Origin: a virus
Taxonomy: Duplodnaviria; Caudoviricetes
DNA length: 64,000 nt
Direction: 5' to 3' (one strand)
Virus record (IMG/VR): IMGVR_UViG_2974766419_000001
Coordinates: 1-64,000 of that record
Part shown: piece after piece, positions 1 to 64,000 of the stretch
Numbering within the stretch: the stretch's first letter is position 1
Layout: each line of letters begins with the position of its first letter
Translations under genes and position numbers: made by a program
Notes under the pieces: generated by a model
Seen by the model: only the letters and a program-made list of their open reading frames with translations
Database searches by the model: none
Told to the model about the DNA's origin: nothing

Positions 1-72
1 GTCTCCGAGCGATCTATCCACGACCAATTTGACATGGGTGCGCCGTTTGTAAAGGCCGTGGACAAAGCAGAA

Positions 73-98
73 CCCCCGGCACCGAGGGGGGCCGGGGG
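73..98 (-). terminator. Putative intrinsic terminator of the leftward operon
   Basis: CCCCCGGC(73-80)...GCCGGGGG(91-98) stem; followed on the minus strand by TTCTGCTTTGT, downstream of the last leftward gene. Confidence 0.55.
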
Positions 99-151
99 CC
101 TGTTGGCGTGACGCCGTTGCTGCGCTCTTGGGGATAGACGCGTCTCTCAGG

Positions 152-364
152 CTACTCGCGGTCGGCGAGGTCGGCGCCGAATATGCGATCGGCGATGGCT
201 TCGGTGAGCGCAGACATGCTGAGCACCGCGTTGACTTGCACGAGGTCGTCGCCCGCCAGCAGCGCGCGGGTGTCGACGTACCACTTGCTGTTGCGGGTCT
301 GCTTCTGGAGTTCTTCGGTGAGCGCGGCGCGCACTCGTAGCCGGATGTTGGATTCGACGGTCAC
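152..364 (-). CDS. Hypothetical protein (70 aa)
   Basis: ORF track; GTGA overlap with upstream gene; GC-rich third positions. Confidence 0.7.
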   Translation of the reverse strand: MTVESNIRLRVRAALTEELQKQTRNSKWYVDTRALLAGDDLVQVNAVLSMSALTEAIADRIFGADLADRE

Positions 365-519
365 TGGTTCTCCATTTCGGCGTCGGTGACACCCAGCGCC
401 CTGAGTGCCTCGGTGGTCTCTCGCTCCAGCTCGTCACGCTCTCGGACGCTGCAACAGAACTCCTGCTCGACCTGACCGGACAGCTGCCAGATGTGCATGA
501 TGGCTTCAGCGCGGTTCAT
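361..519 (-). CDS. Hypothetical protein (52 aa, MNRAEAIMHIWQ...)
   Basis: Translated by hand; fills the gap with stop/start overlaps at both ends. Confidence 0.6.
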   Translation of the reverse strand: MNRAEAIMHIWQLSGQVEQEFCCSVRERDELERETTEALRALGVTDAEMENQ

Positions 520-740
520 CAGTGAGCCTCCCGGTCGGCAGCGCGCATAACCTTCGGCAGCGTGGGTGGTGGCGGGAGGGTGATCCCGACGCCGTGCGAG
601 CCGAGGTGCCGACGCAGCCGGACGGCGAACATCGTGGCCTCGTCGTCGCTCCAGTTCGGCTCCTCGTTGAGCATGAAGTAGGCAACGATGTTCTCGAACT
701 CAGTGACGCTGGTCATGTGGTGTGGTTCAAGGTGTGGCAT
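519..740 (-). CDS. Hypothetical protein (73 aa)
   Basis: ORF track; AAGGAG SD; overlaps with neighbours. Confidence 0.65.
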   Translation of the reverse strand: MPHLEPHHMTSVTEFENIVAYFMLNEEPNWSDDEATMFAVRLRRHLGSHGVGITLPPPPTLPKVMRAADREAH

Positions 741-882
741 CAGCCTTCTCCTTGGTGTCGTGGGTGCAGTCGGATCGGTGGTTGCCGTTCACGTAGAAGT
801 ACAGGCCGCAGCCCGAGCACCAGTCGGTGTTGAGCCGCGAGTTGGTGTTGCCTGCGCAGTCCTGGGGCTTGATCCGCGGCAT
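727..882 (-). CDS. Small Cys-containing hypothetical protein (51 aa, MPRIKPQDC...WCSGC...)
   Basis: Translated by hand; TGATG overlap with upstream gene. Confidence 0.6.
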   Translation of the reverse strand: MPRIKPQDCAGNTNSRLNTDWCSGCGLYFYVNGNHRSDCTHDTKEKADATP

Positions 883-1349
883 CAGTCGTCAGCCTTGCGT
901 GATCCGCAGCTGCACTTGTGACGGCCGGGGTGGCCCTCGGTCATCATGCAGCGGCAGTCGTCCAGCTCTGCGGAATCGCACCACTGCGCGGCACAGCCCT
1001 TGGGTAGGCAGCGGTGCACGTGCCCGATGTCGGATCCGGCGACGCAGGGCATCGCCAGCTCGGCCACGGCATCAGACACTCCGTCGAGGATCAGCACGTC
1101 GGCGGTGCGTCCGCGAAGCCCTGATTGCCTGGGGTAGCAGAAGCTGATCCTGCCGCCGGTGCTGGTCTCGATCGCCTCGTCGCCTCGGCCGAGGTAGACC
1201 TTCTCGAGCAGATCGGGCGACATCGTTTCGGCGATGTCGCGCAGCATGTCGCGCACCGCTGGGCCGACGTAGAGAATCCGGTGGCCCCGCGCGAGGTGGT
1301 GGATGGCCAGCTCGGCGATGTTGGTGTTCGGTTTCTGAACAGTCGTCAT
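882..1349 (-). CDS. Truncated terminase-large-subunit ATPase-like protein with Cys-rich tail
   Basis: EKVYLGRGDEAIETSTGGRISF...GLRGRTADVLILD aligns by eye with this phage's own TerL (RKVTLGSGDEAVEFTNGSRILF...GRGIPGVDVLMSDE); AAGGAG SD. Confidence 0.7.
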   Translation of the reverse strand: MTTVQKPNTNIAELAIHHLARGHRILYVGPAVRDMLRDIAETMSPDLLEKVYLGRGDEAIETSTGGRISFCYPRQSGLRGRTADVLILDGVSDAVAELAMPCVAGSDIGHVHRCLPKGCAAQWCDSAELDDCRCMMTEGHPGRHKCSCGSRKADD

Positions 1350-1352
1350 GGG

Positions 1353-1730
1353 TCAGGTCTCCTTGAACCAGCGGTGCACCTGGCCGACGGGCGAGCCAGC
1401 GATGCAGGGCGCGACCTCTTCGGCAACCTCGTCGGACACTTCGTCGAGCACCAGCACGTCGGCGGTGAGTCCGCGGCCGGCGGTGGCGTTGGACGCAACG
1501 AAGTGGATCTTGCCGCCGGTGGTGGTCTCCAGGTATTCGCTACCGCGGGCGAGGCTGATCCTGCGGACGAGGTGCGGGGGGAGGGCTTTGGCGACCACCC
1601 CCTGCGCGGCGCGGGAACGCTCAGAGCTGGGGGAGACGAAGATGATGCGCCGCCCCTCCTTGAGATGGCGGATGGCCAGCGCGGCGAGCTGGTTCTCCCA
1701 GGTGTTCGATTCCCGAACAGGTGTCGTCAT
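1353..1730 (-). CDS. Second truncated terminase-ATPase-like protein (paralog of 882-1349)
   Basis: RRISLARGSEYLETTTGGKIHF...GRGLTADVLVLDEV; ATGA overlap with upstream gene sets the start at 1730. Confidence 0.7.
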   Translation of the reverse strand: MTTPVRESNTWENQLAALAIRHLKEGRRIIFVSPSSERSRAAQGVVAKALPPHLVRRISLARGSEYLETTTGGKIHFVASNATAGRGLTADVLVLDEVSDEVAEEVAPCIAGSPVGQVHRWFKET

Positions 1731-2296
1731 GGCGTGACTCCCAACGTGGTGAGGGCGAGGACCGCCTGCTGCGGGCACACGCCGTTGCCGATGATCCAGA
1801 GCTTGTCAGCGTGCGACAACTCCAGTCCAGTGACCCAGCCGTCGGGCCAGCCCATCATCCACTCGGCGAATGCGGGGTTGACGCGGAGCTTGCCGCGGCG
1901 TCCGCGGGCGATGGCAGGCGGTGCGGGCCGGGTGAGTGATACCCAGTGCTCGATGGCCAGCACGATGCCGGCGCGCCGCGATCCCATGTCGACCATCGGG
2001 ACGGTGACCTCGAACAGCTCGGCTTCGGCCAGGTTGAGGATGGCGTCGGTCAGGCCGCGGCCGTGCCCGCTGCGGCCGCGGTTGGCGTCAGCGGCGACGG
2101 GTGTGGGCAACAACGAATATTCGTTGGCGTCGGTGGGGCGCTCCCGCGTCGGACGCTGGTACAACTTCCCATTCCGCATCGAACCCGAGGTCGGCCAGGT
2201 CCCCGAGAACTGCTCCGATTCCCCGGGGATCTCCTGCCATGTCGCGCTGATCAGGTCCCATTCGGCCCAGGGTTGATCGGATGTTGGCTCGGACAT
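1727..2296 (-). CDS. C5-cytosine DNA methyltransferase, C-terminal part (TRD and motifs IX-X)
   Basis: VNPAFAEWMMGWPDGW and IGNGVCPQQA motifs; GAGGA SD upstream of ATG 2296. Confidence 0.75.
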   Translation of the reverse strand: MSEPTSDQPWAEWDLISATWQEIPGESEQFSGTWPTSGSMRNGKLYQRPTRERPTDANEYSLLPTPVAADANRGRSGHGRGLTDAILNLAEAELFEVTVPMVDMGSRRAGIVLAIEHWVSLTRPAPPAIARGRRGKLRVNPAFAEWMMGWPDGWVTGLELSHADKLWIIGNGVCPQQAVLALTTLGVTP

Positions 2297-2666
2297 GAAG
2301 CAGGTTCCTCACGTTCTCGATGACGACAGTCTGCGGGCGCAGTGCGTCGATGGCGCGGACGAATTCGACCCACAGGCCGGATTGGGTGCCGGGTGCCAGG
2401 CCCGCCTGTCGTCCGGCCGGGCTGATGTCTGTGCATGGAAATCCTCCACACAAGATGTCGACCGGCCCGAGGCTCCAGCGCACCCGCGACCAGTTGACCC
2501 GCCGGATGTCGCCGAGGTTGGGCACCCCGGGCCAGCGTTCGGCCAGCACGAGCTTGGCGGCGCGGTCGATCTCGCAGTGCCAGATGACGCGCCCGCCGGT
2601 GGCCTGCTCGACGGCGCGGTCCAACATGCCAGACCCTGAGAACAGGCTGCCGATTCTCGCGGTCAT
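2088..2666 (-). CDS. C5-cytosine DNA methyltransferase, N-terminal catalytic part (motifs I-VIII)
   Basis: SLFSGSG (I), GGFPC (IV), IENV (VI), HRRQRIF (VIII); ATGA overlap at 2663-2666. Confidence 0.85.
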   Translation of the reverse strand: MTARIGSLFSGSGMLDRAVEQATGGRVIWHCEIDRAAKLVLAERWPGVPNLGDIRRVNWSRVRWSLGPVDILCGGFPCTDISPAGRQAGLAPGTQSGLWVEFVRAIDALRPQTVVIENVRNLLHVRANIRSTLGRMGPDQRDMAGDPRGIGAVLGDLADLGFDAEWEVVPASDAGAPHRRQRIFVVAHTRRR

Positions 2667-2815
2667 GTCGTCACCACGAACAGGATCGCGAGCACCGCGA
2701 AGGTCCCGAGGGCGATGCCGGCGAGCGCCATATTCACCCGCCAAGGCAGCTGAGTGACCGGGGTGTTGCGGTCCCAGGCGTCTCGCATCTGCTCGCCGAG
2801 TGAGGGCTCAGGCAT
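2663..2815 (-). CDS. Small membrane protein (50 aa)
   Basis: C-terminal hydrophobic helix ALAGIALGTFAVLAILFVV. Confidence 0.6.
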   Translation of the reverse strand: MPEPSLGEQMRDAWDRNTPVTQLPWRVNMALAGIALGTFAVLAILFVVTT

Positions 2816-3113
2816 GGCCACCCCGATTGATCGTGTAGCCGTAGGACTCCCAGAACCGCCACGCGCGACGTAGGGCAATCCTGGCGCCCCACCGGGTGCG
2901 CGCGTAACCGGCCGACATGCCGGTCACTGCGGTCACTGGCATGTTCGTGACGACCCACTCCCACCGGCGAGTACCGGGGATCGGGCTGCGCGTCACCCAG
3001 CCACCGAGCGCGGCCATGCCCCGGTCCTCGACGTCGGGCAGCTGCAGCGTATGCGTGCAGCCGTCTGCGCGCCAGGTGATCTCGCGGGATCGCGTGCCCT
3101 TGTGCTCAGGCAT
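2808..3113 (-). CDS. Hypothetical protein (~101 aa)
   Basis: ORF track, operon packing. Confidence 0.65.
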   Translation of the reverse strand: MPEHKGTRSREITWRADGCTHTLQLPDVEDRGMAALGGWVTRSPIPGTRRWEWVVTNMPVTAVTGMSAGYARTRWGARIALRRAWRFWESYGYTINRGGHA

Positions 3114-3444
3114 GGTCAACCTCCGGTGTGGTGGGCTCTACGTCGAACATCGCCAGGGTCTGGTCCTCGACGGTGCCGCGGCGCACGCTGTCGGGCTGGG
3201 TGCGGAACTCGTCGCACTTGAGCGTGGAATCCAGCGTCGGAGCGTTGGGCACGCGGGTCCACTGCTTGGGCTTGCGGCCGGTGCGCACGGCGCTGGCCAG
3301 GATCGGGCACCCAGCCCCAGTGCCGGTGCGGCGGGCCAGTTCTTGGTCGGGTTGGACGCAGCGGTCGCACCAGCGTTCGGTCCAGATGGCGCGGTGCGTC
3401 GGCGTGCGCCACAGCGGGTTGACCGGAGGTTTGCGGGCCATCAC
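3106..3444 (-). CDS. Hypothetical Cys-containing protein (112 aa)
   Basis: ORF track; WCDRC...GCPIL...C; near the C-terminus QTLAMF. Confidence 0.7.
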   Translation of the reverse strand: MMARKPPVNPLWRTPTHRAIWTERWCDRCVQPDQELARRTGTGAGCPILASAVRTGRKPKQWTRVPNAPTLDSTLKCDEFRTQPDSVRRGTVEDQTLAMFDVEPTTPEVDHA

Positions 3445-3926
3445 GGTTCAGGCTCGGTGAAGTCGAGGTTCTGGAATCGCATGTACTCCTCAATGACGGT
3501 GCGGGCCGGCGGATTGAGCCGGTAGTCCAGAGCGCGGACCAGCGCTTCAGGCGACCAGCGTCCGATGCCCTGATTGCACGGGCCGCACAGCAGACCGCGG
3601 ATGCACCGAGGGCAGCCCTTGTTGGCGTCGTGGCCACACACCTCGACGGCCATCTTGTGATCGTGGTCGACGGCGAGCCTCTTGGTCTTGCCGGTGGCGA
3701 TCTGGCATATGGCGCATTTACCGCCCTGAGCCTCGTACAGCGTCCAATACAGCTCCTGGGGTATCCCGTACCCAGATTCGACCCTTCGGCCGTGAGCGTT
3801 GAGCCTGGCCTGCTTCTTGGCGGCTCTGGTGTGGGTGGCGCAGCGTTTGACCCGCGTGCCCGACGCAATGGGTCGCCAGGTGGCGATCCCCTCAGCGATG
3901 CAGTCGGCGCACTCGGGTGCTTTCAC
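3441..3926 (-). CDS. Endonuclease VII family protein
   Basis: YGI...AQGGKCAIC...LAVDHDH...RGLLCGPCN.GIG signature. Confidence 0.88.
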   Translation of the reverse strand: MKAPECADCIAEGIATWRPIASGTRVKRCATHTRAAKKQARLNAHGRRVESGYGIPQELYWTLYEAQGGKCAICQIATGKTKRLAVDHDHKMAVEVCGHDANKGCPRCIRGLLCGPCNQGIGRWSPEALVRALDYRLNPPARTVIEEYMRFQNLDFTEPEP

Positions 3927-4750
3927 GCCCAGAACCCTGCCGTGCTGGCTTGCATCTCGTCAGGCGACGAGACGCCGCTGGAGTACGCGGCGAGGTGGGC
4001 CAGTGCCCGCTCGCGCTGCTCGGGTGCCATCCGGTCGAGCACCGCCTGGCCTTCGGGTGTGAGGTTCACCAGCGCCGGGGCGGCCTGCGGCTCAGGCTCG
4101 GGTGCGGTCCAGAAGTCCGCGGGCACGGCGACAGCCGGTCCGGTGTGGTCGACGGGCTGGTCTTCGCGCGGCTCGAAGACGCAGCCGGGTACGTGCGGCG
4201 TGGCGAACTCGGTGGGGCAACACTGGCGCTTCATCGGCTCGGGCTTGAGCTCGGGTTCGGGCACGGCCTGTTCGGAACCCGAACACCCTTCAGGTGTGGA
4301 ATCGGCCCTGTGGCCGTGGTGGCGCATGAGGCCGCTGATGCCGACGTAGCCCTCGTCAGGTGTGGGATCGGCCAGTTCTCCGACGACCTCGGCGAGCTTG
4401 CCGACGACGCCCGCCAGCTCGGCCAGTTGGGTGCCGAACTGCTTGAGCGCCTTCTCGCACCCGGCGACGCGTTCGGCCAGCTTCTCCACCGCGCGGTCAG
4501 TGTCGGAATCCCACGGTCGCTCAGTCTCGACTTGAGGTTGAGACTCGGCAGGCCTCTCCGCGAGCCGCAGGGTTGATCCCGTGAGCACCACGCCTTCCTC
4601 GATGAGCCTGTCGAGTTCCGCGCCGCCAGCCTTGTAGTCGCCGGTCGCCGCGCGGATGAGCTTGGTTCGCGTCAGGCCGCGTTCGGGTGCCTCGGCGAGT
4701 GCGTCGATGAGACGAGCGCGAATCCGCTCGGATGGGTTCGTGGGGGGCAT
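3923..4750 (-). CDS. Putative DNA-binding protein (N-terminal winged-HTH-like, coiled coil, Pro/Glu-rich linker)
   Basis: IDALAEAPERGLTRTKLIRAA...ELDRLIEEGVV resembles a wHTH; leaderless start behind a SigA-like promoter. Confidence 0.65.
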   Translation of the reverse strand: MPPTNPSERIRARLIDALAEAPERGLTRTKLIRAATGDYKAGGAELDRLIEEGVVLTGSTLRLAERPAESQPQVETERPWDSDTDRAVEKLAERVAGCEKALKQFGTQLAELAGVVGKLAEVVGELADPTPDEGYVGISGLMRHHGHRADSTPEGCSGSEQAVPEPELKPEPMKRQCCPTEFATPHVPGCVFEPREDQPVDHTGPAVAVPADFWTAPEPEPQAAPALVNLTPEGQAVLDRMAPEQRERALAHLAAYSSGVSSPDEMQASTAGFWA

Positions 4751-4758
4751 GGCAGACG

Positions 4759-4787
4759 AGTATGCGCCGCCCTGTCGGGAATGTCAA
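4759..4787 (-). promoter_or_regulatory. SigA-like leftward promoter (TTGACA-17-CATACT), likely leaderless
   Basis: Minus strand -35 at 4787-4782, -10 at 4764-4759; ATG at 4750. Confidence 0.7.
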
Positions 4788-4847
4788 TCATTGCGACATT
4801 CGGGCCGCGTCAGGTCCGCTCGCTGGCGAACTCTCGACCAGCAACGA

Positions 4848-5191
4848 ATGTTGTACATGTTGTACATTTTCGGGGGTGCCCGTGTTTGAGCGAGTTTGTA
4901 CCCATATATGATTGAATAATAATATATATATTATATATATATGCAGGTCAGAGAGTTAGAGCATTCTAACAAAGTTAGAGAAAGTTAGAGAAAGTTAGAG
5001 GCGCGGGCGGATGGGGCATGTTGTACATGTACAACATGTACAACATGCCAGCAAACATTTGACCTAGTGCTAGAACGCCCTGACCTGCGGATTTAGACGA
5101 GCCGGCATACTTCCTCTTGACAGAAATCCGCAAAAACCGCCTCTGACCTGCTGTACAACATGGGTGTACGGCACGGTTAGACCCAGTTAGA
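4848..5191. other. AT-rich, iterated-repeat region; putative replication origin or control hub
   Basis: (AT)-rich tract ~4904-4942; AAAGTTAGAG x3 (4971-5000); perfect 22-bp palindrome 5017-5038; CTGACCTGC x3. Confidence 0.6.
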
Positions 5192-5212
5192 AATCAGTAT
5201 TTGTCAAGCCTA

Positions 5213-5242
5213 TTGACAGCCGTCGGAGGGTTGGTGCAGAAT
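5213..5242 (+). promoter_or_regulatory. SigA-like rightward promoter (TTGACA-18-CAGAAT), likely leaderless
   Basis: -35 at 5213-5218, -10 at 5237-5242; ATG at 5250. Confidence 0.7.
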
Positions 5243-5249
5243 CAACGAC

Positions 5250-5537
5250 ATGCCGCAGACAGACCTCGAAGACCTCCGCTGGGCGGTCGAAACGCTCCGC
5301 TGGGCCAAGCAACGCAAGGCCGAAATCAAGGAGGCCGAGGAGTCTGCTCGACTCGCCATCGAGACCGCGCTCGGCAACAACGACGAGGGCACACTCGACG
5401 GCCACGCCGTCGTCAGGTGGAAGCCGCAGAAGCGCAACGCGCTCGACCAGAAATTGCTCAAGGCCGCGTTCCCTGAGATCTACGAGGGCTGCAAGACCAT
5501 CACCGAGGTCCGGCGGTTCGAGGTCCTCGATGACTGA
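5250..5537 (+). CDS. Hypothetical protein (95 aa), first gene of the replication/recombination module
   Basis: ORF track; coiled N-terminus; overlap with nuclease gene. Confidence 0.75.
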   Translation: MPQTDLEDLRWAVETLRWAKQRKAEIKEAEESARLAIETALGNNDEGTLDGHAVVRWKPQKRNALDQKLLKAAFPEIYEGCKTITEVRRFEVLDD

Positions 5538-6279
5538 GGCATTCTTCGACACCTCCACGCCTCAACACGATCCGCTGCGCGGGGAACTCCTGGACATGAT
5601 CCGGTTCCGCGACTACTCGACACCGCGGCACCGCCAAGTCGAACTCGGCCCCTCCGACGTTTCCCACCCCTGTATGCGCAAGACGGCATTCGCCTCCATG
5701 CAAGAACCCGAGACGAATCCACCGTTCGATCCGCTCGCCTCGATCATCGGCACCGCGATGCACACCTGGCTGCAGTCAGCCGCGGAACTCTCCAACCAGG
5801 TGCTCGGCCGGCAACGCTGGCTGACCGAGACGCGGGTGCCAGTCACCCCGACACTCGCCGGATCGTCGGACCTCTACGACACCGACACCGACACCGTGAT
5901 CGACTGGAAGACCGCATCGACCACCCGGCTGCGCAAGTACCGCAAGGACCCCGGCCCGCAGTATCGAGGTCAGGTTCACCTTTACGCCCGCGGTTTCGAG
6001 AACCTGGGGTTTCAGGTCAAGAGGGTGGCCATCGCGTTCATCCCTCGTGGCGCGACGCTGCACTCGTTTCACGTGTGGAGCTCCGACTACGATCCGCGCG
6101 TCGCGGACGCTGTGCTGGCCCGCCGCAACCAGACCCTCGCGCTGATCGACGACCTTCAGGTGGAGAAGTACCCCGAGCGGTACGCCTGGATTCCAGCCGA
6201 GTCGTGGGACTGCGAGTACTGCCCGTTCTTCTCGACCAACCCCAACAGCCCCTACCAGTGCAAAGGCGACGGCACCTGA
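5530..6279 (+). CDS. Cas4-like / PD-(D/E)xK exonuclease
   Basis: CMRK...GTAMH...ETRV...GSSDL...IDWKT...QVHLY...CEYCP...C: RecB-type motifs with split four-Cys cluster. Confidence 0.85.
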   Translation: MTEAFFDTSTPQHDPLRGELLDMIRFRDYSTPRHRQVELGPSDVSHPCMRKTAFASMQEPETNPPFDPLASIIGTAMHTWLQSAAELSNQVLGRQRWLTETRVPVTPTLAGSSDLYDTDTDTVIDWKTASTTRLRKYRKDPGPQYRGQVHLYARGFENLGFQVKRVAIAFIPRGATLHSFHVWSSDYDPRVADAVLARRNQTLALIDDLQVEKYPERYAWIPAESWDCEYCPFFSTNPNSPYQCKGDGT

Positions 6280-6434
6280 TGATGATGCGTGATCGAATCG
6301 TCGTGATCGAAGAGCTGTCCACTGCCTTTGTGTCCCTGCTGAAGGCGCAAGCCGCACTCGCCTTCGACAACACCCTGGACGAGGCGTGCGTCGAGGTGCG
6401 CGACAAGCTCATCCACCACCTCAACCAGGTATAG
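6279..6434 (+). CDS. Hypothetical protein (51 aa)
   Basis: TGATG overlap; same frame as ORF 6075-6434. Confidence 0.55.
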   Translation: MMMRDRIVVIEELSTAFVSLLKAQAALAFDNTLDEACVEVRDKLIHHLNQV

Positions 6435-6516
6435 GCTTCCGCGCCCCTCGGCGCTGAAGGTGTTCGGTTTCCGAACACACCGCCCCATCAGAAAATCGAC
6501 AGATCGGACAATCACC

Positions 6517-7185
6517 ATGACACTCGGCGGATTCTTCTCCGGCGGCGCTAAGGGCATCACTTGGCCCGAACAGCCCGGCACCCCCGGCGGCCGCACCGGA
6601 GTCACCGGAACCATCGAGATTGTGCACCCGCCCGAGCCGGTGGTCGACATCAAGACCGGCCAGCCCACCGACAAGCAGCAGGTGCGCATCGTGCTCGCCA
6701 CCGACGAGCGCGATCCCAGCGAACCTGACGACGACGGTCGCCGCACCCTGTACGTGAAGTCGTACATGCGCGGTGCCATCGGCGACGCGCTGCGCAAGGC
6801 CGGGGCCAAGGAGCCCGAGGTGGGCGGCACCCTGACGGTGACGTTCACTCACGTCACCCCGCCGGATCGGCCGGGCATGTCGCCGTCGAAGCACTTCGCA
6901 GCCACCTACACCGCGCCCCCGGTGACCGGCGGCTACTTCGCACCGCCTGCAGCTCCCGCCGTGACCCCGGGTGCCACCTACGGTGCCCCGGCTCAGCCGG
7001 CCCCGGTTCCCCCGGCCGTTCAGCAGGCGTTCCCCGGTGCGACGCAGGTGCCTCAGCCCACCGTGGCCCCCGAGCCGGTCAAGCCTGCGGCCATTTCGGA
7101 CGCGGCATGGGCGGCGATGGATGCGCCGACCCGCGCGACGGTCGCGGCAACCATGGGCGGAGGCGCAGACAGGCCGTCGTTCTGA
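6517..7185 (+). CDS. Putative single-stranded DNA-binding protein
   Basis: Beta-rich N-domain, Pro/Ala linker, C-terminal DRPSF tail ending in Phe; next to exonuclease. Confidence 0.55.
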   Translation: MTLGGFFSGGAKGITWPEQPGTPGGRTGVTGTIEIVHPPEPVVDIKTGQPTDKQQVRIVLATDERDPSEPDDDGRRTLYVKSYMRGAIGDALRKAGAKEPEVGGTLTVTFTHVTPPDRPGMSPSKHFAATYTAPPVTGGYFAPPAAPAVTPGATYGAPAQPAPVPPAVQQAFPGATQVPQPTVAPEPVKPAAISDAAWAAMDAPTRATVAATMGGGADRPSF

Positions 7186-7206
7186 TCCCTCTCGAATACC
7201 CGCTGT

Positions 7207-7240
7207 AGATGAGCCCCACGAGCTATCGTGGGGCTCATCT
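7207..7240. other. Perfect 15-bp inverted repeat (hairpin)
   Basis: AGATGAGCCCCACGA-GCTA-TCGTGGGGCTCATCT, intergenic. Confidence 0.85.
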
Positions 7241-7268
7241 CTACCCCCACTCAGGAGAGAGAGGCGGC

Positions 7269-7583
7269 ATGGCCTGCCGATATGACACCAAGTACCGGTT
7301 TCGAGACAAAGACGATGCGATCGACGGGGCCGAACAGATAAAGGCCAGGAAGGGTGAAGAGTACGGGCAGCTGTATCCGTACCGGTGCCCCGACGGCGAC
7401 CACTGGCACCTGTCGCATCACGAGCAGGGCGTCGAGCGATGCAGGACCTGCAACCGTTTGGCCCCGGCGTGGAAGGCGAAGGCGTGGGTGATCGGTGCCC
7501 ACGATGGTCCCGACGGCAAGCGGTGCGAGGGCGCAGGCCAGCGCGCCGCGCGTATCACTCCCCGCCCCCGCCGCCGTGGCTGA
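7269..7583 (+). CDS. Hypothetical protein with Cys/His motifs (104 aa)
   Basis: AGGAGAGAGG SD; YRCPDGDHWHL and CRTC motifs. Confidence 0.7.
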   Translation: MACRYDTKYRFRDKDDAIDGAEQIKARKGEEYGQLYPYRCPDGDHWHLSHHEQGVERCRTCNRLAPAWKAKAWVIGAHDGPDGKRCEGAGQRAARITPRPRRRG

Positions 7584-7887
7584 CGAGTCGAATTCCCAGG
7601 TAGAGGTGAAGTCGAAGAAGGTCACCTTCGACACTTCTCTGCCCCGGGGGACGTGTGCCACCTTCATGCACGAGGGTGAGCGTTGGATCGCCTACCCCCA
7701 GAGCAAGGTCTCTGGTGTGTCTGTGGCGATGGAACACATGCTGGCAACCGTCGAGCGCATTCGTGATGACGCGGTGCGCTGGATGAACGCGCATCCCGAG
7801 AGTGCCATTCAGGCTGCGCGTGTTGTCGAACGAACCAACCGACTGGACGAACTGGCAGCAGAGAAGGTCAAGGCATGGACGGCATGA
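7576..7887 (+). CDS. Hypothetical protein (~103 aa)
   Basis: ORF track frame; GTG start overlapping upstream stop. Confidence 0.65.
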   Translation: MADESNSQVEVKSKKVTFDTSLPRGTCATFMHEGERWIAYPQSKVSGVSVAMEHMLATVERIRDDAVRWMNAHPESAIQAARVVERTNRLDELAAEKVKAWTA

Positions 7888-8111
7888 GAGGCCCCACCGC
7901 GGGCGAGATAGTGCAGTGGGGTGCGGCAGCTGACGCGGGGCTGGACGTGTTCATCGCCGCGCAGCGCGAGGTGCCCAACAACTTCAAGGATCTGGTCGAG
8001 GTGCTGATGCGCCACAATCTCGATGGCGAGGGTCGCCGCCGAGATTTCTTCCTGGCCATCACGCTGGCGACGGCGATCATCCGGCTGGCCACAACCGAGG
8101 GAGTGAAGTGA
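7884..8111 (+). CDS. Hypothetical protein (~75 aa)
   Basis: ATGA overlap. Confidence 0.65.
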   Translation: MRGPTAGEIVQWGAAADAGLDVFIAAQREVPNNFKDLVEVLMRHNLDGEGRRRDFFLAITLATAIIRLATTEGVK

Positions 8112-8338
8112 AGATCATCAAGGGGTTCAAGGTCGGGCGCCGCAAGACGGTGGAGCCGAAGGATGTCATCCAGTCGGAGCTGGACAAGGCGTATGCGCTG
8201 CATCCGGCGCATCTGATGGCCGGGTCGGTGGTCAACGCGCTGGCCGAGGCCGGGTTCCGCATCATCTCCGAGGATGAACTCTCCGCTGAGATTGCCGCCG
8301 CGCACGAGGCTGGGTTTGAGGAGGGCTCCATCCTGTGA
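8108..8338 (+). CDS. Hypothetical protein (76 aa)
   Basis: GTGA overlap, GGAG SD. Confidence 0.65.
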   Translation: MKIIKGFKVGRRKTVEPKDVIQSELDKAYALHPAHLMAGSVVNALAEAGFRIISEDELSAEIAAAHEAGFEEGSIL

Positions 8339-10698
8339 TGCCCGACGACAACAGCGTCGGCTACGGCGACGCTGCCCAGGTCTACTGGGACAAAGGGTGG
8401 CGGGGCGTTCTGCCCCTGAAGCGGGAAACGAAGTGGCCCCCGCCGAGTGGGTTCACCGGCTACGACGGCGCGGTGCCGTCCTACCCCGACATCCTGCAGT
8501 GGTCCGAGCTGTACCCCGACGGTAACCTGTGCCTGCGGCTGCCCGACGGCGTGGTCGGCATCGACGTCGACGCGTACGGCGCGAAGACGGGCGCGGCAGC
8601 GCTGGCCGAGGCTGAGCGCCGGTGGGGTCCGCTACCGGATGGGCCGCAGTCGACCAGCCGGCTCGATGATCCGGTGTCGGGCCTGCGCTTGTTTCGGGTG
8701 CCGCCCGGCACGCTGCTGGAAACGATCATCGTGTTCCGTGAGCTGTCCATCGGCGACATCGAGGTCATCCAGCCGCACCATCGGTACGCGGTGTGCTGGC
8801 CGTCGATTCACCCCGAGGGCCGCGCGTACTGGTGGCGCAACTCGCAGGGCCAGACCATCGGCATCCCCGAGCTCGACGACATACCGGAGCTGCCGCCGTC
8901 GTGGCTTGAGGGCTTGAAGCTCACGCCGCGGTCGCTGGACCTCAGCATGGAGGGGTTCGATGTGCGGCAGGCGGTCACCGTGGGTGACCCGTCGCCGCTG
9001 GTGTCGGCCCGTCTGACGATGGCGATCAAGGAGCTGAATCTGCCGGGCACGTCCCGGCACGACACCTGCCTGCGGCATGTGCTGGCGATCCTGCGGATGG
9101 GCGCCGAGGGTCAGCCGGGTGTGGAGCAGGCGTTGACGCTGCTGCGCGAGGTGTTCGTCGCGGTCGTCACCCTGGACGGGTCGCGCACCCGCGACGTTGC
9201 GGTCACCGAGTTCAACCGCATGGTGACCAACAACAACGTTGCGCGCGAGCTGTCGCAGCCGGGCATCGTGGACTGGTTCAAGCAGATCATGGGGGGTGTT
9301 CAGATTCCGAACACCCCCGACGACGATGGGGGCGACCCCGACGCCAAGGAGGCCAGCGCGGATTGGGCCAGCGCCGGGGCCGCCGAAACCCCGCGTGATG
9401 CGTCAACAGCTGCAGGGCCACCCGAGCCTAACAGCGGCGGCGAGCTTGAGGCATTGGAGCAGGACTTCTGGACGGCGCGGCCGCAGCACGAGCTGATCTT
9501 CAACGCGGCGCTGAGCCGGATGGCGTCGCCGTGGGCGGTGTTCGCTTGCGTTGTCGCCCGCGCGTTGTCGCTGGTGCCGCCGAGCATCACGCTGCCCGCG
9601 ATTGTCGGCGGCGTCGGGTCGCTCAACTGGTTCGCGGTGATCGCGGCGAAGTCGGGCGGCGGCAAGGGTGCGGCGATGGCCACGGCGCGCGACCTGATCC
9701 CCAACGACGTGTTCTCCTGCCCTATCGGTTCGGGCGAGGGCATGGTGGAGTGCTACAACCGGGCCACCCCGAAGGGCGACGCCACCCCTGATCCGGTCAT
9801 CTCGGTGATGTTCGAGGTGGAGGAAATCGACACGCTGGGCGCGGTGACCGGCCGTGCCGGGCAGACCACCATGACGGTGTTGCGGCACGGGTTCTCCGGT
9901 GAGCGGCTGGGGTTCGCCTACCGCGGCCGCCGCGGCGAGGTGGTCCCGGCGCACACCTACCGCATGACGCTGATCGCGTCGGTGCAGCCGTCACGGGCCG
10001 GCACACTGCTGGACGACTCGGGCGGCGGCACCCCGCAGCGGTTCATGTGGTTCCCGGGCCGTGACAAACGGATCACCGAGGATGTGCCGGGCTGGCCGAC
10101 CGACGCCGTGGGCGAGATGCTCACCCTGTCGCCGATGCTCACGCCGAGCTGGGTGCTGGCCAACAACTTGGGGCCGTGCGTGGTGCCCGAGGAGGCGGTC
10201 ACCGAGATTCGCCGGGCGCGGGTGCAGTCGATGAGCGGCGACGAGAACGCGCTCGACGGGCACGCCCTGTTCTGCCGGGAGAAGCTGGCGTACGCGTTGG
10301 CGTTCCTCGATGGCCGGGTCGAGGTCAACTCGGAGGACTGGCGGCTGGCCGGTCTGGCCGCCGGGGTGTCGGATTGGATGCGGGAGAAGTCCATCGAGGC
10401 CTATCAGTCCTCGAAGGTCGATGAGTACCGCGAGCGGGGCCAGCTCAAGGGCATCGAGGCGGCGTCGGCTGAGATGGGCAAGGCGCAGGAGCAGACCGAC
10501 CGTGCGCAGCGCGTCGCCAACAGTGTGCTCGACAAGATCCGCAAGGCTGGGCCGGAGGGCATTAGCAATCGGGAGCTGACACAGCGGGTGGCCTATCGGG
10601 ACCGCGGCATGTTGCCGGGTGTGCTGGAGTGGGCGGTCGGTCAGGGCATGATCGCGCAGATATCGGGAACGACGAATTGGGTGGTGACGGATGCTTAG
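8338..10698 (+). CDS. Bifunctional DNA primase/polymerase fused to a P-loop helicase-like domain and C-terminal wHTH
   Basis: GWRGVLPL...NLCLRL...GIDVD Prim-Pol N-terminus; AAKSGGGKG Walker A-like; EVEEID Walker B-like; QRF motif. Confidence 0.85.
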   Translation: MPDDNSVGYGDAAQVYWDKGWRGVLPLKRETKWPPPSGFTGYDGAVPSYPDILQWSELYPDGNLCLRLPDGVVGIDVDAYGAKTGAAALAEAERRWGPLPDGPQSTSRLDDPVSGLRLFRVPPGTLLETIIVFRELSIGDIEVIQPHHRYAVCWPSIHPEGRAYWWRNSQGQTIGIPELDDIPELPPSWLEGLKLTPRSLDLSMEGFDVRQAVTVGDPSPLVSARLTMAIKELNLPGTSRHDTCLRHVLAILRMGAEGQPGVEQALTLLREVFVAVVTLDGSRTRDVAVTEFNRMVTNNNVARELSQPGIVDWFKQIMGGVQIPNTPDDDGGDPDAKEASADWASAGAAETPRDASTAAGPPEPNSGGELEALEQDFWTARPQHELIFNAALSRMASPWAVFACVVARALSLVPPSITLPAIVGGVGSLNWFAVIAAKSGGGKGAAMATARDLIPNDVFSCPIGSGEGMVECYNRATPKGDATPDPVISVMFEVEEIDTLGAVTGRAGQTTMTVLRHGFSGERLGFAYRGRRGEVVPAHTYRMTLIASVQPSRAGTLLDDSGGGTPQRFMWFPGRDKRITEDVPGWPTDAVGEMLTLSPMLTPSWVLANNLGPCVVPEEAVTEIRRARVQSMSGDENALDGHALFCREKLAYALAFLDGRVEVNSEDWRLAGLAAGVSDWMREKSIEAYQSSKVDEYRERGQLKGIEAASAEMGKAQEQTDRAQRVANSVLDKIRKAGPEGISNRELTQRVAYRDRGMLPGVLEWAVGQGMIAQISGTTNWVVTDA

Positions 10699-10903
10699 GC
10701 GGATCACGACGTGCATCGTCACGACGTGCCACAGTTCCATCTTCGGGACGACGTATCAGCCCATCGAGTTCGAGGGTGAGGGGCTGGATCGTCGCGTCGT
10801 GTGGCGGGGCGCGCACTACCAGTCGGAGCCGCGCGCACGGGAGGCTGCCATGGAGCATTGGCAGCGCGTGCGCGGAGTGTTCAGGCCAGGAGTGAAGAAG
10901 TGA
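10691..10903 (+). CDS. Hypothetical protein (70 aa)
   Basis: ORF track; overlaps both neighbours. Confidence 0.55.
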   Translation: MLRRITTCIVTTCHSSIFGTTYQPIEFEGEGLDRRVVWRGAHYQSEPRAREAAMEHWQRVRGVFRPGVKK

Positions 10904-11094
10904 GCCCAGAGCTACGTGCTGTACTCACAGAAGCCCTCGGCCGGTCGTACTACCGGATCGTTGGTAGCTCGTCGGATTGTCGAGTTGATCCGGGCGAGAT
11001 CCTTGCTGACGCCATCCTGTCTCTTCCGGGTGTGGCGGTAATCCAACTACCCAAACCCGACGAGCGTGTTGCTTATCAGGGGTTGATTCGATGA
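10900..11094 (+). pseudogene. Hypothetical gene apparently truncated by the MPME insertion
   Basis: LSLPGVAVIQLPKPD then AYQGLIR*, the last codons coming from the TTATCAGGGGT repeat. Confidence 0.5.
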
Positions 11095-11438
11095 TCGTCG
11101 CCGTTTCTCCAGGTAGGCAGCCGATCTGACAGCGCACACATGTTTCCGATTACCGACACTCGTAGGGAGATGACGACTATGCCGACCACAGAGCATGGAT
11201 CAGACGTCCAGCACTTGAGCCCTGAACACCGCGATCGTGCTTGGCGCGATAGGTTCAACGCCCGGTGGCACTATGACTACGGCGGGTGGATTCGTACCAG
11301 GCCGCAGGATGAGGCGTCGACCTTCGCTTTGATCCCAACCAAACACTACGGACCGTTCACTGAGGATCACTCGTGTCCTGCCTGCCTGGTGGTACACCCA
11401 CCTGAGGATTGCCCCGTCCTAAGTGGAAACACCGACAT
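11073..11438 (+). mobile_element. Truncated mycobacteriophage mobile element (MPME1-like)
   Basis: Left IR TTATCAGGGGT at 11073-11083 matches the MPME consensus TTATC[A/T]GGGGT as I recall it; lower GC; ORF matches the MPME1 protein from memory up to ...GNTD; no clean right IR. Confidence 0.75.
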
Positions 11439-11514
11439 CTTCGGTACCACAAGTTCCGGCCCAACCATCTTCGACAGCTTCGATTCAGGGCCAGGAGGAG
11501 TGTTCAGGCCCTGA
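11140..11514 (+). CDS. MPME-encoded protein with a replaced C-terminus
   Basis: MFPITDTRREMTTMPTTEHGSDVQHLSPEHRDRAWRDRFNARW...; start could be 11170 or 11179. Confidence 0.7.
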   Translation: MFPITDTRREMTTMPTTEHGSDVQHLSPEHRDRAWRDRFNARWHYDYGGWIRTRPQDEASTFALIPTKHYGPFTEDHSCPACLVVHPPEDCPVLSGNTDIFGTTSSGPTIFDSFDSGPGGVFRP

Positions 11515-11814
11515 CTATGAGGCGGTGGTGACCACTCGCCGGAGGCTGGCGCGAATCGAGCGCCGGGTTTCGGCGGTGGCCGCCGCTGTGCCTTTCCACG
11601 GGATCCACACCCCGGCGTAGAAACCGCCGGTCACCCCTTTGAGTGCGTGCATGGCGCACCGGGTGAGCACAGGGCATTCGGCGCAGACGGCGCTCATGCG
11701 TCGGCGCTGCGCTGCGCTGGGCATCGTGTCGGCTGTCCACGGCAGGTCGCGGCGAGCCGCGCAGGCCGCACCATGCCACTCGTTTGTCGCGGGCACACAC
11801 GCAGCGTAGAACAT
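11515..11814 (-). CDS. WhiB-like Fe-S transcription factor (divergent)
   Basis: Four-Cys pattern AC...CAECPVLTRC followed by GFYAGV turn and basic tail. Confidence 0.7.
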   Translation of the reverse strand: MFYAACVPATNEWHGAACAARRDLPWTADTMPSAAQRRRMSAVCAECPVLTRCAMHALKGVTGGFYAGVWIPWKGTAAATAETRRSIRASLRRVVTTAS

Positions 11815-11821
11815 AGGGTCG

Positions 11822-11851
11822 TTGACTTTATGTATGACGCGACACTAATTT
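11822..11851 (+). promoter_or_regulatory. SigA-like rightward promoter (TTGACT-18-TAATTT)
   Basis: -35 at 11822-11827, -10 at 11846-11851; ATG at 11859. Confidence 0.5.
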
Positions 11852-11858
11852 CGATGGA

Positions 11859-12293
11859 ATGGCGAACAAAAAAATCGCTGACCTCATCGCAAATGGACTG
11901 CGGCAGGGTCTGGTGCATCCCGGCAAGGACGGCGGGCCGCCCACCCCAGTGGTGATCCCGATGTTCCGCACCGAGGGGATGCCCAATGAGATGGCCGAGT
12001 TGGTGGGCGCGACCGCCGACCTGCTCGGCGAGGCGATTGTCGAGCTCATCGAGACCGAGGGTGACAGCCAGATCGTTTCCAACACCGAGGTCATCGCCAA
12101 CCGTGTTGCCAACGACGACGACGCAGCGCGGCGTCAGGTCACGGTGCACTGCCAGTGCGACGTTCGCCGCACCAACCCGCTGGCCGTGCTCACTGTCACC
12201 CGCAGCCCGTATGTGGTGGTCGACGGCAAGCAGCTGATCGACGGCCTGGCCAAGCGCACCGCCGAGTGCCCTCACGGATGGAAGACGTCATGA
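11859..12293 (+). CDS. Hypothetical protein (144 aa)
   Basis: ORF track; coding-like codon bias. Confidence 0.75.
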   Translation: MANKKIADLIANGLRQGLVHPGKDGGPPTPVVIPMFRTEGMPNEMAELVGATADLLGEAIVELIETEGDSQIVSNTEVIANRVANDDDAARRQVTVHCQCDVRRTNPLAVLTVTRSPYVVVDGKQLIDGLAKRTAECPHGWKTS

Positions 12294-12526
12294 GTCACCT
12301 ACACCTGATTGTTGACCGCGAGACAGCGTTCGAGGGCAACCTCAACCTGTGGCAGGCCACGCCGCCGGACTACTTCAAGGACAAGCTGCGCGAAGACGTC
12401 AACCCTGAGCAGTGGCTCAAGTGCGTGATGATCGTGATGGCCGAAGCCGCCGCGACCGGGGAGAATGTGAAGATCATTGTCACGACCGGCCGGGACTGGC
12501 AGATGGAGGTGAGGCGCTATGAGTAG
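12290..12526 (+). CDS. Hypothetical protein (78 aa)
   Basis: ATGA overlap. Confidence 0.7.
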   Translation: MSHLHLIVDRETAFEGNLNLWQATPPDYFKDKLREDVNPEQWLKCVMIVMAEAAATGENVKIIVTTGRDWQMEVRRYE

Positions 12527-12791
12527 CGGCATCCGTACGGCGACCGTGTACCGCACCGAGGCTCGCGCGCTCAAGCCCGAGGTCGACGCGCGAAACTACG
12601 GCGAGCCGGATCAGCCGCAGTTCCTGATCGCCGCCTTCCCCGACGGGAAGGTGGCGCAGCGCTGGCTGATCGGCAGCGGTTCCTGTGTATGGTGGGACGA
12701 TCTGGCGCACCTGTACTCGGTGCACATCTACCCTCATCCCGACTACGGCACCGAGGTGCACTGGGATGACGGGCATGTGGAGCGGCTGTGA
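12519..12791 (+). CDS. Hypothetical protein (90 aa)
   Basis: GAGG SD; overlap. Confidence 0.75.
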   Translation: MSSGIRTATVYRTEARALKPEVDARNYGEPDQPQFLIAAFPDGKVAQRWLIGSGSCVWWDDLAHLYSVHIYPHPDYGTEVHWDDGHVERL

Positions 12792-13141
12792 CCGCCCGCC
12801 GCCGAGCGCCCGGTCAGCTGACCAGTCGACGTTGGCGCGCGCTGAAGGATCGGGTGGTGCGCGAGGAGCCGCTGTGCACGCTGCGCCTGGAGTGCTGCAC
12901 CGTGCGGTCCACCACCGCCGACCACATCATCCCGGTGAAGTATCGGCCGGACCTGAAGTATGTTCGGGCCAACCTGCGCGGCGCGTGCCAGCCGTGCAAT
13001 ATGCGCCGCGGCACGCGGCCGCTGTCGGAGGTGCGGGCCGCAGAGAAGTTCGCCCGCAAGCCTGAGCCGCCGAAGCCGGTGCACGCGCTGAGCTTCTTCG
13101 ACACCAACCCACGGATGAGAAACCTGGACTTCGAGACATGA
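12788..13141 (+). CDS. HNH endonuclease (terminase-associated type)
   Basis: PLC...C...TTADHIIP...NLRGACQPCNMRRG; sits just upstream of terminase genes. Confidence 0.88.
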   Translation: MTARRRAPGQLTSRRWRALKDRVVREEPLCTLRLECCTVRSTTADHIIPVKYRPDLKYVRANLRGACQPCNMRRGTRPLSEVRAAEKFARKPEPPKPVHALSFFDTNPRMRNLDFET

Positions 13142-13632
13142 ACGAAGACGACAAGCCCACGCCCATGCAGCGCACCCAAGAGCTACTGAAGGAGCTGCTG
13201 GGGAGTATGAACACCCTGTTGCCGCCGCAGCTCTCGCCGCCCAATCCGCTGTTGCCCCCGCCGAGCGGGGCCGAAGCCGAGGAGCAGGTGGTCAACTTCC
13301 AGGGTGAGGTCGTCAGGAGCGATCCTCTCGCTTTCGGCAGCGACCCGATCCCCATGACCGGCGTGGGCCTTGCCCGTGGCCAGATGATCGGCTACGGCGG
13401 CGTGCCGATGGCCGCGTGGGCTGACGCCAATCCCAGCTTCCCCGGCCCCTACACGATAGAGGGGATGACGCGCGCCCGGGATGAGATGATGCGCGCCGAT
13501 GAGATGATGCGTGCATGGCTCACCAGGACGAGGACCGCCGTCGATAGCCCTCCCTTCAACATCGTGGGAGGCCGTCGTACCGAACCCGAACCGGAGCAGC
13601 CCAAGGGCCGGTTCCAGAACCTGGATTGGTGA
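13138..13632 (+). CDS. Hypothetical Pro-rich protein (164 aa)
   Basis: ATGA overlap; ends GRFQNLDW*. Confidence 0.7.
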   Translation: MNEDDKPTPMQRTQELLKELLGSMNTLLPPQLSPPNPLLPPPSGAEAEEQVVNFQGEVVRSDPLAFGSDPIPMTGVGLARGQMIGYGGVPMAAWADANPSFPGPYTIEGMTRARDEMMRADEMMRAWLTRTRTAVDSPPFNIVGGRRTEPEPEQPKGRFQNLDW

Positions 13633-13633
13633 C

Positions 13634-13933
13634 ATGACTGACGTGAATGAGGGTGTTCGGAATCCGAACACTCCTGATGGCGAAGAGTCCACCGGCGTTG
13701 CCGCCGCTGCAGAGTCTGGCGACGAGCTGCAGCTGCTGTACGCCATCCGCAACAAGCTCGCCTCGGCCATCGAGGACTGTCCAGTGCGCGACCTGTCGCC
13801 GCTGACCCGACGACTCCAGGACACCGTGAAGGAGATTCGGGAGCTGGAGGAACGCCGAGCCAAGGAACGGAGCAGCAAGGAGGCCAGCAGTGGTGGAGCC
13901 AGCGACAAGTGGGACCCTTCCGCAGAGCTCTGA
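13634..13933 (+). CDS. Terminase small subunit (putative)
   Basis: Position; helical L..IRNKLA.AI..CP.RDL..L.RRL pattern typical of actinophage TerS. Confidence 0.65.
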   Translation: MTDVNEGVRNPNTPDGEESTGVAAAAESGDELQLLYAIRNKLASAIEDCPVRDLSPLTRRLQDTVKEIRELEERRAKERSSKEASSGGASDKWDPSAEL

Positions 13934-15404
13934 CGACGACGGCGACAGTCCGGTCCTCGACTTCAACAACCTGACCCCCGAGGACATCGAGCGCCGTCGC
14001 AACCGCAAGCTGTCCGAGGTCACCCGACGCCTAGTCATCCCTTCCAACATCGCCGGGTCGTACTGGCCGCGTGTGCGGCGCACCTGCAACGAGCGACTGG
14101 GCCTGTCACTGGACCGCTGGCAGGACGGCATCGCCGGGCTGCTGCTGGCGTACCGCCCCGACGGCGTGCTGGCCCACACCATCGGCGGGTTCGGCGTCAG
14201 CATCCCCCGCCAGTGCGGCAAGACCCACACCCTGACCGCGGTGCTGTTCGGGCTGTGCGTCGAGTACCCCGGCGTGCTGGCCATCTGGACGAGCCACCAC
14301 GTGAAGACCAACACCGAGACATTCCAGGCGGTGCAGGCGTACGCCAAGCGCGAGCGGGTCGCGCCGTTCATCCGCAAGGTCACCCTCGGTTCCGGCGACG
14401 AGGCGGTCGAGTTCACCAACGGCAGCCGCATCCTGTTCGGCGCCCGCGAGCGCGGCTTCGGCCGAGGCATCCCAGGCGTCGACGTGCTGATGTCCGACGA
14501 GGCGCAGATTCTCACCCAACGCGCCATGCAGGACATGCTCGCCACCCTGAACACCTCGCGCCTGGGCCTGCACATCTACGTCGGCACCCCGCCCAAGCCC
14601 ACCGACAACTCCGAGATGTTCTCGGTGATGCGACGCGAAGCTGAGGCCGGCGAGGCCACCGACATCGTGTGGATCGAATGCGGTGCCGAGGACACCGGCG
14701 ACCTCGACGACATCGAGCAATGGATGAACGCCAACCCGTCGTGCCCGCACCGCACCCCCGTGGTGTCGATTCAACGCCTGAGACGACGCCTCGATGACGA
14801 CGGGTTCCGCCGCGAAGCGCTCGGCATCTGGGACGCCAGTGAGTCGTCCAGCTTCGACCTGGCCGCCTGGTCCGACCTGGGCGACCGTGGTGTTGACGCG
14901 CCGACGCGCGCCGCGCTGGTGCTCGACATGAGCCCCGACCGCCGCCACTGCTGGATCGGCGTCGCGGGCGACGTCGACACCGACGACGGCGAGAAGGTGC
15001 TGCTGATGGCGATGGAAACCACCGCGGCGACCGCCGTCGAGAAGGTGCGCCAGCTGGTCAATGAACGTGACATCGTTGACGTGGCTATCACCAACGGCGC
15101 GGCCCGCGCGCTGGAGCCGGCACTGGTCGAAGCGGCCATCGAGTACCAGCGGCTCAGCCAAGCCGACGTGGCCGCGGCGTACTCCACATTGCAGGAAGGC
15201 ATCAAGAACAAGTCGGTCTGCCATCTCGACCAGGCCGAGCTCAACAACGCGATGATGATGACCCGTACCCGGTTCATGACCTCCGGCGAATCGGAGGTGT
15301 TCGACCGCCGCAACTACAGCGTCAACCTGTCCCCCGCCGTGGCGTGCGCCTCTGCGCTGTTCAGGTGGGGGCTCATGGCGAAGCCCATGCCCATTCTGCT
15401 GTGA
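13890..15404 (+). CDS. Terminase large subunit
   Basis: PRQCGKT Walker A; VLMSDEAQ Walker B; GTPP coupling motif; C-terminal nuclease (LDMSP); start uncertain. Confidence 0.95.
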   Translation: MVEPATSGTLPQSSDDDGDSPVLDFNNLTPEDIERRRNRKLSEVTRRLVIPSNIAGSYWPRVRRTCNERLGLSLDRWQDGIAGLLLAYRPDGVLAHTIGGFGVSIPRQCGKTHTLTAVLFGLCVEYPGVLAIWTSHHVKTNTETFQAVQAYAKRERVAPFIRKVTLGSGDEAVEFTNGSRILFGARERGFGRGIPGVDVLMSDEAQILTQRAMQDMLATLNTSRLGLHIYVGTPPKPTDNSEMFSVMRREAEAGEATDIVWIECGAEDTGDLDDIEQWMNANPSCPHRTPVVSIQRLRRRLDDDGFRREALGIWDASESSSFDLAAWSDLGDRGVDAPTRAALVLDMSPDRRHCWIGVAGDVDTDDGEKVLLMAMETTAATAVEKVRQLVNERDIVDVAITNGAARALEPALVEAAIEYQRLSQADVAAAYSTLQEGIKNKSVCHLDQAELNNAMMMTRTRFMTSGESEVFDRRNYSVNLSPAVACASALFRWGLMAKPMPILL

Positions 15405-15421
15405 TGCCCTAAGTTGCAGTA

Positions 15422-15904
15422 GTGTGGGGCATCGTGAGCGATTGTATTCTGTGGCCCGCCTCTCATGTGAGAAAGAGCGGGTACGGATGGGTTATGTACC
15501 AGGGCAAAGTCACCTATCCGCATCGCATGGTGATGGGGTTCCCTAATGGACAGGTTGGGCACATCTGCCATGACGAGGCGGCATTACGCGGTGAGTGCGC
15601 TGGCGGTCCCGACTGTCTTCATCGGCGGTGCGTCAACCCAGAGCACCTGCGAGTCATGACGGCTGTCGAGAACTCGGAGGCTAGTCCGCACACACGGGTG
15701 GCACGGAAGTTCAACACCCACTGTGTTCATGGGCATGAGTTCACACCCGAGAACACAATCTGGGAGTCGAAGGGGAACGGCTACCGTGGCCGGAAATGTA
15801 GGGAATGCCACTATAAGCGGAATCGGGATGCTCATGCCCGGCGCAAGGCTAACGAGGGTGTTCAAGAAATGAGCAGCATAGAATCATCCACGGAGGTGGT
15901 CTGA
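15422..15904 (+). CDS. HNH-type (His-Cys) homing-endonuclease-like protein
   Basis: GYG...HR...VGHIC...HRRCVNPEHL; THCVHGHEFTPENT...CREC; lower GC; start may be 15434. Confidence 0.8.
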   Translation: MWGIVSDCILWPASHVRKSGYGWVMYQGKVTYPHRMVMGFPNGQVGHICHDEAALRGECAGGPDCLHRRCVNPEHLRVMTAVENSEASPHTRVARKFNTHCVHGHEFTPENTIWESKGNGYRGRKCRECHYKRNRDAHARRKANEGVQEMSSIESSTEVV

Positions 15905-17134
15905 GTGGGCTTCTGGAGCAACCTGTTCGGTATCCCGAGCATCCCTGATCTGCCGAACGACAACGGCCCCATCGACTACAACCCCGGCGACCCTGACATG
16001 GTGGAGTTCCGCGGACCCGAGGAGGTGCCCGAGGCCCGCGCGTTGCCGTGGATTCGACCGACAGCCTGGTCTGGCTATCCCGAGTCCTGGGCCACCCCGA
16101 GTTGGGGCTCGGCGCAGGACAAGCTGCGGACCCTCATCGACGTGGCCTGGGCCTGCATCGACCTGAACGCATCGGTGCTGTCGTCCATGCCGATCTACCG
16201 GATGCGCAACGGCCGCATCATCGATTCGGTGGCCTGGATGTCCAACCCCGACCCCGAGGTCTACACCTCGTGGCAGGAGTTCGCCAAGCAGCTGTTCTGG
16301 GACTTCCAGCTCGGCGAAGCGTTCGTGCTGCCAATGGCGCACGGCTCCGACGGCTACCCCATCCGGTTCCGCGTCGTCCCGCCGTGGCTGGTCAACGTCG
16401 AGCTGAAGAAGGGCGCGCGCCGCGAATACCGCATCGGCGGCCTGAACGTCACCGACGAGATCCTGCACATTCGCTACCAGGGCAACACCGCCGACGCGCA
16501 CGGCCACGGTCCCCTGGAGTCGGCCGCGCCGCGCCAGGTCGTCATTGGCCTGCTTCAGAAGTACGTGCAGAACCTCGCCGAGACGGGCGGCGTTCCCCTG
16601 TACTGGCTCGGCGTCGAACGCAGGCTCAGCGAGACCGAGGCCGTCGACCTGATGGACCGCTGGATCGAGTCGCGCTCCAAGTACGCCGGGCATCCCGCGC
16701 TGGTGACGGGCGGTGCCACGCTCAACCAGGCGAAGTCGATGAGCGCCCAGGACCTCAGCCTGATGGAGCTGACCCAGTTCAACGAGGCGCGCATTGCCAT
16801 CCTGCTGGGGGTGCCGCCGTTCCTGGTGGGCCTGCCCGGCGCGACCGGCTCGCTGACCTACTCGAACATCGAGCAGCTGTTCTCGTTCCATGACCGCTCC
16901 AGCCTGCGGCCGAAGGCCACCGCGGTGATGGCGGCGCTCGACCGTTGGGCGCTGCCGTCGCCTCAGCACCTGGAACTCAACCGCGACGACTACACCCGGC
17001 CGTCGCTGGTGGAGCGTGCAACCGCATACAAGATCATGATCGAGGCAGGTGTGATGGAACCCAACGAGGCCCGAGCGATGGAACGTCTGCACAGTGAGGC
17101 GGCCGCGGTGCGGCTGTCCGGCGGTGGCGTGTGA
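15905..17134 (+). CDS. Portal protein (HK97-like)
   Basis: Position; G.AFV...R.P...LHIR...G.GPL; IAILLGVPP..VG motif. Confidence 0.93.
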   Translation: MGFWSNLFGIPSIPDLPNDNGPIDYNPGDPDMVEFRGPEEVPEARALPWIRPTAWSGYPESWATPSWGSAQDKLRTLIDVAWACIDLNASVLSSMPIYRMRNGRIIDSVAWMSNPDPEVYTSWQEFAKQLFWDFQLGEAFVLPMAHGSDGYPIRFRVVPPWLVNVELKKGARREYRIGGLNVTDEILHIRYQGNTADAHGHGPLESAAPRQVVIGLLQKYVQNLAETGGVPLYWLGVERRLSETEAVDLMDRWIESRSKYAGHPALVTGGATLNQAKSMSAQDLSLMELTQFNEARIAILLGVPPFLVGLPGATGSLTYSNIEQLFSFHDRSSLRPKATAVMAALDRWALPSPQHLELNRDDYTRPSLVERATAYKIMIEAGVMEPNEARAMERLHSEAAAVRLSGGGV

Positions 17135-17715
17135 CCACCGTCAGCGAAGACCTGGGCTACGCGCTCGGTCCCCGGTTCGTGACCACAGGGGACCACTACG
17201 CGCTGCTGCGCTACGTCGCCAGCCTGTGGCCGGAAGGCTTAGCCCTGGAGTTCGGCGTCGGCAAGGGTGAGTCGACGCGCATCCTCGCCGAGAATATGGC
17301 GGTGATCGGCTTCGACTCCTTCGAGGGTCTGCCTGAGGACTGGCGGCCAGAGTTCCCCAAGGGCTCGTTCCGGTTCGACATGCCTGACATTCCTGAGGTG
17401 TCGTTCCACGTCGGCTGGTTCGAGGACACCCTGCCCGAGGCCATGTCAGAGCTGGAGCGCTGGCCCATCGGCCTGGTCCACATCGACTGCGACCTGTACA
17501 GCTCCACCAAGACCGTGCTCGACCACATCGGACATCTGCTCACCCCGGGCGTCTACATCGTGTTCGATGAGTGGCACAGCTACGAGGGCTGCGAGCAGCA
17601 CGAGCAGCGCGCGTGGCGGGAGTTCGCCGAACGCACCGGCATCAGCTGGAGGGTCGTCGGCCACGGCTTCGAGCAGTGGGCCATCCAGATCACCGAGAGG
17701 GAGAGCAATGTCTGA
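17131..17715 (+). CDS. Class I SAM-dependent O-methyltransferase (TylF/MtfB-like)
   Basis: LEFGVGKG, GFDSFEGLPE, GWFEDTL, LVHIDCDLY, IVFDE motifs. Confidence 0.88.
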   Translation: MTTVSEDLGYALGPRFVTTGDHYALLRYVASLWPEGLALEFGVGKGESTRILAENMAVIGFDSFEGLPEDWRPEFPKGSFRFDMPDIPEVSFHVGWFEDTLPEAMSELERWPIGLVHIDCDLYSSTKTVLDHIGHLLTPGVYIVFDEWHSYEGCEQHEQRAWREFAERTGISWRVVGHGFEQWAIQITERESNV

Positions 17716-18577
17716 CCGGCCAATTACCTTGTTCATGTTCGCTGGCCGGGAAGGAAACATGCGGTGCAACCTGCCGCTGATCCGGCAGATTCTGGACGAG
17801 AACCCGAACGTGCAGTTCGACATCTGGAATCTGGCGCGCAAGCCCGCCGACGCCGAGTATCTGCGCACCATCCAGTCTGGCAGCGGGCTGCGGGTCATCA
17901 ACAACTTCGCCGGGCCGCGCGCATACCGCTTCCTCAACAAGGTGTGGAGCTACTACGCGCAGGACAAATTCAAAGACCAGCTGTTCGTCAAGATGGACGA
18001 CGACGTGGTGTTCATCGAGACCGAGAAGTTCGACGCGTTCGTTGACGAGGTGGAGGCTCACCCCGAGCACGTGCTGTCTGCGGAGGTCATCAACAACGGG
18101 GCGTGTACCGAGTTCGTCCCCGGCCTGAACACCAAGTTCCGCAAAATGGGCATCGACCTGCTCGACGTTCACGAGAGCAACGCCTACGCGCTGATGGCGC
18201 ATCAGCATATGGAGCGCAACTGGGAGAAGCTGGTCGGCCGCAAGACCAGCGTCACCGACATCGAGACGTGGCTGTCCATCAACTTCATCGGCATGAACTG
18301 GGACGTGCTGCGCCGACTCAACGGGCACATCGGCAACCGCGCACCCGAGTGGATCGCGGGCCGGCAGTGGCTGCCGCACCACCGTATCGGCGACGAAGGC
18401 GCGGCCAACATGCTGCCGCGCGCGGTGATGCAGGGCTTCACCGTGGGCCACCTGGGCTTCGGGCCGCAGAAGCTGACCGACGCGCAGGAAGACGAGTGGC
18501 GCGAGGTCTACACCAAGATCGGGCAGAAGTACCTGCTGGATGTTCGGAAACCGAACACCCCTGGAGGGGGTCTGTGA
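17708..18577 (+). CDS. Glycosyltransferase (GT-A fold, putative)
   Basis: FMFAGRE...FVKMDDDVVFI DxD motif...IGDEG. Confidence 0.8.
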   Translation: MSDRPITLFMFAGREGNMRCNLPLIRQILDENPNVQFDIWNLARKPADAEYLRTIQSGSGLRVINNFAGPRAYRFLNKVWSYYAQDKFKDQLFVKMDDDVVFIETEKFDAFVDEVEAHPEHVLSAEVINNGACTEFVPGLNTKFRKMGIDLLDVHESNAYALMAHQHMERNWEKLVGRKTSVTDIETWLSINFIGMNWDVLRRLNGHIGNRAPEWIAGRQWLPHHRIGDEGAANMLPRAVMQGFTVGHLGFGPQKLTDAQEDEWREVYTKIGQKYLLDVRKPNTPGGGL

Positions 18578-19266
18578 AGGTTGCCGTCGTCATTCCGTTT
18601 CGGGACCGCGGCCTTGATCCGCTGCGCCTGGAAAACCTGGCCAGGGTCGCCGACCATTGGGCGGGGTACAGCGGCGAGGTGATTGTCAGCGGCGACGGCC
18701 GCAGTGGCGACGCGCACTTCAACCGCAGCGCCGCCTACAACCGCGGCGTCACAGACACCGACGCTGACATGCTGATATTCGCCGAGTCGGACCTGCTGGT
18801 CAGCTACGCCCAGATCGACCGGGCCATCGAGATGGCGTCCGACAGTCTCGGCATGGTGGTCCCGTTCTCGTGGTTCATGGCACTGAGTCCCGAGGATTCG
18901 GTGCGCGTCCGCAACCGCGAAGTCGAGCCCGAGGGTCTGTCGGCCACCCCCATCAAGGGCCACCGCGGCAGCATCGGCGCCATCAACGTCCTGTCCCGCG
19001 ACACCTACGAGGCAGTCGGCGGCTACGACGAGCAGTTCGAGGGGGCCTGGTACGACGACGACGCGATGAAGATCGCGTTCGACGTGGCGGCCGGGCCAAC
19101 CCGCTGGGTGGAGGGATCGGCCTACCACCTGTATCACCTGTCGGGTGGCCGCGGCGCGCACCTGACCGCCGAGGACCGCGCGGCGACCGCGCGCAACCGC
19201 CGACGGCTGCGGCTGTACAGGCAGGCGCGCACCGCCGAGCAGATCAGAAAGCTGACCGCGCGGTGA
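18574..19266 (+). CDS. Glycosyltransferase family 2/7-like
   Basis: VVIPFR...FNRSAAYNRG...FAESD...GGYDEQFEGAWYDD...HLYH. Confidence 0.88.
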   Translation: MKVAVVIPFRDRGLDPLRLENLARVADHWAGYSGEVIVSGDGRSGDAHFNRSAAYNRGVTDTDADMLIFAESDLLVSYAQIDRAIEMASDSLGMVVPFSWFMALSPEDSVRVRNREVEPEGLSATPIKGHRGSIGAINVLSRDTYEAVGGYDEQFEGAWYDDDAMKIAFDVAAGPTRWVEGSAYHLYHLSGGRGAHLTAEDRAATARNRRRLRLYRQARTAEQIRKLTAR

Positions 19267-19883
19267 CGCTCATCGGCATCGTGGCCGACGCGCGCCGCGA
19301 CGGCGCGGGCGAGATGCTGGCGGCCAAGGTGCAGGCCGACTACCTGAGCATCGACCAGGGTGAGCTGGGCTGCGCGCAGAATCACGCGAAGGTGTGGCGC
19401 ACGCTGGCTGCCCTGTCGGAGGGCCACTCGCACTGCGTGGTGCTGGAGGACGACGCGGTTCCGGTCGACGGATTTCGCGATCAGCTCGACGCCGCGCTGG
19501 AGGCGGCACCGGCGCCCATCGTGTCGCTGTATCTCGGCCGCGGCTACATCGGCGACCGGTATATGTCGGGGCACATCGCACGCGCCGACCAGCTCAACGC
19601 GCACTGGCTGACCAGCCCCGCCATCATGCACGCTGTCGCCTTGGCGGTGCGCACCGACCTGCTCCCTGGCCTGGTCACGGCACTTCCATCCAAGGATCAG
19701 GCCATCGACCGGACCCTTTCGCTGTGGGCGCGGCGACAGGGGCACCGGGTGGCCTACACCCATCCGTCGCTGGTCGATCACGACGACGGACCAAGCCTGG
19801 TGTCCCGCTACAAGCGCGCCGAACGCCGTGCGTGGCGCGTCGGCGGTCGGGATGTTTGGCGCAACAAAACGATAGCCATATGA
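19263..19883 (+). CDS. Glycosyltransferase (GT25-like)
   Basis: GCAQNHAKVW...VVLEDDAVP...HPSLVDH. Confidence 0.8.
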   Translation: MTLIGIVADARRDGAGEMLAAKVQADYLSIDQGELGCAQNHAKVWRTLAALSEGHSHCVVLEDDAVPVDGFRDQLDAALEAAPAPIVSLYLGRGYIGDRYMSGHIARADQLNAHWLTSPAIMHAVALAVRTDLLPGLVTALPSKDQAIDRTLSLWARRQGHRVAYTHPSLVDHDDGPSLVSRYKRAERRAWRVGGRDVWRNKTIAI

Positions 19884-19951
19884 CGCAGTGTGACCTGGTA
19901 TAAGCCGCCACCTGCGGTAACCTGAAAAGCAATTCTCGCAAGGGAGAGGCA

Positions 19952-20614
19952 ATGTCTGACGACCGCAAGCTCAACACGCCTGGTGATCAGGGCATTCGTC
20001 CCTCGGTCGAAACCCGCTCCGAGACCGTCCAACTCGACAACGTTGACTTCGGCCAGCGAATCATCACGGTGCTGGCGGTCCCCTACGAACAGCCGACGCA
20101 GGTCATGTACCGCTCCGAGATGTGGTCGGAGGTGTTCACCCGCAGCGCCTTCAACGGCATCGAGAGCCAGAACCGCAAGATCCCCGCGACCGCTGCGCTG
20201 GAAATCCCGGCCCCCAACCATGACGGTGGGCGGCTCGTCGGCAAGGTTATCTCCTCGAACCCGTACCACGAGGCCGGCCTGATCTGCGAAGTCAAGGTCA
20301 GCCGAACCGACTATGGCGACGAGACGCTGGAGCTGGCGCGCGACGATGCACTGTCGGCCAGCATCGGGTTCCTGGTGAAGAACCCCAAGTTCGATCAGGA
20401 CCTGGACCGCTACACCAAGACCCGCCGGGTGAACCGGGCGTTCCTCGACCACCTGGCGTTCGTCGGCCAGCCCGCCTACGAGGGCGCGCGGGTGCTGGCG
20501 ATGCGCGGCGAGGACCGGCTGGAACCGGAGGCCCCGCTGTCCCCGACGCCGCGTCTCGACGAGTTCCTGAACGACCCCATCCTGCAGTGGGCGTCGAAGA
20601 CGGTGCGCGGATGA
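19952..20614 (+). CDS. Capsid maturation protease (HK97-type)
   Basis: Position; NH...VG...ASIGF...LDHLAFVGQPAYEGARV. Confidence 0.88.
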   Translation: MSDDRKLNTPGDQGIRPSVETRSETVQLDNVDFGQRIITVLAVPYEQPTQVMYRSEMWSEVFTRSAFNGIESQNRKIPATAALEIPAPNHDGGRLVGKVISSNPYHEAGLICEVKVSRTDYGDETLELARDDALSASIGFLVKNPKFDQDLDRYTKTRRVNRAFLDHLAFVGQPAYEGARVLAMRGEDRLEPEAPLSPTPRLDEFLNDPILQWASKTVRG

Positions 20615-20745
20615 AGGTCTGGTTTCAGGGTCGCTACATCGACGTCGCGGTGACGGTCACCGAGGGCGACGACGGCGTGCCCTACGTCTATGTCGATGTG
20701 CCCGACGGGCCGGACGGCGGCGAACCGCTGCCCGCCGCGGCGTGA
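20611..20745 (+). CDS. Small hypothetical protein (44 aa)
   Basis: Translated by hand: MKVWFQGRYIDV...; ATGA overlap. Confidence 0.5.
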   Translation: MKVWFQGRYIDVAVTVTEGDDGVPYVYVDVPDGPDGGEPLPAAA

Positions 20746-20807
20746 TCGGGGACTGTGAGTACGCCATTGGCGAGGTGCCGTGGCCATGGAAAACGTAGGG
20801 GACGGTT

Positions 20808-21005
20808 TTGCACAGCCTCGTTAAACAGCTCCGCGAGGCCACCGACTATCCATGGCAGGACTGCCTAGAGGCGGCCCGCATGACCACGGATATTCGGGTG
20901 GCCGTGGAGCTCCTCCCCGGGATTTGGCGCAAGCGCAACGGCGTGGAATATCGCGGGGAATGCACCCGCACTGTCAAGCCCGGTTACGAATGGATTTGGG
21001 AGTAA
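20808..21005 (+). CDS. Small protein resembling the EF-Ts N-terminal UBA-like domain (65 aa)
   Basis: SLVKQLREATDYPWQDCLEAA...DIRVAVELL; TTG start with GTAGGGG SD. Confidence 0.55.
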   Translation: MHSLVKQLREATDYPWQDCLEAARMTTDIRVAVELLPGIWRKRNGVEYRGECTRTVKPGYEWIWE

Positions 21006-21009
21006 CCTC

Positions 21010-21047
21010 TTGACGTCCTGAATACCTCACGAATGATCTGTTAATCT
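21010..21047 (+). promoter_or_regulatory. Putative capsid-operon promoter
   Basis: TTGACG at 21010-21015; extended -10 TGtTAATCT at 21039-21047. Confidence 0.5.
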
Positions 21048-21070
21048 TGAGCCTCAGATCGCAGGGACGA

Positions 21071-21121
21071 TCTCGCTGGCCGAGAGGGCTGACCGCACGG
21101 TCTCGTTAGCCGAGAGGGCTG
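21071..21121 (+). repeat. Two 21-bp direct repeats, each a mini-hairpin, in the capsid leader
   Basis: TCTCGctggcCGAGAGGGCTG (21071-21091) and TCTCGttagcCGAGAGGGCTG (21101-21121). Confidence 0.85.
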
Positions 21122-21166
21122 TTGAGGACAAGAACACCATCAAACTTCTCAGCAGGAGTAAGGCAC

Positions 21167-22399
21167 ATGGGCAACGCCACCACCGCCAGCGACGAGTACA
21201 TCCGCCGCCTCGAAAAGGAACTCAGCGAGAAGGAGTCCCTGGTTCGCGGCATCTATGACCGCGCCAACGCCTCCAACCGCGACGTCAACGAGGAAGAGGG
21301 CCAGATGGTCGCGGAGTGCCGCGGCCGCATGGAGCAGATCAAGAACCAGATGGAGCAGGCTCAGGAGGTCAACCGGATCGCCTTCGAGACCCGCTCCAAG
21401 GGCCAGGCCGTCGACGCCGCTATCTCGGCGATGCGCGGCAGCCCCGTCGGCACCGAGGTCGAGTATCGTTCCGCTGGCGAGTACATGCTCGACATGTGGA
21501 ACAGCGCGCAGGGCAACGCCAGCGCCGCTGACCGCCTGGAGGTCTACGCACGCGCGGCCGACCATCAGAAGACCGGCGACCTTCAGGGTGTCATCCCTGA
21601 TCCCATCGTCGGCCCGGTCATCGACTTCATCGACTCGGCCCGTCCGCTGGTGTCGACTCTCGGCACCCTGCCGCTGAACAACGCGACGTTCTACCGTCCG
21701 ATCGTGTCGCAGCGTCCGGCCGTCGGTCTGCAGGGCGTGGCCGGTGGACCCTCCGACGAGAAGTCGGAGCTGGACAGCCAGAAGATGATCATTGATCGTC
21801 TGACCGTCAACGCTCAGACGCTCGGCGGCTACGTCAACGTCTCGCGTCAGGCCATCGACTTCTCCTCGCCGTCGGCGCTGGACCTGGTGGTTAACGGTCT
21901 CGGCCAGCAGTACGCCATCGAGACCGAGGCCCTGGTGGGCGCGGCTCTCGCCAGCACCTCCACCGGCGCTGTCGGCTACGGCAACGCCACCGCCGACAAC
22001 GTGGCGGCGGCGATCTGGCAGGCTGCGGGTGCCGTGTACACCGCGGTGAAGGGCATGGGCCGTCTGGTCATCGCCATCGCACCGGACGTGCTGGGCGACT
22101 TCGGTCCCCTGTTTGCGCCGGTCAACCCGACCAACTCGCATTCGACGGGCTTCGAGGCCGGCCGCTTCGGCCAGGGCGTCATGGGCTCGATCTCCGGTAT
22201 TCCGGTGGTCATGTCGGCGGCGCTGGGCAGCGGCGACGCCTACCTGTTCTCGACCGCCGCGATCGAGTGCTTCGAGCAGCGGGTCGGCACCCTGCAGGTG
22301 GTCGAGCCTTCGGTGTTCGGTCTGCAGGTCGCCTACGCTGGCTACTTCTCGACGCTCGTCGTCAACGAGGACGCCATCGTTCCGCTGGTTGGGTCGTAA
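21167..22399 (+). CDS. Major capsid protein (HK97 fold, N-terminal coiled delta domain)
   Basis: AGGAG SD; coiled N-terminus; LGGYVNVSRQAID and G.I.GIPVV motifs; ends VGS*. Confidence 0.93.
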   Translation: MGNATTASDEYIRRLEKELSEKESLVRGIYDRANASNRDVNEEEGQMVAECRGRMEQIKNQMEQAQEVNRIAFETRSKGQAVDAAISAMRGSPVGTEVEYRSAGEYMLDMWNSAQGNASAADRLEVYARAADHQKTGDLQGVIPDPIVGPVIDFIDSARPLVSTLGTLPLNNATFYRPIVSQRPAVGLQGVAGGPSDEKSELDSQKMIIDRLTVNAQTLGGYVNVSRQAIDFSSPSALDLVVNGLGQQYAIETEALVGAALASTSTGAVGYGNATADNVAAAIWQAAGAVYTAVKGMGRLVIAIAPDVLGDFGPLFAPVNPTNSHSTGFEAGRFGQGVMGSISGIPVVMSAALGSGDAYLFSTAAIECFEQRVGTLQVVEPSVFGLQVAYAGYFSTLVVNEDAIVPLVGS

Positions 22400-22629
22400 T
22401 GCAGACCTACACCAATCGCAACGGTGAGCTGGTCGCAGTCGGGTCCATCAACCACGCGGAGTTGGCCCGGCTGCGAGCAGCAGCCAAGAAGGCGAAGCCC
22501 GAGCCCGAGTCGAAGCCCGAGTCGAAGCCCGAGGCTGAGCCGGAGGCTGAGGACAAGGCCGAGTCTGAGGCGACCCCTCCGGCTCCGAGGCGCGCAGCTA
22601 CGAAGTCGTCGGCCAAGTCCACCTCGTAA
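22399..22629 (+). CDS. Small Lys/Glu/Pro-rich virion-associated protein (76 aa)
   Basis: TAATG overlap; KPESKPEAEPE low complexity. Confidence 0.7.
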   Translation: MQTYTNRNGELVAVGSINHAELARLRAAAKKAKPEPESKPESKPEAEPEAEDKAESEATPPAPRRAATKSSAKSTS

Positions 22630-22638
22630 GGGGGCCGA

Positions 22639-23244
22639 ATGGCTGAGCTGAGCGAGGCCGATGTCGAGTCGTTCACTCGCGGGCGGCTGTCCGCGAGTGA
22701 TGGCGAGACCAAGAGGATGCTCGACGCCGCGCTGCTGACGGCCCGTCGATACTGTGGCTGGAAGGTGACACCCGTGGTCACCGATGACGTCATGGTTCTC
22801 GACGGGCCGGACAGCCGGATTCTCAACCTGCCCACCCGCAAGCTGGTCACGCTGTCGGAGCTGTCCGAGCGTGGTAACCCGGTGGACCTGTCCAAGGTGC
22901 GCTGGTCGGCGGGCGGGCCTCCCGGTTCGTCGTCGCGCCCCATCGCGGTGCGCAAGCGCAACGGCGGCTGGTGGACCGGCGAGTATCAGGGCATCGAAGT
23001 GAAGATGACCCACGGTTACACCGAGGCCGAGGCCGCGGACTGGCGGCTGGCGGTGCTGTCGATGGTGGACCAGATGAGCCAGACCCTCGCGTCGGGTCGC
23101 GGCGAGCTGGACCTCCTGTCGAAGAAGGTCGACGATGTGACCTACCGCTGGGGCGACCCGTACGCGGACTCCGCGCAGCAGGCGCTGTTCTCGGTGACCA
23201 GAGTGTTCGACAACTTCACGCTGCCGTGCGTGGAGTTCCTTTGA
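22639..23244 (+). CDS. Head-to-tail adaptor
   Basis: LDAALLTARRYCGW...HGY...; position after capsid. Confidence 0.8.
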   Translation: MAELSEADVESFTRGRLSASDGETKRMLDAALLTARRYCGWKVTPVVTDDVMVLDGPDSRILNLPTRKLVTLSELSERGNPVDLSKVRWSAGGPPGSSSRPIAVRKRNGGWWTGEYQGIEVKMTHGYTEAEAADWRLAVLSMVDQMSQTLASGRGELDLLSKKVDDVTYRWGDPYADSAQQALFSVTRVFDNFTLPCVEFL

Positions 23245-23257
23245 CGGAGGGGTTGGC

Positions 23258-23395
23258 ATGGCGATCACAGTCGAGGTGAAGCCGGACTTCTCGGCGTTCC
23301 GCGGGGCCACTGTCGAGGAGGTTGTCGCCGCGGTCGGCGTGGACGAGGCTACCGCCGAGAAGCTGTTGGAACACTTCACTCTGTTCCCGAGGTAG
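23258..23395 (+). CDS. Small hypothetical protein (45 aa)
   Basis: GGAGG SD; translated by hand. Confidence 0.55.
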   Translation: MAITVEVKPDFSAFRGATVEEVVAAVGVDEATAEKLLEHFTLFPR

Positions 23396-23397
23396 CC

Positions 23398-23757
23398 ATG
23401 TCATTCGGAGCGTCCACCGTCACGTTCGTGGTTCACACGGACGGGGCAACCCCTGGCGAGCTGGGCACCTATCCGCAGGTGGAGACCGAGGTGTCGGCGC
23501 CCGGCTGCCGGCATCGGCCGCTGACGTTTCGGGAGACCGCCGAGCTTCAGTTTGACGTGGCCACCCAAATCTGGAAAACGACGCTGCCGGTCGGTGAGTA
23601 CAGCCCGACGCTGCTCGATCAGATTAGGGCCGTCCAGCCCGACGACACGATCCGTGTCGATGGCGTGGAGTATTCGATCATCGGCGGTGTGCAAGTCTTC
23701 GACGACTTCGCTGGTCCGTTCAAAGCTACGATCATCTCCAAGAGGCACATCGGATGA
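23398..23757 (+). CDS. Head-to-tail stopper (putative)
   Basis: Position; GC..RP...D.I.VDG..Y.I.G pattern. Confidence 0.75.
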   Translation: MSFGASTVTFVVHTDGATPGELGTYPQVETEVSAPGCRHRPLTFRETAELQFDVATQIWKTTLPVGEYSPTLLDQIRAVQPDDTIRVDGVEYSIIGGVQVFDDFAGPFKATIISKRHIG

Positions 23758-24074
23758 GGGAGAGTGCTGTGCACAAGTACCGACTGCTGGCTCAGTGCTA
23801 CGTCCCCATCGGCGGCGGCCTCAAGTTCAAGCATGCCGGTCAGATCGTCACCCTCGACGCCAAGGCCGCGGCGAAGCTGGATGGCCTGATCGAGCCGGTG
23901 GGTGTTCGGAAACCGAACACCCCGAGGAAAGCTCAGGCCAAGAGGCCCAAGGTCGATGAGCCTGAGGTCCTGGAGTCTGAGGCCGAGGAGCCCGAGTCGG
24001 TGGAGGAGGTGACCTCCGATGCCGGTGAGCCGACAGGTGCTGTTCAACGAGCTGGAAGTGAAGATCGAGAATGA
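23754..24074 (+). CDS. Hypothetical protein (106 aa, acidic tail)
   Basis: ATGA overlap; contains an operator in frame. Confidence 0.6.
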   Translation: MRESAVHKYRLLAQCYVPIGGGLKFKHAGQIVTLDAKAAAKLDGLIEPVGVRKPNTPRKAQAKRPKVDEPEVLESEAEEPESVEEVTSDAGEPTGAVQRAGSEDRE

Positions 24075-24444
24075 CCCCGAGGTAAAGCTCCAGACGCTGG
24101 CGTTCGCCGAGCGGGTCAAGGAGTACTGGCAGGACATCGCGCCCGACGCGGGCGACCCTGGTCACCCCTACGCGACGGGTCACTACAAGGATTCGATTCA
24201 GCGTATCGCCACCAAGGGCCGCGGCCCCCGCGGTCGATGGATTTGGCACCACTGGGTGGGGACCTTCGATACTGTCGCCGGCCTGCTGGAGTACGGCACC
24301 GGCAACGACTACGGCCCCGAGAGCAAGGGCAACTGGATCGGCCTGGACGGCGAGCACCACTGGAGTTGGAAGACGCCCACCCCGACGTTCGCGTACGCCG
24401 CCCGTGTGGCGGCCCACTTCGGCGGAACGATGGACGATGACTGA
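24019..24444 (+). CDS. HK97 gp10-like neck/tail-completion protein (putative)
   Basis: TGHYKDSI...LLEYGTG...TPTFAY motif; start uncertain. Confidence 0.7.
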   Translation: MPVSRQVLFNELEVKIENDPEVKLQTLAFAERVKEYWQDIAPDAGDPGHPYATGHYKDSIQRIATKGRGPRGRWIWHHWVGTFDTVAGLLEYGTGNDYGPESKGNWIGLDGEHHWSWKTPTPTFAYAARVAAHFGGTMDDD

Positions 24445-24880
24445 GCCGCTGGACGACGAAGAGCCTGAGATCCCCGAGCCGGAGATTCTGAACGAGGGGC
24501 CGGCCGACGCTGAGACGTTTGTGGTGAAGTGGCTGGGCGAGGTGTATCGCGCAGCGAACACGCGCCGTCCCGGCGATCCGCTGCCGTTTCTGCTTATTCA
24601 GCAGGTGACGTCCAAGGAAAATCTGGACGAATCTACCGCCGATCCGGTGGTTCAGGTCGACATCTTGTGCGACAAGGTGAACGGCGAAGATGCAGCGCGT
24701 GATGTCAAAGATAGAGTCCATCGCCGAATGTTGCTTCTAGGAAGATATCTAGAGATGGACGGCACCCTCGATTGGATGAAGGTGTTCGAGTCGCCGCGTC
24801 GCCTGGAGTACGCAAACGACAAGGTCATCCGGTACATGGCGCGCTACCAGTTCGGGCAGACTTACGAGCAGATAGCTTAG
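24437..24880 (+). CDS. Tail terminator
   Basis: PLPFLLIQQV...VVQVD...RYMARY pattern; just before tail tube gene. Confidence 0.8.
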   Translation: MTEPLDDEEPEIPEPEILNEGPADAETFVVKWLGEVYRAANTRRPGDPLPFLLIQQVTSKENLDESTADPVVQVDILCDKVNGEDAARDVKDRVHRRMLLLGRYLEMDGTLDWMKVFESPRRLEYANDKVIRYMARYQFGQTYEQIA

Positions 24881-24908
24881 TATTTAGCGAGAGGAAAGGA
24901 CGTCCACT

Positions 24909-25724
24909 ATGGCCATTCCATCGACGGGCACCTCGTGGCGGGCAGGCGGGTTCGGCGACGTCGACTCCCGCTTCAACAACCGCGGCGGGTTGGCGGCAAT
25001 CCTGATCCGCGACAACCGCGGTCCCGACACCAACATCAGTCCGTGGGCATCGGGCAACCCCCCGACCCGCAACTGGTCGCCGTTCGCCGAGGACGGCAAT
25101 CCGCGCGACGACCTGTTCGCGCACATCCTGGTGGACGGTGACTGGGTTACCAACCCTGAGCCGAACGAGGGCTTCCACCTCATCGGTGCCCTGACCGAGG
25201 ATGGCGGACCCGAGAGGGCGCCGGACATCTCGAACGACAACCAGATGATCCTGCAGTCGAACATGCCGTTCGACTCGGACCTGACCTCCGAGAGCTTGTC
25301 CATCAACTTCACCGGCGTCGAGACGGTGAAGCCCCTGATGAAGCGGCTTCGGATGAACCTGGCCCTGTCGGACTCCGACGGCAACTCGATCGTCGAGGAC
25401 CCCGGCACCGAGAACTTCGGCATCGGCAAGCCCGTCGACAACGAAGGTCCCGAGTACCAGATCATTCTGATGTTCGCCCGGCGCAAGCGGGGCAAGTTCC
25501 TCTACACGGCCGAGGGTTACTCGCTGTGCAAGCTGAACGACATCGGTGCGTTCCGGCGCTCGAAGACCGACCCTGACGCGGGTTCGCTGGGTTACATGGT
25601 CCTGCCCGACCCGTACTTCGTCGGCAAGGATCCCAACAACCCAGACTCCGACGAGCTGATCCCCCTGTACTACCACGAGTGGGTCAGCGGCGAGTCCTGG
25701 ACCGACATCAAGGGCGACAGCTAG
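24909..25724 (+). CDS. Major tail (tube) protein
   Basis: GAGGAAAGGA SD; GFHLIGALTEDG; position; ends KGDS*. Confidence 0.85.
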   Translation: MAIPSTGTSWRAGGFGDVDSRFNNRGGLAAILIRDNRGPDTNISPWASGNPPTRNWSPFAEDGNPRDDLFAHILVDGDWVTNPEPNEGFHLIGALTEDGGPERAPDISNDNQMILQSNMPFDSDLTSESLSINFTGVETVKPLMKRLRMNLALSDSDGNSIVEDPGTENFGIGKPVDNEGPEYQIILMFARRKRGKFLYTAEGYSLCKLNDIGAFRRSKTDPDAGSLGYMVLPDPYFVGKDPNNPDSDELIPLYYHEWVSGESWTDIKGDS

Positions 25725-25754
25725 GCTCAATCTGGGCAGTGACTGGCCCTACAG

Positions 25755-25792
25755 GAAAGCCCCGGTCTGCTGGAGAGGCAGCCGGGGCTTTC
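25755..25792. terminator. Bidirectional intrinsic terminator
   Basis: GAAAGCCCCGG...CCGGGGCTTTC stem between convergent units. Confidence 0.85.
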
Positions 25793-25820
25793 TCGTGGGG
25801 TGTTCGGTTTCCGAACACCC

Positions 25821-25916
25821 TCAGCCGGGTCGGTTCAGCGACCTGATCCACACCAGCGCGCAGGTGACGAGGACTGCAGCGGTGCCGCCCAAGGTCCACA
25901 GGGTCTTCTCGATCAT
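25821..25916 (-). CDS. Small membrane peptide (31 aa)
   Basis: MIEKTLWTLGGTAAVLVTCALVWIRSLNRPG; ATGA overlap. Confidence 0.55.
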   Translation of the reverse strand: MIEKTLWTLGGTAAVLVTCALVWIRSLNRPG

Positions 25917-26086
25917 GGCTCTCCAGGGCATGAATAGTCGGGGTGGCCTTGGCGCATCGTCTTGCCGCCCTCCAGCGTGTGCTCCTCGCAGATGGCCTGG
26001 TTGGCGATGACCAGGCCGCACGGGGCCTTCGGGCACGGGCAGTCGTCTTCGATGGCGTGGCCTGCCCAGCTGCGCCCGATGTGCAT
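25913..26086 (-). CDS. Small Cys/His-rich protein (57 aa)
   Basis: Translated by hand: MHIGRSWAGH...CPCPKAPCG...CEEH...H...C. Confidence 0.6.
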   Translation of the reverse strand: MHIGRSWAGHAIEDDCPCPKAPCGLVIANQAICEEHTLEGGKTMRQGHPDYSCPGEP

Positions 26087-26277
26087 CACGGCCTCTTCAG
26101 GAACTCGTGGAACGTCTCGGCCATCGAGATAATCTCGTCGGCCTTCACCTGCGGTTTGTTGCGCAGCACGGTGATCGCGGACTGCAGCGCGGTGGTGCGC
26201 TTGTCGGAGCCGGCCGTGTTCAGGTTCTGGATGTTGGTCCTGGCCGGCGGCAGGTCGCGGTTGGTTGGCATGGTCAT
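26086..26277 (-). CDS. Hypothetical protein (63 aa)
   Basis: ATGA overlap with the HTH gene. Confidence 0.65.
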   Translation of the reverse strand: MTMPTNRDLPPARTNIQNLNTAGSDKRTTALQSAITVLRNKPQVKADEIISMAETFHEFLKRP

Positions 26278-26729
26278 GGCTGGGCCTCCTTCTTGCGTAC
26301 GGCGCCGAGGGTTTCCTCCAGGCTGTCGCGCTCCCACGGTGGGAGTGCGTGGTTGTAGAAGGACAGCACCGAGCCGGTCAGCGGATAGGAGCCGTTCAGC
26401 CACAGCCACACGTGCTCGCCGGGCAGCGGCGGTGGGCCGGTCAGCGCCGCGGGCTCTCGTCCGTCAGACACCTGCGGCATGAGCAGCGAGATGGGCGACA
26501 CCTCGAACACGAAGGCCAGCGCGGTGAGGTCGTCGACGTCGACTCGGCGGGTGCCCGACTCGATGCGTCCCAGTCCGAGTGGGGGGATGTCGCGGCCGAC
26601 CTTGGTGAGCTCGCGGGACAGTCGGGCGTATCCCCAGCCGATCCGTTCGCGGTGCCACTTCACCGCGGCAGCGACGGCGACCGCTGTCGGCCCTGGCTCA
26701 GACTTGATTCCAACCATGTTCATCACCAT
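26274..26729 (-). CDS. XRE-family helix-turn-helix regulator
   Basis: VKWHRERIGWGYARLS...LGRIESGTRRVDVDDLTALA..FEVSP; three possible ATGs (26729/26723/26717). Confidence 0.85.
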   Translation of the reverse strand: MVMNMVGIKSEPGPTAVAVAAAVKWHRERIGWGYARLSRELTKVGRDIPPLGLGRIESGTRRVDVDDLTALAFVFEVSPISLLMPQVSDGREPAALTGPPPLPGEHVWLWLNGSYPLTGSVLSFYNHALPPWERDSLEETLGAVRKKEAQP

Positions 26730-26799
26730 AAGACGTCATTGATGGCCTGTAAAATTGCATGTTTGAACATTCAGGCCGTTATCTGGTAGACCAATCTTC

Positions 26800-27354
26800 A
26801 TGTCTGATAACGTGCGCAACCTTCCTCACACCGCCCCCGACGCCGGACTCCAGGCACGCGAGCAGGCGAACAACTACGACTCCGTGTTCGCCGACACCCC
26901 CCTCACCCTGAATAACGGCGAGGTCATCATGGTGCCCCCGCACCCCGACCTCGGGATGCTCAGCGACGAGGCGATGGCCGAGTACGAGCAGCTGCAATTC
27001 GAGATGGAGTCCTACGACCGAGAAGAGGACATCTTCATCCCCGAGCAGCGGCTCCGAAGCTCCGACGGTCACGAGACCGGCGTGGTGCTGCCCGCCTCCA
27101 CCCAGAAGGGCGACCTGAAGCGCCCGTTCCGCAAGGACGGTGTGCTCGTCTCGCCGCCGCACTCGGTGCGCGTCGCCAGGATCGCGCTGGGCGAGGAGAA
27201 CTATGCGAAGCTGCGCGCCGGCGGCAAGTCGGCGGCCGACGTGTGGCGCATCTGGGGCAGCCAGGCTGCAGAGCTTCAGAAGCGACAGGCCACCGACTCG
27301 AAAAGTGATGGAGGCGCACTGGCTCTGGAGGCAGTACCCGCGACAGATAGCTAG
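26800..27354 (+). CDS. Tail assembly chaperone (gpG-like)
   Basis: Position before tape measure; overlapping second ORF. Confidence 0.8.
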   Translation: MSDNVRNLPHTAPDAGLQAREQANNYDSVFADTPLTLNNGEVIMVPPHPDLGMLSDEAMAEYEQLQFEMESYDREEDIFIPEQRLRSSDGHETGVVLPASTQKGDLKRPFRKDGVLVSPPHSVRVARIALGEENYAKLRAGGKSAADVWRIWGSQAAELQKRQATDSKSDGGALALEAVPATDS

Positions 27355-27751
27355 TGACCTATCGCAGTACCACCATCGCCGCATAAAAGAATGGCACGAT
27401 GGGTCCATGTCTTCCTACGAGCTGCTTGAGCTCCTGGAATTCATGCCCGAGGAAGGTGCCTTCAAGACGGCCGCTCGCGGCGGGGAGTGGAGCGAGTCCC
27501 AGAAGGTCCAGGTCCAGATCGCCAACGAGCTCGCGGTGCTGCGCGCCGCCTACGTCAACGGCGTCCAGGGCGACGAGTACGGGTCCAAGATGTTCTACTC
27601 GCCGCTGAAGCTGCGAGAATTTGCCGAGAAGGCTGAGGCGCAAGCCGAGGTTCGCGAGAGCTTCTATTCGTTTGCCGCCCGGCCGGGGGGTGTTCGGAAA
27701 CCGAACACCACTGACGACGAGTTCTATGACGACGCGGAGGACGTGGGCTGA
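27305..27751 (+). CDS. Tail assembly chaperone extension (gpT-like), probably reached by frameshift
   Basis: Open frame 27140-27751 is +1 relative to gpG; candidate slip TCG-AAA-AGT at 27298-27306; TGATG overlap with TMP. Confidence 0.7.
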   Translation: MMEAHWLWRQYPRQIASDLSQYHHRRIKEWHDGSMSSYELLELLEFMPEEGAFKTAARGGEWSESQKVQVQIANELAVLRAAYVNGVQGDEYGSKMFYSPLKLREFAEKAEAQAEVRESFYSFAARPGGVRKPNTTDDEFYDDAEDVG

Positions 27752-30700
27752 TGGCGATCCACATTGACATCTACGCGCACCTCCGTAAGAACCAGCTCAT
27801 CAAGGAGGGCGAGGAGCTTAAGCGGTACGTCGAATCGCTGGAGCGTGACGTCAACAAGCGCCTCGACCAGTCCGCGCGGAGGGTCGCCCTCGGCCCCACG
27901 TCGAAGCTGGTCAAGCTCAACGACCAGAATGCTGCGTCGCTCGACCGTGCCGTCAACGCCACCGATGCCTACATCCTGGCGACTGAGCGGCTGACCGAGG
28001 CCAAGAACAAGCTCCGCAACGTCAACCGCTGGGCCGAGAGGACCGAGGAGCAGCAGGATAAGAAGGCGAAAGCGCGGGCCAAGGCTGAGGCCGAGGTCGC
28101 CGACGCCAAGCTGCAGCAGGCGTTCGCCGCACAGCAGCTGTCCAAGGCGACCAACGACCTAACGCGCAACACCGAGGAGCTGCGCAAGGAGACCACCGAG
28201 CACGGCAAGAATCAGCGCAAGGTCACCAAGCTGGTCAAGGAGACCAAGAAGGAATTCGCCCAGCTCACCCGCACCGTCAACCGGCAGCGGCGCGAGCTGG
28301 AAGACCTGCGCTCCACGCACCAGGGCGAGATCAAGGACAACCGCGCTCTGGTCAAGCAGCTGGAGCGAGTGACTGACGCCACCAAGAAGACCACCATCGA
28401 GCGCGACAAGTACAACGAGATGGTCAAGGAGGGGGTTGCTACCCACAAGCAACTCCGCGACCAAGCCGAACGCGCGCGCCAGGCGTACATCACAGAGCAG
28501 CGGGTTCTCCGCGACACCAAGCAGAGCATCAGCGATGTGGTCGAGGGCCGCGAGAAGCACGACGTGACGGTCAAGGCCAACACTGATTCGCTGCGCAAGC
28601 TGTCCAGCGCCGCGCTCGACAATCGCAAGCAGATCGAGAGCCTGCGCGACGCTAATCAGGACCTCATTCGTGACAACGCCGCCCTCACTCGGTCGTTCGA
28701 CGGCATCTCGGAGGCCACCGATAAGGCGTTCCGCGAGCACCAGAAGTTCAACCGGATGGCGCGCGACTCCTCGGTCTCTCAGGATCAGCTGCGCCAGCAG
28801 GCCGAGCGTGTTCGCGACGCCTACGCCAGGCAGGGCCGCGATGTCGACTACGCCAGGGAGGCGCTGCGTCGACACAGCGAAAAGGAAGCTGAGCTGCAGC
28901 GACGCAAGGCGCTGACCGGCAAGCGGCATCAGGACCTCGACCCTATCCGCAGCGTGGCCCGCAACCTTGGCGCGCTCACTCCGCTCGGTACGGTGACCCC
29001 AACGCTGGTTCTCCCCCTGGGCACCCTGTTCACTCAGCTGGCCAACGGTGTAGTCGCCGCGTCACAGTCCATCGCCCTTCTGCCTGCTGTGCTGACGGCC
29101 GGCGGGGCGGCGTTCGGCACCATCACGATGGCGACCCGCGGGTTCAGTGACACCATCGGCGCGCTGGTCGACGGCGACCTGGAGAAGTTCGCCGAGGAGA
29201 TCAACAAGCTCTCACCGAATGCGCAGCAGGCCGCGCTGGCGTTGCAGAGCGTGCTGCCAGAGCTTGAGGAGATCCAGAAGTCCGCGCAGGATGCGTTCTT
29301 CGAGGGGGCTCCGCAGCTGGGCCTGGAGATATTCGAGAAGCTGGGCCCGACGGTCAGCCGGTTGACAACCAGCATTGCCAAGTCGATGAATCAGTCGATG
29401 AAGGGCGTCGGCCAGCTGCTGGTGTCCCCCGAGGGGATGCGCTCTATCGAGTCAATCTCGGACAACATCGCCACCATGTTCCGTGAGATGGAGCCCGCGG
29501 TCACCGCCGTCGCGCAGGCGTTCCTCACTCTCACCGAGGAGGGTGGTTCACTGCTGCCCAAGGTGGCCCGCGATCTTGCGAAGGTCTCCGGCACGTTTGC
29601 CGAATTCCTCAAGGACACCCAGAATTCCGGTTCGCTGAAGACGTTCATGGAGCAGGGCTGGGAGGCCATCAAGGCGGTCGGCGAGGCGTTGCTCAACTTC
29701 GGCAAGATGCTCTATCAGGTGTTCGGTCTGAAGTCTCAGCAGGACATCGACCGTTTCCGCGAGACCATGCAGGAGATGACCGACCTCATCGGGGTCGTGC
29801 TCGGCACCATCAAGAAGCTGTTTGAGGACATCGCTGGGGCGTTTCGAATTCTCTCCGATGTGGCCAAGAGCTTCGGTATGGAGATGGGCGACATTTCCAC
29901 GGTTCTGGCCAGGGTTGCCGAGGCGTGGCTGTTTGTGCACGGCGTGAAGCGGCTCAGGGATTTGACCGGCGCGGCGAAGGACTTCGCTTCCGCGATGGCG
30001 ATCAGGGCTGGGGCGATGGGCATCGGCGGCGCTGGCCTCTCGGCCGCCGGAGGTGCCGCCGCTGCCGGCGCGGGCGGGGCTGGTCTGCTTGCCGCTGTTG
30101 GTCCGCTCAACGCGTTCGTCGCAGCCTTGGCCGCGGGCGCTGCCGCGGTCTGGGGGCTGAACAAGGCCATTGGCGCTGTCGTGAATAGCGACTTCGGGCA
30201 GAGCATCACCGAGCCGTCGCCAGCGGACTACCAGCGCAACTTCCCTAGCCCTCCAACGCGCGACCCCCTCGTTCCTCATCGCGTCAACCCGGGCCTCCCT
30301 GTTCAAGGCGCTGGCCTGCCTCCCAATGCGGGCGCACCTCAGGATCTCGGTGGGCTGCTCGGCAATCCCAGCTCTGACATCAGTATCACCAGTCACAACT
30401 TCTACAATGACTGGTATCCGACGAACGACGACGACCCTTTCGCCGTCCCCGACATGCCGATGGACCCGGCTGCCTGGCAGTCCACGCCCGGCACCTTCGA
30501 GCTGGACAAGATTCCCATCGGCGCGTTCGGCGGCGCAGAGTGGGACGTTCCGCATGGCGTGTTCGACATTCCGCGGATGCTCAAGCCGGGTGATTCCGGC
30601 TTCGGCAAGCCGGGCGCGTGGAACGTTGACCCGTGGAAGGTTCAGCAGGCCCAGTGGCAGGTCGAGGACGCCAAGGTTCGCGCCGAGGAGTCGCGCAAGA

Positions 30701-32532
30701 ACTACCTGAAGCTCGCGGCCGAGGGCACTGCAACGCAGGACGACATTAATCGGGCGGCGTACGACGTCATCCAGGCTGAGCGGTCCTGGATGGAGTCGAT
30801 GCGCAGCCTGAAGGAGGCCGAACGCGGCGAGTTCGAGGCGTTCGACAAGCAGACCAAGACGTTCGCCGACGACCTACGCGAAGCGCTCGGCGACATGGGT
30901 GCGGCGCTCGACGCCGACTTCGGCATCAGCAAGGGCCTCGCAGGCATCGCCGAGAACATCACCAAGTTCGTCGCGACGCTCGCCGCCGCGCCGGTGCTCG
31001 GCGCGATGAAGGGCTATCAGGCGGGCCTTGGGTTCCCCGGCGGCAAGGGCGTCGGCTCGGGCCTGGTTGGCATCGCGGCCGCGCAGATGGGCTACTACGA
31101 GCAGGACGAGGATGCCACCGCGTTCTTCGGCGGGGGGTACGCCAGCCAGCAGGCGATGTGGCAGCAGTACGGGTCGAACTATGGTCTGTCTGGCTCGTAC
31201 GGCCCTGGCCCCGGCAACTTCGGTGACCGCGTGCCCTACGGTTTGCCGCCCGGTACCGACACCGGCGGTTACGGCAGCAGCGGCAAGGTGTTCCCGCCGT
31301 GGGTGCATGCGATCGAGGACATCTTCGGCATCAAGGCCAGCACCTACAAAGGTCATCAGGAGTCTGACCGCAACGAGCCGGGGTATGCGCCCAACCCGAA
31401 CCGCGAGAACCGGGGTATCGACTGGACGGGTCCGACCGAGAATCTGCAGAAGTTTGCCGAGTACCTCGAACGGATCCCGCAGGCGCTCGAACAGGTCATC
31501 TGGCAGAACCCCAACACCGGACGTAAGACCGGCATCGGGGGCGGGCAGATCAACCCGGGGTATTACCCGCAGAGCACCTACGACGTGCACGGCGGCAACG
31601 ACCCCAGCAACATCCACGTGCACACCCGGCAGTCGGCGTCGATCCCTCTGCCGCAGGGCTACGGTCCTCAGCAGCAGCAGCAGGTGCCGTACGGGTCGCC
31701 GTACTACCAGGTTCCGCAGGCGTACGCGTACGGCCCTCAGCCGGGCGTGTTCGATGACGGCGGCGTGCTGCCACCCGGCCCGTCGATCGTCGTCAACAAC
31801 ACCGGCAAGCCGGAGCCGCTGGTTCCACCGGTGGACCCCAAGGCGACGAGCGTGGACCCCAACACCACGGTTCACGGCCTGGGCAACGCGGCACCTCCCG
31901 GCACCCCGGCGTCTCCGCAGCTCACACCGGGCGGCGCACCGACACCGCTGGGCGTGCCGACGCAGGGCACCACCATCGGCTCCGAGGTGGAGCCGTACGC
32001 GGGCTACGGCTCGGGCTTCAAGGTCGGCGGCGGCATCCTCGGCTCGGCGCTGAACGCGGCCGCGTCGGCCGCCGGTGGCGCGGGCGGTCCTGGCGGCGCG
32101 GCGACGGCAGCGGCCCTGCAGATCGGCATCCAGGAAATCCAGCGCGCCATCGAGTACGGCGCAGAGGTGGCCGGCATCACCGCGCAGGGCATCATCGACA
32201 CGGTGCTCCCGGCCGGCGGCTCGAAGCTGGCGCAGGAGAATTGGATCACCCGCATTGCTGGTGGAATCATCGGCGCGGCCCCGGCGATCCCCAACCTGGC
32301 AGGCAACGGCGGCAAGCTCGGCCAGGGCGCGAACCTGCCCGGCGTCGGCCCGGCCACGCCGGAGCAGATCGCGGCGCAGAACATGGACCCGAACCGCACG
32401 CAGCACACCGGCACCGGCCCGCCCCCTGGGCCGACCAACAACACCGGCGTCTACATCGAGAACTACAACACGCTGGACAACCGCGGGGCCAGCCAGGACT
32501 TTGGCCGCTATGCAATCCCGGGGCAGCGATGA
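27751..32532 (+). CDS. Tape measure protein (1593 aa)
   Basis: Longest ORF; coiled-coil N-half, Ala/Gly-rich helices; C-terminal H..D..H peptidase-like motif. Confidence 0.95.
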   Translation: MAIHIDIYAHLRKNQLIKEGEELKRYVESLERDVNKRLDQSARRVALGPTSKLVKLNDQNAASLDRAVNATDAYILATERLTEAKNKLRNVNRWAERTEEQQDKKAKARAKAEAEVADAKLQQAFAAQQLSKATNDLTRNTEELRKETTEHGKNQRKVTKLVKETKKEFAQLTRTVNRQRRELEDLRSTHQGEIKDNRALVKQLERVTDATKKTTIERDKYNEMVKEGVATHKQLRDQAERARQAYITEQRVLRDTKQSISDVVEGREKHDVTVKANTDSLRKLSSAALDNRKQIESLRDANQDLIRDNAALTRSFDGISEATDKAFREHQKFNRMARDSSVSQDQLRQQAERVRDAYARQGRDVDYAREALRRHSEKEAELQRRKALTGKRHQDLDPIRSVARNLGALTPLGTVTPTLVLPLGTLFTQLANGVVAASQSIALLPAVLTAGGAAFGTITMATRGFSDTIGALVDGDLEKFAEEINKLSPNAQQAALALQSVLPELEEIQKSAQDAFFEGAPQLGLEIFEKLGPTVSRLTTSIAKSMNQSMKGVGQLLVSPEGMRSIESISDNIATMFREMEPAVTAVAQAFLTLTEEGGSLLPKVARDLAKVSGTFAEFLKDTQNSGSLKTFMEQGWEAIKAVGEALLNFGKMLYQVFGLKSQQDIDRFRETMQEMTDLIGVVLGTIKKLFEDIAGAFRILSDVAKSFGMEMGDISTVLARVAEAWLFVHGVKRLRDLTGAAKDFASAMAIRAGAMGIGGAGLSAAGGAAAAGAGGAGLLAAVGPLNAFVAALAAGAAAVWGLNKAIGAVVNSDFGQSITEPSPADYQRNFPSPPTRDPLVPHRVNPGLPVQGAGLPPNAGAPQDLGGLLGNPSSDISITSHNFYNDWYPTNDDDPFAVPDMPMDPAAWQSTPGTFELDKIPIGAFGGAEWDVPHGVFDIPRMLKPGDSGFGKPGAWNVDPWKVQQAQWQVEDAKVRAEESRKNYLKLAAEGTATQDDINRAAYDVIQAERSWMESMRSLKEAERGEFEAFDKQTKTFADDLREALGDMGAALDADFGISKGLAGIAENITKFVATLAAAPVLGAMKGYQAGLGFPGGKGVGSGLVGIAAAQMGYYEQDEDATAFFGGGYASQQAMWQQYGSNYGLSGSYGPGPGNFGDRVPYGLPPGTDTGGYGSSGKVFPPWVHAIEDIFGIKASTYKGHQESDRNEPGYAPNPNRENRGIDWTGPTENLQKFAEYLERIPQALEQVIWQNPNTGRKTGIGGGQINPGYYPQSTYDVHGGNDPSNIHVHTRQSASIPLPQGYGPQQQQQVPYGSPYYQVPQAYAYGPQPGVFDDGGVLPPGPSIVVNNTGKPEPLVPPVDPKATSVDPNTTVHGLGNAAPPGTPASPQLTPGGAPTPLGVPTQGTTIGSEVEPYAGYGSGFKVGGGILGSALNAAASAAGGAGGPGGAATAAALQIGIQEIQRAIEYGAEVAGITAQGIIDTVLPAGGSKLAQENWITRIAGGIIGAAPAIPNLAGNGGKLGQGANLPGVGPATPEQIAAQNMDPNRTQHTGTGPPPGPTNNTGVYIENYNTLDNRGASQDFGRYAIPGQR

Positions 32533-32569
32533 TGGGGTGTTCGGAAACCGAACAGGCAGGAGTGTGCTG

Positions 32570-34288
32570 ATGGTCGGCAACATCGTGAAGCGGTACCCGT
32601 CGAACCCCATCACCCCACACGGCGCGTACTTCTTCCTGCGCAACAAGAAGCCGAACATGACCTACCGGTCATACGACGACACGATGGTGTTCCACCTGAT
32701 GGGCGGCATGGCGGTGCCCGACAAGGTGAACTCACCCGAGAGTGTGCAGCTCAAGAGCCTGTCCGGCCTGATCCCGCCGTGGCAGCAGATCGAGCAGAAG
32801 GGCGCAACGCAGGACGGCGTGACGTTCGTGGACGCGCTCTACGATCCGCTCGACTGCGACATGACCGTCGAGGTGCACGGCAAAACACCGGAGCGCACCG
32901 CCCAGTTGGTGCGCGACTGGATCGCGGCGTGGGACGCGAAGAAGCCTGGCGAGCTGTCGTTCTTCGACACCGGTGGCACCGGCCGGTGGTGGGCGCCGGT
33001 GCGGTGGACGCGCAACCCGGTCGACAAGCTGCTCGGCGGCAACTTCACCAGGCAGACATTCACCTGGCCGTTCAAGTCGCACGATGCGTTCTGGCGCAGC
33101 TACGACAACGTTGACGAATTCCGGTTCACCTACGTCGACGTGGAGGACGACTTCACCGACCTCGACAACTGGATACTCGAATATTCAGGTGACGGAAACG
33201 GCGAGATGATCGCCGCGCCGCAGCGCACCGGCCTGCTCGCCGACATCTTCGGCGAAGGCGACTGGGCCGCCACTTGGGACCTGGGCACCACCGGCGAAGG
33301 CCGCACAGTGGTGGCCCAGCGCGACGGGTTCGCCACCACCACCAACCGGCAGATCGCCTACATTCGGATCGGGTCCATTCCGGCGTGGTCGCCGTGGGAC
33401 GAGGCCGCGGTGGACATCTGGGTTCGGATGGACGACGGCACCCCCGGCGAGAACGGCATCCGGCTGCGGCTCAAGGCGTTCAGCGCGGAGCTGGCCTACT
33501 TCGTCGACGGCAGCAAGACGGTGCTGCGTAAGGTGCCGATCATCCCGCCGCTGCCCGGCGAGACGTGGTGCGTCGTCGCGGGTGTCGGCGACAGCGACCG
33601 CACCTTCAGGGTGCTGCGCGGCTCCCAGGGCCTGTCCGAGGTGTTCACCGTCAAGGAGAACGGCACCGGCTCGCTGCTCGGTGAGGACTACCGGGGCATG
33701 GGGTTCGGCATGGAGTCGGGCACCGGCGCTTTCGTGGAGCTGCCGCCCGCCACGGTGCGCCGCTTCTGGGGCGGCGACAACGCCACGCAAACGCAGTCGG
33801 GGATGCTGCGCCGCGTCAACGTGGGCGACCAGCCAATGTGGGACCGCTACACCCTGTATGGGCCTGGCACGTTTTACATCGCGGCTGGACCCGGCTCCAC
33901 TGACATGGTGAAGTTCGGTCCCCTGGAGCGCGGGCAGGTGGTGCAGCTGCGCAGCGATCCCCGCAAGCGCGGTGTGGTCGACCTGACCTCCGTGGCACCG
34001 TCGCCTCAGCAGCTGAAGTGGTGGCAGGAGGCGTTGAAGGACTTCATCTCGTTCGCGTCGGGCAACAACGCGTCGCCGCTGGAAGAGACGATCCTGTCGA
34101 AGTTCGGGATCAAGCCGCCGCAGGGCAACCTGTACAGCCTGCTCGAAGGCCGGTTCGCCAAGCCGATCCCGCCGAAGCCTGCGGCCGGACCCGTCAAGCC
34201 GTACAGCGTTCTGGTCAAGGTGGAGAACGGTGACGCGGACACGCGTGTTGTGGCCGCGGGCACCCCGTTGCGTAGGTGGCCGATGTGA
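32570..34288 (+). CDS. Minor tail protein (distal-tail-like)
   Basis: AGGAG SD; GL.PPW...QDG...RWW.PVR...FWRS pattern of mycobacteriophage post-TMP genes. Confidence 0.85.
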   Translation: MVGNIVKRYPSNPITPHGAYFFLRNKKPNMTYRSYDDTMVFHLMGGMAVPDKVNSPESVQLKSLSGLIPPWQQIEQKGATQDGVTFVDALYDPLDCDMTVEVHGKTPERTAQLVRDWIAAWDAKKPGELSFFDTGGTGRWWAPVRWTRNPVDKLLGGNFTRQTFTWPFKSHDAFWRSYDNVDEFRFTYVDVEDDFTDLDNWILEYSGDGNGEMIAAPQRTGLLADIFGEGDWAATWDLGTTGEGRTVVAQRDGFATTTNRQIAYIRIGSIPAWSPWDEAAVDIWVRMDDGTPGENGIRLRLKAFSAELAYFVDGSKTVLRKVPIIPPLPGETWCVVAGVGDSDRTFRVLRGSQGLSEVFTVKENGTGSLLGEDYRGMGFGMESGTGAFVELPPATVRRFWGGDNATQTQSGMLRRVNVGDQPMWDRYTLYGPGTFYIAAGPGSTDMVKFGPLERGQVVQLRSDPRKRGVVDLTSVAPSPQQLKWWQEALKDFISFASGNNASPLEETILSKFGIKPPQGNLYSLLEGRFAKPIPPKPAAGPVKPYSVLVKVENGDADTRVVAAGTPLRRWPM

Positions 34289-36021
34289 CGATCTCGTACT
34301 CGGATTGGGAGCCGGAGCCGGAGCGCCAGGCTCGGCTGGAGCGTGCGCGGCAGGAGATCCTGTACGGCGATCCGATGACCGCGGCCGACGCTGCCGAGCG
34401 CCTGGCCGAGGAAGAGTCGGTCATCAGTCAGGAGTGGGTCGTTTCGATTCACGACAAGCTCTGGCGGCGCGCCGGCGAGTTCGGCGAGGACGTGATTTCG
34501 CTGGAAGGGTCGGACCCGCGCAACGGGTTGCCGACCTCCACGCTGAAGGTGAAGGGCAACTGCGAGTTCACCGACATGCTGATGAGCTGCAAGAGCACGT
34601 TCGTCGGCCTGATGGTAGAGACCGGCGGCATCCGTATGCCGTTCTATGTCGACTCGTTCGACTACGAGTTCGAGGACGGCGCGTGGGTGGGCACCGCGCA
34701 GCTGCTCGGCATCTACGACATCCTCAACTACATCGTCATCTGGCCGACGTGGTGGCTGCCGCTGGCCGCGCAGCCGTTCTCCCACGCCATCTACATCGGC
34801 GGGCTGTGCACCTGCATCGAAGCGATGATCATGGAGAACTCGCTGCGGCTCCAGTCGGGCATCTGGGAGTTCGTCAACAACGTGGTGTCGCTCAACCCTG
34901 ACATGCGCGCCTGGATTGGCACGCTGCTTCAGTCGAACGGCAACATCTTCGACATGCTGAAGACGCCCATCTACGTGGTGCGCACCAACCCGCTGCTCGA
35001 TACGAGTCCGCTGGTCGCGCGCACGGTGCGGATGGAGACGTGCGGCGCTGTCATCGACGACATCACCCGCGCCTACGGGGTGACGGTGAGCGTGGACCTG
35101 TGGCTGCCGGGCGACGAGCAGCCGGACTACTGGACCAAGAACTTCGCGTCGATGCGGCTCACCCAGCCGACGTACGTGGTGACCGTCAAGGACCGCTCGC
35201 GGATCACCGGCCCGACCGGCACGGTGATCGACTCGGCGGTGCGTCAGGTGGTCGATGTGGCCGGGTCGTTCTTCGGTGACCTGCTGCCGATCATTCAGAA
35301 GGTGCCAGGTCGCGACGGGGTGTACATCTCCGAGCAGCTGGGCGTCGACTACGTGGGGCCGTGGGCACTGCTGATCGCGCCCGAGCCGGGGGAGAAGGGC
35401 AACGTCGTCACCTGCCGGATCAGCTTCCACACGCCGAAAGGCTGGCAGCACATCATCGGCGGTCGCAGCCCGAAGTGGCTCAACGACCTGATGAACGCGA
35501 CATTCTCCTGGATGATCGACGCGCTCTCGATCCTGATCGGTTTCACTGGAATCCCCAGCAATCTGCTGGAGGGGTTCATGAACAACACCCTGCTGGCGTT
35601 CCAGCTGGTGCAGAACTACGCGCGGCGCAACGAGGTCGGCCCGTATCACCCTGGCATCGAGGTGTTCCACGCGACGGCCAGCGCCCCGTACAACATCGAG
35701 ACGGTGTTCGGCTTCATCAACGCCATGTGGGATTCGCGCGGCTGGGTGTCGGCGATCGTGACGTTCCGCAACGGCGAGGTGTACACCCTCGGCAAGGATG
35801 TCTTCAAGGGCGGGCTGATCTCTCTTCTTTACATGGAGAGGACGCGAATCTTCACCGACTACATCGAAGAGATCAAGTTTCGACTCGACGCTACGCACCG
35901 CGATATTCTCGTGCAGATAGGTGACGGGAAAGCTGAAGAGTCCCCGTTGGCGAAGCACCAGCGGTTCATGACCGGAATCCTGGAGTCCATCAACGTGGCA
36001 CTCCTGACACCGCAAAGCTAG
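34276..36021 (+). CDS. Minor tail protein (baseplate hub-like)
   Basis: Position; LNY..IWP...PL.AQP...GG.SP.WLN pattern. Confidence 0.85.
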   Translation: MADVTISYSDWEPEPERQARLERARQEILYGDPMTAADAAERLAEEESVISQEWVVSIHDKLWRRAGEFGEDVISLEGSDPRNGLPTSTLKVKGNCEFTDMLMSCKSTFVGLMVETGGIRMPFYVDSFDYEFEDGAWVGTAQLLGIYDILNYIVIWPTWWLPLAAQPFSHAIYIGGLCTCIEAMIMENSLRLQSGIWEFVNNVVSLNPDMRAWIGTLLQSNGNIFDMLKTPIYVVRTNPLLDTSPLVARTVRMETCGAVIDDITRAYGVTVSVDLWLPGDEQPDYWTKNFASMRLTQPTYVVTVKDRSRITGPTGTVIDSAVRQVVDVAGSFFGDLLPIIQKVPGRDGVYISEQLGVDYVGPWALLIAPEPGEKGNVVTCRISFHTPKGWQHIIGGRSPKWLNDLMNATFSWMIDALSILIGFTGIPSNLLEGFMNNTLLAFQLVQNYARRNEVGPYHPGIEVFHATASAPYNIETVFGFINAMWDSRGWVSAIVTFRNGEVYTLGKDVFKGGLISLLYMERTRIFTDYIEEIKFRLDATHRDILVQIGDGKAEESPLAKHQRFMTGILESINVALLTPQS

Positions 36022-36060
36022 GGGTGTTCGGTTTCCGAACACCCAAGGGAGGCGAACGTT

Positions 36061-36909
36061 GTGGCAGTGACCAACTGGACTGTGACGGTCATCGACGGCA
36101 AGCAGTACCTCGTCATCGAGGTGGCACAGTTCCGCGTCCCGCTCGACTGGGACCCCTCGTCCAACATGTTCATCGCGGTCGCCGCGCCCGACGGCGGCCT
36201 GGGCAACTTCCCCGCCCTGGTGCGCGGCGAGAACGGCGAAACCCCTGAGCTCGATTCGGTCATCGACTTCACCCCGCTCGCCTGGAATGATCCGACGCCT
36301 GACTTCGCGTCGTGGACCGAGACCAGCGAGAACGTGTATCGGCTCAGCCTGGGCCTGCACACCGGCGCGCCCGGCGACGCGGGTCCGATCAACCTGGCCG
36401 ACGCCGAGGACCTGGCGGGTGCGCTCGCCGCGGGCAAGCTCATCGCCGTCAACGCCACTGCCGACGGGTTTGAGCTGGTGTCACCGAAGGTCGGCGACAT
36501 GTACTGGCCTGCCACCATCAACAACACTCCCTCCGGCAACACCGCATACACGCTGTGCCCTGTGCCCATCCCTGCGCAGCCCTTCGACTGGCGGCCCGAG
36601 CCGCAGGGCTGGTGCGTCATCACCGGCACCGGCCCCAACGTGCAGGCTGATCTGATCGCGCGGCTCGACAACGCGGCGTCCGGCAACATCGTCGGCCGCG
36701 GCCGCGGGCACGTCGGGCAGAACACCGAGGGCTTCGCCACCAACCTGGCGGCCGGTCCACCGCCCGGCTCGGCTGCCGACTACAACAAGGTGCCAGCGGG
36801 CCAGGAGGCCGTCATCTACCTGCGTGTGGAGCGCCAGTCCGGCTCTGACACGTTCACCACCACCGCTTCCGCCACCTACTTCAGCGTGCGGGTCCAGCCG
36901 ATTCCATGA
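36061..36909 (+). CDS. Minor tail protein
   Basis: AVAAP.GG.G.FPALVRG..G.TP...PFDWRP pattern. Confidence 0.8.
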   Translation: MAVTNWTVTVIDGKQYLVIEVAQFRVPLDWDPSSNMFIAVAAPDGGLGNFPALVRGENGETPELDSVIDFTPLAWNDPTPDFASWTETSENVYRLSLGLHTGAPGDAGPINLADAEDLAGALAAGKLIAVNATADGFELVSPKVGDMYWPATINNTPSGNTAYTLCPVPIPAQPFDWRPEPQGWCVITGTGPNVQADLIARLDNAASGNIVGRGRGHVGQNTEGFATNLAAGPPPGSAADYNKVPAGQEAVIYLRVERQSGSDTFTTTASATYFSVRVQPIP

Positions 36910-39416
36910 CCGAACCCGAAGGTGAAATCCCTGACTGGGTGCGCAAGGTACCCCGTCAGGTCAGGAAGCTGCCTCCCAATAACCAGTGGGAGGGCATCTC
37001 TGAGGAGATGATGCAGCAGCTGCGCGGGCAGCTGTTGGAGAGCATTCTGTCTGCCGTCGTGCAGGCCATCCGCGGGCTGTTCGTGCCGGGGCCGTTCGGG
37101 TCGGCGGCCGAGCAGTTGGAGCAGTGGGCGCAGGGCCTCGGCGCCGAGATCATCGCGAAGATCTACGAACTGACTGGCATCAACCTGTCATCGTGGGACG
37201 CGTTTCTGGAGTCGCTGTCCGACGGCAAGGGCATCGACCTGCCGTTCGTCGGCAACGCGCTCAACGCGCTGTCGGCGTTCTTTGGCGGCATCGACTGGGA
37301 GAACCCGCCCAGCCCTGGCGAGGTGTGGCGCGCTGTGGTGGCCGCGTTCATCCAGCCCCTGAACCTTCTGCTTGGGCCGAACTCGCCGCTCAACCCGGCG
37401 AAGCTCAACGAAAATCTGTGGCCGCTCGGCGCGTTCCCCAGCGATTCGGTCGCGGGCGGCGGCGGGTGGACGTTCGACTCCAGTGTGACTCGCACCGCCG
37501 GGTCGACCGGCTCGGTGAAGGTTGTCGCCGACGGCACGATGAAGGCGCTGCTGGGCATCCCGGCTGCCGTGGTGGAAGATCAGCAGGTCGACCTGTCGGT
37601 GTTCGTCAAATGGGCTGACTACGTGGGCACCGCCGCACCCATCCAGCTTCAGGTGGCCGAGTACAGCGGCGTCGGAGCGTCAGCCAGCCGCGTCGGCGAG
37701 ACGGTCGTCGTGTCGCTCGGCCCGCCCACCTCAGCAGGCGGGTGGTCGGAGCTGGCCGGCACCTACACGGTGCCCGAAGGCGTGGACGAGATTCGCCCGC
37801 GCCTGGTGGTGACGCAGGGCGCGACCGCGGGCACATTCCACTTCGATGATGTGGTCGGCCGCAACAAGCTGATCCTCGACTGGATCGCCAACCTGCCCGA
37901 GCAGCTGCAAGACCTGCTGGGCCGCATTCAGGCGCTCATTGATTCTGTGGTGCAGGCGTTCACCGGGGCCAACTCGCTGGGCAACAAGCTCGAAGAGTTC
38001 CTGTTTGCGCTCAGCAACATTCGACCTGAGAACATCGTCGGCGTCCTTGGTCCCGGCACCATCGGCGAGGCCATCGAGAAGCTGGTAGACCAGCTCGTCT
38101 CCGGCATCGTCGGCGAGGACGGTGAAGGCGCGGGCCTGGCCGATCTGCGCGAGCTGATCGAGAAAATCTCCTCCCAGTCGTGGCTCGGCAAGGCGGCGTT
38201 CGCGTTGCTCGGCAAGCGGGACAACAAATCGCTCAACGCTGGGCTGATCCGCTCAGAGCGGTCCAACTTCAACCTGTCCGAGATCAACGACTCCTTCACC
38301 ATCGCGCCGGGCACCGCGCGGATCGCCTTCGACATCATCGAAGAGTCCATGCCGATCGGCGCTATCTCGTGGATCGGCTGGGGCATCGCGGGCATCACCG
38401 AGTTCTACGTGTACGTCTACCGCATCGGCAACCTCAACCAGCCGGGCGGCAAAGCTGAGCAGCTGTGGCAGTCGCCCAACGTGGTGGGTGTCCTGGAGGG
38501 GACCAGCTCACCTGGCGCATACAACCGCTGCCCTGTCGATGAGCCGATCGCCGCTGAGGCGGGCGACCTGCTGGCCTACGTGTTCGTCTCGGTCGGCGGT
38601 TCGCACACCATCCGCGGTCGCAGCGAAAACCTGCCGTTCGACAACTCGGCTGCCGCGCCGGTCGGTGCCCGCGGTGCCACCCACACCATCACCGGAGATC
38701 CCGACGCGCTGCCAGAAGAGCTCACCAAGGACGACATCGACTGGTCCAACGAGGTGCCGTGGGTGGGTATCGCGGTGGACATCGGCGACGGCGGCGCGTA
38801 CCGCGACCCCGAGCAGCTTCAGCTCAACTCGGCCACCTCCCTGCCCATCCCGAACTGGTGTGACAGGGTGGATGTCATCGTGCTCGGCAAGGGTGGCAAC
38901 GCGGCCGACGGGTTCGCCGGGTTCTACGGAAATGCTGGGTCGCCCGGCTCGTACAACGAGGTCACCTGGGTGCGCGGTGAACATTTCACCGGCACGACGA
39001 TCCTCACCTACGACGGCACCGCCGTTTCTATCCCTGGATTCTCGGTGACCGGCAACAACGGTGCGAACGGCGTCGGGCAACGCCTCGCCGTGTTCGGCCC
39101 GCCCGTTGGTCGCGGCCCCGGCAGCCACGAGTACAACGGACTCAAGGCTGTCGGTGGCGCGGACCAGACCACCCTCGGCGGAAACGGCACAACACCGGGC
39201 GGCGCGGCCAACGGTGGGCACTGGCTCGGCCTGTACACCCAAGGCGGCAACGGCGGCAAGGGCCGCGCCTGGATCCAGTTCCGGCAAGAGGTGGTCGGTG
39301 AGATCATCAGCGAGCCGGACGACACCCCACCGGACATCAGCGGCATGGAGGTCGAGGTCGTGTCCAGCAACACCAGCAGCATCACCCTGACAATCTCGGG
39401 AGCGGTCGATGCCTAG
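36906..39416 (+). CDS. Large minor tail protein (carbohydrate-binding-like and Gly-rich domains; ends with half an FN3 domain)
   Basis: ATGA overlap; GGNGGKG Gly-rich region; C-terminus DTPP...TSSITLTISGAVDA. Confidence 0.85.
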   Translation: MTEPEGEIPDWVRKVPRQVRKLPPNNQWEGISEEMMQQLRGQLLESILSAVVQAIRGLFVPGPFGSAAEQLEQWAQGLGAEIIAKIYELTGINLSSWDAFLESLSDGKGIDLPFVGNALNALSAFFGGIDWENPPSPGEVWRAVVAAFIQPLNLLLGPNSPLNPAKLNENLWPLGAFPSDSVAGGGGWTFDSSVTRTAGSTGSVKVVADGTMKALLGIPAAVVEDQQVDLSVFVKWADYVGTAAPIQLQVAEYSGVGASASRVGETVVVSLGPPTSAGGWSELAGTYTVPEGVDEIRPRLVVTQGATAGTFHFDDVVGRNKLILDWIANLPEQLQDLLGRIQALIDSVVQAFTGANSLGNKLEEFLFALSNIRPENIVGVLGPGTIGEAIEKLVDQLVSGIVGEDGEGAGLADLRELIEKISSQSWLGKAAFALLGKRDNKSLNAGLIRSERSNFNLSEINDSFTIAPGTARIAFDIIEESMPIGAISWIGWGIAGITEFYVYVYRIGNLNQPGGKAEQLWQSPNVVGVLEGTSSPGAYNRCPVDEPIAAEAGDLLAYVFVSVGGSHTIRGRSENLPFDNSAAAPVGARGATHTITGDPDALPEELTKDDIDWSNEVPWVGIAVDIGDGGAYRDPEQLQLNSATSLPIPNWCDRVDVIVLGKGGNAADGFAGFYGNAGSPGSYNEVTWVRGEHFTGTTILTYDGTAVSIPGFSVTGNNGANGVGQRLAVFGPPVGRGPGSHEYNGLKAVGGADQTTLGGNGTTPGGAANGGHWLGLYTQGGNGGKGRAWIQFRQEVVGEIISEPDDTPPDISGMEVEVVSSNTSSITLTISGAVDA

Positions 39417-40899
39417 CGGACTGCGCGGCTACAACGTCTTCCTCGACGGGGTGAAGATCAACAACGATCCCATCCCCAACGGCGGGACGGTCCCCCTGGC
39501 GGGCCTGTCGCAGGCGACCGACTACTCCAGCCGGATCACCGTCACCGCCATCGACAAGGCGGGCAACGAATCCGAACCGGTGACACTGGCCGACCTGGGG
39601 ACGACCGCCACGACGACAGTGCCCAGCCCTGACGATCCGCTGCCGGCCGACATCACGGCGGCCATCGACGCGCTGGTGGCGTCCAAGCTGAAGCCCAACA
39701 CCAAGACTGATGGCGCGCTGGTCGGCATCGTCACGCCCAATGGCAGCTACTACAAGGCATACGGCGGCGACCGCACCTCGGGCCAGACCCTGACCTTGGC
39801 GCACCGGACCCGCTACGGCTCCATCTCCAAGATGTACTGCAACACCCTGGTGCTGGCGCAGATCGACGCGGGCCACATCTCGTTCGATGACACCCTCGAT
39901 CAGTTCGTGTCGGGGGTGGCCAACGGCGACAAGATCACCATCCGGCACCTATTGATGATGCAGTCGGGGATCAAGGATTACCTGGGTGAGGACGCGGCGG
40001 TGCAGCAGTCGTATTTCCTCAACCCCACCTCGACGTTCGACCCCATGCCCTACATCCGCAGCTATGAGCCGATGTATGAGCCGGGCGAGTCTTCGTCCTA
40101 CTCCAACTCGAACACGATTCTCCTGGGGAAAATTCTGGAGTGGTGTGACGCCGAGTATGGGTCGGGGCGCGGCATCCGGCAGATCATCCTCGAGGACGCC
40201 TGCGCAACGCTCGGCCTGGACGAGACCGAGTGGCCGACCGGCAACTACCTGTCCCCGCCCTACATGCGGGGCTGGACGCCGAACCTGGCGCTGCCGCAGA
40301 TTCAGGCGCTGCTCGGCCCGCTGGCGTTCCTGGCCGGACTGTTCGGCTATCCGACCGCAGCGGAGCTGGAGTGGACCGCGGTGTCGACCACCTGGGCCGG
40401 CGCGGCCGGTTCCCTCGGCGGCACCATCTACGACCTGGTGAAGTTCGGCGAGCATCTGCGCGACGGGACGCTGCTGTCACCGGAGATGAAGCGCAGGCAA
40501 GAGGAAGAGTTCGTCACCTACGTCACCTACGACCCGAAGGGGCCGTGGGAGGGGCCGGGGTGGATGGGATTCGGGCTGAACACCATCCTGTTCGGCTACT
40601 GGCAGGGCTGGATCGGTAACCTCGGCGGCTATATCTCGGTGCTGTTCTACAACAAGCGCGACGGGTCGATCATCGCGTTGTCGCTGAACAACTTCACCGC
40701 CGAGTCGGTGGACCTGTTCTACCGGATCGCCTACCTGCTGAAGCCGGAGGATTCGGTGCTGTCGCCGTGGATTCTGCGGCCGCGCGGCAAGATCGGTTCA
40801 ACCTCGAAGGTCGGCAAGCCTGGCGTGTACGTTTACCACGAGCCAGGTGATGAAGACGGCAACACCGAAGTTCCCCTCAAGGTTCCGTTCTACATCTGA
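39409..40899 (+). CDS. Minor tail protein: partial FN3 + D-Ala-D-Ala carboxypeptidase/beta-lactamase-like serine hydrolase
   Basis: GSISK (SxxK), YSNSN (YxN), GNLGGY; N-terminal GYNVFLDG...AIDKAGNES. Confidence 0.88.
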   Translation: MPSGLRGYNVFLDGVKINNDPIPNGGTVPLAGLSQATDYSSRITVTAIDKAGNESEPVTLADLGTTATTTVPSPDDPLPADITAAIDALVASKLKPNTKTDGALVGIVTPNGSYYKAYGGDRTSGQTLTLAHRTRYGSISKMYCNTLVLAQIDAGHISFDDTLDQFVSGVANGDKITIRHLLMMQSGIKDYLGEDAAVQQSYFLNPTSTFDPMPYIRSYEPMYEPGESSSYSNSNTILLGKILEWCDAEYGSGRGIRQIILEDACATLGLDETEWPTGNYLSPPYMRGWTPNLALPQIQALLGPLAFLAGLFGYPTAAELEWTAVSTTWAGAAGSLGGTIYDLVKFGEHLRDGTLLSPEMKRRQEEEFVTYVTYDPKGPWEGPGWMGFGLNTILFGYWQGWIGNLGGYISVLFYNKRDGSIIALSLNNFTAESVDLFYRIAYLLKPEDSVLSPWILRPRGKIGSTSKVGKPGVYVYHEPGDEDGNTEVPLKVPFYI

Positions 40900-40910
40900 A
40901 GGAGAAGGAA

Positions 40911-41312
40911 GTGGCAAACGCGCTCTACGCCAAGTACAAGGAGAAGGTGCTCGCCGGTGGCGTCTCCTGGACCGGCGACAACATCAAGGTGGCACTGGTC
41001 GACGCCGACGATTACACCGTGGACCTCGACGCCGACGAGTTCCTGGACGACATCGCCAGCGGCGCGATCATCGCCACGTCAGCAAACCTTGGATCGAAGA
41101 CGGTCACCGGAGGTGTGGCCGACGCAGCGAACGTCACGTTCACTGCGGTCAGCGGCGACATTTCCGAGGCGCTGGTGATCTTCAAGGACACCGGCACCGC
41201 ATCCACCTCGCCGCTCATCGCCTACATCGACGACGCGGATGGCCTGGCGGTGACACCGAACGGCGGCGACATCACCGTTATCTGGCCTGACGACGGCATC
41301 TTCGAGCTGTAA
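40911..41312 (+). CDS. Minor tail/virion protein (133 aa)
   Basis: GAAGGAG SD; IKVALVD...ADAANVTF...LIAYID...NGGDIT. Confidence 0.75.
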   Translation: MANALYAKYKEKVLAGGVSWTGDNIKVALVDADDYTVDLDADEFLDDIASGAIIATSANLGSKTVTGGVADAANVTFTAVSGDISEALVIFKDTGTASTSPLIAYIDDADGLAVTPNGGDITVIWPDDGIFEL

Positions 41313-41315
41313 CTC

Positions 41316-41717
41316 ATGGCTGTCGTTGGATGGTGGGCCGAGGCGTTCGTCGCGACTGAACGCATCGCGTCGACGGCTGCGGTGGGCGCCCCCACGGTGG
41401 AGGTCGGCGCGCTTCCTGTGTACCTGGAGCGGATCGAATCGACCTCCGCGGTGCATCGGCCTGTCGTCATCGGCCCGCTTCAATTCATCGAGCCAGCCAA
41501 GATCGCGTCGAAGTCGTTGGTCACCTCGCCCGTCGTGGCGGTGGGCGGCGTGACCGCCGAGCCAACCAAGATCGGATCGACATCTTCAGTAGGGTCGCCC
41601 ACCATCGAGGTCGGCCCGGTCTCCGTCGAGCCGGTGCGCATCGAGTCGACCTCCGTGGTGCACGGCGGCCGGGTGTTCCGCGCCGGTGTTCCCTACACAG
41701 TCCCCTTCACGATCTAG
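41316..41717 (+). CDS. Minor tail protein with five ~20-aa repeats
   Basis: Repeats of type I.S...VG.P.V..G; ends PYTVPFTI*. Confidence 0.75.
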   Translation: MAVVGWWAEAFVATERIASTAAVGAPTVEVGALPVYLERIESTSAVHRPVVIGPLQFIEPAKIASKSLVTSPVVAVGGVTAEPTKIGSTSSVGSPTIEVGPVSVEPVRIESTSVVHGGRVFRAGVPYTVPFTI

Positions 41718-41726
41718 GAGAGTTGG

Positions 41727-41951
41727 ATGCCCGAGATTAACGGCCAGCAGTGGACCCGAGAGGAAATCCACGAGGCACTCAAGGACGGCCGCGTGGAAGA
41801 GGTGTGGCCCGGCGGCCGCTTCGCCCCGATCGACGCTAACGGCAACGAGGTGGCGCGCGAGGATTGGGATGGCGACATGGGCCGCCTGTGGTTTGCTGAT
41901 GGCAGCCACGTGAAGATCAACTTCCGCCGCACCTACCCGGCAAAGAACTAA
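41727..41951 (+). CDS. Hypothetical protein (74 aa)
   Basis: AGGAG SD. Confidence 0.7.
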   Translation: MPEINGQQWTREEIHEALKDGRVEEVWPGGRFAPIDANGNEVAREDWDGDMGRLWFADGSHVKINFRRTYPAKN

Positions 41952-41963
41952 GGAGGGTCCGCG

Positions 41964-42152
41964 ATGGCACTACCCACCAACTGGGTCGATGAGATCGGCA
42001 TGGAGGTGGATGCCGCCTACCTCAACGACGTCGGCGAAACCGTCAACGAGCTGGACGACGCCCTGGACGGCAAGAGCCTCCGCGTCATGTCGCAGGCCAC
42101 CTACGATGGCCTCGGCTCGAAGGACTCGAACACTGTCTATGTGGTGACGTAA
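41964..42152 (+). CDS. Small tail-fibre-associated protein (62 aa)
   Basis: MSQATYDGL..KDSNTVYVV motif; GGAGG SD. Confidence 0.7.
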   Translation: MALPTNWVDEIGMEVDAAYLNDVGETVNELDDALDGKSLRVMSQATYDGLGSKDSNTVYVVT

Positions 42153-42838
42153 TGGCGCTCAAGGTTGGCAGCTCCGACGTGGCCGGCGTGTACGTCGGCA
42201 GCAACATGGTCAAAGGTGTGTACGTCGGCAGCACAAAGGTGTGGGCACCGGCGGCGTACGACAACTGTGCGGGTGCCAACGGTCTGGGCAGCGGCACCAG
42301 CTTCAGCTTCACGGCAGCCGCTGGTGCTGACGTGTTCGCGGTGCTGACCTATGACCGCACAGCGTCGCCGGGCACGCCTACCTACAACGGCGTGGCGATG
42401 TCGCACTACATGACCCTCTACCACAACAACACCGCCAGCACGGGTGGGCTGATGATCTGGCGGGCGGCCAAGGCGGGCACCGGATCAGCCGCTACGGTCG
42501 TGTCGCCGTCGGCAGGCAGCGCCTGGTGGTCTTTCGCCGCCATCTCGTTCCGCGACGTGCACACCCTGCACACCCCGCAGACCGCCTACAACTACACCCA
42601 GAATCCGTCGGTTTCGTGGACCCTGGCTCCCGGCCAGGTCGCCCTGTTTGCGCTGGGCGGCGGCAACGGCGGCGGCTCAATGGGTGCGTACTCGTCCATC
42701 TCGGGTGTGACCACCAGGTACACGGCAGGAAACGCCGGTAGCTCCATTGTGGTGGCCGCGCCTGAAGCGTCCGGTTCGATGTCCTGCAGCGGCGCATTCC
42801 AGCACCGCTGGGCGAACATCGTCATCCCGATGAGCTGA
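42152..42838 (+). CDS. Minor tail protein (228 aa)
   Basis: VYVGS..VKGVYVGSTKVW N-terminal motif; Ser/Ala/Gly beta-rich domain. Confidence 0.75.
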   Translation: MALKVGSSDVAGVYVGSNMVKGVYVGSTKVWAPAAYDNCAGANGLGSGTSFSFTAAAGADVFAVLTYDRTASPGTPTYNGVAMSHYMTLYHNNTASTGGLMIWRAAKAGTGSAATVVSPSAGSAWWSFAAISFRDVHTLHTPQTAYNYTQNPSVSWTLAPGQVALFALGGGNGGGSMGAYSSISGVTTRYTAGNAGSSIVVAAPEASGSMSCSGAFQHRWANIVIPMS

Positions 42839-42957
42839 TGCGCGCGCTCGGCTGTGGTGTGCTCGTCGGTGCGGCGGTGCTCGCCGCGGTCGGCTGGGCG
42901 CACATGTGGGGATGCCCGATCTTTGATGCGGAGGTGTTCGGTTTCCGAACACCCTGA
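42838..42957 (+). CDS. Possible small membrane peptide (39 aa)
   Basis: TGATG overlap; hydrophobic LGCGVLVGAAVLAAVGWA; runs through an operator. Confidence 0.4.
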   Translation: MRALGCGVLVGAAVLAAVGWAHMWGCPIFDAEVFGFRTP

Positions 42958-43006
42958 TGCGTTTTGAGGTGTTCGGTTTCCGAACACCCCGCGTAGCATC
43001 AACCAC

Positions 43007-44251
43007 ATGGCGGCCACCAAAGACCAGGTTGCGCAGATCATCGTGACCGAGGCCAAGGCGCGCGGCTACACCCGCGAAGAGACCCGGGCCATCATGTCGA
43101 TGTTGTATCAGGAGTCGCGCTGGGACGAGACGATCTGGGGTCCGTCCGGCAAGAAGATCACCTACGGCATCGCGCAGCAGGACGGCTCCTACCCGAACCG
43201 CTTCAACGGGGCCGCGGCGCAGATCAAAGGCTTCTTCGACAAGTTCGACGTGTGGCGGCGCAAGCCCGGCGCGTCCGGCGACATCTGGCTGGACATCGCG
43301 TGGATGCAGCAGGCACCCAACTGGGAGAGTGCGGCCTACTGGTACGCCAGCGGTCGCCGCGCCTACCTCACCGAGATCAAGCAGCACATCAACACGGTGA
43401 CCCCCTACCTCGACAAGTACTGGCCCAGCACCACAGGAGGAACGGTGGCCGTCTCAGGCGACCCGGTTTGGCTCGAAGATGTTCTCCGGCCCGCGCTCGG
43501 TGACCGGCTGCGCACCCTGCCCGGCTGGAAGACCGATGGTGTCGGCGGCACCATGAAGGAAATCTGGGGCATCATGTGGCACCACACCGGCAACTCCAAC
43601 GAGAAGCCGGAGTCGATCAGCGTCGGCCGCCCCGACCTGCGCGGGCCGCTCGCCCAGATTCACATCGCGCCCAGCGGCATCGTCACCATCGTCGCGGTCG
43701 GCCCCTGCAACCACGCGGGCCTCGGTTCCTACCCTGGACTGCCCACCAACAACGCCAACCAGTACACCATCGGCATCGAGTGCGCCTGGCCCACTCCGCG
43801 CAAAGACCTGCCGCTGGGCTACGACCCGAACGAGCGGTGGCCCGACGCGCAGATCATCTCGATGCGCGACGTCGGCGCGGCCATCACCAAGCACCTCGGC
43901 TTCGACGCGTCGCGCAACATCAGCCACAAGGAGTGGGCCGGCGCAGCGCAGGGCAAATGGGACCCCGGCAACCTGGACATGAACTGGTTCCGCGGTGAAA
44001 TTCAGAAGGACATGGACGGGTTCGTGTTCCCCGGCGAAACCCCCGGTGAAGCGCCGCAGCAGCCCGGCCCGATCTTGGCGCCCGACTACACCAAGGAGGT
44101 GTGGGACCAGCTGCGCATCGAATGGCCGCAGCTGGGCGGGCGCACCCTGGTCGACGCGGTGGCCGCGATCGGGGAGAAGCTGGGCATCCCTGGCTGCTAC
44201 GACGTGAAGGCCAGGACCTCACGGTTCGCGCAGCTCGACATCAAGGAGTGA
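43007..44251 (+). CDS. lysA: Lysin A (N-terminal hydrolase-like domain + amidase-2 + C-terminal binding domain)
   Basis: GIMWHHTG...GPLAQ...HAG...IGIE...HKEW...KWDPG Zn-amidase motifs. Confidence 0.93.
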   Translation: MAATKDQVAQIIVTEAKARGYTREETRAIMSMLYQESRWDETIWGPSGKKITYGIAQQDGSYPNRFNGAAAQIKGFFDKFDVWRRKPGASGDIWLDIAWMQQAPNWESAAYWYASGRRAYLTEIKQHINTVTPYLDKYWPSTTGGTVAVSGDPVWLEDVLRPALGDRLRTLPGWKTDGVGGTMKEIWGIMWHHTGNSNEKPESISVGRPDLRGPLAQIHIAPSGIVTIVAVGPCNHAGLGSYPGLPTNNANQYTIGIECAWPTPRKDLPLGYDPNERWPDAQIISMRDVGAAITKHLGFDASRNISHKEWAGAAQGKWDPGNLDMNWFRGEIQKDMDGFVFPGETPGEAPQQPGPILAPDYTKEVWDQLRIEWPQLGGRTLVDAVAAIGEKLGIPGCYDVKARTSRFAQLDIKE

Positions 44252-44252
44252 C

Positions 44253-45293
44253 ATGCGGATCGGCGGCGAGTATGTAGGGCTGGGCCTGGGGGACGCCAGC
44301 GAAGAAATCGGCCGCATCCGCGACTTCATGCGTAGGAAGTTCCGCAGCTACGCGGGCAACCTGCCTGACACCCGCAACGCGCTGGGCCTGCCGCTGTTCG
44401 ATGAGCCGATGACGGTGGCCGTCACTGAGATGCAGGGCCGGTACCTCCAGAGCGGCGAGCTGCGCGACGGCCTGTTCATCTTCGGCATCATCAACGCCGA
44501 AACCAAGTACGTGATGGGCTACCTGGAGCGGCCCGCTGGGCCGGACAACCGGCCGCTGTTCATCACCGTGTGCGGCACCGGTGTGCCCTGGTGGGTCGGG
44601 CCTGACGCCGACACCGCGCGGGCCTGCGAAGACAGGCTGTTCTGGCAGCCCATCGGATATCCAGCCAAGAACTTCCCAATGGGCAAGTCCATCGCCGCGG
44701 GCATCGACCAGTGCCACGTGCAGTTCAACCGCGCGGACCCCGGCTTCATGCACCGCCAGCGCATCGAACGCAACGGTGTGGTGCTCGGCGGCTACTCGCA
44801 GGGTGCAGTCGTCGTGTCGGAGCTGTGGGAGAACAACATCAAGCCGGCCAACGGTTCGCTGCACTGGGCCAAGGACTACGTGGTCAAGGCGGTCACCTGG
44901 GGCAACCCGAACCGCGAGGTGGGCGCGGTGTGGCCGGACTACGGCGGCTCACCGATGGCCAGCCTCACCTCGCAGGGCGTCTCGTCGACGGGGATGCGGG
45001 ACACGCCGTCGTGGTGGCGAAACTACGCGCACGCCGGCGACCTGTATGCCGCGGCCGAGCCGGGTGATTCGCAGCAGGACAAGAACGCCATCTGGCAGAT
45101 CATCCGCGACCTGAACTTCTTCACCGGCACGGATTCCCTTCTGGCCCAGGCAATCGAGCTGTCCCAGATGCCGATCCCGCGCACCATCGCCGCGTTTAAG
45201 GCGCTGATCGACGCGGGTATGTTCTTCGCGAAGGGCACCGGCCCACACGTTGACTACGGAATTGGTCCGGCTATCGAATACCTCCGGTCCTGA
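44253..45293 (+). CDS. lysB: Lysin B (cutinase-like mycolylarabinogalactan esterase)
   Basis: GYSQGA nucleophile motif; WGNP.R; GDLYA; H..Y C-terminus. Confidence 0.93.
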   Translation: MRIGGEYVGLGLGDASEEIGRIRDFMRRKFRSYAGNLPDTRNALGLPLFDEPMTVAVTEMQGRYLQSGELRDGLFIFGIINAETKYVMGYLERPAGPDNRPLFITVCGTGVPWWVGPDADTARACEDRLFWQPIGYPAKNFPMGKSIAAGIDQCHVQFNRADPGFMHRQRIERNGVVLGGYSQGAVVVSELWENNIKPANGSLHWAKDYVVKAVTWGNPNREVGAVWPDYGGSPMASLTSQGVSSTGMRDTPSWWRNYAHAGDLYAAAEPGDSQQDKNAIWQIIRDLNFFTGTDSLLAQAIELSQMPIPRTIAAFKALIDAGMFFAKGTGPHVDYGIGPAIEYLRS

Positions 45294-45305
45294 CATGATG
45301 GGGGC

Positions 45306-45602
45306 ATGAGCCAGATGACCAAGCTGCCGGAAACCGCGAAGGCCATTGCCGGTGTGATCGTCGGCGTGCTGAGCGCGGTGATCACGCGGGCCACCACGGA
45401 GGGCGCTGTGCTGCCCAGCTTCGAGCCGTTCGACACGAAGGGGTGGGCGCTGTTCGTCGCGATCGCGGCGCTCGGCTACTTCGGCGTGTACCTGCCGCCC
45501 AACCGCCAGAACGCCCGACAGCTGGAGGTCGGGCTGGGCAAGCTCACCCCCGAGGAACGGTCTCAGGTGCTGAACACCTGGGCTGGGGGTGGTCCGCGAT
45601 GA
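45306..45602 (+). CDS. Holin (putative, 2 TM)
   Basis: AKAIAGVIVG and LFVAIAALGYFGVY..PN hydrophobic segments; position. Confidence 0.75.
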   Translation: MSQMTKLPETAKAIAGVIVGVLSAVITRATTEGAVLPSFEPFDTKGWALFVAIAALGYFGVYLPPNRQNARQLEVGLGKLTPEERSQVLNTWAGGGPR

Positions 45603-45898
45603 GTCTGCTCGACACGCTGGCGCGCAACGAGGCGGTGCGCAAGCTGGCCCTGGAGGTGGCGCAGCGCATCGGCACCGTCGTGGCCGACCGGCTCACCGCG
45701 CTGCTGCCGGTGATCGTCACCGCGACGGTGAAGGCCATCGAGGATTCGCTGCGCTCGGCGCTGCCCGGCAAGCTGGACCTGCCCGACACGGCGACGCTGG
45801 TGGAGCAGGTGCGCGGGCTGGTGAACCAGCTGCCCGACGTTGACGTTCCTGTGGTCAGCGACATCTTTGACCTCACCGAATGGCTGAAGGGCAGGTAG
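45599..45898 (+). CDS. Hypothetical protein (99 aa)
   Basis: ATGA overlap. Confidence 0.7.
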   Translation: MSLLDTLARNEAVRKLALEVAQRIGTVVADRLTALLPVIVTATVKAIEDSLRSALPGKLDLPDTATLVEQVRGLVNQLPDVDVPVVSDIFDLTEWLKGR

Positions 45899-45908
45899 CA
45901 CAGGTGCC

Positions 45909-46385
45909 ATGCCGGAGCGTCCAGCAAACCCGGGACCTGTCCCGCCGAATATCCATCTGATCACTCCCGCGCCATCAGAGGATGGCGGAGTGCTGCGTGA
46001 ATCCGGTCTGATCACGGTTGTAGCTGCAATGATGAGTGTCGTGACGCTCGTCCTTGTGGTGGCCCTGCTGTTCTGGGCTGACTCGATCACGAGCACGCAG
46101 TGGAAGTATCTGTTCACATTCCCCGGGGGTGAGTTCAGTTGGGCAGCAGTGTTCGGAACAGCCGCAGTACTGATGATCTCGGGGTTGGCCACCCGCCGAC
46201 ATCGCGTGACAGCGTTGGGCCACGCGGTTCTCGGCGTGGCTGCGGGCGTGATCGCCGTGTTCTACGCAGTGGCCCCGGCGCTCGAAGAGACGATGGTCAC
46301 CTTCGGTTGGTATCCGTGGCTCCTGGTGTTGATCCCATCGGCGTTCGGAACAGTCATCTACTGGAGGCCGGTGCGATGGTCCTGA
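45909..46385 (+). CDS. Membrane protein (about 4 TM)
   Basis: Four hydrophobic stretches. Confidence 0.75.
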   Translation: MPERPANPGPVPPNIHLITPAPSEDGGVLRESGLITVVAAMMSVVTLVLVVALLFWADSITSTQWKYLFTFPGGEFSWAAVFGTAAVLMISGLATRRHRVTALGHAVLGVAAGVIAVFYAVAPALEETMVTFGWYPWLLVLIPSAFGTVIYWRPVRWS

Positions 46386-46873
46386 TCAGAAAGTTCGCGT
46401 CGAAGGTCGACAGATTCCTCGCGCACCACCTGGACAGCGAGGCGGTCACCCTGTTTCAGGTGATCGTCTACCTTCACATGGCGGGCGCGGCGCTGTACGG
46501 CCTGTTTGTGGCGGGCGGTATCCCACCGGGCCTATCGGCGGCGGTGCCACGAGACGACAACGCGGTCGAGACGGCGTGGCTGATACTGCTGATGCTGGGG
46601 GTGCTGGCCGTCATCGGCCGGGGATTGGTGGCGTCGCGGTACGCCGGCAACCGCGCGTCGATTTACACGTGCGGCGCGTGGCTGCAATTCACCGGCGATC
46701 TGTCGATGGCCTGGGGTTTCGCTTGGTACGTTTTGGCGTCATGGGGGAACTCATACTGGGGTAAGGAATCCATCGCAGCGTTCGGATTTGCCGCCTACGC
46801 CTGGTGCGCATTCTTCCTGGTCATACGTGACATCCGAAGGATCATGCAGGCAGAGAGAGCCGTACGGGGATGA
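46376..46873 (+). CDS. Membrane protein (3-4 TM)
   Basis: GGAGG SD; hydrophobic stretches. Confidence 0.72.
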   Translation: MVLIRKFASKVDRFLAHHLDSEAVTLFQVIVYLHMAGAALYGLFVAGGIPPGLSAAVPRDDNAVETAWLILLMLGVLAVIGRGLVASRYAGNRASIYTCGAWLQFTGDLSMAWGFAWYVLASWGNSYWGKESIAAFGFAAYAWCAFFLVIRDIRRIMQAERAVRG

Positions 46874-47310
46874 GCGTGTTGGCCGAAGCGGCGACGCAGC
46901 CCACCGGGGTCACCCCGGCGGTCGCCACCATCATCGTCGCCGTGGTCACCGTGCTGGGCGGTGTGGTTGGTGCCATCGTTTCGTACTGGCTGAACCGGAA
47001 CAACAACTCGGCGGACACCGCGGAGAAGATCAGCCGGGCCTGGGTTCCGGTGTTCACCCAGTACGACACTGCGTTGGAGCAGGTGCAGAAGCAGTGCGAC
47101 GCCTGCCGCAAGGAGCTGAATGAGGCCGCGGAGCGGTGGCGTGTGGCCGAGGAGCGAGCCACTGACTACGAGCGGCGGTTGACGGCCGCCGAACAGCGCG
47201 AGCGTACGCAGACCGAGGTGCTGCGTACGCTCGTGCGGGTGTATGACGCGAACGATCCGACAGAGATTGAAGCGGCGATCACGCAGATTCGCCAGATGCT
47301 CCGTGGTTGA
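46870..47310 (+). CDS. Single-TM coiled-coil protein (lysis-cassette accessory)
   Basis: N-terminal TM then long coiled coil. Confidence 0.75.
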   Translation: MSVLAEAATQPTGVTPAVATIIVAVVTVLGGVVGAIVSYWLNRNNNSADTAEKISRAWVPVFTQYDTALEQVQKQCDACRKELNEAAERWRVAEERATDYERRLTAAEQRERTQTEVLRTLVRVYDANDPTEIEAAITQIRQMLRG

Positions 47311-47686
47311 AGGGGTCCTCGTACTCGACGGTGACGTTGAGGCCGCTGGATCGCAGCGCGTAGACCACTCGGTAGGTGAGCGCGCGGTGCCAGGTGGCGG
47401 GCAGGGTGTTCGGAAACCGAACAGCTTGGTGGTCGGTGCGTTCGGTGCGGATGACGGCCCCCAGCGGGCCGTGCTCGGCGTTGGTGACGAGCCGGTGCAT
47501 CTCTTCTTCGGTGACCTGGGTGATGCGGTCGATTTCGGCCGCGGCTTTGGCGGGGACTTCGGGTAGGTCGAACCAGCGGATGATGGTGCGGGATGCCACG
47601 CCGAGTCGTTCTGCCAGCCACACGGGCGTAAGCCCAAGGCCCGTCAGTTGGACCTTGAGCTCCGCACCAGTCATCATGTCACTCAT
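47279..47686 (-). CDS. Cro-like HTH DNA-binding protein
   Basis: MTGAELK..L..LGLTPVWLAERLGVASRTIIRW. Confidence 0.8.
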   Translation of the reverse strand: MSDMMTGAELKVQLTGLGLTPVWLAERLGVASRTIIRWFDLPEVPAKAAAEIDRITQVTEEEMHRLVTNAEHGPLGAVIRTERTDHQAVRFPNTLPATWHRALTYRVVYALRSSGLNVTVEYEDPFNHGASGESA

Positions 47687-47692
47687 GGTGAC

Positions 47693-47723
47693 AGCTTAGC
47701 ATCTATGTCGATGGTCATGACAA
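47693..47723 (-). promoter_or_regulatory. Leaderless promoter of the HTH gene (extended -10 TGcTAAGCT; TTGTCA upstream)
   Basis: -10 at 47698-47693, 6 nt before ATG 47686. Confidence 0.55.
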
Positions 47724-47764
47724 ACCCTCTCCTCTGTCGCTGCAGATGGCGCACATCTTGGTGC

Positions 47765-47998
47765 TCATGCCTGAAACCTCCTAACCCGGTCCAGCTCGAT
47801 GATGAGGCCATCGACGCGCATCACATCGAAACCGAACCCGTGCAGCGTGCCAGTGAGCACGCGCCCGTCGTCGAGCGTGACCTCCACGGGGCTGTACGGC
47901 CCATCGTCGGTGATGTCCTGGATTGCCCGCCGAAGGATGATGTCGAACGTGCCGACCCAGCCGTCGCCCGAGCTACGCAGGTCCAGGTCGTAGCTCAT
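47765..47998 (-). CDS. Hypothetical protein (77 aa)
   Basis: ATGA overlap. Confidence 0.65.
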   Translation of the reverse strand: MSYDLDLRSSGDGWVGTFDIILRRAIQDITDDGPYSPVEVTLDDGRVLTGTLHGFGFDVMRVDGLIIELDRVRRFQA

Positions 47999-48372
47999 GC
48001 CGGCACCACCCCGGCTGGCCCGATGTGGCCCGGCTCGTCGGGCAGCACCGTCTCCGGCGTGACGCGGTACGTCTCGATGCCCGTGTCGAACACCGGCCGC
48101 CAGTAGCCGCCTGTGCAGTTCCAGCGGTAGCAGGACACCGGCACGTAGAACGCGTCGCCGTAGAAGTTGCGGGCACGGTTCCAGCTGCCGTCGGCCTGAA
48201 TCGGCCCGTCGCACAGGGTGCGGGTGACGAAGCGCATCGCCTCGCCGCGCCACCACAGCTGTTGCTGGCAGTTGGGCGGTGTCGCGTTGGCCTTGGGCAC
48301 GCCTGCCAGCACGATGGCCGCGCCGATCAGCGCGCCGACAACGACGAACGCCAGCTTCTGTTTGATGGTCAT
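47995..48372 (-). CDS. Secreted CDGP-motif protein (125 aa)
   Basis: Signal peptide ...AIVLAGVPKANA; C...LCDGPI.ADGSW.R.R...C...C. Confidence 0.8.
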   Translation of the reverse strand: MTIKQKLAFVVVGALIGAAIVLAGVPKANATPPNCQQQLWWRGEAMRFVTRTLCDGPIQADGSWNRARNFYGDAFYVPVSCYRWNCTGGYWRPVFDTGIETYRVTPETVLPDEPGHIGPAGVVPA

Positions 48373-48420
48373 GGTTCTCTCTCCTTCTCTTAGGTGGGGG
48401 TGTTCGGTTTCCGAACAGAG

Positions 48421-48852
48421 TTACCTGCCCGCCTCCTCCAGTCTGATGCGGGCCTTGCTGATCCAGTTCCGCGCGTCGTGCTCATCGACGCAGTGCAGGT
48501 CGTTGAACATCGGAATGCTGATCGGCTTGCTATACAGCTCCTGCGCCACCTCCTCCAGCGCGCGGCTGGCTTCGGCGGTGATGACCGCTGGCGTCCGCGT
48601 GGCCATCGCGGCCGAACGCAGCGCCATCAATGCGCACACCTCGCCCGCCTTGGCGGTCTCTCTCTCCTGCGCCCAGCCGTGCTCATCGAGGTACTGCTCG
48701 GCCGCGGCCAGCAGCTCCGACGGCAGCAGTGTGTCGTCCTCGGTGTATTGCTCGCAGTCGCAGTGCCGACAGCTGGTGAGCACTTCCTCCCCGTCGAGGG
48801 TTTCGGCGATCCAGTGGTCGACGGCGCGATGACTGCAGGTGCAAGACCTCAT
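48421..48852 (-). CDS. Hypothetical protein (Cys/His N-domain + helical domain)
   Basis: CTCSH...H...CRHCDC; GEVCALMAL...FND; 5' end possibly frameshifted. Confidence 0.7.
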   Translation of the reverse strand: MRSCTCSHRAVDHWIAETLDGEEVLTSCRHCDCEQYTEDDTLLPSELLAAAEQYLDEHGWAQERETAKAGEVCALMALRSAAMATRTPAVITAEASRALEEVAQELYSKPISIPMFNDLHCVDEHDARNWISKARIRLEEAGR

Positions 48853-48897
48853 GAACGCCTCGATCTCGTCGTGGTTCTGCGGCCACCTCGAGTCATG

Positions 48898-49329
48898 TCA
48901 TGCCCCTTTCTTGGTCCACGGGGTGCGGACCTGTGTCATGCTGCGCTTCTTCGACACGTCGACGTAGCCCTGCTCCAAGATGCCCACCTCGGCCATCACG
49001 TCGAGCAGCTTGCAGTAGTTTTCCCAGCTCATCGGCTTGTCGATGTACAGGTGATAGTGCCCGTATGTGCTGGACCGCAGCAACATCGCATCCATGTCCA
49101 GGTCAAGAATCGGGATGTGTAGGTCACTGTCGCGCTGCTTGCTGCACACCACGTTCGCGTCGGTCAGCGCTGTCGGTGTCAGGTCCTCCGGCGCGACCGG
49201 CCCGCCACTGCCGCCACCCAGCTCCGTCCGCCCGCACACCTGGCCTCGGCAGAACTTCATGAACCGATCGAACGGAAGGACCAGATCGCGAAAGAACCGC
49301 CGCGGCGGGGCCTCCCACTTCACCGTCAC
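48898..49329 (-). CDS. Hypothetical protein with AEP-primase-like motifs
   Basis: ILDLD...RSSTYGHYHLYID; GTGA overlap. Confidence 0.6.
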   Translation of the reverse strand: MTVKWEAPPRRFFRDLVLPFDRFMKFCRGQVCGRTELGGGSGGPVAPEDLTPTALTDANVVCSKQRDSDLHIPILDLDMDAMLLRSSTYGHYHLYIDKPMSWENYCKLLDVMAEVGILEQGYVDVSKKRSMTQVRTPWTKKGA

Positions 49330-50051
49330 GCGTCCTCTACCTCCTTGTCGACCACATGCTCGGGGAAGCACACGATCTCCTGCTCGTCACGGCTCGTGAT
49401 GTAAGCGATGACGTGCTCCTTGGCGACGAACCCCGCGATGATCCGCCCCGGAGGGTCACCGTCCTCACGCAGACGGGTGGCGAACCACCGGGCGCGGGCC
49501 TTGTCCAGCGTCCAGCTGAACCCGTCTGCGCCATCGTCGTGGCAGTAGCCGCGATACACCCGCGTCATCGGCAGCAACCCACCCGTCTCCGGCGGGCGAG
49601 TAAACACGCACCGCACCTCGGGGGTGGACATCATCTCGCGGTCAGCGAGGTCGGCCGACAACAGCATGCGCCACAGGTCCATGTGCTGCCACGCGTTCTC
49701 GGTGTCCGACCACACTCGACCCAGCAGCTCCCAGTAGTCGGGGCCATCCAGACGCCACATGATGCGGCTGAACGCCTCGATGCGATGCGGTCGCTCATGC
49801 AGCCACACATAGGACTGCCACTGCGCCGCCTTGACCGCGGTCGCGATGGCCTCCTGCTTCTGCGCGTACTGGCGGTTGACCAGCGCGTTCAGCTGCGGGG
49901 TGTGGATGATGCTGTACACCAGCGGATGTTTCAAGCAGGTGCCGAACGGGCCGTCGTCTTCCAGCCACGGCTGAAGGTCAGGGTGCAGCTCCTCCTCGGT
50001 GGCGAAAATCTGCTCCAGCGTTTCCAGCTGGGCTTTCATGTGGCCATCCAT
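49326..50051 (-). CDS. Putative ADP-ribosyltransferase (R-S-E clade)
   Basis: RVYRG ... GFSWT ... RDEQEIV in the C-terminal ~80 aa. Confidence 0.65.
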   Translation of the reverse strand: MDGHMKAQLETLEQIFATEEELHPDLQPWLEDDGPFGTCLKHPLVYSIIHTPQLNALVNRQYAQKQEAIATAVKAAQWQSYVWLHERPHRIEAFSRIMWRLDGPDYWELLGRVWSDTENAWQHMDLWRMLLSADLADREMMSTPEVRCVFTRPPETGGLLPMTRVYRGYCHDDGADGFSWTLDKARARWFATRLREDGDPPGRIIAGFVAKEHVIAYITSRDEQEIVCFPEHVVDKEVEDA

Positions 50052-50095
50052 CGTGGCCTCCTCTCCCTCTCGTGGGCTGTTCAGTTTCCGAACAG

Positions 50096-50731
50096 TCAGT
50101 TCATCAGCGGGCTGCCGGGGCCGATTTCGCCGCGGCGTATCTTGCCGATCGTTTCGGCCATCATTGTCAAGATTCGCTGGGTGTCCTCAAGGTTGTCGCT
50201 GTTCAGTGCCTTATCCACGACGTCGCAGAACACCTTGGGCAGCCTCGGCGCGAGCCGCAGGCCAAACTTCATCGCTGACACGAACCGGCCGGCAGCCTCG
50301 GAGCCATCCATCTCCTCCCACAGCCCGACGCCGACCAGGTTGTTTTCGCGGATGACGTTGGCGATGTGAGCCTCCGTCGTGTTGCCCAGGTTTCTTGTCG
50401 CCGTCAGGACGATGGCCTCCTTGCGGTCGGGATGCTCCGATGGTGCCGCTGCGAGATTGAAGGCTTCCTCCTGGCTGTCGCAGGTCACCATCCAGCACAC
50501 GCTGGCGAACAGGACCGCAACGGCGCGGTGCGCCAGGCACAGCGCGGCCATCATGTCGGCCATCATGTCCCTGGCTTCGTCACCCTTGCTGCTGGCCCGA
50601 AGCATGGCGATCATGACTTCACCCTTGGAATTCTCCAGGGCCAGGAACGGGGGGAAGTCGTCGTCGCCGGTGAGGTCGGCCATAACCTGCTCGATGTACT
50701 TCTGTGCGTCGGCAATTAGTGTGCTCATCAA
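50096..50731 (-). CDS. Hypothetical protein (211 aa)
   Basis: AGGAGGA SD; ORF track. Confidence 0.75.
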   Translation of the reverse strand: MMSTLIADAQKYIEQVMADLTGDDDFPPFLALENSKGEVMIAMLRASSKGDEARDMMADMMAALCLAHRAVAVLFASVCWMVTCDSQEEAFNLAAAPSEHPDRKEAIVLTATRNLGNTTEAHIANVIRENNLVGVGLWEEMDGSEAAGRFVSAMKFGLRLAPRLPKVFCDVVDKALNSDNLEDTQRILTMMAETIGKIRRGEIGPGSPLMN

Positions 50732-50797
50732 ATCCTCCTGTATTGTCGAAGGTGCCCTCGTGGCGATCCTTCTCTTTTCGTGGGGAAAAGAAAGGTG

Positions 50798-50839
50798 GTG
50801 CGGCCCCAGCCCTGATCTGCGTCAGGACCGGGGCCGCAC
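50798..50839 (-). terminator. Intrinsic terminator after the beta-clamp gene
   Basis: GTGCGGCCCC...GGGGCCGCAC stem, then CACCTTTCTTTT on the minus strand. Confidence 0.75.
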
Positions 50840-50843
50840 ACTT

Positions 50844-51887
50844 CTATCCGGCCACCCGCACCGGCATGATCAGATGCAGGTCCGACTCGCTGACATCCTG
50901 GAACACCACCGGCCTGTTGCCCGCCGATCCGGCCATCAGCAACGTCCCGGTGTCGATACCGCGCAGCGCCTCGTTGAGGTACTTCGACCGCATCCGCACC
51001 ACCAGCGGGCCATCCAGCTCATGCTTGATGATGTTCAGCGGCTTGAGTGTCCGCTCCACCTCGACACCATCGCTGTGCGAGGTCACCCTGATCGCGTCAG
51101 GGGCGACGCTGATCGTCACCTCATCGCCACCGGCCGCGTCGAGCAGATCCCTGCGCGACAGGGCCACCTGCACCGGCGGGTCCTTCGGGATCAGGTGCTG
51201 CCACTTGAACAGGTCCTGCTGCGGCATCGGCGCGAGCACCGTGCGCCCAGCCGACGACAGCTCGATCCAGTCCGCGTCGCCCACCTTGCCCGGCTCCACG
51301 TACACGACACCCTGAGACTTCGACATCGCCTTGAGCGCCGCGGTCGGTGCCACCGCCCTGAACTCGGACGGGCCGTAGTTGATCCGCGACAACCGGAACC
51401 GATCGGTGGTCACCATCTGCCCGGCGTCGAACGACACCACCATGAACTGCGGCATCGACTCGTCGGTGCCCGCGGAGGTCAGCACCTGGGTCAACTGTGG
51501 CGTACCAATGATGGCCTGATCGGCGGTCGACTCGAACTCTGGCCAGATCGGATACTCCACGTTGGCGGCACGCACCTTCACCGTGGCGTCGCTGGACTTG
51601 ATGATCAGTTCGTCGTCGTTGACGGTGAGCACCAGCATCCCGCTCACCGACTTCAGGCCGGCCAGCAGCTTGCCCGCCTCGACCAGCACCGTGGCCTGAG
51701 CGGCACCCTCCACCGGAATCACCGACTCCTGGAACAGGTCCATGTTGGTGCGACGCAGCACCAACGCGCCAACCAGGGCGGTCACCCTGATCAGTGCCGA
51801 CGCCGGGGCGGCCCCGGTCGACATCTTGGCCAGCCACGCCACCTCGGGGGTGAGCACGCCATCGCGGACTTTCAGCTCTCTACTCAT
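50844..51887 (-). CDS. dnaN: DNA polymerase III beta sliding clamp homolog (347 aa)
   Basis: Three-domain clamp size; EYPIWP; VTTDRFRLS; KYLNEALRGI; HLIMPVR C-terminus. Confidence 0.88.
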   Translation of the reverse strand: MSRELKVRDGVLTPEVAWLAKMSTGAAPASALIRVTALVGALVLRRTNMDLFQESVIPVEGAAQATVLVEAGKLLAGLKSVSGMLVLTVNDDELIIKSSDATVKVRAANVEYPIWPEFESTADQAIIGTPQLTQVLTSAGTDESMPQFMVVSFDAGQMVTTDRFRLSRINYGPSEFRAVAPTAALKAMSKSQGVVYVEPGKVGDADWIELSSAGRTVLAPMPQQDLFKWQHLIPKDPPVQVALSRRDLLDAAGGDEVTISVAPDAIRVTSHSDGVEVERTLKPLNIIKHELDGPLVVRMRSKYLNEALRGIDTGTLLMAGSAGNRPVVFQDVSESDLHLIMPVRVAG

Positions 51888-52011
51888 TTTCCTTCTCTCT
51901 TCTCTTGTGGGGAAACGGGGGTGTTCGGGATTCGAACACCTGGACCAGGGGCGTCGCCACGTCACGGGAAGACGCGTCCCCCGCAGCGTGGCACTACACC
52001 CGAACATGACC

Positions 52012-52977
52012 TCAGCGCGCACCGGCGATGATCGGCGACGGATCGTACTGGTGGCAGTCGGAGGTCTGCCTGCACTTGTCGCGCAGGTAGGCGTCGACGG
52101 CCTCCGGCCCGGTGCCGTAGCCGGCAATCTCGGCTTGCCGAACTTCGGCCTTCTTCAGCTCGGTGAGCCTCTGTTGTATGGCCGCGGCTTCCTCAGCCTT
52201 GGCCGCTTCCTCCTTGGCCTTCGCCTCGGAGGTCAGCCTGATCCGCTCAGCTTCGGCCGCGGCCTGGTTGACCTGGATCTGCTCGGCGTTGGCCCGCAGC
52301 TGCTCGTTGGTCGGGTATGGCTTGCCGACCTGGACGACGAAGTTGTTGAAGTACTCCTTGCCGCCGGTGCGCATCGCGGTCTGCTTCGGCAGCTGCTCCG
52401 AGAGCGTCTTGACGTACTCACTGCGGATCACGTCGTCGTTCCAGATTCGCTGCCATGGATACTTCTGCGTGACCACGATGACGGCCTGCTCGGCGGGCTG
52501 GCTGATGACGCGGGTCAGCAGCTTCTCCCAGCCCTCGGTCGGGTTGCCGTCGCCGTCCAGCCAGCCGCCGTCCTGCGTGGCGTACTGCCTGAAGAACTCC
52601 TTGAGGTCGTCGCAGTTGGTCGTCATGTCGAACGTGATGGTCACCGGAATGGCCATCTCCGCTTGGCCGGTGCTGAAGTTCGGGTCAGGCTCGTCACCGG
52701 CCTTCAGCGGCGCGCTGGCCGGTTTGGACAACGCGGTGTACGGCCCCCGCTCTGCGCCCGGGTCGTTGTTGGCGTCCCAGGTGATGGCCCGCGCCGGGAA
52801 GCGGTACCAGTCGGTGCCGATGTCGGAGACCATCGACTCCTCGACGGCGCACTTCGACACCGTGGGCGCGCCCCAGCTGTCCTTGCCGACGGCCTGCTGA
52901 CCCGGCCCAATATGGGCACAGGCCGTCAGTCCGGCGGCGGCCAGCGCGGTGACGACGACGAGAGGTGTTCTCTTCAC
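52012..52977 (-). CDS. SPFH/band-7-like lipoprotein
   Basis: Lipobox LTAC; IGPGQQAV; C-terminal coiled coil AAAEAERIR. Confidence 0.7.
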   Translation of the reverse strand: MKRTPLVVVTALAAAGLTACAHIGPGQQAVGKDSWGAPTVSKCAVEESMVSDIGTDWYRFPARAITWDANNDPGAERGPYTALSKPASAPLKAGDEPDPNFSTGQAEMAIPVTITFDMTTNCDDLKEFFRQYATQDGGWLDGDGNPTEGWEKLLTRVISQPAEQAVIVVTQKYPWQRIWNDDVIRSEYVKTLSEQLPKQTAMRTGGKEYFNNFVVQVGKPYPTNEQLRANAEQIQVNQAAAEAERIRLTSEAKAKEEAAKAEEAAAIQQRLTELKKAEVRQAEIAGYGTGPEAVDAYLRDKCRQTSDCHQYDPSPIIAGAR

Positions 52978-53240
52978 AGGGGGAATTCCTTCTTCTCGAT
53001 GATGGGGTTGTTGAGCTGCCGGTGCAGCAGCTCCTCCTGGTAGGCGGCACGTTCCCGCTCCAGAAGTTCTCGGGCGTAGGTGCGGCGGTCCTCGTCGGAC
53101 AGCCACACCATCGGGTCCTCGACGCCTGCGAGGGTTTTCTCCAGTCGGGCCACCTTGCCTCGAAGCGCGCCGATGTAGGTGACCAGGATGGAGATCACGA
53201 TCATGCCGACAGGGAGGGTGGCCAGGAGTACGTACTTCAT
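52974..53240 (-). CDS. Membrane protein (88 aa)
   Basis: N-terminal TM helix. Confidence 0.7.
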   Translation of the reverse strand: MKYVLLATLPVGMIVISILVTYIGALRGKVARLEKTLAGVEDPMVWLSDEDRRTYARELLERERAAYQEELLHRQLNNPIIEKKEFPL

Positions 53241-53413
53241 CGGGTCGCCTCCCGGCTGGCGTCGACCAGCTCGATGGTGGCTCTAGTGACGCCGTAGTAG
53301 CGGGCCAGTTGCCGCGCCCGCTTGAGGTAGTCGCCACCTCGTACCTTGGCCAGCTCGTGTCGGATGCGGGCACGCTGCCCTTGGCTCAGGTGCTGGAACT
53401 TGGCGTTGGACAT
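53237..53413 (-). CDS. Small basic protein, possible HTH (58 aa)
   Basis: Translated by hand: MSNAKFQHL...RQLARYYGVTRATI; GAAGGAG SD. Confidence 0.65.
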   Translation of the reverse strand: MSNAKFQHLSQGQRARIRHELAKVRGGDYLKRARQLARYYGVTRATIELVDASREATR

Positions 53414-53453
53414 TCTCTCTCTCCTTCTGTCAGGGTGTTCGGTTTCCGAACAC

Positions 53454-53732
53454 TCAGTCGTTTCTGGCGATCTGGATCAGGCGCAGCGCCGCGGCGAACG
53501 CCGACGCCATCAGGTCCAGCCGGACCTCCAGCGACCGCTCGTTGCCGTCGGCGCCGAGCCGCTGCGACTCGACCAGCTCGTAGGCAATCTTGGACAGGCT
53601 GTAGTCGGTCGGCATAGTGTCGGCCATCTTCTGCACCACGGTGAGCAGCAGCGTGTCGCGGTCCATGCAGCGGCAGGTCTGCCCACCCTCGCTGGCCGGG
53701 CAGTCGGGTTGATGCTGAATCCCGTCGCTCAC
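53454..53732 (-). CDS. Hypothetical protein (92 aa)
   Basis: GTGA overlap. Confidence 0.65.
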   Translation of the reverse strand: MSDGIQHQPDCPASEGGQTCRCMDRDTLLLTVVQKMADTMPTDYSLSKIAYELVESQRLGADGNERSLEVRLDLMASAFAAALRLIQIARND

Positions 53733-54043
53733 CAGGTCACCGCCACCATGCGACGCAGCCATCCGACCAGCACGCGGCCACGGCGCACCTCCACACGCGG
53801 TCGCCACCACGTCGGCTTGCCCGATGACCTGTGTAGAAACACCTCTCGGCCGAACCACCGCGTTCTCCTGACGGAGTACCTACCCTGCTCGGTCAGGTAC
53901 ATCGTCACCTTCTCACGCGCCAGCTGCACCTCCTCGTCGGTGAACCCGCCGGGGTCCTGCGCCCAGAACGTGGCCCTGCCGGACCCGTCTGGCGTAGTGA
54001 CGACAAGCTTTCGCCGGTCGTCACTCAGCGTGACACTGTTCAT
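53729..54043 (-). CDS. Hypothetical protein (104 aa)
   Basis: GAAAGGTGAG SD. Confidence 0.7.
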   Translation of the reverse strand: MNSVTLSDDRRKLVVTTPDGSGRATFWAQDPGGFTDEEVQLAREKVTMYLTEQGRYSVRRTRWFGREVFLHRSSGKPTWWRPRVEVRRGRVLVGWLRRMVAVTW

Positions 54044-54351
54044 CTCTCACCTTTCTTCGTGGTGGTGGGCTGCACCGCGGCCAGGGCATCCCAGTGCCGC
54101 AGTGCGAACCCGACGTGCGAGCGGGCGCTCATCACGCCGTAGTAGGACCGGCCGATGGCCAGCGCGATGTCCAGGGTGGTTTCGTCGGCGGCGATGCCTT
54201 GGGCCAGGCGGGCCACCTCGTCGTCCTCCCACGGCAGCCCCTGCCGGTGCGCCTTGCGCAGGGTGCGCGCCTGGTTGCGGGCCGACGGCGACTTGCCGCC
54301 CACCCGGCGGCGAGGCTCGGCCTGGATCGACACCACTTTGCTGCGTGCCAT
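54040..54351 (-). CDS. Small HTH-like protein (103 aa)
   Basis: LPWEDDEVARL...TLDIALAIGRSYYGV. Confidence 0.65.
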   Translation of the reverse strand: MARSKVVSIQAEPRRRVGGKSPSARNQARTLRKAHRQGLPWEDDEVARLAQGIAADETTLDIALAIGRSYYGVMSARSHVGFALRHWDALAAVQPTTTKKGER

Positions 54352-54366
54352 GCTCTACCCCTCCTC

Positions 54367-55221
54367 TCAGGCAGTCTTCTTGCGGCGGGCCGTGGCCTTC
54401 TTGGCCGGAGCCTTCTTCTGGATGGACGCCTCCAGCTTGGCCAGCAGGTCGGACACGTCGTCGATGGCCTTGCCGCTTTCGCTGGCCACCGTCGCGATCT
54501 CGTTGCCCTGCGCCTTGGCGGTGATCGCCTCGGACAGCTGCTCGGTGTAGCGGTCGGTGTAGGCGGTCGGGTCCCAGTCGCCGGTCATCGACTCCACCAC
54601 CGACGCCATGACCGGCAGCAGGCGCGGGTCGATGTCGTCCTCGGTCACGTTGGTCGGCACGATCCCTTCGGTGGAGCGCAACTCGTCGGCCCACATCATG
54701 TTGCGGATGACCAGCACACCGCCGTCGTCGCTCGGCTCCACGTCGAGCACGCCCAGCCGGTTGCGCCCCCAGCGGGTGTACTGCACGACGCCGACCAGCT
54801 CTTGGCTGACCAGGATGTGCCGCACCATCAGGTAGGTGGTGGCGGCCTGGCGTCCACGCTTCGGATCGGGAACCAGCCGGTAGACGTTTTCGTTGGCGAA
54901 CAGCATCGGGTTGATCTGCTCGGCCTTGACGAACTGGGGCACCTCCAGCGCGGCGCCGGTGGCCGCGGCGATGCTGGCCAGCTCGTCGGCGGTGAGGATC
55001 ACGATGTCGCCGCCCTCTTCGAAGCCCTTGGCGATGTCGGCGGTCGGCACCACCTCGCCGCAGTCTTCGCACAGCTTGGGCATCTTGATCTTGCCGAAGT
55101 TGCCGTCTTCGTGGGGGTGGTACATCGAGGCTTTGCGGTCGTGGCTTTCGCTGACGCCGACCATCTTGACCGGCACGGTGACCAGGCCGATGGTGAGGTC
55201 GACGTTTCCTACTGAGCGCAT
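54367..55221 (-). CDS. ku: Ku-like NHEJ DNA end-binding protein (284 aa)
   Basis: LTIGLVTVPVKM...IAKGFE...WADELR...YTDRY..L..I.AK; basic tail. Confidence 0.93.
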   Translation of the reverse strand: MRSVGNVDLTIGLVTVPVKMVGVSESHDRKASMYHPHEDGNFGKIKMPKLCEDCGEVVPTADIAKGFEEGGDIVILTADELASIAAATGAALEVPQFVKAEQINPMLFANENVYRLVPDPKRGRQAATTYLMVRHILVSQELVGVVQYTRWGRNRLGVLDVEPSDDGGVLVIRNMMWADELRSTEGIVPTNVTEDDIDPRLLPVMASVVESMTGDWDPTAYTDRYTEQLSEAITAKAQGNEIATVASESGKAIDDVSDLLAKLEASIQKKAPAKKATARRKKTA

Positions 55222-55274
55222 CTCGTCTCCTTCTCTCTTTTCGTGGGGTGGGGTGTTCGGTTTCCGAACAGGTC

Positions 55275-55502
55275 TTACAGGCAGTCGCCGGAGATGAGTC
55301 CGTTTGGTGCCGGGAATGATTTGAGCTGTGGCTGGCCGATGGCGGCGTCCACTTCTCGGAACGCCGCCACCAGCCGGTCGATCGCTGCGTACTGACACGC
55401 CAGCTCGTCGGGTGTGTAGCCCTCCTGAAGGTCGGCCGGTGGCGCTTCGAGGATTCGTAGGGCTTGCCGTCCGCGGGTCAGTGCGTCAGCGAGGTCGGGC
55501 AT
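55275..55502 (-). CDS. Hypothetical protein (75 aa)
   Basis: GGAAGG SD. Confidence 0.55.
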   Translation of the reverse strand: MPDLADALTRGRQALRILEAPPADLQEGYTPDELACQYAAIDRLVAAFREVDAAIGQPQLKSFPAPNGLISGDCL

Positions 55503-55509
55503 CGTGGGG

Positions 55510-55785
55510 TTACCTTCCTTCCGTGGCGAGCTGGCCACGTCGTCGTGCTTGCTGATAGGTGCGGGACCATTCACGGCACTTGTCACAGCTGCACCTGTAG
55601 TAGGTGCTGCCGGTGGATGTGCCATGCAGGTGTGCGGGGATGCCGCGGGCGATGGCTCGCCGTCGCGACTCGGAGCGTTGCTGCATCTTGCGCTCGGCGC
55701 GGCACTTGTCCGAGCACAGTTCGGTGGGTCGGCCTCGGCCTATCGGCTCCTTGATGGGTGTGCCGCAGACCAGGCATGTTCTCAT
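55510..55785 (-). CDS. Zn-finger protein (91 aa)
   Basis: CLVCG...CSDKC and HG...CSCDKC; AAGGA SD. Confidence 0.75.
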   Translation of the reverse strand: MRTCLVCGTPIKEPIGRGRPTELCSDKCRAERKMQQRSESRRRAIARGIPAHLHGTSTGSTYYRCSCDKCREWSRTYQQARRRGQLATEGR

Positions 55786-55830
55786 GGCTGGGTCCTTTCG
55801 TGTCGTAGGGTGTTCGGTTTCCGAACAGGG

Positions 55831-55868
55831 GCTCGCCGGGGCGGAGAGAGAGGTACGCCCCGGCGAGC
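55831..55868 (-). other. 13-bp hairpin in a 5' leader
   Basis: GCTCGCCGGGGCG...CGCCCCGGCGAGC between promoter and operator. Confidence 0.75.
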
Positions 55869-55889
55869 TGTCCTCAACCTTCAACTACT

Positions 55890-55918
55890 ATTTTACTCTT
55901 GTTGAAGGCTTATGTCAA
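55890..55918 (-). promoter_or_regulatory. Strong SigA-like promoter (TTGACA-17-TAAAAT)
   Basis: Minus strand -35 at 55918-55913, -10 at 55895-55890. Confidence 0.85.
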
Positions 55919-55961
55919 GAGGGTCTAATCTCCTGACCCTCCGGCGTGCTTCCAGCGTCGG

Positions 55962-57470
55962 TCACGCCAGCTCCTCCAAGCACTCAGCCTGCGTCATCTC
56001 ACCGATCATCACCTTCTCGATCGGCGACAACCCATAGCCATGCTCGGCCAGGAACCGCAGGTACTTCTCGGTCCAGCCGCCCGGCGAACGCCACGCCGAC
56101 TTCGGTGTCTGCGCCTCGATCGCGCCCAGCGTCAAGCCCAGCACCACCACCTGAGCACGGCCATCCGACGCGTGATCGAGCAGCACACCCGAGCGAACCT
56201 CGGCACCGAGCAGCTCCCCGGCCACCTCGTCACCGCGGTGCGAACCGAGCAGCGTGCCGTCCTGCGTCAGCACCTCCGCAACAAACCGAGCAGCGCCCTC
56301 CGGTGGAGTTTTCCGCTTCAGCAGCGACGCCACGAACTCACGCCGCACCGCCATCGCCGCGTCGCCCGCCTTGTTCAAGGCCACCACCCGCTTGCGCTCA
56401 TCGCGGGCCTTCGCCTTCTCGGCCAGCTCCTCCGATGATTCCAGCTTGGAACCCTCCGGCAGCTGCGCAGCCGCCGCCGCCAACTTCTTGTACCGATCCG
56501 ACACGATCAGCCCAGCGGCCTCCAGGTCGATGCAGAAATACTCCTGCGGCACCCACACCGGCACCTCGGTCACCGTGTCGGCGTGCAGCTTGCCCTCCTC
56601 GGGCACCGCCTCAGGGTCACCCTCGGTCGACCAGTCCACCGTGGTCTCATCGATCACCTCGCCCTCGGCGTTGTGAAACTCGGTGTCCTCGGTGATCGTC
56701 ACCGCCCAGTGCTTCGGATCGGTCACCACCGACTCGTCCACCTGCGCGCCCTCAGGGGTACGCAGGTGCGACATCGGCACATGCACCCCGTCGTAGCTGG
56801 GGTACTCATCCAGCACCTCATAGCCCAGCTCGGCCCACTGCGCTTTCGCCGCCTCCTTCGCCTCGGCCTCGGCGCGCAGCTGACGCTGCCGCTGCAGCTC
56901 GTGCTCGAAGTAGTTGCGGCCAGCGGCCCGCATCAGCCGCTCCACCGCCACCACGTCGTCGGCGAACTCAGCGATACCCGCAGCCTCGGCCAGCGTCGCA
57001 CCCTCGGTCAGGCTTTCCATCGCCAGACTCGACTCCGACACCGCCTTGGCGTGCTTCACCTTCTCCGACGACACCGACAGCCGCTTGGCAACCTTGGTCA
57101 CCGACAGCCCGGCGTCGAGCAGCATCTGAATGCCCTTCACCCGGTCGGGCTCGCCCAGCTCCAGCCGCTGATCGTTCTCGGTGATCTGCTGCACCAGCCG
57201 GGTCGCCGTGTCCAGCTCAGCCGGGATCACATACACCGGCACCTCTGCCAGCTCAGCCTCCCGCGCTGCAAGGGTGCGACGCTGGCCGGCACGGACATGC
57301 AGCACTCCGTCCTCGCCGCGCACCGCGGTGATCGGCACGATGACGCCGTTCTCCTTGATGCTGGCGACGAACTGCTTGGTCAGGCTCGCCTCGGTGCGGA
57401 CGTTGGCCTCCAGCACCAGCTCATTGGGGTCGACGTGCATCAGCTCGCCGCCCGTCACAGTCTCGGTCAT
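55962..57470 (-). CDS. parB: ParB-like protein (502 aa)
   Basis: SIKENGVIVPI...AGQRRTLAA (GxRR patch)...QITENDQR; HTH LSVTKVAKRLSVS. Confidence 0.85.
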   Translation of the reverse strand: MTETVTGGELMHVDPNELVLEANVRTEASLTKQFVASIKENGVIVPITAVRGEDGVLHVRAGQRRTLAAREAELAEVPVYVIPAELDTATRLVQQITENDQRLELGEPDRVKGIQMLLDAGLSVTKVAKRLSVSSEKVKHAKAVSESSLAMESLTEGATLAEAAGIAEFADDVVAVERLMRAAGRNYFEHELQRQRQLRAEAEAKEAAKAQWAELGYEVLDEYPSYDGVHVPMSHLRTPEGAQVDESVVTDPKHWAVTITEDTEFHNAEGEVIDETTVDWSTEGDPEAVPEEGKLHADTVTEVPVWVPQEYFCIDLEAAGLIVSDRYKKLAAAAAQLPEGSKLESSEELAEKAKARDERKRVVALNKAGDAAMAVRREFVASLLKRKTPPEGAARFVAEVLTQDGTLLGSHRGDEVAGELLGAEVRSGVLLDHASDGRAQVVVLGLTLGAIEAQTPKSAWRSPGGWTEKYLRFLAEHGYGLSPIEKVMIGEMTQAECLEELA

Positions 57471-57805
57471 GAGTGTTCTCCTTCTTTCGTGGGGATGGTG
57501 TAATCGTTTTCGGTCAGCCACCAGCCGGTTTCCTCCAGGAGGGTGTCGATCACCAGCTGACCATCTTCGGAACTTTCGAAGCCCTCACCGCAGCAGGGGC
57601 AGGTCGCGTCGAGCCCGAACCTCTTCGCAACCTCCTCTGGGCACGCCCAGCGCACCCAGTCGTGCTTGGCCGCGGGGAACACGAACTGCGGCGTCATCCA
57701 CGGCAACAGCTTGGACAGGTCCCGCCGGTCGTTCGGGTTGCGGACCCTCAAGACCGCGGTCGGTGCCTCGTCGGGGCGGTCCCGGCGCTGCAATGTCAGG
57801 CCCAT
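57467..57805 (-). CDS. Hypothetical protein (112 aa)
   Basis: AAAGGA SD; CPCC motif. Confidence 0.7.
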   Translation of the reverse strand: MGLTLQRRDRPDEAPTAVLRVRNPNDRRDLSKLLPWMTPQFVFPAAKHDWVRWACPEEVAKRFGLDATCPCCGEGFESSEDGQLVIDTLLEETGWWLTENDYTIPTKEGEHS

Positions 57806-57848
57806 AGGCCACTTCCTTTCTTTCGTGGGGTGTTCGGAATCCGAACAC

Positions 57849-58298
57849 TCAGTGTTCAAGGTGGGAGAACCGGTGCTGCACCCGGTCCACCAGCAGATCG
57901 TGCGGCTTCACCTCGAAGTCGAGCAGCACCCTGGCGAAGTCCAGTGTCTGCACTTCGGCCACGCGGGCCAGCTCAGCCAGCTTGACCAGCACGTCCTTCA
58001 TCTCCGTGGTATCGGCGGGCTGAAGCATCTCGTACAGCTTCCGGCTGAATCCAACCCACGGCCCAGCCGACATCCGCTGATACAGTCCGGCCTGCCAGCG
58101 ATTCCACGCGAACTCCGCCTGGCTGAAGGTGGGACCGCCGAGCTTCCGGGGATACACCCTGCGTGGCTTCACCTCCTCTGTCGCCCCGATCATCTCGCTG
58201 GTGTCCCACCTCCACGGATGGCCCTCAGGCAGGGCGATCATCCCCGCGAAGTAGAACGGCAAGGGCTCCGGCCAGTTGATCACCCTGCCCATCAGCAT
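57849..58298 (-). CDS. Hypothetical protein (149 aa; coding-like sequence extends upstream to ~58407)
   Basis: ORF track; the 35 in-frame codons upstream are also coding-like. Confidence 0.7.
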   Translation of the reverse strand: MLMGRVINWPEPLPFYFAGMIALPEGHPWRWDTSEMIGATEEVKPRRVYPRKLGGPTFSQAEFAWNRWQAGLYQRMSAGPWVGFSRKLYEMLQPADTTEMKDVLVKLAELARVAEVQTLDFARVLLDFEVKPHDLLVDRVQHRFSHLEH

Positions 58299-58403
58299 CC
58301 AATCGATGTCGCTCGAATCAGCGTTGCGGAGGGTGCCCTTGGCAAAGAGGGTCCAGTCTTTGCCGAAGTAGGACTCGAACTCGCGCTTCGTGTCGATGGT
58401 TCG

Positions 58404-58745
58404 TCACCCCCTCGGATGCCAGGTCTGCCCGCCGTCGTGGCTGTGAATGCCGGTCGCGACGACCTTCTTGTCGACGGCACGGCCCGCCAGCCGTTCAGCC
58501 TGGGCGATGGCCTGACGTGCGCTGTGCGAGCCGCTGGTCATGATGCGGCGGTACACGCAGGCGTCGGTGATACCAGCCCGCACGTCCTCAGGGATGTTGA
58601 GGAACGTCACGGCACCCTGCGGGCCGACCTTCACCTTGACCCGCCCGGCGGCGAGCAGCCGGTCGATTTCCTGCCCGGCCTTGCGCACCTCGGCGGCGCG
58701 TTCGGACACGGTTTGGCCCTTCTTGAGCACGGTGTCACATGGCAT
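58404..58745 (-). CDS. Hypothetical protein (113 aa), AAA-module member
   Basis: AAGGAGG SD. Confidence 0.8.
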   Translation of the reverse strand: MPCDTVLKKGQTVSERAAEVRKAGQEIDRLLAAGRVKVKVGPQGAVTFLNIPEDVRAGITDACVYRRIMTSGSHSARQAIAQAERLAGRAVDKKVVATGIHSHDGGQTWHPRG

Positions 58746-58784
58746 TTCGATCCTCCTTGATTTCCCAATACGTCATTGGTCCGA

Positions 58785-59588
58785 TCACACGACCTCCTCG
58801 AAGTCGAGTGCATACCCCGACGGCCGAACAACGGCCTCGGGCTCGGTCTCGGTGGGCTCGAAGTCGATGGCCCGACCAGTGTCGCGGAACGCCTCGACCT
58901 CCACGTCCTGGTCCACCTCGAAGTCGAGGAACGAGCTGCGGGCCAGGCCGATCATCTCGATGGCGTTGCGGTCGATTTCCACGGCCACCTGCTCACCGGC
59001 CGCGACGATCTTCTTGCACGCCTCGCGGGCCGCGTTGACCGCGAGCTTCACGTCGGCGTTGGCGTTCGGCGAGAGCATCTGCCCCACGTCGAGCGCCTTC
59101 GAGCACGCCGCGCGGACCTTCTTCACGTCCAGCTCTTTCAGGCCATCCTGCATCTGGGCCATGAACCGCTCAGTCTCGGAGAACAAGGCGCGGGCCGTGT
59201 TCACGTCGTCGGCGACGATCTCACCGCAGATGACGTTGACCTCCACCCGTGAGAACGCTGCCTTGGCGTTGAACTCTTCGACCATGCGCCGCGCCTCGGC
59301 GATGGCTGCGTGCAGCTCCTCGCGGCGCTCCATCGGGCACAGCGGGCCGTGCGCGGTGTCAGCGCACAGCCGGGTGATGAGGTAGCGGGCACGGTTGGCG
59401 ACCTGCGACGCCTCCTTGGCCTCCTCGGGGTCGAACACGATCTTGGTGGTGTCCCACCGGCTGCGTTCCACGCCGCCCTCGGCGATGTGGGGGCGTTCGA
59501 TTTCGCGCTTCTGGTAGGCGCGGTTGCCCGACTGGTGGGTCTTCAGCGACACCAGGATGCCGGGCTTGAGGGATCGGATTTCGTTCAT
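58785..59588 (-). CDS. Helical hypothetical protein (267 aa), AAA-module partner
   Basis: AGAAGGAG SD; acidic tail with three xxDFE motifs. Confidence 0.8.
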   Translation of the reverse strand: MNEIRSLKPGILVSLKTHQSGNRAYQKREIERPHIAEGGVERSRWDTTKIVFDPEEAKEASQVANRARYLITRLCADTAHGPLCPMERREELHAAIAEARRMVEEFNAKAAFSRVEVNVICGEIVADDVNTARALFSETERFMAQMQDGLKELDVKKVRAACSKALDVGQMLSPNANADVKLAVNAAREACKKIVAAGEQVAVEIDRNAIEMIGLARSSFLDFEVDQDVEVEAFRDTGRAIDFEPTETEPEAVVRPSGYALDFEEVV

Positions 59589-59679
59589 GGGACTCTCTCT
59601 CCTTCTCTCTCTGGGTGGGGGTGTTCGGTTTCCGAACAGGGCCGAGGCGGTGAAACCCCAGCCCTGTTCGGCTTTCGTC

Positions 59680-61380
59680 CTACAGGTCGAGCACGCGGAC
59701 CTTGGTCGGCCCGGCCGGCACGGCCTCGGTGTCGGGGCGGGTCGCCGGTCGCGCACGGCCCATCCACGACTCCCGCAGACGGGCGATCTTGTCGCCCATC
59801 GTCCGGTTCAGCGGGATCACCTCACCCGCGGCGTGCAGGATGTCCTCGGTGGTGATTTCGCGGCCACCGTCGGCGAACGCGTTGAACATCGCATCGTGCT
59901 CGATGCACGCGGCGATCTCAGCGCCGGTGAACCCGTTGGTGGCGTCGGCCACCGCGCCCAGGTCGATGCCCAACGTCTCGGCGTCGCGTCCGTTGCTGCG
60001 CAGTGTCGCCGCGGCCACCGACATGCGTTCGGCCCGCGTCGGCAGGTCGATCCACCACACCTCATCGAAGCGGCCCTTGCGCAGGAACTCCGGCGGCAGC
60101 TTCGACGGGTCGTTGGCCGTCATCATGACGAACGCCTGCCCGGCGCGGTCCTGCATCCAGGTGAGGATGGCACCGAGCGCGTCGGCCGACACGCCACCGT
60201 CGGCACTGCCCGACACCGCGCCTTCCAGCGCTTTCTCCACCTCGTCGATGTAGACGATGACCTGGCCGAGCGCGTCGATCTTGGAGAAGATGCCGCGCAG
60301 CCTCGACTCCGACTCGCCGACGTACTTGCCTTTGAGCGCGTTGATGTCCAGCCGGACCACCGGCCAGTTCCACTCGGCGCCCAACGCCTGGCAGGACAGG
60401 GTTTTGCCGCAGCCCGAGACGCCGATGAGCATCGCACCCTTGGGCAGCTTCAGATTGTAGGCCCGCGCCTCCGGTGAGTATGCGATCTTCTGCCGGATCG
60501 CCCACTCCTTGAACACGTCCAGCCCGCCCACGTTGTCGAAGCCACCCGGCCGCGGCGGGTAGTACTCCATCGCCGGCTCCTGGTCGATGAGCCGTTTCTT
60601 CTCGGCGGCGATCGCCGAGACGTCGATGCTGCCGTTTTCGATGAGCGACCGGGCGAACGTGGTCTGCACCTCCTGTGAGGACAGGCCCACCGCGGCGTCG
60701 ATGGCGGCGTCGCGGGTGTTGCCCTTCTTCAGCAGGTTGAGCACCCGGCGCTTCATCGGCTGCTCTTCGGTGTCGGGCAGCACGTCGACCGCGCCGGACA
60801 GAATCTCGCCGATCTCTTCACGGTCGGGCAGCGGCCAGTCGATGACGGTCAGCTCGCCGTTGGACAGCTCGGGCGGCGGCGGGTTGCCAGCGGACAGGAT
60901 GATGATGGCCTGTGCCACGTTGCGCGGGGTGCCCGCCAGCCCGTCGGGTCGCAGCATGTTGCGCAGGCGGCGGCGGGTGAGCGCACCGGCTGCGCCTTCC
61001 AGCCACGGCCCCAGGTCGCGCATGATCCACACGTTGCGATCGGTGCGGGAGGTCGACTGCTTCGACCTCTTGTTGATGTCGTCGAGCATCTTGTCGGGGT
61101 CCTCGGGTGCGGCGTAGTCCACGTCGCCGCGGATGGCGGTGCCGTCGATTTTGAGCGCGCCGTTGGCGATGTCCCAGGTGTGCGGGATGTACCCGGCCTT
61201 GGCGATGGCGGTGAACAGGTCCTGCTCGGTGCGCGCCTCGTCTCGGCTGATGATCCAGAACCCGGCGCAGCGTGCCCTCAGCGCCAGCGTCACGTCTTCC
61301 ATCGCCAGCTGGCTGCGGGTCTTCTTGGGGGTGTTCGGTTTCCGAACAGTGGCCACTCGCTTCTTGGGAGCGTCGGTCAT
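59680..61380 (-). CDS. AAA+ ATPase (Ycf46/SpoVK-like; degenerate N-domain plus one intact AAA domain)
   Basis: VGGLD; GVSGCGKT; KYVGESE pore loop; YIDEVEK; TAN; LPPEFLRKGRFDE; GFTGAEI. Confidence 0.92.
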   Translation of the reverse strand: MTDAPKKRVATVRKPNTPKKTRSQLAMEDVTLALRARCAGFWIISRDEARTEQDLFTAIAKAGYIPHTWDIANGALKIDGTAIRGDVDYAAPEDPDKMLDDINKRSKQSTSRTDRNVWIMRDLGPWLEGAAGALTRRRLRNMLRPDGLAGTPRNVAQAIIILSAGNPPPPELSNGELTVIDWPLPDREEIGEILSGAVDVLPDTEEQPMKRRVLNLLKKGNTRDAAIDAAVGLSSQEVQTTFARSLIENGSIDVSAIAAEKKRLIDQEPAMEYYPPRPGGFDNVGGLDVFKEWAIRQKIAYSPEARAYNLKLPKGAMLIGVSGCGKTLSCQALGAEWNWPVVRLDINALKGKYVGESESRLRGIFSKIDALGQVIVYIDEVEKALEGAVSGSADGGVSADALGAILTWMQDRAGQAFVMMTANDPSKLPPEFLRKGRFDEVWWIDLPTRAERMSVAAATLRSNGRDAETLGIDLGAVADATNGFTGAEIAACIEHDAMFNAFADGGREITTEDILHAAGEVIPLNRTMGDKIARLRESWMGRARPATRPDTEAVPAGPTKVRVLDL

Positions 61381-61463
61381 GGTCTCTCTTTCTCTCTCTC
61401 GTGGGGTGGAGGTGTTCGGTTTCCGAACACCCGACTGGAGGCCCAGTTCGACCTCCAACAACT

Positions 61464-61492
61464 ATTCTACTCTTGACAGGGGCTAATGTCAA
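61464..61492 (-). promoter_or_regulatory. Strong SigA-like promoter (TTGACA-17-TAGAAT)
   Basis: Minus strand -35 at 61492-61487, -10 at 61469-61464. Confidence 0.85.
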
Positions 61493-61510
61493 GGGGTATG
61501 ACGCATCTGG

Positions 61511-61792
61511 TCATGGAACTCCATTGCGCAGGACGATCCGCCTGAGAGTTCGAACCAGACGGTCATTGATTCTGCACCGCCTCCGCGTAACCTCCCGCCA
61601 ATCCCGGCAACTGAACGTCCACGTCGACTCCAGGTACGGCACAGGTCGGCCCGCATGGGAGATGGTCTTCGCCAACACCTGTGCTTCGCCGATGGCGGTG
61701 ATTTCGATGATCGTTTCGCCATAGCCCTCGTCGCCGGCGAGTCGGGTTCCGACCTTCCAGCCGTTCTTCCGTGCAGTGTCTGCGTCGCTCAT
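61511..61792 (-). CDS. Hypothetical protein (93 aa)
   Basis: GGAGG SD; ATGA overlap. Confidence 0.7.
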   Translation of the reverse strand: MSDADTARKNGWKVGTRLAGDEGYGETIIEITAIGEAQVLAKTISHAGRPVPYLESTWTFSCRDWREVTRRRCRINDRLVRTLRRIVLRNGVP

Positions 61793-62070
61793 GCCTCCAC
61801 CGCCTCGACCTGTGGCAGCGCCTCGACCTGCGAGTAGTCGCCGTCGACCGGCTCGACGTGGATCACCGACCCGTAAGGGAGCACGATCTCCTGCGGATCG
61901 TTGGCACCGTATCCGAGTCGGACGCGATCCTTGAACGCGATCACCAGCATCAGTTCGGCCGTCACGACCGTCTCGACGCCCTTCGCCGCGTCCCAGACGC
62001 GGAGCCGGATCGTCTTACCGATGTCGGCCGCGCGGAGGTTCTCGACCTGCACGAACGTGTTCTGCTTCAC
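61789..62070 (-). CDS. Hypothetical protein (93 aa)
   Basis: GTGA overlap. Confidence 0.65.
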   Translation of the reverse strand: MKQNTFVQVENLRAADIGKTIRLRVWDAAKGVETVVTAELMLVIAFKDRVRLGYGANDPQEIVLPYGSVIHVEPVDGDYSQVEALPQVEAVEA

Positions 62071-62228
62071 CACTTCATTCCCTCGCACTCGCAGCCCTCG
62101 ATCTTGCACGGTCCGGAGTTGGGCCGGTGATCACTCCGGAAGTGCCCATCCATGCCGTGCGTCCACGTCCACGGTCCTTCGGTGACGCCTTCCAGTGCTG
62201 CTTTCGCGCGCTCCACAACGTCGCTCAT
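62067..62228 (-). CDS. Small protein (53 aa), MSDVVERAKAALEGVTEGPW family
   Basis: Translated by hand; overlaps at both ends. Confidence 0.6.
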   Translation of the reverse strand: MSDVVERAKAALEGVTEGPWTWTHGMDGHFRSDHRPNSGPCKIEGCECEGMKW

Positions 62229-62491
62229 CGCTCCAGCTCCTCAGTGGTGTAGATGAGCTTGGCGGTGTCGCATGGCCAATCGACCTCGCAGTGTTCGCAT
62301 ACGCGGTCTCTGAGTCGGCAGTCCTCTCCGCTGCAGCAGGCGTTGATGCAGTTGCTCCACCGAGGGCGGTGCAGTTCGCGGATCGGCTTCAACACCTCGC
62401 GGGCAGCAACAACAAGGTCTCTATTGGGCGTCGGGTATGCGTAAACCAGCTTCATAACCCGTGTCGCAGCTTCTACTGCTGGATCACTCAC
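62225..62491 (-). CDS. Hypothetical Cys-rich protein (88 aa)
   Basis: LHRP...VCEHC...WPCDTA; GGAGG SD. Confidence 0.7.
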   Translation of the reverse strand: MSDPAVEAATRVMKLVYAYPTPNRDLVVAAREVLKPIRELHRPRWSNCINACCSGEDCRLRDRVCEHCEVDWPCDTAKLIYTTEELER

Positions 62492-62865
62492 ACTTCCTCC
62501 TCGGTTACAGCCGCAGCAGCAGCGAGAAGAGCAGCGGCGAGGCGGGTCGCGGTCTCTACCCGCATGGCGGCGACCGTGTCGCCATCCTCAAGAACCACCC
62601 CAACATCTGTCTCGGCGACCACATAGGACTCGTCCACTGTCCAGGCGTTGCGTGTCGACCATCCACGGTCGACTTCGGGTAGTTCTACTAGCTCGATACG
62701 AGCTGCCCGAAGCGCTTCTTGAATCACCACGCTCAGATGCTTCTCGTGGGCAACCGCGTCATACTTGCGCGGGCCTTCACCGCAAAGGCACCCCGAACCC
62801 ATTAACGGGTGCATGGAGATAGTGCTTCCGATGACGGCGTTCACTCGGCTATTCGGCGTTGTCAT
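62488..62865 (-). CDS. Hypothetical protein (125 aa)
   Basis: AAAGGGGAG SD; IELVELPE...AAALLAAA pattern. Confidence 0.7.
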   Translation of the reverse strand: MTTPNSRVNAVIGSTISMHPLMGSGCLCGEGPRKYDAVAHEKHLSVVIQEALRAARIELVELPEVDRGWSTRNAWTVDESYVVAETDVGVVLEDGDTVAAMRVETATRLAAALLAAAAAVTEEEV

Positions 62866-62931
62866 TTCTCCCCTTTCTTCTCGTGGGGTGTTCGGATTCC
62901 GAATAGGTTTCTAGTACTGAACTTTCCCCGT

Positions 62932-63381
62932 TCACACTTCCTCCCCCTCCAGTGCAGCGAGGATCTTGTACGGATACAGCGGTCCGCGCGACGGGTCTTC
63001 GCACAGTTCTCGGATTCGTGCTTCCTGCGCCCGAAGACGTTCGTTCTCGGCGTTGATGGCGTCGTACTGTGCCCGCCATTCCGCCAACTGGGCCGATTTG
63101 AGTTCAACTTCGGCGATCAACTCGGGAACCAACGAACGCGCAGAAGCAATAAACTCGGCGTCTGCAACAGTCGGGGGCCAGCAGCACTGCCGCGCGGCAT
63201 GTGTTGCCCCACGCACCTTCAGAACATTCAGACGGTGCATGCTCGGATCGAACGTGTGAGTGATCTCGCGGACGTACCACTCATCAACCGTCGCCCCTGG
63301 CATCGCATGGACCCTCGTCTCCCATGGTCCTTCCGTGACGCCTTCCAGTGCTGCTTTCGCGCGGGCCACAACATCACTCAC
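62932..63381 (-). CDS. Hypothetical protein (149 aa), MSDVVARAKAALEGVTEGPW family
   Basis: DAEFIASAR..VPELIAEVE; GTGA overlap. Confidence 0.72.
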   Translation of the reverse strand: MSDVVARAKAALEGVTEGPWETRVHAMPGATVDEWYVREITHTFDPSMHRLNVLKVRGATHAARQCCWPPTVADAEFIASARSLVPELIAEVELKSAQLAEWRAQYDAINAENERLRAQEARIRELCEDPSRGPLYPYKILAALEGEEV

Positions 63382-63803
63382 TGCACAGCCTCCAGTTGAT
63401 CCCCCTCCGACTCCAGCGCCGCAATGTGCCAACGCAGGAAATCCAGCGCCTCCTTGTTGTTGGTGTCGAAGAACAGGTGTTCGGCCTGCTCCTCATCAAG
63501 GCCCAGCAGGTCGGCGGCGCGTATCTCGATGGCCGTGGTCGTCCGCGCGCCTCGAACCTTGACCATGTTGCGCATCGACAAACTGAACCACCGCACCTCG
63601 GTGTTCGGGTCGACCACGCAGGCCGTGCCGGCGATGCACATCGTCGTGCCGCACTCAGTGTCGCCGCGGTACCCCCACGAGTTCTGGTCGTGATGGCCAG
63701 GGTGCTTCTCGGCCCAGTCCAAGACGATCTTGGCCATTTCCAGCGGCGTCGGGGTCTCGGTCAGCTTCGGCAGGCCCAGCTGGTCAGTGATGTCGATGAT
63801 CAT
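63378..63803 (-). CDS. Hypothetical protein (141 aa)
   Basis: HDQNSW...CGTTMCIAG...AADLLGL...A..LF; AAGGAGG SD. Confidence 0.75.
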   Translation of the reverse strand: MIIDITDQLGLPKLTETPTPLEMAKIVLDWAEKHPGHHDQNSWGYRGDTECGTTMCIAGTACVVDPNTEVRWFSLSMRNMVKVRGARTTTAIEIRAADLLGLDEEQAEHLFFDTNNKEALDFLRWHIAALESEGDQLEAVQ

Positions 63804-63845
63804 TTCTCTCCTCCTTGGTGGGATGTTCGGATTCCGAACAGGTTT

Positions 63846-64000
63846 CTAGTACTGAACTTTCGCCGTGAGTTCGTCCACGGCCACGCGGGCCATCTCAAAC
63901 GCCTCGTCCCACGACAGGTCGGTGCGATCCCACATCACCGACCCGCTGTCGGTGTCCACCACCTGCGCATGGACACCCGTCTTCTCCAGCGTCATCCACA
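63846..64000 (-). CDS. 3' part of a hypothetical gene running in from the window edge
   Basis: ...WDEAFEMARVAVDELTAKVQY*. Confidence 0.6.
   Translation of the reverse strand, partial: WMTLEKTGVHAQVVDTDSGSVMWDRTDLSWDEAFEMARVAVDELTAKVQY

What the first reader, a model, noticed from the sequence alone, without database searches (positions are those of the whole stretch)
882..1730. Two tandem mini-terminase genes: Walker-A-less copies of the TerL ATPase subdomain in the early operon
Seen: both small proteins align by eye with this phage's own TerL. TerL: RKVTLGSGDEAVEFTNGSRILF..GRGIPGVDVLMSDEA. 882-1349: EKVYLGRGDEAIETSTGGRISF..GLRGRTADVLILDGV. 1353-1730: RRISLARGSEYLETTTGGKIHF..GRGLTADVLVLDEV. 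Neither has the RQCGKT Walker A or the nuclease domain. Each has its own translation signal and a one-mismatch 17-bp operator within its first codons, and they sit next to a DNA methyltransferase ~12 kb from the packaging genes. Established: the STAND-type Avs1-3 defence proteins recognise terminase large subunits. Inference: these could be early-expressed decoys that soak up terminase-sensing immunity, or dominant-negative inhibitors of packaging by competing phages or satellites.
Basis: partly seen in the sequence, partly recalled or inferred. Interest (0 to 1): 0.85.

Follow-up and report, generated by a model that had tools for sequence, protein, structure and literature searches.

The report
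Tandem P-loop-less terminase-ATPase mini-paralogs
A Cluster O mycobacteriophage carries two adjacent small genes encoding stripped-down versions of the DNA-packaging enzyme's motor domain that lack its ATP-binding loop; they belong to a large, unnamed actinophage family of unknown function, so the fold claim holds but the immune-decoy idea is untested.

Summary
Genes 1353-1730 (125 aa) and 882-1349 (155 aa), both on the minus strand, are 46% identical paralogs. By sequence, profile and fold they match the TerL ATPase core from just after the P-loop to the C-motif strand. They lack the P-loop strand, the lid and the nuclease.

Three corrections:
- They are not copies of this phage's own TerL, because foreign HK97-type TerLs are closer.
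- They are two old alleles of one locus. All 32 other Cluster O records carry only one of them. Here the long allele is precisely inserted into a Catdawg/MadKillah-like backbone.
- The "operator" is the known Cluster O 17-bp repeat, whose function is unknown.

The family is large (about 400 cluster representatives, mostly 100-145 aa, from actinophages). About 15% keep a G-[DE]-R-Q-x-G-K-T P-loop, which was lost several times. The catalytic Glu is rare, while an R-G...D motif shared with TerLs is nearly invariant. These proteins therefore probably act by binding, not by hydrolysing ATP.

Function is unknown. The closest studied analogues (T4 vs.8, Ksap2) activate Avs2 rather than block it. This scan has already noted dead TerL-ATPase paralogs in at least 13 other genomes.

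The parts
1353..1730 (-). Short mini gene (125 aa, P0002). It encodes the TerL ATPase core without the P-loop strand, lid or nuclease, and keeps the Walker B motif L-D-E.
   Evidence: (phrog_6910, E 1e-54). The ATG overlaps the stop of the upstream MTase gene (ATGA at 1727-1730).
1008..1349 (-). Long mini gene, core part (residues 1-114 of the 155-aa P0001). It has the same fold as the short protein, but Walker B reads L-D-G, so the catalytic Glu is lost.
   Evidence: (BFVD model of the Ryadel 155-aa protein, TMq 0.86).
885..1007 (-). Cys/His-rich C-terminal tail of the long protein. Eight ligand residues are conserved with Corndog gp5: C119, C124, C132, C134, H140, H144, C146, C148. It is a presumed zinc module of unknown fold.
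   Evidence: No family was found, and the AF2 pLDDT is below 50 here.
1703..1719 (.). Cluster O 17-bp dyad repeat (one mismatch) in codons 4-10 of the short gene. This is the spot where the TerL P-loop aligns.
   Evidence: PMC4351075.
1325..1341 (.). Cluster O 17-bp dyad repeat (one mismatch) in codons 3-9 of the long gene.
   Evidence: PMC4351075.
1359..1364 (-). Shine-Dalgarno motif AAGGAG for the long gene, lying inside the last codons of the short gene.
   Evidence: Read from the sequence.
1738..1742 (-). Shine-Dalgarno motif GGGAG for the short gene.
   Evidence: Read from the sequence.
1727..2744 (-). Split C5 DNA methyltransferase made of two overlapping ORFs (2088-2744 and 1727-2296), immediately upstream in the same operon.
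   Evidence: PF00145, E 4e-33, for the N-terminal half; PMC4351075. Relatives of the mini gene also abut C5 MTases.
13890..15404 (+). Resident large terminase (TerL) with P-loop P-R-Q-C-G-K-T. The segment homologous to the mini proteins is about 14280-14588.
   Evidence: HK97 TerL 6z6d, E 7e-20.
4759..4787 (-). SigA-like promoter candidate heading the leftward operon that contains both genes.
   Evidence: consensus scan only; PMC4351075 describes leftward promoters.
727..882 (-). Downstream 51-aa Cys-containing ORF. Its ATG shares one base with the stop codon of the long gene.
   Evidence: It is conserved as MadKillah gp3 and Corndog gp4.

Best explanation
Shown: both genes encode stand-alone, non-catalytic paralogs of the TerL ATPase core. 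Each keeps helix alpha-1, the TerL-type beta-hairpin, the Walker B strand and the C-motif strand. Each lacks the P-loop strand, the lid and the nuclease. They are two ancient alleles (46% identical) of one accessory locus next to the C5 methyltransferase. In this phage, most likely Ryadel, the long allele was inserted beside the short one.

Inferred: because the ATP site is gone while an R-G...D loop shared with TerLs is almost invariant, the proteins act by binding rather than by hydrolysis. I commit to this mechanism as the most likely one: they mimic the TerL ATPase core and dock onto a TerL-type ATPase (the packaging motor) at a subunit-subunit face, and so modulate or cap motor assembly. 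Binding to DNA and binding to host terminase sensors are the main alternatives.
For: Identity of the proteins:
- Homology to TerL from the P-loop position to the C-motif: hhalign probability 99.7%, E 1.6e-25, and E 5e-14 within the genome.
- TerL ATPase domains are the six best structural matches for both models and the best Foldseek and Atlas matches.
- Among longer proteins, the only relatives found are TerLs.

Pattern across the family:
- There are 407 representatives at E<=1e-3, mostly 100-145 aa.
- Of the 140 aligned members, 21 or 22 (depending on motif stringency) carry a G-[DE]-R-Q-x-G-K-T P-loop.
- R86 is present in 136 of 140, and G87, D91, G63 and G72 are also near-invariant. The catalytic Glu is present in only 24 of 140.
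- The same R, G and D residues are invariant in the TerL alignment.
- The tree needs at least 3 and up to 9 changes of P-loop state, and the P-loop forms lie towards the base.

The genes are real:
- Corndog gp5 was detected by LC-MS/MS with acetylated Thr2, which fixes the P-loop-less start (PMC4351075).
- The gene is intact in all 32 other Cluster O records.

Links to packaging in relatives:
- In Arthrobacter phage AbbyDaisy the mini is gene 1, two genes before the terminase.
- In one metagenome contig it sits before a ParB-MTase, then terminase and portal genes.
- In Gordonia phage Ohgeesy it is gp84, next to the HNH endonuclease at the genome end.
- In prophage prophiGD43A-2 it lies about 3 kb upstream of the terminase.

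In P74-26 TerL the isolated ATPase domain is the DNA-gripping and ring-forming module, and R139 is a trans-acting arginine finger (PMC5389665).
Against: - No binding test could be run.
- In Cluster O the genes lie 12 kb from terL, on the other strand, in an operon with DNA-modification and nuclease genes.
- The proteins resemble foreign TerLs more than the resident TerL.
- Contexts across the family are heterogeneous and resemble those of morons (independently inserted accessory genes). Examples are a position after a Cas4 exonuclease, among head-tail genes, and before a tail tube gene.
- The lid subdomain, which forms part of the TerL ring interface in published models (PMC9410871), is absent.
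- Equivalence of R86 with the P74-26 arginine finger is not established. The profile alignment and the HK97 K140 mapping both place the finger a few residues upstream. HK97 TerL has no trans finger at all (PMC9410871).
- dN/dS within Cluster O is 0.5-1.7, based on very few substitutions.
Confidence: 0.3

Rival explanations
1. DNA-modification or DNA-metabolism accessory. The mini protein binds DNA through the TerL-like core and works with the neighbouring split C5 methyltransferase, or with nucleases in other phages.
For: - The mini gene abuts or overlaps a C5 MTase in three diverged lineages of the near clade, even though the gene order is flipped: Cluster O, the P0006 contigs and the P0010 contigs. 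The P0010 contigs also have a Vsr-like DUF559 gene upstream.
- In the P0026/P0043 subclade the mini gene precedes a ParB_N or ParB-N6-MTase gene.
- In Microbacterium phages the gene overlaps a Cas4-family exonuclease gene.
- Fusions point towards nucleic acid: a weak RHH N-terminus in P0012 and the Cys/His tail in the long allele, which is annotated 'DNA binding protein' in phage Suarez.
- The TerL ATPase domain alone binds DNA (PMC5389665).
Against: - Adjacency may only reflect inherited synteny among distant relatives of Cluster O, since endonuclease VII is also shared.
- Many family members have no MTase nearby.
- DNA gripping by TerL needs the ATP-bound state (PMC5389665), which these proteins cannot reach.
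- The RHH match is below the Pfam threshold.
Confidence: 0.15
2. Immune interplay. The protein binds host sensors built for the TerL ATPase fold (Avs1-3-like or Upx-like), either as a non-activating competitor or merely as an extra trigger.
For: - Small TerL-ATPase-like phage proteins do bind Avs2. These are Ksap1, Ksap2 and T4 vs.8. Their authors suggest they may be anti-defence proteins (PMC11564622, PMC13601566).
- T4 vs.8 matches the family profile at hhalign E 6.7e-5 and has the same G-G-R-Q-S-G-K-S loop.
- The locus is allelic and the family's genomic contexts are moron-like.
- Repeated P-loop loss would remove the ATP that Avs2 and Avs3 read.
Against: - All studied examples activate Avs2 rather than block it, and ligand binding is what switches Avs proteins on.
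- Avs3 also reads the nuclease domain and the bound ATP, both of which are missing here (PMC13601566).
- No PADLOC family was hit, no Avs of the host was examined, and no binding test was possible.
Confidence: 0.12
3. Inter-phage weapon. The protein is a dominant-negative cap for the packaging motors of competing phages or satellites that use HK97-type TerLs.
For: - The proteins are more similar to foreign HK97-type actinophage TerLs (43-45% identity over 64-67 aa) than to the resident TerL.
- Other phages that carry a mini likewise showed no hit to their own TerL with the same query.
- The genes sit in an operon driven by a SigA-like promoter, which suggests early expression.
- The locus is variable between otherwise near-identical phages.
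Against: - Sequence similarity does not predict binding.
- There is no exclusion phenotype known for Cluster O phages.
- The lid-forming part of the ring interface is absent.
- This is a special case of the best explanation and equally untested.
Confidence: 0.08
4. Decaying relic. These are leftover TerL fragments with no function of their own.
For: - dN/dS within Cluster O is near 1 for the short allele and about 0.6 for the window's long copy.
- The long copy here differs from the other long alleles at 18-20 non-synonymous sites.
Against: - The family has hundreds of diverged members of constant size with near-invariant motifs.
- The ORF is intact in every Cluster O genome, and the protein was detected by mass spectrometry (PMC4351075).
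- Both models are confident, compact folds.
- The substitution counts are too small to show relaxation (1-9 synonymous changes).
Confidence: 0.05

Closest known systems
ATPase domain of HK97-type large terminases (TerL; PDB 6z6d; also P74-26 4zni, T4 gp17 2o0h, Sf6 gp2, D6E)
   Same: Homologous ASCE core with the TerL-type G-x-E-x-I...G-G...F hairpin, the R-G...D-x4-D motif and the C-motif strand. These are the best sequence, profile and fold matches.
   Different: The mini proteins have no beta-1/P-loop, lid subdomain or nuclease, at 125 and 155 aa against about 500 aa. The catalytic Glu is lost in the long copy and in most of the family. They are not encoded in the packaging module here.
T4 vs.8 (219 aa), a stand-alone TerL-ATPase-like protein that activates EcAvs2 (PMC13601566)
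   Same: It is a small stand-alone paralog of the TerL ATPase outside the packaging genes, with unknown function. Its G-G-R-Q-S-G-K-S and F-R-G-L...I-I-D-E motifs align with the family profile (hhalign E 6.7e-5, probability 64%).
   Different: vs.8 keeps Walker A and Walker B and has an N-terminal extension of about 85 aa. It occurs in T4-like coliphages. The homology is weak and may run only through TerL.
Ksap2 (Bas60_220) and Ksap1, small phage proteins that trigger KpAvs2 (PMC11564622, PMC13601566)
   Same: [quoted passage not shown] Ksap1 lies next to a methyltransferase gene.
'ASCE ATPase' / 'AAA-ATPase' annotations of actinophage mini proteins (MadKillah gp4, Auspice gp120, Ohgeesy gp84, Reindeer)
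   Same: These belong to the same family. MadKillah gp4 is the ortholog of the short gene.
   Different: These are database labels only. No paper or experiment was found. The label also overlooks that most members, including both here, have no P-loop and cannot be ATPases.
RecA2 domains of SF2 helicases (analogy only)
   Different: They are covalently linked to RecA1 and are not homologous at the sequence level. No partner is known here.

Membership tests
TerL (large terminase) ATPase domain | ASCE/RecA-like core with the terminase-type topology | tested here: met
TerL (large terminase) ATPase domain | Sequence or profile homology to TerLs | tested here: met
   BLASTP E 1e-7 and 7e-6 against the resident TerL. 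Profile E 5e-14. hhalign probability 99.7%, E 1.6e-25.
TerL (large terminase) ATPase domain | Walker A P-loop (here R-Q-x-G-K-[ST]) on strand beta-1 | tested here: not met
   No such motif is present in either protein. The aligned position holds T-P-V-R-E-S-N-T-W. The upstream ORF extension has none either. The start of the ortholog was confirmed by mass spectrometry (PMC4351075).
TerL (large terminase) ATPase domain | Walker B hhhhD-E with catalytic Glu | tested here: inconclusive
   The short protein has V-L-V-L-D-E (met). The long protein has L-I-L-D-G (not met). Across the family the Glu is kept in 24 of 140 members.
TerL (large terminase) ATPase domain | Lid subdomain and C-terminal RNase H-like nuclease | tested here: not met
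   The proteins end just after the C-motif strand. The models align only to the N-terminal core, roughly TerL residues 38-200. Their lengths are 125 and 155 aa.
phrog_6910 (PHROGs, unknown function) | Full-length profile match | tested here: met
   E 1.2e-54 (positions 1-124 of 125) for the short protein and E 2.9e-45 for the long one.
vs.8-like stand-alone TerL-ATPase paralogs | Small stand-alone protein homologous to the TerL ATPase and encoded outside the packaging genes | tested here: met
   The genes lie 12 kb from terL.
vs.8-like stand-alone TerL-ATPase paralogs | [quoted passage not shown] | tested here: not met
   Walker A is absent in both proteins, and the Walker B Glu is absent in the long one.
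vs.8-like stand-alone TerL-ATPase paralogs | Activates Avs2 on co-expression | not testable with these tools
Anti-defence decoy for terminase sensors | Binds the sensor domain without activating it and relieves defence | not testable with these tools
   No complex prediction was available. PADLOC gave no hit, but PADLOC does not cover anti-defence proteins.
Cluster O 17-bp dyad repeat | Matches TGTTCGGNNNCCGAACA | tested here: met
   Sites 1325-1341 and 1703-1719 each have one mismatch. There are 27 sites in the window against 0 expected. The repeat is described in PMC4351075 and PMC6439249.

The most novel reading that the evidence does not exclude
Phages widely carry stand-alone TerL-ATPase-core proteins. 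In actinophages this family shed its P-loop several times because the bound ATP is what terminase-sensing immune receptors read.

On this reading, the P-loop-less forms either escape such sensors while keeping their primary binding function, or occupy the sensor pocket without the ATP needed for activation. The second case would make them true competitive antagonists (decoys) of terminase-sensing immunity.
Probability: 0.08. Interest if true: 0.85.

Novelty: new variant of a known kind. Interest (0 to 1): 0.5.

Why it matters
Stand-alone copies of the packaging motor's ATPase core are turning up in many phage groups. T4 vs.8 was first studied in 2026, and this scan has noted dead TerL paralogs in at least 13 other genomes. 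No function is known for any of them.

This actinophage family is the most reduced form seen so far, at about 110-125 aa, with the P-loop strand removed. It is large and compact, and it occurs in phages with good genetic tools (BRED, a recombineering method for mycobacteriophages, with the host M. smegmatis). Cluster O offers natural variants with the short allele, the long allele or both, in otherwise near-identical genomes. That makes the open question of what these terminase look-alikes do directly testable.

Tried and rejected
- Sequence searches of the PDB with the family profiles gave nothing significant, and phmmer with the closest TerL gave nothing.
- Pfam, NCBIfam and PADLOC have no family for either protein. 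Pfam gave only a sub-threshold NAT10/TcmA helicase-domain hit.
- The search for related loci failed with the wide alignment and gave one locus with the narrow one. A systematic survey of contexts was therefore not possible, and contexts were sampled one at a time.
- dN/dS within Cluster O is inconclusive because there are only 1-9 synonymous changes per pair.
- Arginine finger: I first read R86 as the P74-26 R139 finger because of its spacing to the Walker B Glu. The profile alignment (4zni residue 139 aligns about 5 residues upstream) and the HK97 mapping (K140 lies 3 residues upstream of the H-G that aligns with R-G) do not confirm this. It is stated only as lying in the same loop.
- The 489-aa neighbour of P0011 is not detectably a TerL of this type, so that context was not counted as linked to packaging.
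- The Cys/His tail has no Pfam or Atlas match, no paralog in the window and no confident fold.
- A crude scan of how the 17-bp sites sit relative to ORF starts was uninformative in this GC-rich genome.
- A recent duplication of the resident TerL is rejected. A recent tandem duplication is also rejected, given 46% identity and a precise insertion of a foreign allele.
Full report
**What is there**

The window is the first 64,000 bases of a 72,658-bp virus record. It is a Cluster O mycobacteriophage (Corndogvirus). The genome length equals that published for phage Ryadel (PMC6439249), and the BFVD library holds a 155-aa Ryadel protein that matches the long gene product. The phage is therefore most likely Ryadel.

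Two genes lie head to tail on the minus strand. Gene 1353-1730 encodes 125 aa (P0002) and gene 882-1349 encodes 155 aa (P0001).
- The first ATG overlaps the stop codon of the C-terminal half of a split C5 DNA methyltransferase (MTase), as ATGA.
- Three bases separate the two genes.
- The stop of the second gene shares a base with the ATG of a 51-aa ORF.
- Each gene has a Shine-Dalgarno motif: GGGAG at 1738-1742 and AAGGAG at 1359-1364.
- A SigA-like promoter candidate at 4787-4759 and a terminator-like hairpin at 88-73 bound the leftward operon (consensus scans only).

The two proteins are 46% identical (E 5e-33). Both match phrog_6910, a family of unknown function, at E 1e-54 and 3e-45.

Against the phage's own TerL (13890-15404, P-loop P-R-Q-C-G-K-T):
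- BLASTP gives E 1e-7 and 7e-6.
- A profile of the family finds TerL in the genome at E 5e-14.
- hhalign of the family against eight TerLs gives probability 99.7% and E 1.6e-25 over 124 columns. These run from the P-loop to the G-T-P-P C-motif.

AlphaFold2 models are confident: pLDDT 86.8 and pTM 0.81 for the short protein, and 81.1 and 0.73 for the long one, with its core at about 95.
- Foldseek puts HK97 TerL first at E 8e-5 with TMq 0.75.
- The Atlas structure search returns only terminase-like clusters, judged by name or Pfam family.

Neither protein has a Walker A motif. Both begin at the helix that follows the P-loop in TerL and end just after the C-motif strand, so strand beta-1, the lid and the nuclease are all missing. 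The short protein keeps L-D-E in Walker B, while the long one has L-D-G.

The truncated start is real. Corndog gp5, the ortholog of the long protein, was seen by LC-MS/MS with an acetylated Thr2 (PMC4351075).

1. These are not copies of this phage's TerL. Both proteins score higher against TerLs of other phages (up to 60 bits and 43-45% identity) than against the resident TerL (36 and 32 bits).

2. They are not a recent tandem duplication.
   - All 32 other Cluster O records have exactly one gene at this place. In 21 it is the short form and in 11 the long form.
   - Relative to MadKillah/Catdawg-type genomes, the window has a precise 469-bp insertion (882-1350) that is the long gene. The flanks are 93-99% identical.
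   - The inserted copy differs from the other long alleles at 18-20 non-synonymous sites.
   - The 5' ends, which contain the 17-bp repeat, are exchanged between alleles.

3. The '17-bp operator' is the known Cluster O dyad repeat TGTTCGGNNNCCGAACA. It occurs 27 times in the window, and its function is unknown (PMC4351075). It happens to occupy the codons that align with the TerL P-loop.

**The family**

A profile search of 1.84 billion cluster representatives found 407 proteins at E<=1e-3. Most are 100-145 aa and stand alone. The long hits are HK97-type TerLs matched at about residues 80-190. Among proteins longer than 357 aa, only TerLs were found.

Of 140 aligned small members:
- 21 or 22, depending on how strictly the motif is read, carry an N-terminal G-[DE]-R-Q-x-G-K-T P-loop; the rest have none.
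- 39 begin M-N-[RKQ]-x, most often M-N-R-Y.
- R86 (136 of 140), G87, D91 (135 of 140), G26, G63 and G72 are nearly invariant.
- The Walker B Asp is kept in all P-loop forms but in only 80 of 118 P-loop-less forms.
- The catalytic Glu is kept in 24 of 140.

The same Arg, Gly and Asp are invariant in the TerL alignment.

A FastTree phylogeny has low resolution. It puts TerLs on one side and P-loop-bearing minis in several basal groups. P-loop-less minis fall in large derived clades, which implies at least three losses. Both window proteins sit in one well-supported 12-member clade that is entirely P-loop-less.

Cultured-phage members are labelled 'hypothetical', 'ASCE ATPase', 'AAA-ATPase', 'DNA helicase', 'DNA binding protein' or 'replication-associated'. 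I found no paper on them.

**Genomic contexts**

Within the near clade, the mini gene abuts a C5 MTase in three diverged lineages even though the gene order is flipped. One of these also has a Vsr-like DUF559 gene.

Elsewhere the contexts vary:
- before a ParB_N or ParB-MTase gene followed by terminase and portal genes;
- as gene 1, two genes before the terminase;
- next to the HNH gene at the genome end;
- overlapping a Cas4-type exonuclease gene;
- among head-tail genes, or just before a tail tube gene;
- among unnamed genes.

This pattern looks like that of a mobile accessory gene. The links to methyltransferases and to packaging genes recur but are not universal.

**How it most likely works**

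Shown: these are compact, expressed, conserved proteins with the TerL ATPase core but no ATP site.

Inferred: they act by binding. The part of the sheet they keep includes the TerL hairpin and the R-G...D loop that precedes the Walker B strand. In P74-26 TerL that loop region carries the trans-acting finger R139, and the isolated ATPase domain is sufficient for DNA binding and ring contacts (PMC5389665). I could not show that R86 is that finger. Two alignments place the finger a few residues upstream, and HK97 TerL has no such finger (PMC9410871).

My best guess (0.3) is a TerL-core mimic that docks on a TerL-type ATPase and modulates or caps motor assembly. The rivals are:
- a DNA or methyltransferase accessory (0.15);
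- interplay with terminase-sensing immunity (0.12);
- a weapon against other phages' motors (0.08);
- a decaying relic (0.05).

The remainder is something not yet conceived.

**The decoy idea**

Two papers bear directly on it. KpAvs2 is triggered by small phage proteins Ksap1 and Ksap2, and Ksap2 weakly resembles a TerL ATPase (PMC11564622). EcAvs2 is activated by the TerL ATPase domain alone and by T4 vs.8, a stand-alone TerL-ATPase-like protein with Walker A and B. In that system a bridging ATP contacts the ATP in the terminase site. Avs3 also reads active-site residues, ATP and the nuclease (PMC13601566).

So the known small TerL look-alikes are agonists, not decoys. The authors leave their true function open and mention anti-defence as one possibility. 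T4 vs.8 aligns with the family profile (E 6.7e-5, probability 64%) and shares the G-G-R-Q-S-G-K-S loop with the P-loop-bearing minis.

A P-loop-less form could in principle escape or block such sensors. That is the most novel reading the evidence allows, and I give it about 8%.

**Selection**

Pairwise dN/dS within Cluster O is 0.7-1.7 for the short allele and 0.5-0.8 for the window's long copy against the others. These values rest on only 1-9 synonymous changes, so they neither show nor exclude relaxed selection. No copy is broken in any genome.

**Standing**

This is a new, extreme variant (P-loop strand removed, about 110-155 aa) of a kind that is only now being noticed: stand-alone, mostly dead TerL-ATPase paralogs. 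Earlier notes of this scan describe such paralogs in giant phages, T4-like phages and P1-like phage-plasmids. I did not test those notes. The tandem pair itself is a local curiosity that arose by allele insertion.

Noticed in passing
window 1703-1719 and 1325-1341: The Cluster O 17-bp repeat occupies the codons that align with the TerL P-loop. In relatives it encodes V-R-K-P-N-T. The 5' ends that carry it are swapped between the short and long alleles; for example, the TelAviv short allele starts like the window's long allele.
   Followed up: partly
L028:322-1543 and L029 (metagenome contigs): A three-gene string with overlapping stops and starts: a DUF559 (Vsr-like endonuclease) gene, the mini gene, then the N-terminal half of a C5 methyltransferase. 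This resembles a Dcm-Vsr-like module with a TerL-core protein in the middle.
   Followed up: partly
window 1727-2744: The C5 methyltransferase is split into two ORFs that overlap by about 209 bp in different frames. Only the N-terminal half hits PF00145. In metagenome relatives the called MTase ORF is also only about 175 aa.
   Followed up: partly
window 885-1007 and 727-882: The tail of the long protein has eight conserved Cys/His residues and no detectable family. The next gene encodes a 51-aa protein with four Cys. Both may be small zinc modules.
   Followed up: partly
L037:6254-6913 (phage T4 vs.8): T4 vs.8 carries G-G-R-Q-S-G-K-S and F-R-G-L...I-I-D-E. These are the same motif pair as in the P-loop-bearing actinophage minis, although T4's own TerL is of a different type.
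   Followed up: partly
L040:1463-2541 and L009:6001-6727: Two family members sit inside the virion structural module, one directly before a tail tube gene and one among head-tail connector genes. This is an odd place for an ATPase-like protein.
   Followed up: no
P0039 and P0068 (about 300-320 aa, metagenomic): These two proteins fuse an N-terminal region of about 180 aa with no Pfam match to the mini domain. One has the P-loop and one does not.
   Followed up: no
P0017 (2669 aa): A giant protein matched the family profile in 11 short stretches. This is probably a chance resemblance between the G-x-E-R-I...G-G hairpin and a repeat, and I treated it as a false positive.
   Followed up: no

Follow-up and report, generated by a model that had tools for sequence, protein, structure and literature searches.

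A seven-residue Arg-Phe motif on the loose ends of unrelated proteins of a Corndog-like mycobacteriophage is a probable docking motif

Introduction

In archaea and eukaryotes, the clients that bind PCNA through a PIP box include Holliday-junction resolvases and structure-specific nucleases. Bacterial clamp-binding motifs (CBM) take the form Q-phi-x-[LM]-[FL] or Q-phi-x-[LM]-x-[FL]; the hexameric class is exemplified by QVELEF and by the phage-display peptide LQLELDF, and acidic flanks are typical (PMC11139829). Mycobacterium tuberculosis NucS carries a Q-less C-terminal EYRLF (PMC12892979). In phage T4, gp43, gp33 and gp55 bind the clamp through C-terminal epitopes that are hydrophobic and acidic, can be exchanged for one another and are attached by variable linkers (PMC2988020).

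The window (the whole stretch of 64,000 nucleotides analyzed here) comes from a Cluster O (Corndog-like) mycobacteriophage. An earlier note had claimed that unrelated proteins of this phage share a C-terminal [RQ].LD[FWL] peptide resembling clamp-client motifs. The phage has a genome of ∼71 kb, has been cultured and can be manipulated genetically in M. smegmatis; its motif carriers are few (four to five).

Results

Copies of the motif were located on the following proteins.

3459 to 3479, minus strand: RFQNLDF, residues 150 to 156 of endonuclease VII (gene 3441 to 3926), followed by TEPEP and the stop codon; translation checked
13112 to 13132, plus strand: RMRNLDF, residues 109 to 115 of the HNH endonuclease gp27 (gene 12788 to 13141), which ends in RMRNLDFET
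13609 to 13629, plus strand: RFQNLDW, at the extreme C terminus (GRFQNLDW) of the orphan gp28 (gene 13138 to 13632)
57852 to 57872, minus strand: RFSHLEH, C terminus of gp91 (gene 57849 to 58298)
44222 to 44242, plus strand: RFAQLDI, a motif-like copy of uncertain membership near the end of lysin A (LysA; gene 43007 to 44251)

All of the strings quoted in the earlier note were found in the sequence at the genes it named. Endonuclease VII ends in MRFQNLDFTEPEP and its Pfam Endonuclease_7 domain spans residues 47 to 136; in an AF2 model, R150-F151 closes the last helix and NLDFTEPEP forms a coil (pLDDT, 75 to 81). The HNH gene adjoins the terminase genes, and gp28, placed between HNH and the small terminase, belongs to no Pfam family and to a PHROG of unknown function and looks mostly disordered. 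The LysA copy sits on a 24-bp in-frame indel; among 32 Cluster O records, the segment is confined to Bora, Smooch, Firecracker and the window, in which the 24 bp occur only once.

The pattern [RQ].LD[FWL] had six matches in the ∼19,900-residue proteome, four of them C-terminal compared with 0.15 expected at C termini. None of 1,000 within-protein shuffles equalled this C-terminal count, confirming the enrichment over a shuffled proteome that had been suggested as a check. The enrichment was real, but the register of the pattern was wrong: comparison of orthologues gave R, F, L and D as the fixed positions, with Q merely one choice at the variable third position. The conserved unit was R-[F/M/L]-x-[N/E/H/Q]-[L/M]-[D/E]-hydrophobic, mostly with acidic residues after it, and its core form on unrelated proteins was seven residues, Arg-Phe-x-Asn/Glu-Leu-Asp-hydrophobic, on loose ends. 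The last residue may also be W, V, H or P. Every copy lay outside the catalytic domain at a variable distance from it, between 0 and 50 codons separated the motif from the stop, and a single copy was N-terminal.

A motif re-defined post hoc from data already seen, R[FLM].[NEH][LM][DE], gave four matches where 0.31 would be expected; each lay no more than 6 residues from the stop, a result that none of 1,000 shuffles reached. It picked up gp91, a carrier missing from the earlier list, and once the pattern was fixed, gp91 and proteins of the relatives L081 and L003 were matched out of sample. A wider control pattern, which additionally permitted Q at position 4, was applied to 950 kb of unrelated phage loci and gave 1.3e-5 matches per residue, with 1 of 10 matches near a stop; in the window it had five matches (the strict four and LysA), or ∼2.5e-4 per residue. 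The excess of the motif was ∼13-fold over shuffles and ∼20-fold over control phage DNA. An independent 72-kb relative had three matches, two of them terminal.

Conservation was examined in orthologues, as the earlier note had also proposed, and the peptide was found to be kept in those of gp28, HNH, endonuclease VII and gp91. At 27 to 80% identity, orthologues retained R-F-x-x-L-D while the codons for R, F, L and D varied synonymously and the linkers differed in length and sequence; the divergent relatives that showed both kinds of change were 50 to 80% identical. The two RFQNLD copies of the window do use different codons, and the suggestion of selection on the peptide rather than on the DNA is supported by these synonymous changes and differing linkers. 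Among homologue clusters, 14 of 120 for endonuclease VII had the motif, always C-terminal to the conserved DPPAR with which the domain ends, and 12 of 66 for HNH appended RF[EASK][NE]LD-x to the ALEFF end of the family. Within Cluster O, the Corndog-type half has lost the HNH tail to a 1-nt deletion and a stop codon. gp91 of SchoolBus ends in RFSQLEH, and a 27%-identical homologue (L079, 1349 to 1876) has SRFRHLDV 22 residues before its end.

All five gp28-like genes seen carried the motif and lay between HNH and the small terminase. Genes at this position encode 100 to 267 amino acids, the only invariant residues being R158, F159, L162 and D163 plus M1 and V52, and the motif is the sole conserved segment. 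The C termini in four relatives are as follows.

L065: GRFQNLDW
L067: GRFRNLDFEE
L070: NRFQHLDWEEGVA
L081: GRFRNLELSEDDDE

In L081/L082, the motif was present on the gp28-like gene and on the gene upstream of endonuclease VII. An L003-type contig had it on both endonuclease VII and HNH, and an N-terminal copy was found in an L003 orphan protein (12428 to 12916; MAGRFSHLDFDE). In L069, the gp28 gene was absent and so was the motif throughout the 20 kb read. Overall, these results showed that the motif is real, terminal and under selection at the level of the peptide, and that unrelated genes have acquired and lost it independently of one another.

Several look-alikes were separated from the motif. 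The terminal RRFEVLDD of gp11 (5511 to 5534, plus strand; gene 5250 to 5537) was excluded, as only 1 of 150 family representatives fits the motif; across these representatives, C-terminal RRF-x-hydrophobic-hydrophobic is a conserved terminal domain segment with a hydrophobic position 4 and a nonconserved D, and we read it as probably the last beta-strand of the domain. The hydrophobic-acidic tails of the AAA ATPase gp95 and its partner gp94 are as follows.

58788 to 58925, minus strand: acidic tail of gp94 (gene 58785 to 59588) with three x-[LI]-D-F-E repeats, FLDFE, AIDFE and a terminal ALDFEEVV
59683 to 59703, minus strand: KVRVLDL, end of the AAA ATPase (gene 59680 to 61380), after a Pro/Ala/Thr-rich linker

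Three examples given in the earlier note were left outside the motif set. The gp94 repeats lack R-F and were rejected as copies; they form a separate conserved motif, and the homologue in an L065-type phage ends with RAVDFDPE and then VPDMDFEDVG. QTLAMFD of gp8 (3106 to 3444, minus strand) was likewise rejected and groups with the separately conserved ALxFF motif (ALSFF in HNH). KVRVLDL is possibly a degenerate copy, with V at position 4 where the motif has N, E, H or Q; distant AAA homologues from Pseudomonas, Rhodobacter and Rhizobium phages have other endings.

Discussion

Since the carriers belong to unrelated families, the motif is most naturally read as serving a docking function common to all of them, and we consider it highly probable that the motif is a functional docking motif. 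It would be a short linear motif private to Corndog-like actinophages, attached through variable Pro/Glu-rich linkers to endonuclease VII, HNH, gp28, gp91 and further orphans in relatives, and would tether all carriers to one common receptor. We infer this receptor to be a lineage-specific and probably phage-encoded protein. The leading candidate, which we favor tentatively, is the phage's own divergent beta-type clamp.

50844 to 52022, minus strand: gp80, beta-type sliding clamp and candidate receptor; match to phrog_947, 'DNA polymerase processivity factor' (1.3e-68)

The phrog_947 match bears out the claim that the phage encodes its own clamp; the Pfam DNA_pol3_beta_3 match was weak and the PDB beta-clamp matches were distant. 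In an hhalign comparison with domain III of Escherichia coli DnaN, gp80 retained the C-terminal strand with M-P-x-R, the residue equivalent to Y323 and hallmark pocket elements, but R stood at the N320 equivalent and H at the R246 equivalent. The AF2 model of gp80 (pLDDT, 43) was too low to use. Matches to gp80 by tblastn were restricted to the 32 Cluster O records, and a 50%-identical homologue was present in a motif-bearing L065-type phage. Clamp and motif are both restricted to the Corndog-like group and co-occur in both genomes where both are readable, a number (n = 2) that limits this association.

The likeness to clamp-client motifs that had been proposed was upheld in part: the second half, [NE]-L-D-F, fits the hexameric class, but Q, the most conserved clamp-motif residue, is replaced by a conserved R-F. 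Docking on the clamp would have R-F in place of the canonical Q-aliphatic pair, with L and the last hydrophobic residue inserted into hydrophobic subsite I of the clamp in the way of the hexameric motifs (x-x-x-[LM]-x-[FL]). Against this, the F-to-L spacing exceeds that of phi2-L4 by one residue, and the gp28 tail ends in W, an F-to-W change at this position being known to lower E. coli clamp binding (PMC11139829). Furthermore, no polymerase or primase of the phage proteome bears the motif, the constant carrier gp28 and HNH adjoin terminase genes, half of Cluster O does without the HNH copy and a few isolates carry a copy in the lysin. If the clamp is the receptor, it would serve as a tool-belt on phage DNA for the branch-resolving and cos-cutting nucleases and for a gp28 adaptor beside the terminase.

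The most constant carrier, gp28, lies between HNH and the small terminase, a gene position that points equally to a receptor in the DNA-packaging machine (either terminase subunit, large or small, or the portal), although we regard such a receptor as unlikely. HNH would cut cos with the terminase, endonuclease VII would clear branches before the motor and gp28 would be an accessory. An HNH gene beside TerS/TerL is the usual layout in cos phages that need HNH, and the window matches it. T4 endonuclease VII associates with the portal, and in a PLM feature search gp28 was nearest to portal-fragment clusters, with a value (0.88) below the 0.9 line that makes this a lead only. However, motif-less L069 has TerL (74 to 81% identity), TerS and portal proteins as similar to those of the others as these are to one another; a receptor among the core packaging proteins would therefore have persisted without its ligands. 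gp91 and the N-terminal carrier of L003 are in early operons distant from the packaging genes, and TerS bears a different conserved C-terminal peptide, KW[DN]P..[ED]L.

A hub protein of the host, for example its beta-clamp, or the phage AAA+ module (gp95 and gp94) is a similarly doubtful receptor. The AAA+ module might keep enzymes that could be toxic bound, unfold them or set the time of their release, and the carriers do include two nucleases plus lysin A in a few isolates; the ATPase and gp94 also have hydrophobic-acidic tails of their own, the xDFE repeats being kept in a relative. This tail chemistry is, however, the sole link between module and carriers, and a C-terminal degron fits poorly with the N-terminal copy and with those lying as far as 50 residues from the end. 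For the host, mycobacteria are known to have Q-less clamp-binding motifs (PMC12892979), but hundreds of endonuclease VII genes of other mycobacteriophages of the same host lack such a tail, which argues against a host receptor.

That the motif has no shared function, reflecting chance, recombination-moved tail segments of common descent or the composition bias of acidic tails, is very improbable. The pattern was refined post hoc, chance C-terminal look-alikes such as gp11 do occur, half of Cluster O lacks the HNH copy and the one in LysA lies on a rare indel. These points are outweighed by the all-terminal excess over shuffles and control DNA, by gp28-like proteins that conserve only the motif and by the out-of-sample matches; moreover, the tails were not copied from a single segment, since their flanks are unrelated. 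A nucleic acid signal (ribosome-binding, translational-coupling or other RNA/DNA junction site incidentally encoding the peptide) can be dismissed almost entirely, since although several copies immediately precede overlapping ATGA or GTGA stop/start junctions of tightly packed genes, copies and orthologues differ synonymously, share no DNA word and vary in their position relative to the stop, and the known 17-bp palindrome of Cluster O is a different sequence (PMC4351075).

Interpreted as a docking motif, the peptide resembles the bacterial CBM (Pol II, III alpha, IV, V, Hda, MutS/L and NucS) in that both are short and sit on the disordered termini of DNA enzymes that are unrelated to one another. 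The second half of the phage motif, [N/E]-[L/M]-[D/E]-[F/L], matches the hexameric class, and acidic flanks, N-terminal copies (Hda) and a DnaN-type clamp are shared (PMC11139829). The CBM differ in having a conserved Q where the phage motif has invariant R-F; in the hexamer register the latter has no aliphatic residue at position 2, its last residue may be W, V, H or P and no polymerase is a carrier. The gp45 clients of T4/RB69 (gp43, gp33 and gp55) likewise have a phage-private hydrophobic and acidic terminal peptide on functionally unrelated proteins, some of them not replication proteins, with variable linkers that are dispensable in T4 (PMC2988020). The T4 clamp is a PCNA-like trimer whereas gp80 is DnaN-like, the peptide sequence differs, and the T4 clients are a polymerase and transcription factors rather than nucleases and orphans; binding and interchangeability were demonstrated for the T4 peptides. 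The PIP-box clients of PCNA belong to another clamp family and another domain of life and use Q-x-x-[LIM]-x-x-[FY]-[FY], but they present the same arrangement of one hub and many clients joined by a short terminal motif.

RESULTS

The window matched Cluster O mycobacteriophages (genus Corndogvirus: SchoolBus, Catdawg and Corndog) at 98% identity over 13 kb, and the SchoolBus annotation was mapped onto it to give 100 proteins with a total of 19,862 residues. The following genes were used in the analysis.

3106-3444 (-), gp8
3441-3926 (-), endonuclease VII (EndoVII)
5250-5537 (+), gp11, ending in RRFEVLDD
12788-13141 (+), HNH endonuclease gp27, adjacent to the terminase genes
13138-13632 (+), orphan gp28, directly before the small terminase
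13643-13933, small terminase (TerS; phrog_1459)
13890-15404, large terminase (TerL)
50844-52022 (-), beta-type clamp gp80
57849-58298, gp91, ending in RFSHLEH
58785-59588 (-), gp94, partner of the AAA ATPase
59680-61380 (-), AAA ATPase

An earlier note had proposed that unrelated proteins of this phage share a C-terminal peptide of the form [RQ].LD[FWL]. All of the strings that it quoted were found in the window, and its pattern was enriched, with six matches, four of them C-terminal against an expectation of 0.15 there. Comparison with relatives did not bear out the Q of this pattern, which occupied no conserved position, and gave the consensus R-[FML]-x-[NEHQ]-[LM]-[DE]-hydrophobic. A strict form, R[FLM].[NEH][LM][DE], had four matches in the window versus 0.31 expected from within-protein shuffles; all four lay within 6 residues of a C terminus (0.046 expected), a result reached in 0 of 1,000 shuffles. 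The fourth match, in gp91, was absent from the earlier list. An L065-type genome (72 kb, 118 called proteins), from a metagenomic relative, had three pattern matches, two at C termini. As a control, a slightly wider pattern that also allowed Q at position 4 was run against 950 kb of unrelated IMG/VR sequence (78 loci with EndoVII relatives; 6,128 six-frame ORFs); there were 10 matches (1.3e-5 per residue), only 1 of which was within 12 residues of a stop codon. A back-translated RFQNLD scan of IMG/VR gave 59 chance matches in unrelated contigs and served as a baseline only. The pattern was refined post hoc, after the data had been seen; gp91, the carriers in contigs L081/L082 and an N-terminal copy in contig L003 were all found once it had already been fixed.

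The carriers were then compared with their relatives. Most of 120 EndoVII homologue clusters stopped a few residues past a conserved DPPAR, while 14 continued into R-F/M/L-x-N/E-L/M-D/E, in the variants RFQNLD[LC], RLANLDL, RFANLD[LV], RFAELD[VL], RFENMDF and RM[SA]NL[DE]F. The motif lay outside the Pfam domain (residues 47-136), from 3 to ~15 residues past the domain, and acidic residues often followed it. In an AF2 model of EndoVII (121 sequences; pLDDT 96), the last helix (residues 140-152) ran into R150-F151, and NLDFTEPEP formed a coil with a pLDDT of 75-81, not <50, so that on this model the motif does not appear clearly disordered. Other EndoVII homologues had a longer linker between domain and motif, and the carrier linkers were rich in Pro, Glu and Ala. 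Among 66 HNH homologue clusters, a C-terminal motif of the A-L-E-F-F type was present in 59, with RF[EASK][NE]LD-x added behind it in 12; gp27 holds both, ALSFF at 13085-13099 and RMRNLDF at 13112-13132.

Sequence searches with gp28 found no relatives outside Cluster O. Four divergent metagenomic phages were syntenic here, and the gene that occupies the gp28 position in each ended in the gp28 peptide.

C termini of the proteins at the gp28 position in contigs of divergent phages
L065: GRFQNLDW
L067: GRFRNLDFEE
L070: NRFQHLDWEEGVA
L081/L082: GRFRNLELSEDDDE

These proteins had 100 to 267 residues and 27 to 33% identity to gp28. In an alignment of five sequences (gp28, a second Cluster O copy, L065, L067 and L070), the invariant columns were the R, F, L and D of the motif plus M1 and V52 only. 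The SchoolBus counterpart of gp91 ended in RFSQLEH, and a homologue in the L065-type phage (27% identity; L079:1349-1876) had SRFRHLDV 22 residues before its end. The motif was N-terminal in L003:12428-12916 (MAGRFSHLDFDE) and was followed by a Pro-rich linker. ESM Atlas look-ups with gp28 and gp91 gave sub-threshold leads only. Retention of the motif by EndoVII, HNH, gp28-like and gp91-like relatives was in keeping with the original proposal.

Gain and loss were observed both within Cluster O and among its relatives. About half of the 32 Cluster O records are of the Corndog type, and in these isolates a 1-nt deletion in the HNH gene produced a TAA stop before the motif copy; the protein ended in SFFDTNPR and lacked the last 8 residues, MRNLDFET (Corndog 12740-12800 versus window 13100-13141), and the motif was retained on gp28 and EndoVII. 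A 24-bp in-frame indel near the end of the lysin A gene (44218-44241, + strand) encoded SRFAQLDI; by tblastn and blastn against the 32 Cluster O records, this segment was common only to Bora, Smooch, Firecracker and the window, and no second copy was found in the window. In L081/L082 the motif was missing from HNH and EndoVII and was present on the gp28-like gene and on a 137-aa protein upstream of EndoVII. The metagenomic contig L069 had no gp28-like gene and no motif copy in 20 kb spanning HNH, EndoVII, TerS, TerL and portal. The motif therefore moves among genes within one lineage and can vanish as a set, and this pattern points to a receptor that would itself be lineage-specific.

Independent occurrences comprised the EndoVII, HNH, gp28-like and gp91-like families, the 137-aa L081 protein, the L003 N-terminal orphan and the lysin A indel. 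Convergent gain and loss across unrelated proteins, and conservation of the motif beside linkers that diverged in sequence and length (gp28-like, EndoVII and HNH tails), are the marks of a short linear motif. Overall, these comparisons indicated that four or more protein families carry a real, conserved and lineage-private terminal motif with a predicted docking role. It is a new sequence class of shared terminal peptide; a text search of the comparative paper on Cluster O turned up no mention of it, only the 17-bp DNA repeat and unrelated points (PMC4351075).

A nucleic acid signal was considered as an alternative to a peptide. The codon difference between the two RFQNLD copies, described in the earlier note, was confirmed at three synonymous sites, and orthologous copies varied in the same manner (R, CGG/CGC/CGT/CGA; F, TTC/TTT; L, CTG/TTG/CTA/CTT/CTC; D, GAT/GAC), which upheld its argument for selection on the peptide and not on the DNA. 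A ribosome-binding/coupling or DNA-repeat signal was excluded by this codon variation, by a distance to the stop that ranged from 0 to 50 codons and by the lack of a shared DNA word, and ribosome binding or coupling also by the N-terminal L003 copy. A C-terminal (ssrA-like) degron was a poor fit, since the L003 copy indicated that a free C terminus is not required; copies 10 to 50 residues from the end were present in EndoVII homologues and L079:1349-1876. A capsid cargo-loading peptide was dropped because, in the published Corndog virion proteome, twice-CsCl-banded virions contained structural-region proteins and gp13 only, without EndoVII, HNH or the gp28 homologue (PMC4351075).

Corndog gp13, the sole protein from outside the structural block in those virions, is the homologue of gp11. 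The gp11 terminus was initially counted as a fourth RF..LD carrier and was rejected because 150 family representatives showed a different residue pattern, in which the domain closes with a conserved RRF-x-hydrophobic-hydrophobic stretch, read as its last beta-strand. The gp11 family is widespread, with 239 representatives at E<=0.001, and is related to the C-terminal portion of RecE-like exonucleases (phrog_434). The AAA ATPase ended in KVRVLDL, a possible degenerate copy, after a disordered-looking linker, with V at position 4; tblastn alignments to homologues in distant phages seemed to extend to the protein end, but their tails were unlike KVRVLDL. Two other members suggested by the earlier note were set aside: the xDFE repeats of gp94 lack R-F, though they are conserved in the L065-type phage, and QTLAMFD of gp8 resembles the ALxFF(D) motif of the HNH proteins. 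The acidic tail of gp94 (58788-58925, - strand) contained three x-[L/I]-D-F-E repeats, of which its L065-type homologue kept two (VDFD in RAVDFDPE and MDFED in a terminal PDMDFEDVG); these repeats suggest multivalent binding to an oligomer.

Other terminal motifs were also observed. The second motif of the HNH proteins, L-x-[FIVLW]-F within the last 45 residues of the 59 clusters, was typically at the extreme end as P-x-A-L-E-F-F-[S/G/A/R]. ALSFF(D) of gp27 (13085-13099, + strand) and the similar (Q)TLAMF(D) of gp8 (3142-3162, - strand) belong here, and in sequence this motif is a closer fit than the main motif to the pentameric clamp-binding motif (CBM) pattern x-L-x-[LMF]-F. A third motif, [S/G]-F-W-[A/E/S], was present in gp10 (3923-4750), which ended in GFWA (3926-3946, - strand). 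EndoVII-adjacent genes in relatives ended in SFWA and GFWE (L003) or in GFWS with an internal SFWE (L070); an internal SFWE was seen in L081 and AFWLW in some EndoVII variants. The TerS C terminus, K-W-[D/N]-P-x-x-[E/D]-[L/V] (13907-13930, + strand), was conserved in five divergent phages behind a variable Gly/Ser/Glu-rich stretch and is probably a TerL-binding peptide. The 241-aa gp14 (6460-7185, + strand) had a Pro/Ala-rich C-terminal half and ended in DRPSF, with KPPF, PPPY, TPPF and SPF in relatives; since these ends resemble the tip of bacterial SSB tails, gp14 may be a phage single-strand-binding protein. In L069 (1703-3751, - strand), the primase-helicase had the same helicase half, and in place of the archaeo-eukaryotic Prim-Pol domain at its N terminus there was an unrelated sequence, taken on visual inspection for a DnaG-like zinc-finger/Toprim primase; queuosine-precursor genes (QueC, radical SAM and PTPS) lay nearby.

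DISCUSSION

Many enzymes are organised by hubs, sliding clamps among them, through shared terminal peptides, and the phage clamp gp80 is the best candidate for the receptor of the main motif. We tentatively propose, as a possibility that we hold to be rather less than even, that gp80 is a DnaN-type clamp whose clients share a private code without Gln (R-F-x-N-L-D-phi). The Holliday-junction resolvase, the cos-cutting HNH and a terminase-adjacent disordered adaptor of this small siphophage would hang on the clamp, which would directly couple the products of replication and recombination to genome cutting and packaging, orthogonally to the clients of the host clamp.

Canonical CBMs bind the hydrophobic pocket between domains II and III of a beta-clamp. 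The hexameric CBM is Q-phi-x-[LM]-x-[FL], and a selected peptide has the sequence LQLELDF (PMC11139829). The [NE]-L-D-F half of the motif and its acidic flanks resemble this class and peptide. The spacing of [L/M]-[D/E]-hydrophobic is that of the hexameric class, but the last residue differs from copy to copy (F, L, W, V, M, C, I, H, T or P). Aligned to CBM position 1, 40+ instances had F/M/L (hexamer register) or R (heptamer register) in place of Gln, and Q occurred only as an option at the variable third position. A Q-less EYRLF is known from mycobacterial NucS (PMC12892979). Several observations argue against the clamp: Q is not conserved and the spacing differs from that of the CBM, W is the final residue of gp28, the motif is found on no polymerase, a few isolates have a lysin copy, and gp28 and the HNH adjoin the terminase.

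The packaging machine as receptor was weakened because the motif-less L069 has a TerL that shares 74-81% identity with those of the other phages, and the motif-bearing phages span the same range among themselves; TerS, moreover, carries a distinct conserved tail of its own. A host protein is an unlikely receptor because hundreds of EndoVII genes in other phages of the same host are without the tail.

The preferred candidate, gp80, is a very divergent DnaN (best PDB E-value, 0.018). In a low-confidence hhalign alignment to domain III of Escherichia coli DnaN (probability 12%), the M-P-x-R C-terminal strand and the equivalent of Y323 were retained, with R at the N320 position, H at R246 and F at P242. 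An AF2 model from a 2-sequence alignment had a pLDDT of 43. By tblastn, gp80 homologues were found only in the 32 Cluster O records, and no relatives were found in JGI metagenome contigs or IMG/VR; the motif-bearing L065-type phage encodes a clamp 50% identical to gp80, beside Ku and ParB. The N-terminal 45 residues of gp80 (51885-52022, - strand) are Arg-rich and without a counterpart in this homologue, and the PHROG match starts at residue 46, so translation probably begins at Met46.

The motif carriers are nucleases and orphan proteins in an engineerable phage group that grows on Mycobacterium smegmatis. Identification of the receptor would assign a function to gp28 and gp91, both without a known family, and would explain a beta-clamp gene in a phage that has a primase-polymerase only and no replicative polymerase gene. 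If the receptor is the clamp, it would follow that the client codes of clamps can depart widely from QLxLF, which would be relevant to motif-based searches for clamp partners and to peptide inhibitors of the mycobacterial clamp. A precedent for the clamp reading is provided by phage T4, in which interchangeable hydrophobic-acidic clamp epitopes are present on the polymerase and two transcription proteins (PMC2988020). Like those epitopes, the motif described here is a short hydrophobic/acidic terminal segment carried on variable linkers by several unrelated phage proteins.

Follow-up and report, generated by a model that had tools for sequence, protein, structure and literature searches.

Two adjacent tail genes overlap at this locus by a few bases, and the residues on either side of their boundary resemble the two parts of a single FN3 domain. 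The question raised is whether one domain is divided between two proteins and, if so, whether it holds those proteins together in the phage tail. The window, which is the whole stretch of 64,000 nucleotides that was analysed, is from a Cluster O (Corndog-like) mycobacteriophage. The features discussed below are these:

36906..39416, plus strand: gene 1, tail spike / central fibre protein, the equivalent of Corndog gp61 and a homologue of Bxb1 gp29
38832..39305, plus strand: glycine-rich (polyglycine-type) domain of the spike, directly before the FN3 hairpin, with a weak Gly_rich_2 match
39324..39413, plus strand: putative FN3 strands A and B, gene 1 residues about 807-836 (TPPDISGMEVEVVSSNTSSITLTISGAVDA), placed by the fn3 and 1K85 alignments
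39398..39402, plus strand: SD-like GGGAG for gene 2, 6 nt upstream of the ATG
39409..39416, plus strand: overlap of 8 bases, ATGCCTAG, formed by the gene 2 start and the gene 1 stop
39409..40899, plus strand: gene 2, tail wing base / D-Ala-D-Ala-carboxypeptidase-like protein, the equivalent of Corndog gp62 and a homologue of Bxb1 gp30
39415..39594, plus strand: putative FN3 strands C, C', E, F and G, gene 2 residues about 3-62
39691..40719, plus strand: serine beta-lactamase / DD-peptidase-like catalytic domain, Pfam PF00144
40911..41312, plus strand: the next gene, 133 aa, a homologue of Bxb1 gp31 (tail wing arm) that matched 9d93_Ra with E 2.1e-24

The open reading frames and their translations give a gene 1 product of 836 aa that ends ...DTPPDISGMEVEVVSSNTSSITLTISGAVDA* and a gene 2 product of 496 aa that begins MPSGLRGYNVFLDGVKINNDPIP... 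The reading frame of gene 2 is +1 relative to that of gene 1, and it is open only from 39391, 6 codons upstream of the start, where it is preceded by a TGA at 39388-39390. The GGGAG of gene 2 lies within Ser-Gly-Ala codons that encode the B-C loop of gene 1, and GGGAG or GGAGG is present at the equivalent place in relatives. The 8-bp overlap, the +1 frame and the separate SD of gene 2 given in a preliminary description of this DNA were all found. Because a GGGAG of its own precedes gene 2 and its ATG overlaps the gene 1 stop, ATGCCTAG is probably a site of translational coupling of the two genes, which would be expected to yield similar amounts of both proteins.

Gene 1 was identified by comparison with PDB 9D93, the Bxb1 tail tip (Freeman et al., Cell 2025). 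Residues 328-835 of gene 1 matched residues 104-615 of 9d93_Pa ('Tail spike, gp29') with E 4.6e-160, a homology that takes in the C-terminal hairpin as well as the glycine-rich domain. Residues 164-366 are similar to gp20, the central fibre of Douge (8ZDO, E 1.3e-19). The Pfam Gly_rich_2 match at residues 643-699 was weak and under the cut-off (E 0.0023); the glycine-rich region aligns with the same region in Bxb1 gp29 and in relatives, and these alignments suggest that the domain reaches about residue 800. Corndog is 98.5% identical and is the source of the literature facts on gp61, which is a virion protein by MS (PMC4351075) and a trimeric central fibre of which residues 6-93 alone were resolved by cryo-EM (PMC13252515). 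By equivalence with gp61, gene 1 is assigned the role of trimeric central fibre.

Gene 2 residues 1-495 matched residues 1-495 of 9d93_Sa ('Tail wing base, gp30') with E 2.2e-196. An AF2 model of gp62 aligned with the same chain in VIA-align (Z 25.3, 379 residues aligned, model residues 3-462 against chain residues 3-465), with an rmsd of 15.1 that results from differing domain orientation, in a model that is poor overall (mean pLDDT 58.7). Residues 95-437 of gene 2 passed the PF00144 cut-off of 27 with 133.3 bits (E 1.5e-38), and residues S138-I-S-K141 and Y231-S-N233 align on the SxxK and YxN motifs of the R61 DD-peptidase and are invariant in two alignments of relatives. By sequence and fold, gene 2 encodes a DD-peptidase-like enzyme of predicted activity. 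Corndog gp61 and gp62 are both present in twice-banded virions by MS, and the starts of gp62 and of Catdawg gp59 are listed as 'Confirmed' by MS (PMC4351075). In Bxb1, gp30 attaches to the tail spike and in turn bears gp31 and gp33, with the wing arm gp31 suspended from this wing base; phage deleted for gene 30 are viable, which makes the wing base dispensable, and they lose the plaque halo (PMC12646305). By analogy with Bxb1, the wing base of Cluster O phages would likewise bind the spike.

For the comparison with FN3 domains, the junction was joined in silico with TAGC read as S, purely as a reading device. The joined read matched Pfam fn3 (PF00041) over profile positions 5-82 of 84 with E 0.0029, and its 18.2 bits miss the gathering cut-off of 25 bits. 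Against the same profile, the gene 1 piece alone gave no match and the gene 2 piece alone gave E 0.11 (profile positions 42-82). A profile of six joined sequences found 1K85, the FN3 of Bacillus chitinase A1 (E 2.5e-4), and fibronectin 1FNH (E 0.002), in both cases spanning the junction. The FN3 signatures of a hydrophobic B strand, G-Y in C, G-L before E and Y in F are present, as is an F-G loop of the form xAGNxS, as in bacterial FN3. An HMM was also trained on natural unsplit FN3 only and then run against the split halves. It placed gene 2 residues 6-61 on positions 44-95 with E 6e-9 and gene 1 residues 815-834 on positions 18-37, the latter not significant alone (E 1.8), and the gene 1 A-B hairpin aligns with the unsplit Marvin-like FN3. 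From the joined-read, 1K85 and unsplit-relative matches, the FN3 resemblance is judged to exceed chance, and the description of one FN3 domain spread over two genes, with strands A-B in gene 1 and C-G in gene 2, appears to be right. Since the joined read is under the cut-off, a Pfam search of the Marvin-like unsplit form found no fn3 match, and an unsplit relative of the L101 type passes the cut-off of 25 (27.4 bits, E 3.9e-6), the domain in the window is best called a divergent FN3-like domain.

Two further observations concern the halves themselves. In the AF2 model of gp62 alone, residues 1-90 had pLDDT 78-91, with strands at 5-12, 15-16, 43-49 and 58-59 (C, C', F and G); the stretch corresponding to strand E was left unpaired, which would follow if strand B, with which it pairs, were supplied from outside gp62. 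The A-B hairpin of the spike is under purifying selection, with dN/dS of 0.24-0.79 at dS of 0.65-1.6, similar to the adjoining domain. Its residues TPP, V and SG-VD are invariant across lineages that are 34-60% identical over the hairpin.

The junction was compared in related phages, as had been proposed in the preliminary description, and the split proved to be common in many lineages, while fused forms also exist. The domain is split in the B-C loop in each sampled relative of Brujita, Bxb1, Dallas, Nova, Cornie, Pacc40, 244 and Weiss13, also in Estave1 and Porcelain, and in 99 of 125 IMG/VR loci. Three types of overlap (ATGCCTAG, ATGA/GTGA and TAATG) and two frame relations are found, and even between very different sequences the break point shifts by no more than about one residue. 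Brujita, Bxb1 and Dallas, and 44 of 46 IMG/VR loci, share the 8-base overlap of the window. In Konstantine-like and Fowlmouth-like phages the FN3 is cut at the C'-E loop instead. A Marvin-like ORF of 1318 aa (Marvin gp87) carries spike, FN3 and enzyme in a single protein, proteins about 760-790 aa long from M. abscessus prophages have Gly_rich_2, fn3 and Beta-lactamase fused, and certain fused prophage forms (the L086-L100 types) are without any FN3. A tree built from the catalytic domain groups the Marvin-like form with the split form L083 as sisters (support 96/93), a topology consistent with, rather than proof of, more than one fission or fusion event.

This comparison decides against the view that sequencing introduced a one-base error, or that the window genome recently acquired an inactivating mutation, which the preliminary description had listed as its third option. 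A single base does separate the frames of genes 1 and 2, and in a Cheoctovirus-like IMG/VR contig (L084) a 1-nt difference merges both ORFs. However, all 32 of 32 independently sequenced Cluster O records have a junction region at least 98.5% identical and annotated as two genes, and the 8-base overlap was identical when read directly in three of them, Corndog, YungJamal and Suarez, records that span 2003 to 2024 and originate in the USA and Spain. At least eight further phage groups have this split too, and the MS-confirmed start of gene 2 (PMC4351075) argues in the same direction. An error or mutation is thus refuted, and we give it next to no chance.

A programmed +1 shift at GCC-UAG-C, the second option raised earlier, would produce a spike-FN3-enzyme fusion of about 1331 aa beside the two separate proteins. 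Skipping U39414 would give ...SGAVDA-SGLRGY..., a seamless FN3 B-C loop that continues into the +1 frame of gene 2; a ribosome with a stop codon in its A site is in a classic position for a +1 pause, four phage groups share an identical 8-base overlap, and the natural fused forms indicate that a fusion is able to function. The site itself argues otherwise. GCC in the P site is unable to re-pair in the +1 frame (CCU), and no slippery codon is present. The prfB +1 frameshift has an SD spacing of 3 nt, whereas the GGGAG here lies 8 nt from the GCC and 6 nt from the ATG, a spacing suited to initiation. RNA structure at the junction showed nothing unusual (fold z -0.16), and the gene 2 frame is open for just those 6 codons upstream. 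Relatives with ATGA or TAATG have the same split at the protein level with gene 2 in the -1 frame, where a -1 shift would be needed, and in one Bxb1-like locus CAG replaces TAG with gene 2 intact. A prfB-type +1 site therefore failed on re-pairing, SD spacing, RNA fold z and a conserved frame relation. The independent start of gene 2 is confirmed by MS (PMC4351075), and the 9D93 chains are separate. The proposal is left unsupported and we regard it as very improbable, although a rare fused product might be made beside the separate proteins.

The reading that we favour, with a probability of about 0.8, is that the two polypeptides are joined through complementation of the split FN3. Gene 1 encodes the tail spike or central fibre, trimeric by equivalence with gp61, and gene 2 the 'tail wing base', and the two products are made as separate polypeptides. 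The last ~30 residues of the spike would form strands A and B, and the first ~60 of the enzyme strands C, C', E, F and G. Given FN3 topology and the division of strands between the genes, the enzyme would supply a complete C'-C-F-G sheet and an orphan E strand, with which the spike hairpin would pair, building the A-B-E sheet and closing the hydrophobic core. Such two-strand complementation would make a non-covalent joint by which each of the three spike chains carries one enzyme, and the wing arm encoded by the next gene would then be attached to the enzyme.

Complementation in trans was the first option of the preliminary description, and it gains support from the separate virion proteins, the separate 9D93 chains, the retention of the split and the natural fusions. 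It is already known that homologues of the spike and the wing base, those of Bxb1, are deposited together in the solved tail tip 9D93, where gp29 (3 chains) and gp30 (3 chains) are separate chains. There gp30 is modelled from residue 3 (477 of 496 residues), so its half-FN3 is ordered in the virion. The natural fusions imply that both halves belong to one domain, and the interface is most likely the reconstituted FN3 domain. In Corndog, gp62 is not in the baseplate map and the fibre is disordered past residue 93 (PMC13252515); gp62 is abundant by MS yet missing from that map, which fits a position at a flexible distal end. Counted against the joint are the joined read below the fn3 cut-off, the insignificance of the hairpin alone (E 1.8) and the low pLDDT of the gp62 model (58.7). 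The viability of the Bxb1 gene 30 deletion, which implies that the spike tolerates an uncomplemented hairpin, was counted on the same side.

The split could instead be a relic of gene fission: a single ancestral gene would have divided, the A-B remnant left on the spike would have ceased to fold together with the enzyme, and gp62 would use some other surface to bind the spike or a different part of the tail. Fused relatives exist (Marvin-like phages and M. abscessus prophages), the hairpin alone lacks significant FN3 likeness, and the L086-L100 types, fused without FN3, suggest that the domain is inessential for a covalent spike-enzyme linkage. Yet a useless tail of 30 residues should decay or vanish over divergences with dS near 1, whereas the hairpin keeps its invariant residues and a dN/dS well below 1, and the break point is held to its near-constant position. 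The half-FN3 of gp30 is moreover ordered in the Bxb1 map, as an open five-strand fragment alone hardly would be. We consider a relic unlikely.

If FN3 complementation is accepted as the joint, it accounts for the attachment of a virion-borne cell-wall enzyme in Cluster O phages, and a seat far out on the central fibre, at its flexible distal end, would explain the absence of gp62 from the Corndog baseplate map. The locus is a clear example from nature of a folded domain with a gene boundary inside it, with fused and differently split forms as natural controls. Pairs annotated as 'minor tail protein' could be named spike and wing base, wings might be swapped or removed in therapeutic mycobacteriophages, and a tag pair for protein engineering may result. 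More tentatively, since the domain is found cut at the B-C or the C'-E loop and also unsplit, the split FN3 may be a selected, reusable 'plug and socket' and not a tolerated accident. Were this the case, recombination at the gene boundary could pair a spike module with an enzyme module of different ancestry without preventing assembly, the wing could join late or be shed in infection, and the pair would be a natural self-assembling split-FN3 tag.

Among known systems, Bxb1 gp29/gp30 is similar in having the same 8-base overlap, ends of the form ...SGAVD(D)A* and starts of MPSGLRGYNV in both, and a following homologue of the wing arm gp31; the Bxb1 tail tip has three chains of each. Unlike in Bxb1, the N-terminal third of the window spike is unrelated to gp29 (836 aa versus 617 aa), no homologue of the gp33 'brush' was detected by sequence, and neither the distal fibre nor gp62 is seen in the Corndog map. 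Marvin gp87 (1318 aa) and M. abscessus P0005 (758 aa) share the order glycine-rich, FN3 and beta-lactamase-like, and both FN3 halves of the window align with these unsplit proteins; each of the latter, however, is one polypeptide whose B-C loop is without a stop, SD or ATG. Konstantine gp34/gp35 and Fowlmouthvirus (MrMiyagi gp24/gp25) also have a spike-enzyme pair with one FN3 over a stop/start overlap, there TAATG, but the break is in the C'-E loop, with A, B, C and C' in gene 1 and E, F and G only in gene 2.

In chaperone-usher pili, an incomplete Ig-like sandwich is completed by a strand of another polypeptide, which gives a very stable non-covalent joint. The window junction most likely works in the manner of this donor-strand complementation, with two strands donated (the A-B hairpin) instead of one G strand. 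No chaperone or usher, polymerisation or sequence relation is shared, and the likeness is one of mechanism and not of family membership. The enzyme itself resembles the Streptomyces R61 DD-peptidase and class C beta-lactamase (PF00144; 1CEF and 3PTE; E 1.1e-14, Z about 17.6), and differs from the R61 DD-peptidase in being a predicted virion-borne tail appendage with an N-terminal half-FN3.

The window belongs to a Cluster O (Corndog-like) mycobacteriophage, and a 1.1-kb query over the junction between its tail spike gene (gene 1, the equivalent of Corndog gp61) and its carboxypeptidase-like tail wing base gene (gene 2, the equivalent of Corndog gp62) matched 32 records of Mycobacterium phages, with identities of 98.5-99.6%. 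The reading frames of the window bore out the two ORFs of the preliminary description, with their 8-base overlap (ATGCCTAG) and the +1 frame of gene 2, which is open for six codons only upstream of its start. The features of the locus are as follows.

36906..39416, plus strand: gene 1, 836 aa, C-terminus ...TPPDISGMEVEVVSSNTSSITLTISGAVDA (stop)
39398-39402, plus strand: GGGAG, the SD of gene 2, six bases 5' of the gene 2 ATG
39409..40899, plus strand: gene 2, 496 aa, N-terminus MPSGLRGYNVFLDGVKINNDPIPNGGTVPLAGLSQATDYSSRITVTAIDKAGNESEPVTL
40911-41312, plus strand: homologue of the wing arm gp31, 133 aa, directly after gene 2 (match E 2.1e-24)

Neither a promoter nor a plus-strand terminator was found between genes 1 and 2, and two polypeptides made from one transcript is the best reading of the locus. 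A sequencing error at the junction, also suggested previously, was refuted by comparison of the relatives' junctions and has a negligible probability: all 32 matching records are concordant and annotate two genes, and direct reading of Corndog, YungJamal and Suarez showed the same eight overlapping bases in each. No exact copy of the junction pattern turned up among the viral contigs scanned, a set that excludes near records.

The two termini were compared with known fibronectin type III (FN3) domains. A read-through of the junction (106 residues, with TAGC taken as S to join the frames, a reading device only) gave a Pfam fn3 match that covers positions 5-82 of the 84 in the profile (E 0.0029), its 18.2 bits lying below the family cut-off of 25 bits. 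Tested singly, one half had no match and the other reached E 0.11 over positions 42-82. A profile of six joined sequences from four phage groups matched the chitinase A1 FN3 domain (1K85, E 2.5e-4) and also fibronectin (1FNH), with alignments that continue over the junction, e.g. ititpsGavddasGlrGynvy against ITLSWTAST-DNVGVTGYDVY. An HMM of natural unsplit FN3 domains only, which is a less biased test of the window halves, aligned gene 2 residues 6-61 to positions 44-95 (E 6e-9) and gene 1 residues 815-834 to positions 18-37, the latter not significant alone. These three sets of alignments therefore place the break in the B-C loop. As first proposed, a single FN3 domain is predicted to be divided between the genes, with strands A and B in gene 1 and strands C, C', E, F and G in gene 2. 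Protein trans-splicing was rejected; the halves (~30 and ~60 residues) are far below split-intein size, and the Pfam search matched no intein family.

Strand B and its loop (SSITLTISGAVDA, window 39360-39413) resemble strand F and its loop (SRITVTAIDKAGN, 39530-39570). Because of this likeness, MAFFT alignments of the half-domain fragments (A8-A10) wrongly placed gene 1 pieces on strand F; they were left out of the analysis, and the resemblance is a trap for automated half-domain alignment.

Bxb1 already provides a known case of these two proteins and of their association. Gene 1 residues 328-835 matched the Bxb1 'Tail spike', gp29 (E 4.6e-160), and gene 2 the Bxb1 'Tail wing base', gp30 (E 2.2e-196); in the Bxb1 tail-tip entry PDB 9D93 the two Bxb1 proteins are deposited as separate chains, three copies each. 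Bxb1 gp30 attaches to the tail spike and bears gp31 and gp33, and deletion of gene 30 leaves a viable phage with smaller plaques and no halo (PNAS 2025, PMC12646305). The interface of spike and wing base is not described in papers citing the Bxb1 tail-tip study. Gene 1 contains a glycine-rich domain (weak Pfam match), and gene 2 residues 95-437 a beta-lactamase/DD-peptidase domain (Pfam, 133 bits) that probably acts on the cell wall, since the SxxK and YxN motifs of the R61 DD-peptidase are kept. A second 133-aa gene (41316-41717) and a 228-aa gene (42152-42838) had no solved relative by sequence, and no 'wing brush' equivalent was identified.

The N-terminal third of the spike (window 36906-37900) is unrelated to Bxb1 gp29, and for spike residues 164-366 the match is gp20, the Douge phage central fibre (8ZDO, E 1.3e-19). 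By these matches the spike is mosaic, and its distal part alone travels with the wing base gene.

Both products are present in Corndog virions. LC-MS/MS of twice-banded particles yielded 448 spectra for gp61 and 343 for gp62, and the starts of Corndog gp62 and Catdawg gp59 were marked 'Confirmed' (PMC4351075). In a 2026 cryo-EM preprint the trimeric central fibre of Corndog is identified as gp61, of whose 836 residues only 6-93 are resolved, and gp62 is not mentioned (PMC13252515). An AF2 model of gp62 alone was poor overall (mean pLDDT 58.7) and confident over residues 1-90 (78-91). DSSP assigned strands at 5-12, 15-16, 43-49 and 58-59, corresponding to C, C', F and G, and the E stretch (~residues 26-32) was unpaired, as FN3 topology predicts if A and B are absent. 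VIA-align returned the gp30 chain of 9D93 (9d93_Sa) as top match (Z 25.3 over 379 aligned residues, rmsd 15.1). That chain is modelled for 477 of 496 residues and aligned from residue 3, and thus gp30 has an ordered half-FN3 in Bxb1 virions.

The predicted FN3 split is not confined to Cluster O. Relatives fell into the following junction types (L numbers are loci of relatives).

B-C loop, 8-base overlap ATGCCTAG, SGAVD(D)A (stop) / MPSGL(R/K)GYN: Brujita, Bxb1, Dallas; 44 of 46 IMG/VR loci in the first scan
B-C loop, TAATG: Nova (...LPSGSVDQ (stop) / MANDVSGLAGY), Weiss13, L083
B-C loop, ATGA or GTGA: Cornie, Estave1, Pacc40, 244, Porcelain, e.g. ...TLTITWSGATDV (stop) / MTIKGYFVY; also 51 second-scan loci
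C'-E loop, TAATG: nine Konstantine-like records and Fowlmouthvirus phages (65% identical), ...AGYDFYLDGVKINDLLVPEEDE (stop) / MPARFRFDGLPSNTEFTITSRAVDRTGNTSEF
Unsplit, with FN3: a single ORF of 1318 aa in Marvin (gp87) and in a Marvin-like IMG/VR contig
Unsplit, with FN3: 13 prophage-like loci and protein P0005 of M. abscessus (~760-790 aa), Gly_rich_2, fn3 (27.4 bits) and Beta-lactamase
Unsplit, without FN3: 13 loci with spike fused to enzyme; L086-L100 types, prophage-like, ~1375 aa
Unsplit coordinates: L061:901-4857; L054:157-4113 (Marvin-like); L101:1912-4287 (M. abscessus prophage type)

We take these phages to represent clusters I (Brujita), A (Bxb1), J (Dallas, Porcelain), D (Nova), R (Weiss13), F (Pacc40) and E (244). 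The B-C-loop split was found in 99 of 125 IMG/VR loci, and in a single alignment all B-C splits share one column, to ~1 residue. With the C'-E break, seen in Konstantine gp34/gp35 (L055:2788) and MrMiyagi gp24/gp25 (L141:1819), gene 1 carries A-C', leaving just E-G to gene 2. No protein of 869-2480 aa containing gp62 residues 1-90 was found by a dedicated search, which is weak evidence. The fused forms came to light afterwards by other routes. In a catalytic-domain tree with a poorly supported backbone, the 8-base-overlap group was monophyletic (support 99/100), the Marvin-like fusion was sister to one split form (96/93) and the Konstantine type joined Pacc40-type split forms (94/96). The tree suggests, but does not prove, that fission or fusion happened more than once, and FN3 history may have been decoupled from the enzyme tree by mosaicism.

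The relatives' junctions also bear on the programmed +1 shift at GCC-UAG-C raised in the preliminary description. Such a shift would give a seamless loop, but it is inconsistent with -1-frame relatives and the MS-confirmed gene 2 start, and every known signal is absent (RNA fold z-score -0.16). The proposal was not borne out, and we consider it very improbable, though a fused product may be made rarely.

Several relatives vary at the locus. In phage Pepe (NC_028680, L049:3501-4001) a natural deletion starts at about residue 77 of the wing base and reaches into the integrase gene; the enzyme and wing genes are lost, and precisely the FN3-completing N-terminal segment is retained. Marchy and Tote carry similar deletions. 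In one Bxb1-like IMG/VR genome (L022:3501-3658) the spike stop TAG is CAG, which extends the spike out of frame by 50 residues across gene 2, itself intact; the change is either a genuine variant or an error. A 1-nt difference ~10 codons 5' of the junction merges spike and wing base into one 1790-aa ORF in a Cheoctovirus-like contig (L084:445-5817), with a garbled B strand (…FSTIVGASSGEHRRMSVVSYNVY…); either a natural fusion or an error in sequencing may account for it. In SkiPole- and Lockley-like loci (L042, L045) a frameshift at ~residue 330 cuts the carboxypeptidase domain, annotated as two genes in GenBank (gene 2 end at 4538), in keeping with an enzyme that laboratory growth does not require.

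Among O, I, A and J representatives, dN/dS of the A-B hairpin was 0.24-0.79 at dS 0.65-1.6, values that come from small numbers (29-30 codons) and non-independent pairs; the adjoining glycine-rich domain gave 0.19-0.72 and the C-G half 0.16-0.30. Even so, the hairpin is not decaying in the manner of a useless remnant. That it is a relic which no longer co-folds with the enzyme half is therefore unlikely, fitting poorly with its conservation, these values and the ordered half-domain.

Under the two-polypeptide reading, gene 2 would be translated from its own SD and ATG, both overlapping the gene 1 stop region, and translational coupling is likely because ATGCCTAG, ATGA and TAATG all hold stop and start together. 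The spike trimer would offer three A-B hairpins, each pairing with the E strand of a single enzyme molecule to close the sandwich, and this pairing would give the 3:3 stoichiometry deposited for Bxb1. What may be new is that the joint is explicitly read as a single FN3 domain interrupted by a gene boundary, together with the census over phage groups, in which the domain also occurs cut at another site or naturally fused, and the implication for the position of Corndog gp62. The proposed joint would resemble donor-strand complementation in pili in its way of working, but here a two-strand hairpin would be supplied.
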